Below, piece after piece: positions 1 through 64,000 of a stretch of 64,000 bases of DNA (its first letter is position 1; each line of letters starts with the position of its first letter). Both the position numbers and the translations under genes were made by a program. A model generated the notes under the pieces. It searched no databases, had not been told where the DNA came from, and saw nothing but the letters and a program-made list of their open reading frames with translations. Source of the DNA: Squalus acanthias (taxonomy: Eukaryota); NCBI GenBank assembly GCA_030390025.1, contig CM059431.1, positions 142,416,001 to 142,480,000 on the forward strand. The letters are read 5' to 3'.

Positions 1-3000
1 CACAGTTTGTCGCTTTGGACCTCCACTTTTTCTAGATTTGGACCTCCACTGTTGCTAGCTTTCGAACTTCAATGTTTCGAGCTTTGGACCTTCACTCTTT
101 CTAGCTTTGGATCTTCACTGTTTCTAGCTTTGGACCTCCACTGTTTCTAGCTTTGGGCCTCCACTGTTTCTAGCTTTGGACATTCACTCTTTCTAGCTTT
201 GGACCTTCACAGTTTCTAGCTTTGGACCACCACTGTTTGTTGCTTTGGAGCTCCATTGTATCTAGCTGTGGACCTCCACTGTTTCTAGCTTTGGACCTTC
301 AGAGTTTCTAGCTTTGGACCTCCACTGTTTCTAGCTTTGGACCTTCACTGTTTCTAGCTTTGGACCTTCACTGTCTCTAGCTTTGGACCGCCACTGTTTC
401 TAGCTTTGGACCTTCACTCTGTCTATCTTTGGACCACCACTGTTTCTCGATTTGGACCTTCACTGTTTCTAGCTTTGGACCTTCACTGTTTCTAGATTTG
501 GACCTCCACTTTTTCTAGCTTTGGACCTTCACAGTTTCTAGCTTTGGACCTCCACTCTTTCTAGCTTTGGAACTTCACAATTTCTAGCTTTGGACCTTCA
601 CAGTTTCTAGCTTTGGATCTCCACGGTTTCTAGCTTTGGACCTCCACTGTTTCTAGCTTTGGAACTCCTCTCTTTCTAGCTTTGGACTTTCACAGTTTCT
701 AGCTTTGAACCTCCACTCTTTCTAGCTTTGGACCTTCACAGTTTCTAGCTGTGCATCTACTCTGTTTCTAGCTTTGGATCTCCACTGTTTCTAGATTTGG
801 ACCTTCACAGTTTCTGGGTTTGGACCTTCACAGTTTCTAGCTTTGAATCTCCACCGTTTCTAGCTTTGGACCTTCACAGTTTCTAGCTTTGGACCTTCAC
901 AGTTTCTAGCTTTGTACCTTCGCAGTTTCTAGCTTTGGACCTTCACTGTTTCTAGCTTTAGAACTTCACAGTTTCAGCTTTGGACCTTCGCAGTTTCTAA
1001 CTTTGGACCTCCACTCTTTCCAGCTTTGGACCTTCACTGTTTCTCGCTTTGGACCTTCACTCTTTCGAGCTTTGGAACTTCACAGTTTCTAGCTTTGGAC
1101 CTTCACTCTTTGTAGCTTTGGACCTTCACAGTTTCTAGCTTTGGACCTTCACTCTTTCTAGCTTTGGAACTCCACTGTTTCTAGCTTTGGAACTTCACTC
1201 TTTCTAGCTTTGGACTTCCACTCTTTCTAGCTTTGGAACTTCACTGTTTCTAGCTTTGGACCTTCACATTTTCTAGCTTTGGACCTCCACTGTTTCTGGC
1301 TTTCAACCTTCACTGTTTCCAGCTTTGGTCGTTCAGATTTTCTAACTTTGAACCTCCACTGTTTCTAGCTTTGGACCTTCACAGTTTCTGGCTTTCGACC
1401 TTCACAGTTTCTAGCTTTGGACCTCCACTGTTTCTAGCTTTGTTCCTCCACTGTTTTTAGCTATGGACCTTTGCAGTTTCCACCTTTGGACCTCCACTGT
1501 TTCTAGCTTTGGACCTCCACTGTTTCTAGCTTTGGACGCTCACTGTTTCTAGCTTTGGATCTTCCCAGTTTCTAGCTTTGGACCTCCACTGTTTCTAGCT
1601 TTGTTCCTCCACTGTTTTTAGCTATGGACATTCACTGTTACTATCTTTGGATCTTCGCAGTTTCTAGCTTTGGACCTCCACTCTTTCTAGCTTTGGACCT
1701 TCACAGTTTCTAGCTTTGAACCTCCAATGTTTCTAGCTTTGGACCTTCACAGTTTCTGGCTTTGGATCTTCACAGTTTCTAGCTTTGGACCTCCACTGTT
1801 TCTAGCTTTGGTCCTTCACTGTTTCTAGCTTTGGACCTTTACAGTTTCTAGCTTTGGACCTCCACTGTTTCTAGCTTTGGACCTCCACTGTTTCTAGCTT
1901 TGGACGCTCACTGTTTCTAGCTTTGGATCTTCTCAGTTTCTAGCTTTGGACCTCCACTGTTTCTAGCTTTGGACCTCCACTGTTTCTAGCTTTGGACCAC
2001 CACTGTTTCCAGCGTTGGACCTTCACTGTTTCTAGTTTTGGACCTTCACTGTTTCTAGCTTTGGACCTCCACCGTTTCTAGCTTTGGACCTTCATTGTTT
2101 CCAGCGTTGGAACTTCACTGTATCTAGCTTTGGACCTTCACTGTTTCTAGCTTTGGACCTCTACTGTTTCTAGCTTTGGACCTTCATTGTTTCCAGCGTT
2201 GGAACTTCACTGTTTCTAGCTTTGGGCCTTCACTGTTTCTGGCTTTGGACCTCCACTATATCTTGCTTTGGACCTTCATTGTTTCTAGCTTTGGACCTTC
2301 ACAGTTTCTAGTTTTGGTACGCCACTGTTTCTAGCTTTGGACCTTCACTGTTTCTAGCTTTGGATCTTCACAGTTTCTAGCTTAGGACCTCCACTGTTTC
2401 TAGCTTTGGACCTTCAATGTTTCTAGCTTTGGATCTTCACAGTTTCTAGCTTAGGACCTCCACTGTTTCTAGCTTTGGACCTTCACTGTTTCTAGCTGGG
2501 GACCTTCACTGTTTCTAGCTTTGGACTTTCACTGTTTCTAGCTTTGGAGCTTCACATTTTCTAAATTTGGGTCTTCGCAGTTTCTAGCTAAGGAACTTCA
2601 CAGTTTCTAGCTTTGGACCTTCACACTTTCTATCTTTGGAACTTCACAGTTTCTAGCTTTGGACCTTCACTCTTTCTAGCTTTGGACCTCCACTGTTTCT
2701 AGCTTTGGACCTTCACACTTTGTAGCTTTGGACCTCCACTGTTTCTAGCTTTGGACCTTCACTGTTTCTAGCTTTGGACCTTCACATTTTCTAGATTTGG
2801 AACTTCACAGTTTCTTACTTTGGATCTCCACTTTTTCTAGCTTTGGACCTCCACTGTTTCTAGCTTTGGACCACCACTCTTTCTAGCTTTGGACCTTCAC
2901 AGTTTGTCGCTTTGGACCTCCACTTTTTCTAGATTTGGACCTCCACTGTTGCTAGCTTTCGAACTTCACAGTTTCGAGCTTTGGACCTTCACTCTTTCTA

Positions 3001-6000
3001 GCTTTGGATCTTCACTGTTTCTAGCTTTGGACCTCCACTGTTTCTAGCTTTGGGCCTTCACTGTTTCTAGCTTTGGACCTTCACAGATTCTAGCTTTGGA
3101 CCTCCACTGTTTCTAGCTTTGGACCTCCACTGTTTCTAGCTTTGGACATTCACTCTTTCTAGCTTTGGACCTTCACAGTTTCTAGCTTTGGACCACCACT
3201 GTTTCTTGCTTTGGAGCTCCACTGTATCTAGCTTTGGCCCTCCACTGTTTCTAGCTTTGGACCTTCAGAGTTTCTAGCTTTGGACCTCCACTGTTTCTAG
3301 CTTTGGACCTTCACTGTTTCTAGCTTTGGACCTTCACTGTCTCTAGCTTTGGACCTCCACTGTTTCTAGCTTTGGAGCTTCACTCTTTCTAGCTTTGGAC
3401 CACCACTGTTTCTCGATTTGGACCTTCACTGTTTCTAGCTTTGGACCTTTACTGTTTCTAGATTTGGAACTCCACTTTTTCTAGCTTTGGACCTTCACAG
3501 TTTCTAACTTTGGACCTCCACTCTTTCTAGCTTTGGAACTTCACAATTTCTAGCTTTGGACCTTCACAGTTTCTAGCTTTGGATCTCCACTGTTTCTAGC
3601 TTTGGACCTCCACTGTTTCTAGCTTTGGAACTCCTCTCTTTCTAGCTTTGGACTTTCACAGTTTCTAGCTTTCAACCTCCACTCTTTCTAGCTTTGGACC
3701 TTCACAGTTTCTAGTTGTGCATCTACACTGTTTTTAGCTTTGGATCTCCACTGTTTCTAGCTTTGGACCTTCACAGTTTCTGGGTTTGGACCTTCACAGT
3801 TTCTAGCTTTGAATCTCCACTGTTTCGAGCTTTGTACCTTCGCAGTTTCTAGCTTTGGACCTTCACTGTTTCTAGCTTTAGAACTTCACAGTTTCAGCTT
3901 TGGACCTTCGCAGTTTCTAGCTTTGGTCCTCCACTCTTTCCAGCTTTGGACCTTCACTGTTTCTCGCTTTGGACCTTCACTCTTTCGAGCTTTATACTTC
4001 ACAGTTTCTAGCTTTGGACCTTCACTCTTTGTAGCTTTGGACCTTCACAGTTTCTAGCTTTGGACCTTCACTCTTTCCAGCTTTGGACCTTCACATTTTC
4101 TAGCTTTGGACCTCCACTGTTTCTAGCTTTGGACCTTCACAGTTTCTAGCTTTGGACCTTCACAGTTTCTAGCTTTGGACCTCCACTGTTTCTAGCTTTG
4201 TTCCTCCACTGTTTTTAGCTATGGACATTCACTGTTACTATCTTTGGATCTTCGCAGTTTCTAGCTTTGGACCTCCTCTCTTTCTAGCTTTGGACTTCCA
4301 CTAATTCTAGCTTTGGACCACCACTGTTTCTAGCTTTGGACCTTCACTGTTTCCAGCTTTGGACCTTCACTGTTTCTAGCTTTGTACCTTCACTGTTTCT
4401 AGCTTTGGACCTCCACTGTTGCTAGCTTTGGACCTTCACTATTTCTAGCTTTGGACGTCCACTGTTTCTAGCTTTGGACCTTCACACTTTGTAGCTTTGG
4501 ACCTCCACTGTTTCTAGCTTTGGACCTTCACTGTTTCTAGCTTTGGACCTTCACATTTTCTAGATTTGGAACTTCACAGTTTCTTACTTTGGATCTCCAC
4601 TTTTTCTAGCTTTGGACCTCCACTGTTTCTAGCTTTGGACCACCACTCTTTCTAGCTTTGGACCTTCACAGTTTGTTGCTTTGGACCTCCACTTTTTCTA
4701 GATTTGGACCTCCACTGTTGCTAGCTTTCGAACTTCACAGTTTCGAGCTTTGGACCTTCACTCTTTCTAGCTTTGGATCTTCACTGTTTCTAGCTTTGGA
4801 CCTCCACTGTTTCTAGCTTTGGGCCTTCACTGTTTCTAGCTTTGGACCTTCACAGATTCTAGCTTTGGACCTCCACAGTTTCTAGCTTTGGACCTCCACT
4901 GTTTCTAGCTTTGGACATTCACTCTTTCTAGCTTTGGACCTTCACAGTTTCTAGCTTTGGACCACCACTGTTTCTTGCTTTGGAGCTCCACTGTATCTAG
5001 CTTTCGACCTCCAATGTTTCTAGCTTTGGACCTTCACTGTTTCTAGCTTTGGACCTTTACTGTTTCTAGATTTGGACCTCCACTTTTTCTAGCTTTGGAC
5101 CTTCACAGTTTCTAACTTTGGACCTCCACTCTTTCTAGCTTTGGAACTTCACAATTTCTAGCTTTGGACCTTCACAGTTTCAAGCTTTGGATCTCCACTG
5201 CTTCTAGCTTTGGACCTCCACTGTTTCTAGCTTTGGAACTCCTCTCTTTCTAGCTTTGGACTTTCACAGTTTCTAGCTTTGAACCTCCACTCTTTCTAGC
5301 TTTGGACCTTCACAGTTTCTAGTTGTGCATCTACACTGTTTCTAGCTTTGGACCTCCACTGTTTCTAGCTTTGGTCCTTCACAGTTTCTGGGTTTGGACC
5401 TTCACAGTTTCTAGCTTTGAATCTCCACTGTTTCTAGCTTTGGATCTTCACAGTTTCTAGCTTTGGACCTTCACAGTTTCTAGCTTTGTACCTTCGCAGT
5501 TTCTAGCTTTAGAACTTCACAGTTTCAGCTTTGGACCTTCGCAGTTTCTAGCTTTGGACCTCCACTCTTTCCAGCTTTGGACCTTCACTGTTTCTCGCTT
5601 TGGACCTTCACTCTTTCGAGCTTTGGAACTTCACAGTTTCTAGCTTTGGACCTTCACTCTTTGTAGCTTTGGACCTTCACAGTTTCTAGCTTTGGACCTT
5701 CACTCTTTCTAGCTTTGGACCTCCACTGTTTCTAGCTTTGGAACTTCACTCTTTCTAGCTTTGGACTTCCACTCTTTCTAGCTTTGGAACTTCACTGTTT
5801 CTAGCTTTGGACCTTCACATTTTCTAGCTTTGGACCTCCACTGTTTCTAGCTTTCAACCTTCACTGTTTCTAGCTTTGGTCGTTCAGATTTTCTAACTTT
5901 GAACCTCCACTGTTTCTAGCTTTGGACCTTCACAGTTTCTAGCTTTGAACCTTCACAGTTTCTAGCTTTGGACCTCCACTGTTTCTAGCTTTGTTCCTCC

Positions 6001-9000
6001 ACTGTTTTTAGCTATGGACATTCACTGTTACTATCTTTGGATCTTCGCAGTTTCTAGCTTTGGACCTCCACTCTTTCTAGCTTTGGACTTCCACTAATTC
6101 TAGCTTTGGACCACCACTGTTTCTAACTTTGGACCTTCACTGTTTCTAGCTTTGGACCTTCACTGTTTCTAGCTTTGTACCTTCACTGTTTCTAGCTATG
6201 GACCTCCACTGTTTCTAGCTTTGGACCTTCAATATTTCCAGCTTTGTAGCTCCACTGTTTCTAGCTTTGGAGCTCCACTGTTTCTAGCTTTGGACCTTCA
6301 CTGTTTCTAGCTTTGGACCTTCACTGTTTCTAGCTTTGTACCTTCACTGTTTCTAGCTTTGGACCTCCACTGTTTCTAGCTTTGGACCTTCACTATTTCC
6401 AGCTTTGTAGCTCCACTGTTTGTAGCTTTGGAGCTCCACTGTTTCTGGCTTTGGACCTCCACTGTTTCTAGCTTTGGTCCACCACAGTTTCTAGCTTTGG
6501 ATCTCCACTGTTTCTAGCTTTGGATCTCCACTGTTTCCAGCTTTGGAGCTCCTCTGTTTTTAGCTTTGGTCCACCACAGTTTCTAGCTTTGGATCTCCAC
6601 TGTTTCTAGCTTTGCATCTCCACTGTTTCTAGCTTTGTACCTTCACAGTTTCTAGCTTCGGACCTCCACTGTTTCTAGCTTTGGACCTTCTGTCTTTCTA
6701 GCTTTAGACCTCCACTGTTTCTAGCATTGGACCTTCACTGTTTCAAGCTTTGGATCTCTACTGTTTCTAGCTTTGGGCCTCCACTGTTTCTAGCTTTGTC
6801 CTTCACACTTTCTAGCTTTGGACCTTCACTGTTTCTACCTTTGGATCTCCTCTCTTTCTAGTTTTGGACCTTCACTCTTTCTTGCTTTGGAACTTCACTG
6901 TTTCTAGCTTTGGATCTTCAAAGTTTCTAGCTTTGAACCTCCACTGTTTCTAGCTTTGGACCTTCACTGTTTCTAGCTTTGGACCTTTACAGTTTCTAGC
7001 TTTGGAACTTCGCTGTTTCTAGCTTTGGACCACCACTGTTTCTTGCTTTGGACCTTCACTGTTTCTAAATTTGAACCTTCACTTTTTCTAGCTTTGGACC
7101 TTTACAGTTTCTAGCTTTGGACCTTCAAAGTTTCTAGCTTTGGACCATCACAGTTCTAGTTTTGGACCTCCACTCTTTCTAGCTTTGGACCTTCACAGTT
7201 TCTAGATTAGGACCTTCGCAGTTTCTAGCTTTGGACCTCCACTCTCTTCCAGCTTTGGCCTTTGCTGTTTTACCTTTGTACTTCACAGTTTCTAGCTTTG
7301 GAACTTCACTCTTTCTTGCTTTGGAACTTCACTGTTCTAGCTTTGGACCTTCACATTTTCTAGCTTTGGACCTCCACTGTTTCTAGCTTTCAACATTCAC
7401 TGTTTCTAGCTTTGGTCCTTCAGAGTTTCTAACTTTGAACCTCCACTGTTTCTGGCTTTGGACCTTCACAGTTTCTAGCTTTGGACCTTCACAGTTTCTA
7501 GCTTCGGACCTCCACTGTTTCTAGCTTTGGATCTCCACTGTTTCTAGCTTTGGACCTTCAGTCTTTCTCGCTTTGGACCTCCACTGTTTCTAGCATTGGA
7601 CCTTCACTGTTTCAAGCTTTGGATCTCCACTGTTTCTAGCTTTGGACCTTCAGTCTTTCTCGCTTTGGACCTCCACTGTTTCTAGCTTTGGACCACCACT
7701 GTTTCGAGCACTGGATCTCCATTTTTTCTATCATTGGACATTCACTCTTTCTAGCTTTGGATCTGCACTGTTTCTAGCTTTGTCCTTCACACTTTCTAGC
7801 TTTGGACCTTCACTGTTTCTACCTTTGGATCTCCACTGTTTCTTGCTTTGGATCTCCTCTCTTTCTAGTTTTGGACCTTCACTCTTTTTTGCTTTGGAAC
7901 TTCACTGTTTCTAGCTTTGGATCTTCAAAGTTTCTAGCTTTGAACCTCCACTGTTTCTAGCTTTGGACCTTCACAGTTTCTAGCTTTGTATCTCCACAGT
8001 TTCTAGCTTTGGACCTCCACTGTTTCTAGCTTTGGACCTTCACTGTTTCTAGCTTTGGATCTTTACAGTTTCTAGCTTTGGACCTCCACTGTTTCTAGCT
8101 TAGGACCTCCACTGTTTCTAGCTTTGGACCTTCATTGTTTCTAGCTTTGGAACTTCACTGTTTCTAGCTTTGGACCACCACTGTTTCTTGCTTTGGACCT
8201 TCACTCTTTCTAGATTTGGACCTTCACTTTTTCTAGCTTTGGACCTCCACTGTTTCTAGCTTTGGACCATCACAGGTTCTAGTTTTGGACCTCCACTGTT
8301 TCTAGCTTTGGACCTTCACTGTTTCTAGCTTTGGATCTCCACTGTTTCTAGCTTTGGACCTCCACTCTTTCTAGCTTTGGACCTTCACAGTTTCTAGATT
8401 TGGATCTCCACTGTTTCTAGCTTTGGACCTCCACTGTTTCTAGCTTTGGAACTCCTCTCTTTCTAGCTTTGGACTTTCACAGTTTCTAGCTTTGAACCTC
8501 CACTCTTTCTAGCTTTGGACCTTCACAGTTTCTAGTTGTGCATCTACACTGTTTCTAGCTTTGGATCTCCACTGTTTCTAGCTTTGGACCTTCACAGTTT
8601 CTGGGTTTGGACCTTCACAGTTTCTAGCTTTGAATCTCCACTGTTTCTAGCTTTGGATCTTCACAGTTTCTAGCTTTGGACCTTCACAGTTTCTAGCTTT
8701 GTACCTTCGCAGTTTCTAGCTTTAGAACTTCACAGTTTCAGCTTTGGACCTTCGCAGTTTCTAGCTTTGGACCTCCACTCTTTCCAGCTTTGGACCTTCA
8801 CTGTTTCTCGCTTTGGACCTTCACTCTTTCGAGCTTTGGAACTTCACAGTTTCTAGCTTTGGACCTTCACTCTTTGTAGCTTTGGACCTTCACAGTTTCT
8901 AGCTTTGGACCTTCACTCTTTCTAGCTTTGGACCTCCACTGTTTCTAGCTTTGGAACTTCACTCTTTCTAGCTTTGGACTTCCACTCTTTCTAGCTTTGG

Positions 9001-12000
9001 AACTTCACTGTTTCTAGCTTTGGACCTTCACATTTTCTAGCTTTGGACCTCCACTGTTTCTAGCTTTCAACCTTCACTGTTTCTAGCTTTGGTCGTTCAG
9101 ATTTTCTAACTTTGAACCTCCACTGTTTCTAGCTTTGGACCTTCACAGTTTCTAGCTTTGAACCTTCACAGTTTCTAGCTTTGGACCTCCACTGTTTCTA
9201 GCTTTGTTCCTCCACTGTTTTTAGCTATGGACATTCACTGTTACTATCTTTGGATCTTCGCAGTTTCTAGCTTTGGACCTCCACTCTTTCTAGCTTTGGA
9301 CTTCCACTAATTCTAGCTTTGGACCACCACTGTTTCTAGCTTTGGACCTTCACTGTTTCTAGCTTTGTACCTTCACTGTTTCTAGCTATGGACCTCCACT
9401 GTTTCTAGCTTTGGACCTTCAATATTTCCAGCTTTGTAGCTCCACTGTTTCTAGCTTTGGAGCTCCACTGTTTCTAGCTTTGGACCTTCACTGTTTCTAG
9501 CTTTGGACCTTCACTGTTTCTAGCTTTGTACCTTCACTGTTTCTAGCTTTGGACCTCCACTGTTTCTAGCTTTGGACATTCACTATTTCCAGCTTTGTAG
9601 CTCCACTGTTTCTAGCTTTGGAGCTCCACTGTTTCTGGCTTTGGACCTCCACTGTTTCTAGCTTTGGAGCTCCACTGTTTCTAGCTTTGGTCCACCACAG
9701 TTTCTAGCTTTGGATCTCCACTGTTTCTAGCTTTGGATCTCCACTGTTTCCAGCTTTGGAGCTCCTCTGTTTTTAGCTTTGGTCCACCACAGTTTCTAGC
9801 TTTGGATCTCCACTGTTTCTAGCTTTGCATCTCCACTGTTTCTAGCTTTGTACCTTCACAGTTTCTAGCTTCGGACCTCCACTGTTTCTAGCTTTGGACC
9901 TTCTGTCTTTCTAGCTTTCGACCTCCACTGTTTCTAGCATTGGACCTTCACTGTTTCAAGCTTTGGATCTCTACTGTTTCTAGCTTTGGGCCTCCACTGT
10001 TTCTAGCTTTGTCCTTCACACTTTCTAGCTTTGGACCTTCACTGTTTCTACCTTTGGATCTCCTCTCTTTCTAGTTTTGGACCTTCACTCTTTCTTGCTT
10101 TGGAACTTCACTGTTTCTAGCTTTGGATCTTCAAAGTTTCTAGCTTTGAACCTCCACTGTTTCTAGCTTTGGACCTTCACATTTTCTAGCTTTGGATCTC
10201 CACAGTTTCTAGCTTTGGACCTCCACTGTTTCTAGCTTTGGACCTTCACTGTTTCTAGCTTTGGACCTTTACAGTTTCTAGCTTTGGAACTTCGCTGTTT
10301 CTAGCTTTGGACCACCACTGTTTCTTGCTTTGGACCTTCACTGTTTCTAAATTTGAACCTTCACTTTTTCTAGCTTTGGACCTTTACAGTTTCTAGCTTT
10401 GGACCTTCAAAGTTTCTAGCTTTGGACCATCACAGTTTCTAGTTTTGGACCTCCACTCTTTCTAGCTTTGGACCTTCACAGTTTCTAGCTTTGTACCTTC
10501 GCAGTTTCTAGCTTTAGAACTTCACAGTTTCAGCTTTGGACCTTCGCAGTTTCTAGCTTTGGACCTCCACTCTTTCCAGCTTTGGACCTTCACTGTTTCT
10601 CGCTTTGGACCTTCACTCTTTCGAGCTTTGGAACTTCACAGTTTCTAGCTTTGGACCTTCACTCTTTGTAGCTTTGGACCTTCACAGTTTCTAGCTTTGG
10701 ACCTTCACTCTTTCTAGCTTTGGACCTCCACTGTTTCTAGCTTTGGAACTTCACTCTTTCTAGCTTTGGACTTCCACTCTTTCTAGCTTTGGAACTTCAC
10801 TGTTTCTAGCTTTGGACCTTCACATTTTCTAGCTTTGGACCTCCACTGTTTCTAGCTTTCAACCTTCACTGTTTCTAGCTTTGGTCGTTCAGATTTTCTA
10901 ACTTTGAACCTCCACTGTTTCTAGCTTTGGACCTTCACAGTTTCTAGCTTTGAACCTTCACAGTTTCTAGCTTTGGACCTCCACTGTTTCTAGCTTTGTT
11001 CCTCCACTGTTTTTAGCTATGGACATTCACTGTTACTATCTTTGGATCTTCGCAGTTTCTAGCTTTGGACCTCCACTCTTTCTAGCTTTGGACTTCCACT
11101 AATTCTAGCTTTGGACCACCACTGTTTCTAGCTTTGGACCTTCACTGTTTCTAGCTTTGGACCTTCACTGTTTCTAGCTTTGTACCTTCACTGTTTCTAG
11201 CTATGGACCTCCACTGTTTCTAGCTTTGGACCTTCAATATTTCCAGCTTTGTAGCTCCACTGTTTCTAGCTTTGGAGCTCCACTGTTTCTAGCTTTGGAC
11301 CTTCACTGTTTCTAGCTTTGGACCTTCACTGTTTCTAGCTTTGTACCTTCACTGTTTCTAGCTTTGGACCTCCACTGTTTCTAGCTTTGGACCTTCACTA
11401 TTTCCAGCTTTGTAGCTCCACTGTTTCTAGCTTTGGAGCTCCACTGTTTCTGGCTTTGGACCTCCACTGTTTCTAGCTTTGGAGCTCCACTGTTTCTAGC
11501 TTTGGTCCACCACAGTTTCTAGCTTTGGATCTCCAATGTTTCTAGCTTTGGATCTCCACTGTTTCCAGCTTTGGAGCTCCTCTGTTTTTAGCTTTGGTCC
11601 ACCACAGTTTCTAGCTTTGGATCTCCACTGTTTCTAGCTTTGCATCTCCACTGTTTCTAGCTTTGTACCTTCACAGTTTCTAGCTTCGGACCTCCACTGT
11701 TTCTAGCTTTGGACCTTCTGTCTTTCTAGCTTTAGACCTCCACTGTTTCTAGCATTGGACCTTCACTGTTTCAAGCTTTGGATCTCTACTGTTTCTAGCT
11801 TTGGGCCTCCACTGTTTCTAGCTTTGTCCTTCACACTTTCTAGCTTTGGACCTTCACTGTTTCTACCTTTGGATCTCCTCTCTTTCTAGTTTTGGACCTT
11901 CACTCTTTCTTGCTTTGGAACTTCACTGTTTCTAGCTTTGGATCTTCAAAGTTTCTAGCTTTGAACCTCCACTGTTTCTAGCTTTGGACCTTCACATTTT

Positions 12001-15000
12001 CTAGCTTTGGATCTCCACAGTTTCTAGCTTTGGACCTCCACTGTTTCTAGCTTTGGACCTTCACTGTTTCTAGCTTTGGACCTTTACAGTTTCTAGCTTT
12101 GGAACTTCGCTGTTTCTAGCTTTGGACCACCACTGTTTCTTGCTTTGGACCTTCACTGTTTCTAAATTTGAACCTTCACTTTTTCTAGCTTTGGACCTTT
12201 ACAGTTTCTAGCTTTGGACCTTCAAAGTTTCTAGCTTTGGACCATCACAGTTTCTAGTTTTGGACCTCCACTCTTTCTAGCTTTGGACCTTCACAGTTTC
12301 TAGATTAGGACCTTCGCAGTTTCTAGCTTTGGACCTCCACTCTTTCCAGCTTTGGACCTTTGCTGTTTCTACCTTTGTAACTTCACAGTTTCTAGCTTTG
12401 GAACTTCACTCTTTCTTGCTTTGGAACTTCACTGTTTCTAGCTTTGGACCTTCACATTTTCTAGCTTTGGACCTCCACTGTTTCTAGCTTTCAACATTCA
12501 CTGTTTCTAGCTTTGGTCCTTCAGACTTTCTAACTTTGAACCTCCACTGTTTCTGGCTTTGGACCTTCACAGTTTCTAGCTTTGGACCTTCACAGTTTCT
12601 AGCTTTGGAGCTCCACTGTTTCTAGCTTTGGTCCACCACAATTTCGAGCTTTGGATCTCCACTGTTTCTAGCTTTGGATCTCCACTTTTTCTAGCTTTGT
12701 ACCTTCACAGTTTCTAGCTTCGGACCTCCACTGTTTCTAGCTTTGGATCTCCACTGTTTCTAGCTTTGGACCTTCAGTCTTTCTCGCTTTGGACCTCCAC
12801 TGTTTCTAGCATTGGACCTTCACTGTTTCAAGCTTTGGATCTCCACTGTTTCTAGCTTTGGACCTTCAGTCTTTCTCGCTTTGGACCTCCACTGTTTCTA
12901 GCTTTGGACCACCACTGTTTCGAGCACTGGATCTCCATTTTTTCTATCATTGGACATTCACTCTTTCTAGCTTTGGATCTGCACTGTTTCTAGCTTTGTC
13001 CTTCACATTTTCTAGCTTTGGACCTTCACTGTTTCTACCTTTGGATCTCCACTGTTTCTTGCTTTGGATCTCCTCTCTTTCTAGTTTTGGACCTTCACTC
13101 TTTTTTGCTTTGGAACTTCACTGTTTCTAGCTTTGGATCTTCAAAGTTTCTAGCTTTGAACCTCCACTGTTTCTAGCTTTGGACCTTCACAGTTTCTAGC
13201 TTTGTATCTCCACAGTTTCTAGCTTTGGACCTCCACTGTTTCTAGCTTTGGACCTTCACTGTTTCTAGCTTTGGATCTTTACAGTTTCTAGCTTTGGACC
13301 TCCACTGTTTCTAGCTTAGGACCTCCACTGTTTCTAGCTTTGGACCTTCATTGTTTCTAGCTTTGGAACTTCACTGTTTCTAGCTTTGGACCACCACTGT
13401 TTCTTGCTTTGGACCTTCACTCTTTCTAGATTTGGACCTTCACTTTTTCTAGCTTTGGACCTCCACTGTTTCTAGCTTTGGACCATCACAGGTTCTAGTT
13501 TTGGACCTCCACTGTTTCTAGCTTTCAACCTTCACTGTTTCTAGCTTTGGTCGTTCAGATTTTCTAACTTTGAACCTCCACTGTTTCTAGCTTTGGACCT
13601 TCACAGTTTCTAGCTTTGAACCTTCACAGTTTCTAGCTTTGGACCTCCACTGTTTCTAGCTTTGTTCCTCCACTGTTTTTAGCTATGGACATTCACTGTT
13701 ACTATCTTTGGATCTTCGCAGTTTCTAGCTTTGGACCTCCACTCTTTCTAGCTTTGGACTTCCACTAATTCTAGCTTTGGACCACCACTGTTTCTAGCTT
13801 TGGACCTTCACTGTTTCTAGCTTTGGACCTTCACTGTTTCTAGCTTTGTACCTTCACTGTTTCTAGCTATGGACCTCCACTGTTTCTAGCTTTGGACCTT
13901 CAATATTTCCAGCTTTGTAGCTCCACTGTTTCTAGCTTTGGAGCTCCACTGTTTCTAGCTTTGGACCTTCACTGTTTCTAGCTTTGGACCTTCACTGTTT
14001 CTAGCTTTGTACCTTCACTGTTTCTAGCTTTGGACCTCCACTGTTTCTAGCTTTGGACCTTCACTATTTCCAGCTTTGTAGCTCCACTGTTTCTAGCTTT
14101 GGAGCTCCACTGTTTCTGGCTTTGGACCTCCACTGTTTCTAGCTTTGGAGCTCCACTGTTTCTAGCTTTGGTCCACCACAGTTTCTAGCTTTGGATCTCC
14201 ACTGTTTCTAGCTTTGGATCTCCACTGTTTCCAGCTTTGGAGCTCCTCTGTTTTTAGCTTTGGTCCACCACAGTTTCTAGCTTTGGATCTCCACTGTTTC
14301 TAGCTTTGCATCTCCACTGTTTCTAGCTTTGTACCTTCACAGTTTCTAGCTTCGGACCTCCACTGTTTCTAGCTTTGGACCTTCTGTCTTTCTAGCTTTA
14401 GACCTCCACTGTTTCTAGCATTGGACCTTCACTGTTTCAAGCTTTGGATCTCTACTGTTTCTAGATTTGGGCCTCCACTGTTTCTAGCTTTGTCCTTCAC
14501 ACTTTCTAGCTTTGGACCTTCACTGTTTCTACCTTTGGATCTCCTCTCTTTCTAGTTTTGGACCTTCACTCTTTCTTGCTTTGGAACTTCACTGTTTCTA
14601 GCTTTGGATCTTCAAAGTTTCTAGCTTTGAACCTCCACTGTTTCTAGCTTTGGACCTTCACATTTTCTAGCTTTGGATCTCCACAGTTTCTAGCTTTGGA
14701 CCTCCACTGTTTCTAGCTTTGGACCTTCACTGTTTCTAGCTTTGGAGCTCCACTCTTTCTTGCTTTGGAACTTCACTGTTTCTAGCTTTGGACCTTCACA
14801 TTTTCTAGCTTTGGACCTCCACTGTTTCTAGCTTTGGACCATCACAGGTTCTAGTTTTGGACCTCCACTGTTTCTAGCTTTGGACCTTCACTGTTTCTAG
14901 CTTTGGATCTCCACTGTTTCTAGCTTTGGACCTCCACTCTTTCTAGCTTTGGACCTTCACAGTTTCTAGATTTGGACCTTCGCAGTTTCTAGCTTTGGAC

Positions 15001-15338
15001 CGCCACTCTTTCCAGCTTTGGACCTTCGCTGTTTCTAGCTTTGGAACTTCACAGTTTCTAGCTTTGGACCTTCACTCTTTCTAGCTTTGGAACTTCACAG
15101 TTTCTAGCTTTGGACCTTCACTCTTTCTAGCTTTGGACCTTCTTTGTTTCTAGCTTTGGACCTTCACTGTTTCTTGCTTTGGACCTCCACTTTTTCTCGC
15201 TTTGGTTAGTCACGTTTTCTTGCTATGGACCTCTATTGTTGCTAGCTTTGCACCTCCAGTGTTTTTAGCATTGGACCTCCACTGTGTTTAGCATTGGTAC
15301 ACCACTCTTTCTAACTTTGGACATCCACTGTTTCTACC
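1..15338. repeat. 23-bp tandem satellite array (consensus GTTTCTAGCTTTGGACCTYCACT), runs off the left edge
   Basis: TTTCTAG recurs every 23 nt (e.g. 121, 144). The + strand is pyrimidine-rich. Units degenerate over ~15130-15338. ORFs 3809, 7642 and 12858 are translations of the repeat. Confidence 0.98.
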
Positions 15339-15480
15339 AGCAGACCTTTATGTTACTAATCGAGCCAAATAATCTTAAACTGCAAAGTTTTCCCCTTGAA
15401 TTACCCGGAATCTACCAAAATCAAATTGTTTCTTTTGTTTTACAGCTGATTTAAAACATTAGGATATTTTCTGGTAAAAT

Positions 15481-16413
15481 ATGGTGTTCCTAATGACGTA
15501 CTACAAATGTTAATTTGCTTGTGTTACCCTTTTGCTGATATATATATTACTCGGATATTTAAGCCGCAACATTTCTGACTATTGGCATTACCCAGAGTTA
15601 AATGACGGCTCCTTCTTAATGCGACCAGACAGCAGGTGTGACGTCGGTCCCCCATTCCTGGTCCTTCTTGTCACCAGTGCCCAGGACCAGTTCGAAGCTC
15701 GCTCGGCCATTCGCCAGACCTGGGGCAGAGAGCGGACATCACATGGCAAGAGGGTAGTGACCTACTTCCTGCTCGGGTACAGCCGGGAGCATCAGAAGCA
15801 TCTGCTAGAGGAAGGTTTACTGCACAAAGACATCATACAGAAAGAGTTCAGCGACACTTATTTCAACCTGACCACCAAGGTGCTGATGGGCCTCGAATGG
15901 GTGAGCCGATTTTGTCCATCCGCCTCCTTTGTGATGAAAACCGATTCAGACATGTTTGTCAACGCTGATTATCTGAGAAAGCTCCTCCTGTCACGAACCA
16001 CTCGCAGGAATATCTTCTCCGGCTACATACAGAGAAATGCAAGACCCAACAGGGACAAATCCAGTAAATGGTAGGTGAGTGAACAGGAATACCGTCTGGA
16101 AACGTATCCGCCATTCTGCTCTGGCACTGGGTACCTGCTGACGACCGATGTCGCTTTCCGAGTTTGGAGCGTTTCGAATACCGTCCCCAGATTGAAACTC
16201 GAGGACGTTTTCGTCGCTCTCTGCGTGGCTAAGTTGAAGATAGCGCCGGTGGAAATCCACTCGCGGCAAGCATTCTACAATTCAAAGGTCCCGTTTTCTA
16301 TTTGCGACTTTCGGAAACTCGTGACCTCTCACGGGGTGAAACCCTGCGAGATGCTGAGCTACTGGAAAGCACTGACTGATGCGGCAACTGAGGACTGCCC
16401 TGGAGATACGTGA
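15481..16413 (+). pseudogene. B3GALT5: Beta-1,3-galactosyltransferase 5-like (GT31) coding exon with two in-frame stops
   Basis: ATG 15481 is in frame with ORFs 15532-16074 and 16075-16413, giving 310 codons. Motifs PPFLVLLVTS, AIRQTWG, FVMKTDSDMFVN, YPPFCSGTGY, LEDVFV and the C-terminal EDCP are present. Stops are TAA 15511-15513 and TAG 16072-16074. A splice acceptor tttcttttgttttacAG ends at 15445. Confidence 0.88.
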
Positions 16414-16934
16414 AGGAGGCCATCGTGAAGAGGCTTGTCATTTGCCCCGCCAAATCTCACTTGCACAAATCCCTTTATTGTACTGCATCATTACACCCAT
16501 ACCTGATAAAATAACTGCTGCTGCTGGTGTGCAGGCATAATACTCACTGCCCCTCCAAAATAATCTGTGTCAAGTGCTTTAGGATGATCCTGGGAGATCC
16601 GGCAAGGTGTGAGGTTTATCTATCCTTTATTGGAATTTGTGCAGCTCTGTTCATTTCCTCCATTCTCTTCACATTTATTAAGGATAACTCCTGTATGAAC
16701 AGGCCATGATGTAATTGCACGCTCCTTCCAGTGGTGTTGTTGTAGAGCCTCAGTTTGAACACCCCAGCTCCTCCGCCTGTACCACAGAGAAGCCAAATCC
16801 ACATCTCCGCTTCCCAAACTGCAATTTACCTGGATTTCTGACCACAAATAATAATATAATATCAAGGTATCTAAAAATTTATATTTTTAAGATAATTAGC
16901 GATTGAATCAGAGGGAAGATGAGGTGAATTTGTC

Positions 16935-17120
16935 TCTCGCAGCGAATTGCTATGATCTGGAATGCAATGCTTTGAAAGGGTGGTAGAAGCAGTTTCAACA
17001 GTAACTTTGAAAAGGGAATTGAATGAATACTTGAAGGGGAAAAATGTGCAGGGCTTTGGGGAAGGAGCAGAGGAGTGGGACTAAATGGAGGCTCTTTCAC
17101 AGAGCCGGCATAGGAATGAA
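16935..17120 (+). mobile_element. CR1 LINE 3'-end fragment
   Basis: Similar to the 3' end of the CR1 copy at ~25990-26170 (cagcgaattgctatgatctggaatgc...agagccggca). Confidence 0.6.
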
Positions 17121-18141
17121 TCTTTTAATGAACCAATCAAATTAATCAAAGAGCTCTTAAAAATAATGCCTGCCTTTTTTCAGTATCTGAAATGTCTGAT
17201 CTTCAAAATAAGGTTCAAAATAAAAAATAAAAACTTCATTTCAGCATCAACAGCATTAAATCTAATGATTGCATTGTTTATTTTATTGCCTTGCATGAAG
17301 GATAAACTTCAAAGCCTCAGCATGTCTCAAAAACCTGGGTTTACATTAATATATTTTAACCTCGGAATAGATGAATAAACCTTTCAAAGACACATGTACA
17401 TTCTCAGTTGTTCGAATTTCTGGATCCCAGACAGCCACTTTTCATATTTGCACAAACTACCTAACTCCAGAGCCGGTCTCTCTGTTCACAAACCTTTAGG
17501 CCACATCCCCAGTGCTCCCTGATCCCAGGTCTTGCCCCAGTGCTCTAACACCCTGAGATCCCCAATCATTTTCCCAGGGTCCTAATACTAATGCTAAACC
17601 GTGAGAAGTCAATGTACACAGAAATACATCGATGTTATAACACAGAAACAATCCATTCCGCCCAACCAGTCAATGTCTTTCTTTATCCGCTACACAAGCA
17701 AATAGCTCCAATCATATTGACCCGCCCTGTTCAAACTCTTCTGCGAATGTCAAGGTAATTGACAAAAGAACCAGACGCGACATGAGGAAACAATTGTTTG
17801 CACAGCGAGTTGTTGTTATCGGGCCTGCAATACCTGAAAGTATAGTTGGGGCAGATTGAATTGTAAATTGCAAAAGAGAATTGGAAACGGTGATGACTGC
17901 TGCTGTAAAATCCTTCCCACGGGATGGTTTGAAAAAAATGAAAGTTTATTCTGCACCGTTCCTGCAGAACTAATTTATGGGAGAGGGGAGTCTCTCCCTT
18001 TATTTCCCATTAATCAGAGTCTACAAATATTTCAGGTGTAACTTCCTCGACCGTTTTTGCTGAGGTTACAGAAGTTCCCTCCCCGAGCGTGGCCTCACAC
18101 ACAGAGGGAGGATTATCGGAATATTCCCGGATTCATTACCT

Positions 18142-21100
18142 CATAGCCATAGTCATAGAGACATAGATTTATACAGCACAGAAAGAGGCCCTTCGGCCCA
18201 TCGTGTCCGCGCCGGCCATCAAGCCCTATCTATTCTAATCCCATTTTCCAGCACTTGGTTCGTAGCCTTGTATGCTATGGCGTTTCAAGTGCTCATCTAA
18301 ATGCTTCTTGAATGTTGTGATGGTTCCTGCCTCTACCACCCTTTTAGGCAGTGAGGTCCAGATTCCAACCACCCTCTGGGTGAAAAAGTATTTCCTCAAT
18401 TCCCCTCTAAAGCTCCTGCCCCTTACCTTGAATCTATGCCCCCTGGTTATTGACCACTCTAGTAATGGGAAAAGTTCATTTCTATCTAAACTATCTATGC
18501 CCCCCATAATTTTGTACACCACAATCAGGTCCCCCCTAAGCCTTCTCTTCTCTAAGGAAAACAACCCCAGCATGTCCAGTCTCTCTTCAAAGCTGAAGCG
18601 CTCCAGCCCAGGTAACATCCTACTGAATTTCCGCTGCATCCTCTCCAATGCAATCAGATCCTTCCTATAGTGTGGCGACCAGAACTGCACACAGTATTCT
18701 AGCTGTGGCCTAACTAGCGTTTGGTACAGCTCCATCATAAACTCCCTGCTCTTATATTCTATGACTCGGTTAATGAAGCCAAGTATCCCCTATGCCTTTT
18801 TAACCATCTTATCTACCTGTCCCGGTGCCTTCAGGGATCTATATACATGCACACCAAGGTCCCTTTGATCCTCTGTCCTTCCTTTGGTCCTAACATTAAT
18901 TGTGTATTCCCTTGCCTTGTTAGTCCTCCTAAAATGCATCACCTCACACTTTTCAAGGTTAAATTGCATTTGCCACTGTTCTGCCCGTCTGACCAAACCG
19001 TTTATCTCGTCCTGTAGCCTGAGGCTTCCCTCCTCGCTATTTACCACCCCACCAATTTTCGTGTCATCTGCGAACTTACTGATCATACCTCCTACATTCA
19101 TATCTAAATCATGAATATACACTACAAACAACAAAGGACCCAGCAGCGATCCCTGCGGTACACCACTGGACACAGGCTTCCAGTCACAAAAACAACCTTC
19201 GACCATCACTCTCTGACTCCTGCCACTAAGCCAATTTTGGATCCAATGTGCCAAATTGCCCTGAATAACATGGGCTCTTACCTTCTTGACCAGTCTCCCA
19301 TGCGGGACTTTGTCAAAAGCCTTACTGGAGTCCATGTAGACTACATCAACTGCACTACCCTCATCCACAAAGCTAGTCACCCCATCGAAACATTCAATCA
19401 AATTGGTAAGACATGATCTCCCCCTGACAAAACCATGCTGACTATCCTTAATTAATCCTTGCCTCTCCAAGTGGAGACAAATTCTGTCCCTCAGAATTTT
19501 TTCCAATAACTTCCCTACCACTGATATCAGGCTCACTGGCCTGTAATTCCCTGGTTTATCCCTACTACCTTACTTGAATAATGGTACTATGTTAGATATC
19601 CTCCAGTCATCTGGCACCTCCCCTGTGGCCAGAAAGGTTCTGAAAATTTGTGTCAGAGCCCTGCAATCTCCTCCCAAGCCACACACAGCAGCCTGGGATA
19701 CATCTCGTCTGGGCCTGGGGATTTATCCACTTTTAAGCCTGCTAAAAGTGCAAGTGCCCCCTCCCTCTGAATAATAATTTGTTCAAGTATATCACAATCC
19801 CCCTGCCTGATTTCTATGGCTACATCGTCCCTCTTCATAGTGAACACAGATGCAAAATATTCAGTTAAAACCTCACCCACATCTTCCGGCTCTACACACA
19901 GATTGCCACTTGGGTCCCTAATGGGCCCTACTCTTTCCCTGGTTATCCTCTTGCCCTTAATATACTTATAAAACACCTTGGGATTTTCCTTTATTTTGCC
20001 CACCAGTGTTATTTCATGCCCCCTTTTCGCTCTCCTAATTTATTTTTTAAGTAACCCCCTGCACTTTCTATATTCCTCTAGGGTTTCCACTGTTTTCAGT
20101 CGTTTGTATCTGCCAAAAGCTTCCCTTTTATTCCTAATTCATTCTTATATAACCCTTGACGTCCAGGGTTCCCTGGGCCTGTTGGTCCCACCCTTGACCT
20201 TTACGGGAACATGTTGGCGTTGTGCTCTCTCTATTTCCTTTCCGAAAGACGCCCACTGCTCTGATGTGGATTTTCTTACACGTAGCTGATCCCAATCCAC
20301 TTTAGCCAGATCCTGCCTTATCATATTAAAATCGTCCTTCCCCCAATTTAGAAACTTTATTTCCGGTCCATCTTTGTCCTATTCCATGACTACCTTGAAT
20401 CTAACCGAATTATGGTCACTGTTACCAAAATGCTCTCCAACTGACACTTCTACCACTTGCCCGGCTACATTCCCTAGAATTAGATCAAGTACCGACCCCT
20501 CTCTTGTACGACTTTCTACGTGCTGGCTCAAAAAGCACTCCGGGATGCTCTTTAAGAATTCTGCACCCTCTAAGCCTTTCACATTCTGACTATCCCAGTT
20601 AATATTGGGGAAGTTCAAATCCCCTACTATTATTACCCAAATATTTCTACACTTCTCTGAGATTTGCCTATATATCTGTTCCTCTATCTCCCCCTGACTG
20701 TTTGGGGGCCTATAGTACACTCCCAGCAAAGTGCTTGCCCCCTTTTTGTTTTAAGGTTCTACCCATATGGCCTCATTAGAGGAACCTGCTGAGATATCAT
20801 CCCTCCTTACAGCAGTAATTGACTCCTTGATTAATATTGCTACACCCCCTCCTCTTTTACACCCCCCTCTGTCTCGCCTGAAGATTCCATACACCGGAAT
20901 ATTGAGCTGCCAGTCCTGCCTATCCCTCAACCACGTCTCTGTGATAGCAACATTATCATTCTCCCATGTGTTCATCAACATCTTCAATTCATCTGCCTTA
21001 CTCGCAAGACTCCTTGCATTAAAATAAATGCCATCCAGCCTTGCCATACTCCCTTGTGCCGTTACATTTTTGCTCTGCCTTCCAGGCTGACTTGTTTTTT

Positions 21101-22026
21101 CCTCTACATTTGGCTGTGCATCACCCCCGACTGTATCTCCACTCCGTATCCCATCCCCCTGCCAAGTTAGTTTAACAGCCCCCCCCCAAAAAAAAACAGT
21201 ACTAGCAAACCTTCCCGCAAGGATGTTGATCCTGTTCCGGTTCAGGTGCAACCCTTCCGATTTGTACAGGTCCCATCTTCCCCAGAAGAAGACCCAGTGA
21301 TCCAGGAAACTAAAGCCTCCCTCCTGCACCAACTCTTTAGCCACGCATTCATCTGCTCTATCCTCCTATTCCTATACTCACTAGCACGTGGCACCGGGAG
21401 TAATCCAAGAATATAACCTTTGAGGTCCTGCTTTTTAATGTGCTACCTAGCTCCCTTAATTCTTTTTGTAGGACCTCATCCCTCTGTCTACCCATGTCGT
21501 TGGTACCAATGTGAACCACGACCTCTAAATGTTCGCCCTCCCCCTTCGGAATGTCCTGCAGCCGTTCAGTGACATCCTTGACCCTGGCACCAAGGAAGCA
21601 ACATGCCATCCGGGAGTCACGTCTGCGGTCACAGAAACGTCTATCTGTTCCCCTTACTATAGAATCCCCTATCACTATTGCTCTCCCACTCTTGTTCCTC
21701 CCCTCCTGTGCAGCTGAGCCACTCGTAGTGCCACGGTCTTGGCTCTTGCTGCATTCTCCTGAGAAACCATCTCCCCCATCAGTATCCAAAATGGAAAATC
21801 TGTCGGAGAGGGAGATGGACCCAGGTGACTCCTGCACTACTTTCCTAGTTCATTTACTCTGCCTGGCGGTCACCCATTCCCTGTCAGCCTGTGCACTCTT
21901 TACCTGCGATGTGACCACCTCGTTAAACCTGCTATCCACAAAGATCTCAGCTTCGTGGATGCTCCACAGTGACTCCAGCCGCAGCTCCAGCTCCGAAACG
22001 CGGATTTCGAGTAGCTGCAGCTGGCT
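18142..22026 (-). mobile_element. Near full-length, frameshifted CR1-clade LINE (SGNH-esterase ORF1, APE endonuclease, RT)
   Basis: ORF 21358-21837 has GDSIVR/GTND. ORFs 20751-21344 and 20379-20729 have NARS, ITETW, YRPP, GDLN and SDH. ORF 18790-19536 has QHGF, GVPQGS and KFADD. ORF 18235-18738 is the C-terminus. A short-repeat tail lies at 18142-18170. Confidence 0.93.
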
Positions 22027-22259
22027 GAAGATGTTTGGGCCTAGGACACCGCCCTGAGGAACTCCTGCAGCGTTGTCCTGGGGCTTTGATGATTAATCTT
22101 CAACCACCACAACCAACGGTTGTTAAACGGTGTAGGAAAGACAGCATCAGGTCAAAAGTTCAGCTTAGGGTCTCTTTCCCAAATAAGAGTTTTATATACT
22201 AAGGTACGGGGTATGAGAAATACATTTAGTGAATTGGAGGCTCAAATTTGTCAAATGGA

Positions 22260-23165
22260 TCCGCGGTTGCTGATGATACAAAGCTAGGTGTGAAAGTAAG
22301 TTGTGAGGCAGGATGCAAATATGTTTCAAAGGGATATCGACAGGTTAAGTGATTGGTAAATAACATGGCAGATGGAACATAACGTGGAGAATGTGAAGTT
22401 ATCCACTTTGGTAGGAAAAATAGAAAGACAGAATATTCTTAAATGGTAGGAAATCGGGAAATGTTGGGATTGAGAGGGAACTGGGTGTCCTTATACACTG
22501 CAAGTTAGCATGGAGGTACAGCAAGCAATTAGGAAATCAAATGATATGTTAGCTTTAATTTAAAAAAAAGATTGAAGTATAAGAGGTAATAAGTCGTACT
22601 GCAATTATATCAGTCCTTGGTGAGACCACACCTGGAGTACTGTGTAAAGTTTTGGTCTCCTTACCTAAGGAAGGATATACTTGCCTTAGAGTGCCTGTAA
22701 CGAAGGTCCAACAGACTGATTGCTTGGGATGAGGGGATTGTCCTATGAGGAGAGATTGAAGAGACTAGGCCCATACTCCCGAGAATTTAGAAGAATGTGA
22801 GGTGATCTCATTGAAACATATAACCTTATTACAGGGCTTGACAGGGTTGATGCTGGGAGAGGTTTCCCCTGTCTGTGGAGTCTAGAACTAGGGAACACAG
22901 TCTCAGAATAAGGGCTCGGCAATTTAGGACTGAGATGAGATGGAATTTCTTCACTCAGATATTTGCGAATCTTTGGAATTCTCTACACCAGAAGACTGTG
23001 GGTGCTCAGACATAGATCAGTAGTTTTTTGGATATTAACGGAATCAAGGGATATGAAGTTAATGCGGGAGGGTGGAGTTGAGGTAGAACATCAGCCATGA
23101 TCTTATTGAATGACGGAGCAGGCTCGAGGGCCCGTATGGCCTACTCCTGCTCCCATTGCTTATGT
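22260..23165 (+). mobile_element. Decayed CR1 3' fragment
   Basis: RT C-terminal remnants (gtgagaccacacctggagtactgtg) plus the CR1 3' hairpin and ttatg tail. Confidence 0.8.
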
Positions 23166-23169
23166 TCTT

Positions 23170-26100
23170 AAATACAGCTTTGAGGGCACTAATAGTAGTT
23201 ATTACTGGGACATGCTGTAATCTGGTCATGATTGGGAGATACATATTCGAGGGTATCCATTCTGTAGAAAGGATAGGGAATCTGTAAGAAGAGGATTGGT
23301 AGCCTTAACGATTAAAGGTATATTACAGCATTAATAAGAGAGGATACAGGTAAGAGACAATAATCAGCTGAGACTCTGTGGTGGGAATTGAGGAATAAGC
23401 TTGTACTTAATGCTTTAATGGGAGTTATCTACAAGCTTCCCGATAGCAGGAATGACGATACAGAATATGTTAATTCAGAGATTAGAGAGGATTACAGCAA
23501 AATAATGGTTGTTTTATTTTGAGACTTTAACTTTCAGAAAGAATGTGAAGAGAACAGTAGCTCAAGTCGGAAAGGTAGTGGATTTATTGAGTCCATTCAA
23601 GATAGTTTTCTGGAGCAATAAGTTGAAGAACCAACAGGAGGGTAGGCCATACTAGATTTAGTAATGAATAATGAGCCAGTCTTATTATTAATCTAACAGT
23701 AAGAGAACTATTATCTAAAAGTGATCAAAATATGATCGAATGCAATGATGGTTCTAAAATGAGAAACGTAACACAATTTTAAGATTCTACAGAAAGGTTC
23801 AGGGAGAAAACAGGTAATTATAGACCTTTTAGTATAATATTTGTTGTCGGGAAGTTAATGGCATCTATAATTAAAGACAGCGTGACTGAGCACTTCGACA
23901 ATATCGAGCTGATTAGAGAGAGCCAACATGGATTTGTAAATGGGAGATCATGTCTAACGAACCTATTTGAATTTTTTTGAGGGGATAACTAAAGCGGTAG
24001 TGAGGAAAATGTATATTGATATTGTTCATATTGAATCCCAGAAGGCATTCGATAGGGTTCCACATAAGAGACTGTTCGCTCAAATTAAAGTTCATGGAGT
24101 TGAAGGCAAATTATTGACGTGGTTAGGATACTGGTTAGGCAGTAGGAGAGAGAGTAGGGATAATGAATATATACTCGCATTGGAAGGAAGTGACTATTGG
24201 TGTCCGACAAGAACTTTGCTGGGACTTAAACAATTCACTTAATTTATTAATGTCTTCCAGAACAAAATAGAGAGTCATATATCCAAGTTTGCCGATGAAA
24301 CAGAGGTTGGTGGCACAGTAAGTAATGTCGACGGGAACTTAACATTACGAAGATGCATTGATAGATTAAGTGAATGGCAAAAGTGTGGCAGATGGTCTTC
24401 AATACAGGTAAATGTGTGGATATACATCATGGACCAAAAACGATTAGATCTGAGTATTTTGACTGGTGAAAAGATAGGAAAAGTTGAGGTCCTAACAGAT
24501 TTAGGGGTCCATGTACACAGATTATTAAAATGTATTAGTCAGATACAAAATAATCAAAACGGCTCATGGAATATTAGCATTTATAACTAGAGGGCTATCA
24601 GGTAAAGGGTAGAATGTTTTGCTGCAGCTATACAAAGCCCTGCTTAGACCACATCTGGAATACTGTTTACAGTTCTGGGAACCACACCTCAGAAAGGAGA
24701 TATTGGCCTTGGAAGGATTACAGCGCAGATTCACCAGAATGTTACCAGGGCTCCAAGGGTTAGACTATTAAGAGAGATTACATGAACTATTTATTTCACC
24801 CATTAACCTTCTATATTGAAATATAGAAGGTTAATAGGTGAAATAAATTAAGTTTTTTTTAGGGTTTTGAAAGGAATAATCCGGGACAAAATTAACAGTA
24901 ACTTGGACAAGTCTGGATTAATTAAGGGAAGCCAGCACGGATTTGTTAAATGCAAATCGTGTTTGACTCACTTGATTGAATTTTTTTGATGAGGCAAGAG
25001 AGAGGCTTGATTAGGCCAATGCGCTTGATGTGGTGTACATGGACTTCAAAAAGGCGTTTGATAAAGTGCCACATAATCGGCTTGCCAGCAAAGTTGAAGC
25101 CCATGGAATAAAAGAGACAGTGGCAGCATGGAGACGAAATTGGCTAAGTGACAGGAAACAGAGAGTAGTGGTGAATGTTTCTTTTCCGGACTGGAGGAAG
25201 GTACACAGTGTTGTTCCCCAGGGATGGGGTCGCTACTATGACCAGTGCTTTCTTGATATATATTAATGATTTGGACTTGTTGTAACTGGCACTATTTCAA
25301 ATTTTGCGGATGACACAAAACTTGGAAGTATTGTGAACAGTGAGGAGGACAGGGATAGACTTCAAGAGGGCTTAGACAGGCTGGTGGAATGGGCGGACAC
25401 ATGGCAGATGAAGTTTAACACAGAAAAGTGTGAAGTGATATATTTTGGTAGGAAGAACGAGGAGAGGCAATATGAACTAAAGAGTACAATTCCAAAGTGG
25501 TTGCAGGAACAGAGAGTCATGGGAATATATGTACACAATTTTTTGAAGGTGGCAGGGCAGGTTGAGAAAGCGGTTAAAAAAACATACAGAATCCTGTGCT
25601 TTATAAATAGAGGATAAGAATACTGAAGCAAATAAGTTATGATGAAGGTTTATAAAATACTGGTTCGGCCACAACTGGAGCATTGTGTCCAATTCTGGGC
25701 ACCGCACTTTAGGAAGGAAGGCAAGGCTTTAGAGAGGGTTCAGAAAATATTTACAGGGATGGTTCCAGGGATGAAGGACATCAGTTACGTGGATAGACTG
25801 GAGAAACTGGGGTTGTTTTCGTTAGCGCAGAGAAGATTGAGAGAAGATTTCTTGCTCAAAATCATGAGAGGTCTAGACAGAGTAGATAGAGAGAAACTGT
25901 TCCCATTGGCGGAAAGGTCGAGAACCAGAGGACACAGATTTAAGGTGATTGGCAGAAGAAACAAAGGCGATGGGACGAAAAACTGTTTTACTCAGCGAGT
26001 GGTTATGATCTGTAATGCACTGCCTGAACGGGTGGTGGAGGCAGATTCAATCGTGGCTTTCAAAAGGGAATTTGATAAGTACCTGAAGGGAAAGTGATTG

Positions 26101-26558
26101 CAGGGCTACGAGGAATGGGCGGGGAAGTGGGAACAGCTGAAGTGCTCTTGCAGAGAACCGGCAACGGCTCGACGGGCCGAATGGCCTCCTACTGTGCTGC
26201 AACAATTAGATGATTCTATGATAGGGCGGAGAGAAAGGCTTTCCGCTGTCTGGCGAGTCTAGGACAGGGAACAGAACCATTAAGTCAGAGCAAGGCCTTT
26301 CAGGAGAGATGTTAGGAAATACTAATTTCCGAAAATGGTGGTGGAACTTTGGAACTCTCTCCCACAAAAAGCAGTAGATGCTAACGAAACTAATAATTTT
26401 AAATCGGAGATCGATAGCTTTTTGCTAGCCAAGGTTATTAAAGCATATGGAGTGAAGGCGGATATATGTAGTTAGGGTAAAGATCATCCCTGATCTAATT
26501 GAATGGTGTAGCAGGCTCAAGGGGCAGATTGGTCCACTCCTGTTCCTATGGTTCTATG
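23170..26558 (+). mobile_element. Old, internally deleted CR1 interrupted by a younger CR1
   Basis: EN and RT remnants (ORF 23967: KAFDRVPH). The host sequence breaks at ~24877 and resumes at ~26221, with its tail ctatggttctatg at ~26547-26558. Confidence 0.75.
24878..26220 (+). mobile_element. 5'-truncated CR1 nested in the older CR1
   Basis: ORFs 25030, 25333 and 25639 are RT/C-terminal pieces. It has its own tail gattctatgat at ~26212-26222. Confidence 0.85.
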
Positions 26559-26812
26559 TTAAACACACACTCCCTCCATCACTGGTGCACCGTTTCTGTA
26601 ATGGGTATTAACTACAAGATGAACTGCAGCAACTCGCCAAGGCTTCTTGGACAGCATCTCCCGAACCGGCAATCACTGCCAGCGAGTAGGACAAGGGCAG
26701 CAGACGCGTGGGAGCGGCCAGCTTCCAATTCAAGTCACACACCATCCTGACTGGAACATATAATACCGTTCCTTCATCGTCACTGGGTCCAAATCCTGGA
26801 AATCCCTACCTA
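26559..26812 (+). mobile_element. 3' part of a second LINE family, split by the young CR1; resumes at ~30275-30410
   Basis: The sequence aaatcctggaaatccctaccta continues after the insert as acactgagggagtac...ggactgcagcggttcaag...gggcaataaatgctggcc. It appears to be the same family as the minus-strand element at 31510-33770. Confidence 0.6.
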
Positions 26813-27219
26813 TGTGCAAGGGTCAAGGATGTCTCGGCGCGGGTGCAGAACATTCTGGAGGGGGAGGGGGAACAGCCAGTTGTCGTGATACATGTTGGTA
26901 CCAACGACGTAGCTAAAAAAAGGGAAGAGGTCCTACAAGTAGAATTTAGGGAGTTAGGAGCCAAGCTAAAAAGTAGGACCTCGAAGGTAGTAATCTCTGG
27001 ATTACTACCAGTGCCACGTGCTAGTAAGAGTACAGAGAACAGGATAGTTAGGCTAAATACGTGGCTTGAGCAGTGGTGTAAGAGGGAGGGTTTTAAATTT
27101 TTGAGGCATTGGGACCAGTTTTGTGGTAGGTGTGACCTATACAAAAGGGACGGTCGACACCTGTGCAAAGATGGAACTGATGTTCTCGGGGTAAATTTTG
27201 ATAAAGCAGTTCGGGAGCA

Positions 27220-27229
27220 TTTAAACTAG
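27220..27229 (+). promoter_or_regulatory. Candidate -1 ribosomal frameshift heptamer T_TTA_AAC immediately before the ORF1 stop
   Basis: ORF1 reads CAT TTA AAC TAG. The -1 frame reads TTT AAA CTA GTA TGG CAG GGG, which is the ORF2 frame. Confidence 0.6.
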
Positions 27230-30171
27230 TATGGCAGGGGGCTAGAAACCCATGTAGTGAAATAGAGGAAAGTGAAAGGCAGACAGAAATAAATGGTAAA
27301 AAGGAGAGGAACAAAAAACAAAGGGCCAAACTAATTCATAAAAAATGTGAGCATAAAAAAAGCCTGAGGGTTTTATACCTTAATGCGAGAAGCATCAGGA
27401 ACAAGGTAGATGAATTAGCTGTGGAAATAGAGGTTAATAATTATGATCTAATTGGGATTACGGAAACATGGTTGCAGGGTGAGCAGGGCTGGGAGCTTAA
27501 CATACAGGGGTATTCAGTATTTAGGAAGGATCGACAAAAAAGAAAGGGAGGAGGGGTAGCATTGCTGGTAAAAGAGGGGATAAATGCAATTGAAAGGAAG
27601 GATATTAACTCAGTTAATACAGAATCTATATGGGTGGAGCTAAGAAATAGCGAGGGGCGAAAAACATTAATAGGAGTGGTATATAGGCCTCCAAATAGTA
27701 AAATAGAGGTTGGGGAGGGCATCACGAGGGAAATTAGAGAAGCGTGCAATAAGAGCACAGCTGTCATCATAGGTGACTTTAACTTACATATAGATTGGAC
27801 TAGCCTAATCAGTAAAAATAATGAGGAGGAGGAATTCCTTGAGTGTTTAAGGGATGGTTATCTGGATCAATATGTCGAGGAACCAACTCGGGAACAGGCT
27901 ATATTGGACTGGGTACTGTGCAATGAGAAGGGACTAATTAGTAATCTTGTTGTACGGGGACCCTTGGGTCAGAGCGATCATAACATGATCGATTTCTCAC
28001 TCGAAATGGAGAGCGAAGAAATTGACTCAGAGACTCAGGTCCTGAATTTAAACAAGGGGAATTATGATGCCATTAGACGGGAACTGAGTAGGTCTGATTG
28101 GACAACGTTCCTGGGAGGACTGGAGGTAGATAAACAATGGCAAGCATTTAAAGATAGAATGACAAAATTGCAAAAATTGTTTATACCAATCTGGCATAAA
28201 AGGAAATCTAAAAAGGTGACTCAACCGTGGATAACAGGGGAAATTAGAGACAGCATAAAATCCAAAGATAGGGCGTATAAAATAGCCAAAAAACGCGCCA
28301 GAGCGGAAGATTGGGAACAGTTTAAGATAGAGCAAAGGAGGGCAAAGGGCTTAATCAAGAAGGGCAAAATAGCTTACGAAAGCAAGCTGGCGGAAAATAT
28401 AAAAACTAACTCCAAAAGCTTTTATAAGTATATCAAGAGGAAAAGACTGGTGAAAACCAAAGTTGGTCCATTGCAGTCAGATACGGGGGAATATATAATG
28501 GGAAATAAGGAAATGGCAGACCAACTAAATGCATACTTTGGGTCAGTCTTTACGAAGGAAGACACAAAAAACCTCCCTGGGATATCGGGAAAAATAGGGA
28601 CATTGGCAAAGGAGGAACTGACGCAAATCAATATCTCTAAGGATATGGTGTTAAGGAAGCTAAAGGGATTGAAGGCGGACAAATCCCCAGGGCCTGATAA
28701 CATGCATCCTAGGGTACTGAAGGAGGTGGCCCGAGAGATAGCGGATGCACTAAGCATGATTTTTCAGAATTCATTAGACTCGGGAACAGTGCCCATGGAT
28801 TGGAGGGTAGCTAACGTTACCCCACTATTCAAAAAGGGGGGTAGGGAAAAAGCAGGTAATTACAGACCTGTAAGCCTTACATCAGTTGTGGGCAAAATGC
28901 TGGAGTCCATCATTAAGGATGAAATAGCCGAGCACTTAGCAAATGGGGACAGGATAGGACAGAGTCAACATGGATTTACAAAGGGTAAATCGTGCTTGAC
29001 TAATCTATTGGAATTTTTTGAGGGAGTAACTGGTAAAATAGATGGGGGAGAGCCAGTAGATGTGGTGTACCTGGACTTCCAAAAGGCCTTCGATAAGGTC
29101 CCACATAAAAGATTAGCATGGAAAATTGAAGCTCATGGGATAAAGGGGAAAGTATTGACGTGGATAGAGAACTGGCTGTCAGATAGAAAACAGAGAGTTG
29201 GAATAAACGGCTCATTTTCTGAATGGCAGGCAGTAACAAGTGGGGTACCACAGGGATCTGTCCTGGGTCCCCAGCTGTTCACAATTTATATTAATGACCT
29301 GGATCAGGGAGTCGAATGCAGCATTTCCAAATTTGCAGACGACACTAAACTAGGAGGGGGGGTGGGCTCAGAGGAGGAGACCAGGAAGCTCCAGAGCGAT
29401 TTGGACAGACTGGGTGATTGGGCGGATAAATGGCAGATGCACTATAATGTGGACAAGTGCGAAGTTATCCACCTTGGGTGCAGGAACGGGAGGGCAAATT
29501 ATTATTTAAATGGCAATAAATTGGGAGAGGGGGAAGTACAGAGAGACCTGGGTGTTCTTGTACACCAGTCACTGAAGGCGAGCATGCAGGTGCAACAGGC
29601 GGTCAAGAAGGCAAACGGTATGCTGGCCTTCATAGCAAAAGGGTTGGAATACAGGAACAGGGATACCTTGCTGCAGCTGTACAGGGCACTGGTGAGACCA
29701 CACCTCGAGTACTGTGTACAGTTTTGGTCGCCTCATCTGAGGAAAGATGTTCTTGCCATGGAGGGGGTGCAGCGGCGATTCACCAGGCTGATACCAGGAA
29801 TGGCGGGATTGACCTATGAGGAGAGACTATGTAGTTTAGGGATGTACACACTGGAGTTTAGAAGATTGAGAGGGGACCTCATAGAAGTGTATAAAATTCT
29901 GACAGGTCTAGACAGATTAGATGCAGAAGGAATGTTTCCCTTGGCGGGTGAGAACAGAACTAGAGGACATAATTTAAGGATAAGGGCTAAACCATTTAGG
30001 ACAGAAATGAGGGGGAATTTCTTCACTCAGAGAGTGGTGAACCTGTGGAACTCATTGCCACAGAGGGCAGTGTACGCCAGCTCATTAAATATATTTAAGA
30101 GGGAATTAGATATATTTCTACAGGCAAAAGGGGTTAAGGGTTACGGAGAGAAGGCGGGGACGGGATACTGA
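27220..30171 (+). CDS. CR1 ORF2 endonuclease/reverse transcriptase
   Basis: The frame is open from 27205 to 30171. It includes LYLNARS upstream of the track's GTG start at 27421, then ITETW, YRPP, GDFN, SDHN, QHGF, GVPQGS and KFADD. There is no in-frame ATG before the endonuclease domain. Confidence 0.9.
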   Translation, partial: FKLVWQGARNPCSEIEESERQTEINGKKERNKKQRAKLIHKKCEHKKSLRVLYLNARSIRNKVDELAVEIEVNNYDLIGITETWLQGEQGWELNIQGYSVFRKDRQKRKGGGVALLVKEGINAIERKDINSVNTESIWVELRNSEGRKTLIGVVYRPPNSKIEVGEGITREIREACNKSTAVIIGDFNLHIDWTSLISKNNEEEEFLECLRDGYLDQYVEEPTREQAILDWVLCNEKGLISNLVVRGPLGQSDHNMIDFSLEMESEEIDSETQVLNLNKGNYDAIRRELSRSDWTTFLGGLEVDKQWQAFKDRMTKLQKLFIPIWHKRKSKKVTQPWITGEIRDSIKSKDRAYKIAKKRARAEDWEQFKIEQRRAKGLIKKGKIAYESKLAENIKTNSKSFYKYIKRKRLVKTKVGPLQSDTGEYIMGNKEMADQLNAYFGSVFTKEDTKNLPGISGKIGTLAKEELTQINISKDMVLRKLKGLKADKSPGPDNMHPRVLKEVAREIADALSMIFQNSLDSGTVPMDWRVANVTPLFKKGGREKAGNYRPVSLTSVVGKMLESIIKDEIAEHLANGDRIGQSQHGFTKGKSCLTNLLEFFEGVTGKIDGGEPVDVVYLDFQKAFDKVPHKRLAWKIEAHGIKGKVLTWIENWLSDRKQRVGINGSFSEWQAVTSGVPQGSVLGPQLFTIYINDLDQGVECSISKFADDTKLGGGVGSEEETRKLQSDLDRLGDWADKWQMHYNVDKCEVIHLGCRNGRANYYLNGNKLGEGEVQRDLGVLVHQSLKASMQVQQAVKKANGMLAFIAKGLEYRNRDTLLQLYRALVRPHLEYCVQFWSPHLRKDVLAMEGVQRRFTRLIPGMAGLTYEERLCSLGMYTLEFRRLRGDLIEVYKILTGLDRLDAEGMFPLAGENRTRGHNLRIRAKPFRTEMRGNFFTQRVVNLWNSLPQRAVYASSLNIFKRELDIFLQAKGVKGYGEKAGTGY

Positions 30172-30732
30172 ATTGAAGGATCAGCCATGATCTCATTAAA
30201 TGGCGGAGCAGGCTCGAAGGGCCGGATGGCCTACTCCTGCTCCTATCTTCTATGTATCTATGTATCTATGTATCAACACTGAGGGAGTACGTTTACCATA
30301 TGGACTGCAGCGGTTCAAGATGACAGCTCACTGCACCTTCTTAAGGGCAACTAGCTTTGGGCAATAAATGCTGGCCTTGTCAGCGAAGCCCGTATCCGAA
30401 GAATTAATTCAAAAATCGTTGCAAATTTTCCTATTTATACCCAGGTTACTTCATTGCAAACAAGAGATAGAAGTTCATTGATTTATTTTAGCAATCGCAA
30501 ATTTGAAATTTGAGCTGATCCTTGCCTTGTCCTGATCCCTGTGGAGTTGATTATTTAACTAGAGAATAGTGGAACTCTGGGAAAGGCGGCCGAGTCGTGC
30601 GATGAACGCCTTCTCGCTGAATTAGGGAGAATAATCCCACATTATTCTCCCCAAGGTGTCCTGGGTTTCAATTTGGTTTTTCGCGTCTCACAAGAGCTCC
30701 CGTGGTTTTGGATAGGGTGGAGAGAGAATATA

Positions 30733-31437
30733 TTGGGCCTGAAATTGCGATCGGAGACTTCCTGCGGGCAAAAGCCTCTGAACTACAAGTAAAATACGCA
30801 CCTACCTGCTGCCTCGGGACCTACGGACACTTGCGCTCCTGGGTCTCTACGCGTACGTCTTTATAAAGGTCCGCATATCCCAGGAGGGCATGTGGTTCCC
30901 AAATGTCCCTGGGATCAGGTGGGCCGGTGCAACCAATCAAAAAAGGGGGATTCCCATTATGCTTATGGTGATCTCATTTACATACGGAATCTCCATAAAA
31001 ATAATAGAAATCACCCAAAAATAATTTTTCACGAAACTGAAAAAAAGTATTAAAATTAATAAAAATACAAACTTTTTTATAAATACACAAATTTTGAAAA
31101 AAATCAATTTTTGAAAAAATAAATTTAAACATTTTTAAATGTTCCAAAAATAAGCTAATCAAATTTTAAAGGTTTTTTCTCTTTAAATAATTTTTAAAAT
31201 ATTTATTAAAATCCTTATTCTGTTAAAAGAAGGGCTTAAACTCGCTTTTAACAGGCGTAAGATTTTCACGGGCATTTGCTGGCCATCAGTTGGCAAAAAA
31301 AACCACTCTCCGCCAGTGAATGTCCATTTCCCAGGGATTTGTACGATCTGTCAAGCTGAAACTTGACATCACCTGCGGAAACCTGAAATGTGCTGGGTGC
31401 GCCCGCGGTCAGAGGCCCCGGAAAATTTGGGCCAATG
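30733..31437. mobile_element. Putative non-autonomous DNA transposon (MITE-like) with imperfect terminal inverted repeats
   Basis: Ends are attgggcctgaaattgc and ggaaaatttgggccaat. GC-rich arms surround an AT-rich core at ~30990-31220. No clear TSD. Confidence 0.35.
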
Positions 31438-31509
31438 TGATACATCAGCTTCCTCATTATTCTGAGCCCTTTCTGCTCAAATCAAACTAATTATTTCTTC
31501 TTGTTCCGT

Positions 31510-33770
31510 ACTGGTGGTGGGAGTGAATGTTTAAGGTGGTGGATGGGGTGCCAATCAAGCGGGCTGCTTTGTCATGTATGGTGTCGAGCTTCTTGTGTGT
31601 TGGTAGAGCTGCACTTATCCAGGCAAGTGGAGGGTATGCTACCCCACTCCTGACGTGTGCCTTGTAGTTGGTGGAAGGGATTTGGGGAGTCAGGAGGTGA
31701 GTCACTAGGAGCAGAATACCCAGCCTCTGTCCTGCTCTTGCAGCTGCAGTATTTATGTGGCTGGTCCAGTTAAGTTTCTGGTCAATGGTCACCCCTGTAC
31801 GAAAGGCTGATATTTAGAGATATTTCGTAGACGAGAATCATATATATATAAATTCAAGTGCAGCCATTGACCAAATAATATTACCCATAATTACTCCTGT
31901 GTAACTATAATGCTAAAACTTGTTCCGAATGCAGCTGCAAGGACAATCAGTAGCAGTTTTGACTAAGCTCTGATAAGAAACAGCCACAGGCTGCGACTGA
32001 AGGTTAAATTGTTAAATGACATATCCTAATGCTAAGTAGGAATTAGAGTTCGCTTAACAAAAATAATTGCCAAGATAATTAAAAGTTAATTAGTAAAAGG
32101 ATTATAAAATGAGAGAGTTCATGGGATTTAAGGTATCCAGCAGGTAGATTGCAGTAAGATAGTCTGGATACTCTCAAGACTACTGAAACATTGCACACAT
32201 GGGCTGGGCCCTTGGTATAAGGCCTTGTACTGCTTGTATCAGGGAAGCAGGAATCAAGAGATATGGTAAATTCCAATGGGGTGAAAAACTACAAACAAGG
32301 TGACAAGACAGCAGGATAGGGTTGTGGAAAGTTCTGGAAAAAGGTGCTACTGAGTGACAATGGTATTTTGACCATTAGAACTAATCAAAGAAGGTGACTT
32401 TGTTAAAGGCCATATATGGACATTGGCTAAACCAACTTCTGATAAGAAATTGGTTAAACCCTTGATACTCAAACAATAACTTCACACAGACTTACTGCGA
32501 GAACAAAGGAACAGACTTAAGATGAAGTCATCTGTTTCTGAGAGGCTCCAGAGACCGAGGGCTGCGAGATACTGGTTAGAACTATCGCCAATGTTAACTA
32601 TATTACGCTGTAAGCATCATAAATCTTGATCTATTGCTCAAACATACTGGCTGCTGCCTTTTGGTGTCTTGTCCAAGAACTCTGAGAGATCCCCCATGAT
32701 GTTGATGGTCGGGGAATCAGCGGTGGTAAAGCCGTTGAATGTAAAGGGGCTGTGGCAAGACTCTCTCTTGTTGAATATGTTCATTGCCCGGCATTTGTTG
32801 CTGTGAATGCTACTTGTTAGTTATCCGCCCAAACCTGAATGTTGTCCAGGTATTGCTGAATGCGGGCATGGATTGCTTCATTATCTGAGGAGTTGCAAAT
32901 GGAACTGAGCACTGTGTAATCTTCAGCGTACACCCCACTTATGACCTTATGATAGAGGGAAGGTCATTGATGAAGCAGCTGAAGCTGGTTAGGTCTAGGA
33001 CACTACCCTGAGGACCTCCTACAGCGATGCCCTGGGGCTGAGATGATTGACCTCCAACAGCAACAACCAACTTCCTTTGTGCTAGGTACGACTCCAGACT
33101 GTGGAGAGTTTACCCCTGATTCCCATTGACCTCCAGTTTACTAGACATCCTTGATGACACACTCTGGCAAATGCTGCCTTGATGTCAAGGGCAGTCACTC
33201 TCACCTCACCTCTGGAATTCAGGTCATTTGTCTATGTTTTGACAAAGGCTGTACAGAGGCCTGGAGACGTGCGGTCCTGGCGGAACCCAAACTGGACATC
33301 GGTGAGCAGGTTATTGATGGGTAAGTGCCACTTGAAAGCACTGTTGCTGACATCTTCCATCACTTTGCTGGTGATTGAGAGTAGACTGATGGGGCGGTAA
33401 ATTGCCGGGTTGAATTTGTCCTGCTTTTTGTGGACAGGGCATACCTGGGCAGTTGTCTACATTGTCGGATAGATGCCACTGCTGTAGCTGGACAAGAACT
33501 GCTTGGCAAGAGGTGCGGGTAGTTCTGGAGCACAAGTCTTCAGCACGACAGCCGGGATGTTGTCGGGGCCCAAAGCCTTTGCTCTATCCAGTGCGCTCAA
33601 CCGTTTCTTGATATCACGTGAAGTAAATTGTATTGGCTGAAGACTTGTTTCTGTGATGGTGGGGAACTCAGGAGGAGGCCGAGATGGTCATCCACTCGGC
33701 ACTTCTGGCTGAAAATTGCAGCAAAAGCTTCAGCCTTGTCTTTTGCACTTGTCGTTTGTACTCCGCCATC
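31510..33770 (-). mobile_element. Decayed LINE (second family) RT region, interrupted at 31796-32690
   Basis: ORF 31487-31792 (TIDQKLNWTSHIN...DKAARLIG) and DKAEAFAAIFSQKCRV are LINE ORF2-like. The flanks gtcaatggtcacccc and ccccatgatgttgatggt join across the insert. Confidence 0.75.
31796..32690 (+). mobile_element. ~0.9-kb non-coding insertion, possible solo LTR
   Basis: It cleanly interrupts the LINE at a C-run and starts with TGT. An internal motif ctgataagaaa occurs twice. The 3' CA end is not unambiguous. Confidence 0.4.
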
Positions 33771-33782
33771 AATGAAACAAAG

Positions 33783-34005
33783 ATTGACCGACACTTGGAA
33801 CGGACTCCCAGGTAAATCAGTGGAGGGGAAAACTCTGGACACATTGAAGAAATGATTGATGCTGACACTTGGAGCGGACTCCCAGGTAGATCAGTGGAGT
33901 GGAAACTCTGGAAACATTGAAGAAATGATTGATGCTGACACTTGGAACGGACTCCCAGGTAGATCAGTGGTGGGCAAACTCTGGACACATTGAAGAATGA
34001 TTGCT
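33783..34005. repeat. Three tandem copies of a ~74-bp unit
   Basis: GACACTTGGARCGGACTCCCAGGTA occurs at 33790, 33864 and 33937. Confidence 0.9.
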
Positions 34006-34984
34006 GCTGCGAGTGAGGTCAGGTTGGAATGAAGCCACAAGGTCTCGATCACCTGCGAGGTCCGGAACTGCGCCTGAAGGTTCTTCTCCTACTGCCGGCG
34101 CTCGGCCATGACAGGGATCGCCACTGGGCAGTGTGGGGTAAGGGTGTCGGGGTATTCGGGGGAGGTGTTGTTGACCTGGGCCGTGTAAATGGGCGGGACT
34201 GCAAAACTCGGCCTTTTAATTGAACACCAGGTTACCAATTGTTAAACCCGAGAAACCGAAGACTGTTGAACAACAGGGCGCAGACAGAGCAGGCGCACTG
34301 CAGGGAGTCATAATCCACTCGGTCACTTCCTGCCCTCTCAGAAGAACCAGTCTCCAGAATGATTAATACTGACCGCCTTATGAACAGCAAATACACTGCG
34401 GGATAATCATCCCCAATCGAACCCCTTAAAGCGGCAAAAACCCACAGCTTTATACGGTCCGTTTCCCTTCCCTCCCAGGCCCTGTGTTTCTGCTCAGCCT
34501 GTGACAAGAGTGAATTGAAAAAACTCCCACGTTGTTATTAAATCCCATCGACAAACACACCATCAACTACATTGAAAACGGAGCAATACAGACAGATCCT
34601 GTATTCATTTCACACTCACTCACACTGCCTTTGACAATATTGTGTAACATGAGACCCTTAAACCACATTAAACTGCCCCACATTGCCGCCCTCGCTCACT
34701 GGATAGACCCAGGCATTCTCTGGATGCAATGTTCGCCATTAATTCCCGACTTTAATTTGCTGTCACCTATGAATATCTTTTGTTACCGTCATCCAGCTCA
34801 TCTGTGTAAAAATAACAAGACCCTCAGCACCACTATTTCGGGCACTTCACACGGCGCCTCTTCCCATTCTTAAGATTCATTTTGATGGATGCTCTCGATC
34901 AATTCTCGTCTCTACTCCGCCCAGCTGGTGCTTTATTCGGACTGTACAGACAGAGTAAGAGGAATCGACAGACAGGGAGTTTTT

Positions 34985-35570
34985 GTTACATCTTTGCTTT
35001 TGTTTCCTCCAGACTCGATTATTCCAATATTGACCTGGCCGTCCTCCCATCTTCCACCCTCTGTAAACTTCAGCTCTTCCAAATCTCTGCTGCCCGTGTC
35101 CTTTACTCGCACCAGGTCCGGTTCACCATCACCCCCTGTGCTCGCTGGCCTACATTGGCACCCGGTCCAGCAACAACTCGATTTAAAATTCTTGAGTTGA
35201 ATCCATTCATGGATCGCCTATCCCTATCTCTGTAACCTCATCCATCCCAAAAATCTTCCCAGAACTCTGCATTCCTCAGACTCTGACACCTTGCGAACCC
35301 CGATGTCCTTTGCTCCAACATTGGCGGCCGTGCCTTCAGCCGTCTGGGCCGCAAGCTCTGGCAGTCCCTCCCTGCACCCCTTTATTGTTTCAGCTCTCTC
35401 TCCGCATTATAACGCGCCTTAAAACCTACCTCTTTGACCAAACCTTTGGTCACTTGTCCCAACGTCTCCATATGTGCCTCGGATTCAAGTTGTTTGCACT
35501 ATCGCTCCTGTGAGGCGCCATGTGACGTTTCACTACGTTAAAGTTGCTACATCAATGCAAATGGTTGTTG
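34985..35570 (+). mobile_element. L2-like LINE 3' fragment
   Basis: AFVSSRLDYSN...LQLFQISAARVL and PVLAGLHW peptides, ending in a gttgttg tail. Confidence 0.75.
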
Positions 35571-35904
35571 ATTTTGTGAAGCAGAGCGACAGAGCGATGG
35601 AGCGATAGTGAGAGAGAGATACTAGGACACAGAGAGAAACAGACTGAGACACAGACATAGACTGAAATAGATATAGAGACATTGGAGCAAAAGAGTGCCC
35701 CTGTGTGCGTGAGAGAGACTTCCAATTCTGTGAATTTGATCCATACGCCCTATGATACTTTAGGTTACTGGCTCCCGTGGAGAGGGACCCGAATGGCCCA
35801 GTGAAGGCCTGTTGATGTGTCGGACTCAGGAGGTTCAATATCAAATGAAGTTCATTCGTAAAATGATCATAGACTGAATTCTGGGACCAGAAATCAATTT
35901 GGAC

Positions 35905-36900
35905 CACATAGAGTCATAGAGCCATATGGCACAGAAGGTGCCATTCGGCCCATCGAGTCCGTGCCGGCTCTCTGTAGCGCAATCCAGTCAGTCCCATTCC
36001 CTGCTCTATCCCCGTAGCCCTGTAAGTTTATTTCCCTCAAGTGCCTGTCCAGTCTCCCCTTGAAAATATTCAGTGTCTCCGCTTCAACCACTTCCGTGGG
36101 CAGCGAGTTCCAGGTCCTCACCACTCGCTGTGTAAAAAAGATTTTTCTCACATCCCCCCTATATCTCGTGCCCAAAACCGTAAATATGTGTCCCCTAGCC
36201 CATGTACCATCAACTAGTGGAAACAGCCTTTCCCCGTCTTGCCTATCCAAACCCGTCTTAATCTTGTACACCTCTATCAAATCACCCCTCAACCTCCTTT
36301 GCTCTAATGAAAACAAATCCAGTTTCTCCAATCTGTCCTTGCAGCTAAGATCCCCCATCCCCGGAACCATTCTGGTAAAACAACTCTGCATCCTCTCAAG
36401 GGCCTTTACATCCTTCCTAAAGTGTGGTGACCAGAATTGGACAAAATAACCAGCGCTCCATAAGTGTTCAGCATAACTTCACTACTGTTGTACTCAATAC
36501 ATCTATTTATGAAGCCCGCGATCCCATATGCTTAGTTAACCACTCTCTCACTATCTCCTGCCACTTTCAGGGACCTATGCACATTAACTCCCAGGTCCCT
36601 CTGTCCCTATACACTCTTTAAAACTTTGCAATGATGTGTATATTGCCTCTCCCTGTTCCTTCTGCCAAAATGCATCACCTCACACTTCTCTGTATTAAAT
36701 TCCATCTGCCACTTGTCTGCTCATTCTGCTAGTCTTTCTATGTCCTTTTGCAATCGGTAGGTCTCATCCTCACTATTTTCCACTACCCCAAGTTTGGTGT
36801 CATCGGCAAATTTAGAAATTCTACTCTGTATTGCGATATCCAGATCATTTATATATATCAAAACGGCAGTGGCTCCAGCACTAAACCTTGGGGAACACCC
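35905..36900 (-). mobile_element. 5'-truncated CR1
   Basis: ORF 36721-36924 has SKFADD and ORF 35894-36391 is the C-terminus. A catagagtcatagag tail is present. Confidence 0.88.
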
Positions 36901-36949
36901 AAGGAGTGCGTGATGCTTACACATTTTAAGGATTTCTGACCTGTATTTA

Positions 36950-37470
36950 TACCATGCTTTACGTGAGATGGTGTGCTTCGTTCGGTAGTATCAGGGGAGC
37001 TGTATGCTGATTTGGACACTAGCTGTATTAGAGTTCACTGTGCTTGATTAATGACTCTACATTGAGATTTATATCGCACCTAACCCCTGTCTACGTGGCC
37101 TGTGAGTTTTTGATGGGACATTGTTGAAGTAGCTTTAGTCTGTTTCTAACCCGTGTTGTACCTGCACTGAGAATGGTGGATGGAACAGTGTGTCGGGGGA
37201 GCTGTATTCTGTATCTGATCCGTGGTGGTCCTAAACTCAGAGTGTTTGATGGCACAGTGTAGAGAGAGCTTTACGCTGTACCTGACGTGGGAGTGTTTGA
37301 TGGGCAGTTTAAGCATGCTTTACACTGTATGTAACCCATGCTGCACCTGACCTGGGAGTGTTTGATGGGACGGTGTTGAGGTTGATTTACTCTGTATTAA
37401 TCTCGTGCCGTAACTTAACTGCGAGTGTTTGTTGGGACAGTTTAGATGGAGATTTATCTCGTATTGCCCA
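36950..37470. repeat. Degenerate ~67-bp tandem repeat
   Basis: Recurring tgtatctaacccgtgctgtacctgccctgggagtgtttgatgggacagtgtagagggagcttta-like units. The same repeat occurs at 39370-39680. Confidence 0.75.
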
Positions 37471-38659
37471 TGATTTCACCTCTATTATTGTTCCAATGGC
37501 CCAACCCATTGATAGCCCTGTTGATCCCTTCACATTGCCTCTGACGCCCCTTCCTGATACATTGAATAGACTGGGTTTGGAACACAGTGCAGCTTGTGAT
37601 ATCTTCATCCAAGCACCATCACATCAAACTGCCTTCCACTGCCAAAGCAAGAGCGAGACACACTGCCTGATATTATGCGAGGGAGAATTTGGGGTGTATA
37701 AATCAAAACGTGAACATTGAATAATGGGTCTTCGTATTTGGAGGATGGGAGGGAAATGATTAAGGGGCAATTTTGCGAGGCTGTGCTCCTTGGTTAACGA
37801 GGTTGGAGTACTTGGGAACGAGGTCGGAGACAGGACTGAATGTACAGCATGTGTTTATTCCCAGTGAGACTGCACACCAGGAGCAGAGCATGGTCATGTG
37901 ACCCTGTGACACATCGACTGGGCGGAGATCCGGCTATTTTGTGACATTGTTGCCGGCTGCTGTATGATTGGCTCCTGGCTCCTTTGTGATGTCACCTGGA
38001 GACAGGTTTCCGCCCATGGTTACGCTCCATCAGTGGTGTGTTACTGTGGGCGGAGCTAGAGTTGGTAGCAGATATTGTGAGTGAGTATAACCCCGATAAT
38101 TAGGGACAAGGAAAAAAAAGAACAATTTAATATTAAATAAATAATTCAACCAAATGTCATTAATTGTAAATATATTCAAATTAAATGTATTCGCAGTCGC
38201 AATGTTACTCAAATTGTATTCCGATCACAGTTTATGGAATTAATATTAATAATGTTTATATTGATAGTTTCTTGGAGTCAGCAGAATCTCAGGAGTGTGG
38301 CGAGAGAGAGAGAAGTCGAATCATCACAATATTACCTGGGACAGGACAAACGTCATTGGGTTCACAGAACAGAACTGGAGATATCATGGACCTCAGCTTG
38401 AAACACCGGTTAAAACAGGAAACTACAGCAATGATTGGAAGGATGGGGAACTTTCATGAGAATCCAATCAGTCCAGGATTTTGCCGAGGTGAGAGTCGAA
38501 CTTGGCATCAGCAGCTGTTCAACATTTGCTAAAAAGGCTCGGCCTTTGATGCGGCAAATTTGCCTGGGGATTGACTGGTGTGCGAAACTTTTCCATACCT
38601 CACCTGGGAGCGCCTAGGAATTACATATACATGGAATTTTATCCTGTGACTGTACCGTG

Positions 38660-49656: not shown

Positions 49657-51242
49657 TAGCCCGCTTCTACCTCCTTCCCAAGATCCACAAACAGGACCGC
49701 CCCGGTAGACCCATCGTTTCAGCCTGTTCTTGCCCCACGGAACTTATCTCTTCCTATCTCGACTCTATTTTTTCTCCCCTTGTCCAGTCTCTTCCCACCT
49801 ACATCCGCGACTCTTCCGATGCCCTCCGCCATTTTAACAGTTTCCAGTTTCCCGGCCCCAACCGTCTCCTCTTCACTATGGACGTACAATCCCTCTACAC
49901 CTCCATTCCCCACCAGGATGGCCTGAGGGCGCTCCGCTTCTTCCTTGAACAGAGGCCCAACCAGTCCCCATCCACCACCACCCTCCTCCGCCTGGCTGAA
50001 CTTGTTCTCACATTGAACAACTTCTCCTTTGACTCTACCCATTTCCTCCAAATTAAAGGTGTTGCTATGGGTACCCGCATGGGTCCTAGCTATGCCTGCC
50101 TTTTCGTGGGATATGTGGAACACTCTTTGTTCCAGTCCTACTCGGGTCCCCTCCCTCACCTCTTTTTCCGGTACATTGATGACTGTATCGGTGCCGTCTC
50201 CTGCTCTCGCCCTGAACTAGAACATTTCATTCACTATGCTTCCAATTTCCACCCTTCCCTCACCTTCACATGGTCCATCTCCGACTCTTCCCTTCCCTTC
50301 CTCGACTTCTCCATCTCCATCTCTGGGGATAGGTTATTGACTAACATTCACTACAAGCCCACTGACTCCCACAGCTACCTGTACTACACTTCCTCCCACC
50401 CCGCCTCCTGTAAGGACTCTATTCCATTCTCCCAGTTTCTCCGTCTCCGCCGCATCTGCTCTGATGATGCCACCTTCCATACCAGTGCTTCCGACATGGC
50501 TTCCTTTTTCCTCAACCGAGGATTCCCCTCTACCGTGGTCGACGCGGCCATCGACCGTGTCCGTTCTATCTCCCGCACTTCTGCCCTCACCCCTGCCCCT
50601 CCCTCCCAGAACCACGATAGGGTTCCCCTTGTCCTCACCTTTCACTCCACCAGCCTTCACATTCAACGGATCATCCTCCGCCATTTCCGCCACCTCCAGC
50701 GTGATCCCACCACCAAACACATCTTTCCCTCACCTCCCCTTTCAGCATTCCGCAGGGACCGCTCCCTCCGCGACACCCTAGTCCACTCCTCTACCACCCC
50801 CAGCACCCCTTCCCCTTCGCCCGGCACCTTCCCGTGCACGCGCAGGAGATGCAACACATGCCCTTACACCTCCCCTCTTCCCACTGTCCAGGGCCCCAAA
50901 CACCCCTTCCAGGTGAAACAGCGATTTACTTGTACTTCCTGCAATTTAGTATACTGTATTCGCTGCTCACGATGTGGTCTCCTCTACATTGGGGAGACCA
51001 AACGCTGATTGGGTGACCGCTTTGCGGAACACCTCCGTTCAGTCCGTAAGGGGGACCCCGAGCTCCCGGTGGCCTGTCACTTTAATTCACCGCTTCACTC
51101 CCACTCTGACCTCACCGTCCTCGGCCTATCACACTGTTCCACGGAAGCGCAGCGTAAGCTCGAGGAACAGCACCTCATCTTTCGTTTAGGCACGCTACAG
51201 CCCTCTGGACTCAATATCGAGTTCAACAATTTTAGATCATAA
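49657..51242 (+). pseudogene. Penelope RT + GIY-YIG ORF, N-truncated, one in-frame stop
   Basis: FYLLPKIHK, GRPIVS, MDVQSLYT, GVAMG, RYIDD, FLD and NLVYCIRC..YIGETKR motifs. TGA at 51006-51008 is followed by an in-frame continuation to 51242. Confidence 0.92.
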
Positions 51243-51521
51243 CCTCAGCTCCAATCACATTTATATTTTATTTTTTCCACCCTTTTATTTGCCCCCCCCC
51301 CCACCTTTTTTTTCCTCCTAGAAGCTGGCAGCTGTCCTTCATTCTGCCAGTGGATTTCACACTTCTTTCAGCCTTAATCTGTCACATTAACACCACCTCT
51401 AGCCTTGCATATCTCTTAATGTCTCTTAATGTCTCTTCATCTCCCCCTTTGTTCCTTTATCCCCTCCCCCTTTTCCCAGCTTTACTCTGGCCTTAAATCT
51501 ATTTGATTTCCGGCTCTTCAC

Positions 51522-51558
51522 AGTTCTGACGAAAGGTCATCGACCTGAAACGTTAACT
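51522..51558 (+). ncRNA. Minimal type I hammerhead ribozyme
   Basis: Stem I AGTT/AACT, core CTGACGA, stem II AGGTC atc GACCT, GAAA, palindromic ACGT stem III. Confidence 0.8.
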
Positions 51559-51834
51559 CTCTTTCTCTCTCCACGGATGCTGCCTGGCCTGCTGAGTTTT
51601 TCCAGCGTTTTCTGTTGTTATTTCAGATTTCCAGCATCCGCAGTATTTTGCTATCGTATGGGTAATTGTTTCTTTGTTAATCTGGCTATGGTTTCTTTCT
51701 TTTCCAAGTGATACTGGTTAGTTTAAAAAAAATTGATCTGGATTGAATTGGAGTTATTGAGGTTAATTAACCTATTAAAACCAGACTTGTATTGTGCACG
51801 GTGAAATTCTGGTTGGTATAAATTTGTGTAGACC

Positions 51835-53160
51835 ACATTGAATAAGATATTTAATGGTCTGAAACCAGACTTTAAAATATTTACAGTCTTGGATACAGAA
51901 CGGGTTCTGGCCCATACCATTGGCAGAGGAATCACAAGGGAAATTCGCCTTTACTGTCAGGGATAGACAGGATACATGGACGAGGGTCCCGCAGGAGTTC
52001 CACAATAGTCCAAATATATTCCACCAGGTACTGAGTCAAGCCTTAGACGAGTTAGACCTATCAAAGTATCAGAGTGCCCTACTCCAATATGTCGATGACA
52101 TAATGAATGCATCAGAGGATGCCAAAAGACACATGGGAGCATTACTAGCCACCCTCCAGACACTTAAGAAAGCTGGCTTTAAATTGAACCCAAAAAGGCA
52201 CAGGTTGGACTGTCCAAAGTAAAGTATCTAGGACACGAAATTAACCAGGGGTATAAGGCACTCCTGCAGGAACAAAAGGCAGCCATAAAAGACATGCCAA
52301 GGCCAGTGACCGACCGGGGAGTGAGGAAAGTGTTGGGACTATTTAACTACTGCAGGAATTTTATATCAGACTTTGCAGGGAAAGCAGAGCCGATTCAACG
52401 GTTAGTTAAAGGGGGAAGAAATATTGCCTGGTAATAATTGACCAATTTACCAGATGGGTGAAAACATTTGCCACCCGAGACTGCTCAGCAAGGACAGTAG
52501 GACAAATACTGGCCAGTGAAGTAATACCCAGACGGGGAGTCCCACTCCAAATTGACTCTGATAATGGTACGCATTTAAAAAAAAATAATGAAGGAAACTT
52601 GTAAGCTGTTAAATGTAACACAAAAATACCACATACCATATCATCCCCAGAGCTCGGGGATGGTAGAAAGAATGAATAGGACACTGAAAAACACGCTGAC
52701 AAAAGCCATCCAAGAAACAGGGAAGGGATGGTTGGAATTACTACCCAGCATATTAATGAGGCTGCGAGCCACGCCAGGATGCACGACCGGACTGACCCCT
52801 TATGAATTAATGACAGGACGAGTTATGAGACTGCCAGAGGATCTGGCTGGAGGGTTGGGAGAACCAGGACCAGTACAAGATAGATTAAGACAATATTTAG
52901 TACAACTAAACCAGGAGGTACCAGCACTAAATACAGAAGTAATGAACCAGCAACAGATTAAAGATCTGGAGAGACAAAATACTGGACTTAAACCAGAGGA
53001 GTTGCCCAAAATTGGCCAACAGGTAATGACGCAAGTTATTAGAAGAAAGGGAAAGGAACCTCGGTGGATGGGGTCATATACTGTATTAATGACAATTGAT
53101 ACATGTGTTTGTCTACAGGAACCTCCGTTTGCCCACAGGAAGAAAACAAATTGGATGTAA
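51835..53160 (+). pseudogene. pol: Retroviral pol remnant: RT core fused by deletion to integrase core
   Basis: FTVLD..NGFW, FAFT, PQEFHNSP and QYVDD, then at ~52415 directly YCLVIIDQFTRWV, DSDNG, YHPQSSGMVERMNRTLK and GLTPYELMTGR. Several frameshifts. Confidence 0.9.
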
Positions 53161-53885
53161 GATGGAGACACTGGAGCCAGACCAAGCCGTTGATGGGGCA
53201 CGGGGAAGAGATTTCCCCATCTCTTGGGGACCCTATAATTAAAAGGAAATAATAACGAGTATTGACCTGTCTTTTCTCCCCTATATTTGATCAGGACCGG
53301 ATTTCGAAGAGCTAAGTCGATTCTTCGGGTTGCTATTTTACCTGTCTCTTTCTTACAGAATAGTGGGCCCGACCGCAGTACTGCCACCACTTCCGGGGAT
53401 GGGATCCTGCGAACTCTCTTTACTGTACGACTCTAACCTTCCCCGGGACTCACCCCTTGACTCTAGAGTTCCGATTATCTCCCCTTTGTGGTAGGACTAC
53501 CGGACTCCTCGCTCTACATCCCAACTGAACTCAGAATTTTTTATTCACCCTACCCGTCGCAGAGGAGATAGACCGGTTCCGAGACACAGCTGCTCTTTTG
53601 GAACCGCTGGTGTCGGGACTGAAGGACCTTCCACAGGGGATATCCACTCCCTTTTATAGGCCCTCCTACCTCCGAAGGAGGACAGTGCAACCTGTCTTCA
53701 CACATTCCCGTCCGATGGCTCCTAACCCTCACCGATTTATATTAATTCAGACAAGTTACATTGAGCCACTGTCACAAGACCACCGCCTCCGCCTCAATGC
53801 CATGTAAGAAGTAGCCTTATCCCCTCTCCGAGCCTTGCACACACGGCTAATAGCAGGACAGACTAGAAGGGGGGCCAGAGACAGG

Positions 53886-53909
53886 CAGAGAGAGAGAGAG
53901 AGAGAGAGA
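53886..53909. repeat. (AG)n microsatellite inside the provirus
   Basis: Direct reading of the sequence. Confidence 0.9.
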
Positions 53910-54499
53910 AAGCCTGCTAGTTACCACAAGCCAGTGCTGAGACTGTTAAACTAGCTGGACTCTTTATGCCTAGCGGTGATATACGATAACGATGGGATGG
54001 CTTATCATGGGAATGATAGGGTTACTGTTCGGGGAACAAACAACACCCACCATGGCGCTGGGGTTCTGTGTCGACCGGCCGGGAGCTCCTTTTTTCTGTG
54101 AGATGACCACTGGTCCACATAAAACACACAACGGGTCTGTACCAGTAGAATCACAGGAAGAAAGGACAATAAGAAATATGACGTAAGTTACTGTTTTCTG
54201 CAAGAATGTGCTATTTTGTTTTGTTTTATCTGTTATGTTCGTGCTTAGTTAAAGTGTAAAAACACAACTGTTTTTTGGATCGGGAAGTTTTTTTTAAATT
54301 TACGTGAAGTGACGCAATTGCGTGCGCCTGACAATGTTTTGTTCCACCTTCTTAAAGACCTGCAAAGGAGTTAACCCTGTCCACTGACAGCTGTTTAAGT
54401 TCACCGAGCAACAACTTTAGTATGACATTTAAAGATATTGGACATTATTAAATTTAAGTTTCTTAATTTTAATTTAACATTTCCCAGAAGGAAAATTAT

Positions 54500-56186
54500 G
54501 ATTTGATTAATTAACCCATTGGGGTTGAAGCAGAGTCACAATGGATTCTCTTCTTTCTTTTGTTATATGGAAGTTACCTTGTAAACTAATTGCAGCACTT
54601 CTGTCTCTAATGTTAAAACACTGTGTAAACCACCTAGCCTGGAAATCACTTGTTTCTGAAATTGGAATTGATAAGATAAATTGATAGAAATGAAATTGAA
54701 CATTGACAAAACCTGTCAGTTCAATAATACTGCTGTTTGGATTTTGCGATAATGTTGTAATAACAAAATGGACTCAGGCATTATATATTGGGTTACTTTT
54801 GGAAAAATAAAAGATCCTCTAAAATAATGATAAATAAAAAACATTAATAACTTGGACCAAGGGAGAACATTTGATTTATGTTTTCAATCTTAAATATTCT
54901 ACTGGACAGTAACGTTTCTCCAGGCTCATGAATGAGATATGAATGGTAATTAAAGGGAAGTGATTGAAGGTGTAAGATTGAAACAGGAGAATTACACTAC
55001 TGAATGGGAATTTTAAAAGCTTTCTAGTGAAAGTCAGGAAAGAGTAGCTAAGAATAGTAAATTGATAGCTTTCTCTTGGAGACATTTGTGTCCCTGCCTC
55101 TAATGAACCTTTTTAAGAAAACTGAATTTGATAGTCCGGCCACTACATCGGTACCATGCAGAGGAAGATGGACAAAGACCTCCAGACAATCTTTTGATAA
55201 GATACCTGAAAGCCCGAGAAAGGCACATGTGGCATGATATGGAGATACCGATATGAGTGTGCAAATGTGATTTGTTACGTATGAAGCAATTACCATCCGC
55301 AAATGTATGTTGATTTGCACTGAAGAACGGGTCTCAGACATGCTCAGTTACTTGACAACAGCAAGACATGAAATGTTTAATGTGGCTCAGGAGAGCGAGA
55401 CAACTTTTAAAGCATTACCACATACTGCATCGAGAAACTATCTAATTAATGAAACAATCAGAATAGAGTTAAACACACTGGTACCTGTTAGAGGGATTGA
55501 TAATTGAAGTTGAAGTGGAGAGTTACCTGGAATCTGGATTGGGACAATTCAGGGCTAAGGAGAAATCATGTTTAGCAAGAGTTATCCACAAGATGGATAC
55601 GAGTAAAAGAGAGATCTGGAGAATCTTTTAAGTCCATGATTTGTTGATTAGATGTTAAACTGTAATGTCGCTTGAAATGATTGTAAGACTGAATTTAACC
55701 GTGACTAATAATTGTGTTTTGTAGGTAACAGAGCGTGGGAAAAACCTGTGCGAATCCAGTAATGAGGTGGTTTTGGTGGTGCCTCCTGTGTCACTACTAC
55801 CGCAACTACCATGCTTTATGGGTCTAACAGGACTTGTCCTATCAAACAATACATTTTTAAGTATGAACTGCACAATTATGTGGCACAATTCGGATACTAC
55901 ATTCCCCTGTTGTCTAAGGGTATCAGTGAGCTCATGATGCGACTGAACTCCTCCCTAAAGCATTTTTATGTTTTGGAGGAAGACAACTCGAGAATAGATA
56001 TTGAAATTGACAGCAGAGGACGACTCACACTGGTGGGATATTGGGCTTAATATATCAGCACACCCTTATATTTGTATTATTTCACATGCTCTGGTAGTTC
56101 TCCAACTTGTAATGATAGTGTATTTGATATATGTAACCTATGTAGTAAGATACATAAGCCAATTGGGTACTCATGCCTATGATTAA
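54500..56186 (+). pseudogene. env: env-like remnant
   Basis: It lies after pol. Cys-containing fragments lead into a heptad-like ISELMMRLNSSLKHFYVLEEDNSRIDIEI, then Trp-rich HWWDIG and the hydrophobic IISHALVVLQLVMIVYLIYV. The 5' boundary is uncertain. Confidence 0.55.
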
Positions 56187-56340
56187 CCAGCACTAACAAA
56201 TTAATTGAGCACACCGAAAGAGAAGATCCGAAGCAACGTAGAGGAGACCCCAGGCGGGGTAACATCAGGAAAGATAGAAGAAACAGAGGATACCCCAAGC
56301 GGCAGAAGTGGAAAACCGGAACAGTGAATTGAATTTAATG

Positions 56341-56614
56341 ATGGTGAAAGGTGACCACATGGGTGGATGACATTTGGGACTGGGGACTAAAGACACAGAT
56401 TCATCCATGGATTCGACTGATTTCACATGTATTAGTCGTGGTGCAGTTAATAATTGTCCTGACCTTGTTATGTATGACATGCAGGAAATGTAAACGGACT
56501 CGGTCAAAACAAATTGCAAAGCAAGTGGTTAAAAGTGTTAATGCTTATACTGCTCCTACTCCAAGCGTTTCAGATGATAAATTTAACAATTTGTTGGAAA
56601 AATCAAGTGTATGA
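56341..56614 (+). CDS. Small single-pass membrane ORF paralogous to the env anchor
   Basis: IWDWGLKTQIHPWIRLISHVLVVVQLIIVLTLLCMTCRKCKRTRSK. The frame is open from 56348 to 56614, and the ATG at 56341 is one base out of frame. Confidence 0.5.
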
Positions 56615-56989
56615 ATAATGAAGCAATTGTATAATGAATCAGGGAATGTCGAAATTAACTTTACTCATCTGATGCATACCTGGTGCCGAGACGGGTGGCC
56701 ACCCCGACAGGATTCACACCAGACCATATGCAGCAAATGTGCGGCCTACCTGGAATAGCCAAAGGCCTAGGGGTGGGGGGGGGGGGGGGGGTGGGGGCAA
56801 GTATAGAACAAATTGGGAGTCGGGGGGGGTGGGGGGTGGGGTTTACAGGTAAAATTTAATAATTCGTGCTATTTGATCCGGGAAAACCTATATGCGTTTC
56901 TGACATATTATAAACTCACTAGCTTATCACACTATTTAGCGTAGAGAGCTCACTCTCCAACCCCCTTCAAGGGTCCTTTCCGGGGGATT

Positions 56990-57000
56990 GGAAGGGGGGA
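56990..57000 (+). promoter_or_regulatory. Polypurine tract
   Basis: GGAAGGGGGGA directly before the 3' LTR. Confidence 0.85.
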
Positions 57001-57001
57001 C

Positions 57002-57715
57002 TGAAGGATCCAGCTTGTTCCCAAAGAATTCTGGCATACTTGACTATGTTAACTGAAAAGGTTCAGCTTGTTTCCAATGAATTCTGGGATACTTGACTAT
57101 GCAGGTTTAGCTGACTGAAACACATTTGCAGACAGCAAGGGGCCTCTTCTCTTATCAAACTTCGGAATGTGTGTATTCACAGCCTCAGTAGAGCCATTGT
57201 CGAAACACAGCCTGGCCTCCCAAGAGATAAGGGGGCAATTAACGACCAACACTGTTCCAGTTACAGCCATTACGGCCTTGAGCCATCCCGCTTGTTCGAC
57301 AGTTAGGGATGAAATATGTTTTCTCAAACTATTAACTATGCCTACAAAGGGGAAGAGATAACAGCAAGAATTTAGGGAGTAGGAAGAGACAACCAACATC
57401 TGTGGCTGGCATGGTCAGGAGGTATCCACGTTCAAGGGGAGGGCCCGACAGTTGAGTGACTAACCATATAACCAATAGAGAGTAACTGTAGTGACACTTT
57501 TTGTACATGTAGGCCCCATTCTGTAGTAAGTGGGCGGTGCTTATAGAAATGTATAACTTGAATGAACCGTTACTTGTCCCTCAGAGAGTGCATCCCTAGA
57601 TTGAGGAAGCTGAGTGGCTCTCCCTTGTGCACAAGTCTTTTGTTTGTTTTAATAAATTCTGAACTTGTCCTCAATTCCGTCTCCGTCTGAGGTTTCTCCA
57701 AATTCGAATCTAACA
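57002..57715 (+). repeat. 3' LTR (714 bp)
   Basis: About 15 substitutions plus one 10-bp indel versus the 5' LTR, by manual count. Confidence 0.95.
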
Positions 57716-57719
57716 ATAT

Positions 57720-58180
57720 AGAATCATAGAAACTCACAGCACAGAAGGAGGACATTCGGCCCGTCGTGCCTGTGCTGGCTTAGAAAGAGCAGCCGTGCTG
57801 TATTTCCATATTAGTCCTCCCAAATTGCATCACTTCACTCTTCTCCGCATTGACCTCCATCTGCCATGCTTCTGCCCATTTCACTCTCCTGTCTGTGTCA
57901 TCCTGAAGTCGACAACTATCCTCATCATTATCTATTAAGGTGCCAATTTCGTGAAATTTGCAAACCTTATAATGCTGTTCGAGTCAAGTTCGTTTATAAA
58001 AGTTGCAAAGAGTAAAAGACCCAAAACAGACCCTTGGGGAACACCACTGGAAACCACCTCCCCGTCTGAAAAACACACATCCATCATAGCCCTTTACTTC
58101 CTATCACAGAGCCAATTCCGTATCCATACCATCACTTTTCCCTTACTTCCATGGTCTTCCATCTTCTTAACAAGCCTCCT
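57720..58180 (-). mobile_element. CR1 tail and internally deleted RT fragment
   Basis: gaatcatagaa...cacagaaggaggacattcggccc tail and a ttggggaacaccactg (GVPQG antisense) remnant. Confidence 0.7.
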
Positions 58181-58646
58181 GTCTGTGTGTGATATTTATA
58201 CAGAAAGTTAGTGTTTATGTGATGAGTGCGATGCATTATATTTGGGCCAGTTTAAAGTTTATTTTATAACATGATAAATCTTTTTATAAAATATAAATAT
58301 ATATAATTGTCTGTGATCATTGTTTTATCTGTGTGCTAGTTATAAATATATTTGTGTGTATCGTTGTGTTATTTGTCATTGTATGTGTGTGTGTGTGTGT
58401 CTGTGTTATGTATAAATATATTTGTGTGTAATTTATAAGTACCATATTGAGAAATAAATATATACAAAATACATTTGGAATGAAGACTGATGTACTCCAA
58501 TAAAGGAATAAATACTCCAGGAACATGGGAAAACATTTGTACCATTTGTAACCAGCATTTACATGTAAAATAATCAAAATAATTTTGCATCCAAAATGGA
58601 TAGAACCAATTAGATATAAAATTATCGCAGTAACTTAATTTATTTT

Positions 58647-58718
58647 TCCTTGCTGATCTAGGAGTTAGGATTCGGCGCTTTCGTTGTCTCGGCCTGTGTT
58701 CGAGTCCCAGTTAGAAAT
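58647..58718 (+). pseudogene. tRNA-Glu(TTC) pseudogene
   Basis: TCCTTGCTGATCTAGGAGTTAGGATTCGGCGCTTTC...GTTCGAGTCCCAGTTAG, with many stem mismatches. Confidence 0.7.
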
Positions 58719-58997
58719 TAAAGCACAGCTTTTAATTCAGTTATTTCCATGCATCTGCTGTGAGAGAAAAAGCCTATTGTTTTAATCCCCATTAATGAAC
58801 TGATGACCTTCTTTTGCAGATGAAAGAAATGATGAATAATCGAGAGTCGATACTTCAATATTTTTTATGTGATGAACTGTTACCCATATCTCATTTCACA
58901 CATAGGAGGCTGGTTGAAAATGTTCATTGCTTCTGACACCAGGAATCTGGTGTTACTTTTGTTAAATTTAACAGGACGGGTCATTTCTCTGCCACAA

Positions 58998-59064
58998 GGT
59001 TCGCGCCCGGGTCCGGGACATTCCGCGCGTGAGGCGAAGGTGATAACCGCTCCAGTCCGGAAAC
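58998..59064 (-). pseudogene. tRNA-Val(CAC) pseudogene
   Basis: GTTTCCGGACTGGAGCGGTTATCACCTTCGCCTCACGCGCG..., with the T-loop/B box deleted. Confidence 0.75.
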
Positions 59065-59264
59065 CAGCGCTTCACCGCACACACACTGTTCAGCGAGATG
59101 CTCAATTCCTCTTTCTGCAAATTCATCGCTAGTGAACCGACAATTCCCGGGTGCTGGTTTTCAGACTTACATCAGCAACCTTTTAAATAAAGTCATGTCA
59201 CCGCGAACCAGCTCTCCTGCAATCGCTGCGGTCTTCCTTCCAGCCTTTCCGTGACTCGTTTATT

Positions 59265-59345
59265 CCGAAGTATTCTGATTGTCATCGAGCTGAAACGTTA
59301 ACTCTCTTTCTCTCTCCAAAGATGCTGCATGACCTGCTGGAAATG
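59265..59345 (+). mobile_element. Penelope terminal-repeat remnant with broken hammerhead
   Basis: gtcatcgagctgaaacgttaactctctttctctctcca..gatgctgc matches 51536-51595. The core is partly deleted. Confidence 0.7.
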
Positions 59346-60099
59346 TTTACAGAGTTAGATGAAGTAGGGTGGGAGGTAGCTCATAAGGAGACTAAAAACA
59401 CGGGCATGGACCTGTTGGGCTGAATGGCCTGTTTCCCTGCTGTAAATACCGTGTAATACAGCACAAATATTCCCCCGTGCAAACTTCATCTACTTGTGCA
59501 ACATTTTAAGTTGTTCCAGGCTTCAACTGTTCAAATGTTTACCAGCGGTTCGCTGCTGGTGTAGACCAATTTCACTGAATGATTTTCTGACGCGGAGATG
59601 AGAGTGCTGGAACTGAGTCAAAGCTAAGCTGAACCCCAGCTCTGTTCTTGTATTGTTTTGTGGATTGTTTGGTATCATCCTATTTTTTTATTCCAAGTTA
59701 TGAATGTTCTGACCCTCGGTTGTTGAATAAAATGATCACAAATCCTCAATGACCGACACTCAACATTTTCTCAGCTTCCACACCCACAATCTCCAAATAG
59801 TGTTGTAAATGCCATGAAAATATTCAATCCACTTTTATATTAATAGTAATTATAATCCAAGGTCATCTCTCTTGATTAATCGAATCACATTCTAGGTGGA
59901 GTGGGTCTTTATCAATGCTTTGGTTGAAGGCTTGTGCACGAGGAAGATTATTTAAGCTTTTGTGGCACTGAAACTTAACATTTAAACTTCAATAATATTG
60001 GTCACATGCAGTTGGTGTAAGTGTTCTGTTGGTCCGCGGGGGCCGAGTGACTCAGCCACGGATTATTAATCAATTGTGTGAAGTTCACGTGGATTTGAA

Positions 60100-60542
60100 T
60101 TCCGCCCTAACTCGCATCAAGTCCCGTTCAACCATCGCGACTGTGCTCGCTGACCTACAGTGTCTCCCGGATAAGCAATGCCAAGATATTCAAAATCTCA
60201 TCCTCGTTTTCAAATCCTTCCATGGCCCCGCCTCTCCCTATCGCTGTAATCTCACCCAGCCCTTCAACCCTCAGAGATTTCTGCGCTCCTCTAATTCTGG
60301 CCTCTTGTGCATCCCCGATTTTAATCGCTCCACCATTGGGGACTTTGCCTTCATTTTGAGAAGGCCCTAAGCTCCAGAATTCCCTCCCTAATCCTCTCCA
60401 CCTCTCTCTCTGCTCTCTTTCCTTCTTTAAGACGCTCCTTAAAGCAAGCTTTCGGTCATCTGCCCTAATATCTCCTTATGTGATGCGCTGTGGGAGATTT
60501 TAATCCGTTGCAGGCGCTATATCAATACTCGTTGTTGTTGTT
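60100..60542 (+). mobile_element. L2-like 3' fragment
   Basis: KILILVFKSFHG-type peptide (ORF 60029) and a gcgctatatcaatac...gttgttgttg tail. Confidence 0.7.
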
Positions 60543-60906
60543 AGAAACATAGGAGGAGGCCATTCAGCCCCTCGAGCCTGTTCCGCCAATTAATTAGATC
60601 AGGGCTGATCTGTTTCTTAACTCCACCCTCCTGCCTACTTTCCATTATCATATTTGCCTTTTATTTTATCCTTGCTATATACAAGTTTTAGACTGTGATT
60701 GACCTCGTTTAAATTCTGCATCATTTCTCGATTATTGCCGAAACCCCATCGAGCTCCAGAATGGCTTCTCCTAGTTTCACTTCCAGCATCCTGGATGGTG
60801 TGAGTGTTCCAGAGTGTGAGGTCACGGTTGCTGCCATTGAGACAACGATAGGAACATGGGAGAGGTGGGAAACCGCGGGTAGAGGCTGCTGTCAAGGATC
60901 GGTCAC

Positions 60907-61370
60907 AGAATCATAGAATCACACAGCACAGTAGGAGGCCATTGGGCCCACCGGGCCTGTGCCTGCTCTTTGAAAGAGCTATCCAATTATTCCCACTCTC
61001 CTGCTCTTTCCCCATATACCTGCAATGCTTTTCATTTAAACTTCCCTTTTTAAAGTTATTATTGAATCTGCTTTCCCCGCCCTCTCACGCAGTGCACGCA
61101 CTCTCACCCAGATCGTTACAACTCGCTGTGTAAAGAACAATCTCCCCACACCACTTTAACAATTATCTGACATCAGTGTCCTCTGGTTACCGACACTCTT
61201 GTCAGTGGAAACAGTTTCACCCTCTCTGCTCTATTACCCCGCACCCCCCCTCCCCCCATAATTTTGAACGCTCTATTAAATCTCCGCTTAACCTTCTTTG
61301 CTCTAAGGAGAACAATCCCAGCTTCGACAGTCTCTCCACATAACTGAATTACTTCATCCTTGGACATAAT
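60907..61370 (-). mobile_element. CR1 3' fragment
   Basis: agaatcatagaatc tail and ORF2 C-terminal remnants (KLFPL...TRGH). Confidence 0.75.
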
Positions 61371-61930
61371 GCAAAGCGACGATGTTTGGAAAATATTGCC
61401 AGTTAGGAGCGGGAAAATTGAAAGGATCCAAAAAATAAAATACAGTCATCAGCTTTGTGAATCTTTAGATCCGCTTTGGGAAAGGGAATCAGAGGAGAAT
61501 GAAGGACGAACCGCCCGATTGACCAGAGGCGGTTAAGACACCGCTCCCTGGTTTCAGACGCTGGAACATTTTCTCGGATGTTATCGGTGACATCAACTGC
61601 TCTGTGTCATTTAAAGGATTCTCGTTACTGCAGATCAGGAAATCAAACGCAACATTGGGTTCGGGACATTCAGAGTAATTCCGAACAAACAAGGCACCTA
61701 AAGGCTGGGAGGGAGAGGGCACCGGTTGCAGGAGAGCTGGTTCGCGGTGACATGGGTGTGTCTGCAGTGTGCGGGACCAGACATTCTCTGTGTGTTCACA
61801 ATGAATGTCCCATTCCTTAATTTGGAAATGTAAAACTGATCGTGGGCAATTGCTATTCCGGTCGCAGAAATCTGAAATTTTATCTCGCTGACACCCTCGG
61901 TTAGGGAATCTTGCTACAGCACATCCGACC

Positions 61931-61936
61931 GTCTCT

Positions 61937-61987
<51 letters not shown>

Positions 61988-62004
61988 GAGCCCACCCAGA
62001 GACG
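61931..62004 (+). tRNA. tRNA-Asn(GTT), intact
   Basis: Full cloverleaf with a perfectly paired acceptor stem GTCTCTG/CAGAGAC, A and B boxes, and TTTT at 62009-62012. Confidence 0.96.
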
Positions 62005-62968
62005 AAGGTTTTAACTGTTTTTCCCCCTTCATTATTCATTGCCGCACAGTTCCAGGTTGTCAATGTGTGCTTTGGCTGCAAGAAAATATTCCGCAAACTT
62101 TGCTGTTATTCAGTAACTCCCCACCCAAATACTTGTATGAGTACTCATTTCAAATAAAATGATAAAAACATGTGAATGGATCAAGTTCCTCCATCCAACC
62201 CGTTAGAAATATATTAAGTTATTGGATTCAAACGAACTGCTGGAAATTGTTTCTGTATCTACATATATAGAACTAGAACACGCCATCGCACCGTGTGAGG
62301 CTACATTGAATGTGTGGCTATTGAACAGCTGGTATTAGGGAAAACAATTCATAACACACTGGGCCATATTAGTGATATATTACCTTCATTTAATAACTTA
62401 TTTTTATTGATGTAAAATGTTGTAAAACACTGCGGTCTGACAGCAGGCACATGCGAACATGATGCAATATTTGTGTAGGCGTCATGCTCTGGAAGTCCCT
62501 GCCTAAACCCCTCCACCTTCACCCCTCCCTCACCTCCCTACAGACACTCATTAAAACCGAAATCTTTGAGCAGTCTTTTGGTCACCCCTCTTACTCGCTC
62601 CATCTTTGTGTTTGGTATCCATGTTTTTGATTACACCTCCCTAAAGCGCTTTGGGACATCCCCTAGAAGTGTGTGTTTGTGGGTGTGAGTGGGGGCGGGA
62701 GGAATGCATTATGCAGTCTGGAATATGTAAACCGACAGATAAATGACCTGAAACGTATACGCGGTTTTAAACACCAGAGAGAAATAGCTAATGTCAATTA
62801 GCAGACAATGAAAGAGGAAATTTGACAATCTCATGCCACCTTATTGCAATACATACCCTTTAAAAATACACAACACTCCCCTGGAGAGGACAGGACCGGT
62901 TAATACTGATGAAAACTCAAATCACAATTTGACCTCGGAAACAATCTATAAACACGAGTAAAAGTGCA

Positions 62969-64000
62969 GTGTTAATCCCAGGGTATCCCTGCCCATCTGT
63001 GCTAGTCCCAGGGTATCTCTGTCCATCTGAGCTAGTCCCAGGGTATCTCTGTCCATCTGAGCTAGTCCCTGAGTATCTCTGTCCTGCTGTGCTAGTCCCT
63101 GAGTATCTCTGTCCTGCTGTGCTGGTCCCTAGCTATCCCTCTCCATCTGAACTAGTCCCTTGGTATCCCTGTCCAGCTGTGCTAGTCCCTGGGTATCCCT
63201 GTCCAGCTATGCTAGTCACTGGGTATCTGTCCAGCTGTGCTATTCCAGGGGTATCCCTATCCAGCTGTGCCAGTCCCTGGGTATCCCTGTCCAGCTGTGC
63301 CTTTCCCTGGGTATCCCTGTCCAGCTGTGCTGGTCCCTGGGTATCTCTGTCCAGCTGTGCCAGTCACTGTGTTTCCATGTCCAGCTGTGCTAGTCACTGG
63401 GTATCGCTGTCCAGCTGTGCTAGTCACTGGGATTCGCTGTCCAGCTGTGCTATTCCCTGGCTATACCTCTCCATCTGAGCTAGTCCCTGGGTATCCCTGT
63501 GAAGCTGAGCTAGTCCCTGGGTATCCCTGTCCAGCTGTGCAAATCCCTGGGTATCCCTGTCCAGCTGTGCTAGTCGCATGGTATATCTGTCAGCTGTGCC
63601 AATCCCTGGGTATCCCTGTCCAGCTGTGCTAGTCCCTGGGTATCCCTGTCCAGCTGTGCCATTCCCTGGGTATCCCTGTCCAGCTCTGCTAGTCCCTGGG
63701 TATCTCTCTCCAGCTGTGCTTGTCACTGGGCATTCCTGTCCAGTGAGCTGGTCCCTGGGTATCTCTGTCCAGCTGTGCTAGTCCCTGGGTATCTCTGCCC
63801 AGCTGTGCTTGTCACTGGGTATCCCTGTCCAGCTGTGCCATTCCCTGGGTATCTCTGTCCAGTAGTGCTAGTCCCTCTGTATCCCTGTCCAGCTGTGCCA
63901 TTCCCTGGGTATCCCTGTCCATCTGAGCTAGTCCCTCTGTATCCCTGTCCATCTGAGCTAGTCCCTCTGTATCTCTGTCCAGCTGTGCCATTCCCTGGGT
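62969..64000. repeat. 30-bp minisatellite (CCAGCTGTGCTAGTCCCTGGGTATCCCTGT), runs off the right edge
   Basis: gctagtccc recurs at 63001, 63031, 63061 and 63091. The ORFs there are 10-aa periodic. Confidence 0.97.

Follow-up and report, generated by a model that had tools for sequence, protein, structure and literature searches.

The 64,000-nt stretch of DNA analysed here (the window) contains a copy of the LINE CR1 on the plus strand and a second one on the minus strand, whose features are collected in Table 1. The plus-strand copy starts at about position 26814 and lacks both the 5′ UTR and the beginning of ORF1, so it is itself incapable of making the fusion protein proposed below. Full-length copies 99.8% identical to it are present, in which ORF1 encodes 315 aa with an N-terminal Cys cluster (related loci). 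The genome matches of the junction region are near-identical (40/40 scored), and the family is, as far as sequence tells, very young and abundant. In ORF2 the APE endonuclease is followed by the reverse transcriptase (Pfam), as in an esterase-type LINE of the CR1 clade, and the short 3′ UTR with 8-nt tandem repeats, together with frequent 5′ truncation, is likewise that of CR1. The vertebrate esterase CR1 elements of chicken, shark and reptile share the esterase ORF1, the ORF2 with APE endonuclease and reverse transcriptase, the short 3′ UTR and the 8-nt repeats; homologs of the esterase ORF1 were found in sharks, rays, alligator and duck.

Table 1. Features of the two CR1 copies in the window.
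Feature	Position	Strand	Evidence or remark
CR1 LINE copy, 5′-truncated within ORF1	26814..30271	+	99.8% identity over 3,460 nt to full-length copy L242
3′ part of ORF1, SGNH/GDSL esterase domain, end H-L-N-stop	26816..27229	+	Pfam Lipase_GDSL_2, E 3e-9
Slippery heptamer T_TTA_AAC, in ORF1 phase	27220..27226	+	sequence; 39/39 distinct copies of the same family
ORF1 stop TAG adjoining the heptamer	27227..27229	+	TAA, TAG or TGA in other lineages
G box (G5), 10 nt 3′ of the heptamer; candidate stimulator	27237..27241	+	position conserved among lineages
ORF2 frame, -1 to ORF1, 988 aa stop to stop (linker, APE endonuclease, reverse transcriptase)	27205..30171	+	
APE endonuclease	about 27382-27981	+	Pfam Exo_endo_phos (27205-30168 searched)
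Reverse transcriptase	about 28840-29472	+	Pfam RVT_1 (27205-30168 searched)
3′ UTR: hairpin-like region, 8-nt tail repeats	30172..30274	+	sequence
Second CR1 copy, older, decayed, of another lineage	18151..22024	-	73% identical in ORF1; broken frames
Junction of the second copy: G_TTA_AAC, TAA, 7 nt, G5-AT-G3	21150..21176	-	

A preliminary description of this DNA held that ORF1 ends in CAT TTA AAC TAG, with the ORF2 frame opening just upstream, and direct reading of the sequence bears this out: the last codons are CAT (27218-27220), TTA (27221-27223) and AAC (27224-27226), the heptamer stands in X_XXY_YYZ phase, and the ORF2 frame lies at -1 relative to ORF1, opening 15 nt (five codons) 5′ of the heptamer. 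It was also correct that no ATG precedes the endonuclease motif. Counting from the heptamer, a Met first appears at codon 256 (27985), past the whole endonuclease domain, whose SDH motif is at codon 252. The ATG at 27231 was rejected as a start of ORF2, being in the +1 frame, open for only four codons and not conserved.

The same layout was then followed in 32 lineage representatives. Upstream of the heptamer the -1 frame is closed within five codons in 25 of them (within one codon in 6); therefore the heptamer is the only entry from ORF1. In 23 representatives the frame is open into the endonuclease; 9 of these lack a Met ahead of it, and in the other 14 a Met occurs at ten different places, between codons 5 and 45. 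As the frameshift reading of the preliminary description requires, there is no conserved ORF2 start codon, nor is there a conserved AUG near the ORF1 stop of the L1 or SART1 type. ORF2 is a downstream ORF in the -1 frame, which overlaps ORF1 only at the site and has no conserved start of its own; it is not in frame with ORF1, as the readthrough of the ZfL2-1 type requires.

To avoid circularity, the heptamer was counted from an anchor on the ORF1 protein with the last 12 residues removed, and the 7 nt that precede the first stop in frame were read. TTTAAAC directly preceded this stop at 12/12 CR1 junctions in a blind genome sample of 800 kb, against a background frequency of 1.3e-4 per site (800 kb of evenly spaced genome); the heptamer is thus more frequent at CR1 junctions than expected by chance. 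In the searched copies with a stop 11-15 codons on, TTTAAAC was found in 135/153, the rest being 7 single-base variants and 11 out of frame; 19 further copies with the stop elsewhere stand outside the 153. The TTA and AAC codons are fixed, unlike the 39 other conserved codon columns of ORF1, which vary synonymously, the dominant codon having a share of 0.61 on average and 0.88 at most. The base before TTA AAC is T in 30/32 lineage representatives, under a residue that varies. The heptamer is therefore conserved at its synonymous positions, as is typical of a frameshift site. Since the junction pattern was used to place the site in the 32-row table, the heptamer columns of that table are partly circular, and its lineages are related, with several clusters close to each other. 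The truncated cluster L162 was dropped before the table was made, and metagenome loci ending shortly after the match were left out. Anchored loci without a junction match amounted to 9/240, namely 7 outgroup or unrelated ones, one bird-like locus that has lost the stop and one shark locus with a changed stop.

The same junction occurs in 7 bird-like, 2 reptile-like and 1 echinoderm-like loci (host type inferred). A check named beforehand, conservation of heptamer and phase across CR1 families and distant hosts, was thereby passed, and the signal is family-wide in CR1. The minus-strand junction G_TTA_AAC_TAA is present at 21176-21167 as had been claimed; its G is found in only a minority of that lineage (before TTA, 47 distinct copies have 39 T, 7 G and 1 A), and the copy is decayed.

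At the protein level, ORF1 ends in L-N in 30/32 scorable top matches (the named ones from sharks and rays), in 4/4 amniote proteins and in 0/38 teleost-dominated distant proteins. The 74 distinct distant ORF1 tails include 34 L-N, 9 G-N and 1 K-N, while 26 have no final N. The residue before L-N is one whose codon can end in T in 33/34 cases (p 0.01), and that before G-N is Q or S. The G-N proteins form one clade, in which one protein ends in F-L-N and one in S-K-N. The L-N, G-N and K-N tails would match, as judged from protein, the heptamers U_UUA_AAC, G_GGA_AAC and A_AAA_AAC, which the passage cited counts among the most shift-prone (PMC5009743). DNA for the G-N and K-N proteins was sought and none was found. 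Half of the echinoderm-like ORF1s (8/16) end in S-N, a misfit to X_XXY_YYZ. Three outgroup esterase LINEs (L084, L110 and L117) have one in-frame UGA between ORF1 and endonuclease, which is the other known way to such a fusion. In an endonuclease tree, built with no named CR1 references, the frameshift-type rows are split from the long-branched UGA-type ones; the chimeric L018 is misplaced. Scans of viral contigs gave no CR1 relatives (three pattern matches were not CR1-like on inspection), and a prokaryote scan gave only two unrelated loci.

A heptamer lacking a stimulator usually shifts weakly. The preliminary description had pointed to a weak 3′ stem (TATGG/CCATG), an idea that is not supported: it folds no better than shuffles (z 0.02) and is not conserved. 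More generally, a local hairpin or pseudoknot was rejected as stimulator, given a mean z of 0.02 over the 32 representatives with 1/32 below -2, an empty consensus fold and no Rfam match. What is conserved is a G box. G is found at offsets +10 and +11 in 32/32 representatives, with offsets +3 to +9 variable, and offset +10 is the wobble base of codons for seven different residues. The G box is therefore a conserved 3′ element at entry-channel distance and a candidate stimulator. The form in most lineages is G5-N2-G3; the family of the copy at 26814-30271, which is very active, has lost the second run and has the weakest G box. Also rejected was a long-range interaction in which the G box would pair either with the 3′ UTR or with a patch of ORF1 about 640 nt upstream that is rich in C: the best partners differ among 14 elements, there is no long-range covariation, and cognate pairs did not outperform swapped ones (26 lineages, permutation p 0.85). 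The G4Hunter score is at least 1.2 in 25/32 representatives and 0.6, with three GG tracts, in the family of 26814-30271; a universal G-quadruplex was rejected on this score, and because of it a quadruplex is left as a possible helper only.

Taken together, the observations are a fixed layout, conservation at the nucleotide level across lineages whose linkers are otherwise dissimilar, and the lack of a conserved AUG. Given the in-phase U_UUA_AAC with its stop, the fixed G box and the missing ORF2 start, ORF2 is probably reached by programmed -1 frameshifting, yielding an ORF1-ORF2 fusion of about 1,296 aa with esterase, endonuclease and reverse transcriptase. Most ribosomes would terminate at the ORF1 stop and release ORF1p (315 aa). 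In a minority, the tRNA-Leu on UUA and the tRNA-Asn on AAC would re-pair on UUU and AAA, with CUA as the next codon, and the product would have 315 + 981 aa, in the manner of retroviral Gag and Gag-Pol. The further details are less well supported: close to the mRNA entry channel, the G box may act as an unfolded linear stimulator, through a bound protein or an rRNA contact; a two-tier G-quadruplex may help in lineages richer in G tracts; and the slip may be enhanced by slow termination at the stop next to the heptamer. As for the two junction peptides suggested earlier, the form with H-L-N-L-V is the product expected of a tandem slip, but the F-K form should not arise under the standard model, because the codon there is decoded as Leu before the slip.

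The main competitor of frameshifting is termination-reinitiation, in which the ribosome, having stopped at the end of ORF1, begins again close by in the ORF2 frame, at an AUG or a non-AUG codon, the conserved bases being a signal that holds the ribosome, as in L1, SART1 and caliciviruses. L1 and SART1 have been described as using this route, with start-codon changes tolerated, and the missing AUG alone is not decisive because reinitiation in L1 and caliciviruses tolerates loss of the AUG, according to the passages cited (PMC5009743, PMC5972666). The fixed distance between stop and G box and the lack of a folded frameshift stimulator would suit it too, as would an in-frame AUG at codon 5, two codons past the stop, in 4/7 bird-like loci; in most lineages, however, this codon is TGG, TGT, AGT or others. 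Moreover, reinitiation leaves unexplained the fixed TTA, AAC and preceding T, the constant -1 frame of ORF2 and the joint switching of the distant tails between L-N, G-N and K-N, and we consider it unlikely.

Far less probable is a joining at the RNA level, by splicing or by polymerase slippage at T3-A3, that would connect ORF2 to ORF1 or to an upstream AUG frame. Two raw RNA runs contained no splice joint or indel across the junction (threshold 3 reads), at a depth over the heptamer of only about 70-100 reads per run, at which rare products can be missed; since these reads show fixed differences from the window at several sites and derive from both strands, they need not be true element RNAs. 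Some lineages do have a branch-point-like CTAA with AG/G a few bases on, but offset +9 is A in only 18/32 representatives and there is no pyrimidine tract, while runs of three are short for polymerase slippage. It is also very improbable that the motif owes its conservation to something other than decoding, such as a protein constraint or an RNA or DNA binding site, with ORF2 translated by internal initiation. G-rich purine tracts do abound on the sense strand of CR1, and L-N is nearly invariant in the protein alignment; yet synonymous positions are fixed at the junction site only, outgroup esterase ORF1s do not have L-N, and phase and adjacent stop are always kept.

Frameshifting in CR1 would resemble that of coronaviruses and retroviral Gag-Pol in that the polymerase follows an abundant upstream protein in the -1 frame, and the coronavirus IBV type has the same U_UUA_AAC heptamer in the same phase (heptamer class as given in PMC5009743, in the part concerned). 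Unlike the coronavirus type, CR1 has no pseudoknot or stem-loop 5-9 nt downstream, pseudoknots being judged only by whether the G run has a conserved partner, which it lacks; in CR1 the G box stands 10 nt downstream, and a stop adjoins the heptamer. An unfolded 3′ motif at longer spacing would be shared with the arteriviruses (nsp1-beta/PCBP), cardioviruses and Semliki Forest virus. A review, in the section concerned, places this motif at 11-14 nt in arterivirus and cardiovirus and mentions rRNA pairing as a suggestion for Semliki Forest virus. The candidate stimulator of CR1 differs from these in its richness in G and in its distance of 10 nt, or 7-9 nt where the G run reaches further 5′.

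Among non-LTR elements, mammalian L1 and silkworm SART1 likewise make ORF2 at a low level after ORF1 from a bicistronic RNA, with an ORF2 AUG after a 63-nt spacer or a UAAUG overlap; CR1 has neither and carries a slippery site instead. To our knowledge, translation of the second gene is understood for only a few LINEs, all by reinitiation. For ORF2 of zebrafish ZfL2-1, stop-codon suppression was reportedly proposed by Kajikawa in 2012, which would also give a fusion. This element, of the L2 clade, has an esterase ORF1 like CR1, as stated in the parts cited (PMC3905857, PMC4176376), but its type would use in-frame readthrough, in contrast to the proposed -1 shift of CR1, and has no heptamer and no L-N end. 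Drosophila HeT-A is a non-LTR element with frameshifting stated for gag and, unlike CR1, without a reverse transcriptase. A paper on the non-LTR element TRE5-A of Dictyostelium does not mention frameshifting (PMC5006619). In the literature searched, which did not extend to the original chicken and turtle CR1 descriptions, we found no translation mechanism for CR1 ORF2 and no frameshifting described for CR1 or for the copying enzyme of a LINE; the chicken genome report, where it treats CR1, gives two ORFs and no ORF2 mechanism (PMC11835228).

A wider reading, to which we give slightly less than an even chance, is that esterase LINEs throughout animals recode in this way, CR1 by a -1 shift on interchangeable heptamers with an unfolded or quadruplex G box and sister branches by UGA readthrough. 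Recoding in esterase LINEs would then mirror the two retroviral strategies. We know of no natural example of an unfolded or quadruplex G box acting as a frameshift stimulator. In birds, reptiles and cartilaginous fishes the main LINE is CR1. Should it use frameshifting, its enzyme would come as a fusion with the ORF1 esterase, and this would change the annotation of CR1 ORF2, the design of an active CR1 for retrotransposition assays and the view of how ORF1 and the reverse transcriptase meet on the RNA; the junction would then be a very old and very abundant frameshift site of cellular genomes, with an unusual G-rich 3′ element.

The CR1 LINE whose ORF1 ends in CAT TTA AAC TAG carries a candidate −1 frameshift site, a reading that its sequence strongly supports. 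The copy lacks its 5′ end, the truncation point lying within ORF1, and Pfam assigns an SGNH esterase to ORF1 and an APE endonuclease plus reverse transcriptase (RT) to ORF2. On direct reading of the sequence, every coordinate in the preliminary description proved correct. ORF2 lies −1 to ORF1 and opens 5 codons upstream of the heptamer T_TTA_AAC; as had been claimed, no ATG precedes its endonuclease motif, the first Met being codon 256, past the last endonuclease motif, so that a start there would lose the endonuclease. The family is young, because its junction region is near-identical in all 40 scored matches (of 742 candidates in the 3.7 Gb genome) and the junction is common to 30/30 fetched loci. 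Among named proteins, those nearest to its ORF1 come from sharks and rays, which points to a cartilaginous fish as host. The insertion interrupts an older repeat, with halves at 26559-26807 and from 30275, and no clear target-site duplication was found at its flanks. The junction described for a second, decayed CR1 on the minus strand is correctly placed, and its G_TTA_AAC turns out to be the minority form of a mostly-T lineage (base 1: 39 T, 7 G and 1 A in 47 distinct copies).

Conservation of heptamer and phase, which the preliminary description had proposed as a check, was borne out. Junctions were anchored with the ORF1 protein minus its last 12 residues, and the 7 nt ahead of the first in-frame stop were then read; counts obtained in this way are not circular. 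TTTAAAC occupied 12/12 junctions of a blind sample (80 stretches of 10 kb, evenly spaced over the genome), the background rate in the evenly spaced sample being 1.3e-4 per site. Of the 172 copies searched, the stop lay 11-15 codons past the anchor in 153, and these comprised 135 with TTTAAAC, 7 single-base variants and 11 out of frame. The stop lay elsewhere in 19, almost all of which belong to one lineage whose G run directly 5′ of the heptamer is unstable (loci L031-L045 and L163-L192); changes in the length of this run often throw the ORF1 of single copies out of phase. The stop was in range in 11 of 18 readable metagenome loci (7 TTTAAAC, 1 GTTAAAC, 3 of another type, treated below); the other 7 include 2 that retain both heptamer and stop but are interrupted further upstream, 1 with the heptamer and no stop, and 4 without the heptamer.

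Clustering 231 of 240 anchored loci by linker sequence gave 33 clusters, from which 32 representatives were retained (22 from this genome, 7 bird-like, 2 reptile-like and 1 echinoderm-like, host types being inferred). All 32 encode L by TTA and N by AAC, although the heptamer columns of this set are partly circular, the site having been placed by the junction pattern. Elsewhere in ORF1, across 39 conserved codon columns, the commonest codon had a mean share of 0.61 and never reached 0.94. The base preceding TTA is T in 30/32, under H, A, G, D, S, T, C, V or L, and the stop is TAA, TAG or TGA. The linkers from heptamer to endonuclease (about 90 to 250 nt) have little in common. The −1 frame is closed at most 5 codons upstream of the heptamer in 25/32, and at most 1 codon upstream in 6/32. 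A conserved ORF2 start codon was sought in the 23 representatives that are open into the endonuclease and none was found: 9 have no Met ahead of the endonuclease, and in 14 it is scattered (codon 5 in four bird-like elements, otherwise 8, 17, 17, 20, 20, 23, 26, 29, 44 and 45).

The weak 3′ stem (TATGG/CCATG) put forward as stimulator was not supported, its fold being no more stable than that of shuffled sequences (z 0.02). Local folding 3′ of the heptamer equaled that of shuffles in the 32 representatives (mean z 0.02, one below −2), with an empty consensus fold. With offset 0 placed at the first stop base, +3 to +9 are free to vary and are followed by a G box: G stands at +10 and +11 in 32/32, at +12 and +13 in 30/32, at +14 and +17 in 28/32 and at +18 in 27/32. 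The G at +10 takes the third position of a codon for Q, G, K, S, R, E or W; the constraint therefore acts on the RNA. No conserved pairing partner for the G box was found in ORF2, the 3′ UTR or upstream. G4Hunter scores reach at least 1.2 in 25/32 representatives and only 0.6 in the flagged family, so a quadruplex can at most be part of the explanation. According to PMC5009743, folded stimulators lie at a spacing of 5-9 nt, arterivirus and cardiovirus signals at 11-14 nt are linked to bound proteins, a linear signal is mentioned for Semliki Forest virus, and quadruplexes promote the shift in synthetic constructs, no natural example being known as of 2016. By this comparison the G box would best match a linear or quadruplex signal.

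Taken together, a ribosomal −1 slip at U_UUA_AAC, by which a minority of ribosomes would make an ORF1-ORF2 fusion, is very probably the mechanism. A ribosome on the heptamer would have the G box at its entry channel and the stop codon next; most would terminate at the ORF1 stop, and those that slip would yield a protein of about 1,296 aa (315 + 981). Reinitiation after ORF1 termination, the route given for SART1 and L1 in PMC5972666, seems unlikely here. Joining of ORF1 and ORF2 at the RNA level is highly improbable: two raw RNA runs, with a depth of about 70 and 100 at the heptamer, list neither an indel nor a joint. Fixed differences separate these reads from the window, and both strands are represented, so the reads limit rather than exclude such joining. 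We give an equally slight chance to a constraint on the motif that is unrelated to decoding.

Many related ORF1 proteins have ends that would fit the frameshift reading. L-N ends 30/32 scorable top matches and 4/4 amniote proteins; of 16 echinoderm-like proteins, 8 end in L-N and 8 in S-N, and L-N is found in 0/38 of a distant, teleost-dominated set. Distant tails were taken from the 150 best matches that a profile search gave among 50%-identity representatives; 90 of these matches stop 22-45 residues past the last esterase motif and give 74 distinct tails: 34 L-N, 9 G-N, 2 S-N, 1 K-N, 2 other x-N, and 26 without a C-terminal N. The residue before L-N has a codon that can end in T in 33/34 (residues unable to do so: background 18%, p 0.01), and the residue preceding G-N is Q (8 tails) or S (1 tail). 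The tree places one F-L-N and one S-K-N protein within the G-N clade. Such tails may be the trace expected from U_UUA_AAC, G_GGA_AAC and A_AAA_AAC, a lead drawn from protein sequences that are related to one another. All three are among the most shift-prone heptamers in PMC5009743. Two further tails in the G-N clade (P0268, P0281) end in F-F-R and could hide a U-run slippery site. One shark/ray-type CR1 ORF1 (P0013) is listed by NCBI under Pseudomonas aeruginosa, as an SGNH hydrolase from a contig of 4.2 kb; host contamination is the probable cause.

The remaining features of the window are collected in the table. The galactosyltransferase-like frame adjoins the satellite, is broken by one in-frame stop (16072-16074) and is probably a pseudogene copy. 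The RT and GIY-YIG-like frames resemble Penelope-type elements, and the tRNA-like sequences are either genes or SINE heads.

Features of the window and of outgroup esterase LINEs
Feature	Position	Strand	Remark
Satellite array, 23-nt unit	1-15336		about 667 copies
Beta-1,3-galactosyltransferase-like frame	15514-16413	+	Pfam Galactosyl_T
CR1 LINE copy	26814-30271	+	99.8% identical to full-length copy elsewhere
RT and GIY-YIG-like frames	49593-51008 (+), 43701-44807 (-), 38618-38959 (-)	+, -, -	weak RVT_1 match
Broken retroviral-like RT and integrase fragments	51863-53160	+	RVT_1, rve_3, MLVIN_C matches
Three tRNA-like sequences	42147-42221 (unassigned), 47035-47108 (Trp), 61930-62005 (Asn)
Tandem array, 30-nt unit	62969-64000		at least 34 copies
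In-frame UGA between ORF1 and endonuclease	L084:2608, L110:1326, L117:1149		outgroup esterase LINEs

PMC5009743 reports AUG-independent initiation for L1 ORF2 and a frameshift for HeT-A gag, and no mention of CR1 was found in the text searched. Some CR1 carry 2A peptides in PMC3708506, where the text searched contains no frameshift; ZfL2-1 is covered in PMC3905857 and PMC4176376. No statement on CR1 frameshifting was found in the literature searched, which includes PMC11835228, PMC4255032, PMC5006619, PMC13405545 and PMC13517186 and has the original CR1 papers outside it.

Three outgroup esterase LINEs (L084, L110, L117) each have a single UGA, followed by CUG, CUA or AUA, in a frame open into the endonuclease; these UGAs are candidates for readthrough, and the elements that carry them are of fish and invertebrate-like type. 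Readthrough has reportedly been proposed for ZfL2-1. UGA-CUA belongs to the readthrough contexts already described (PMC13517186). Fusion of ORF1 and ORF2 thus looks like the common design.
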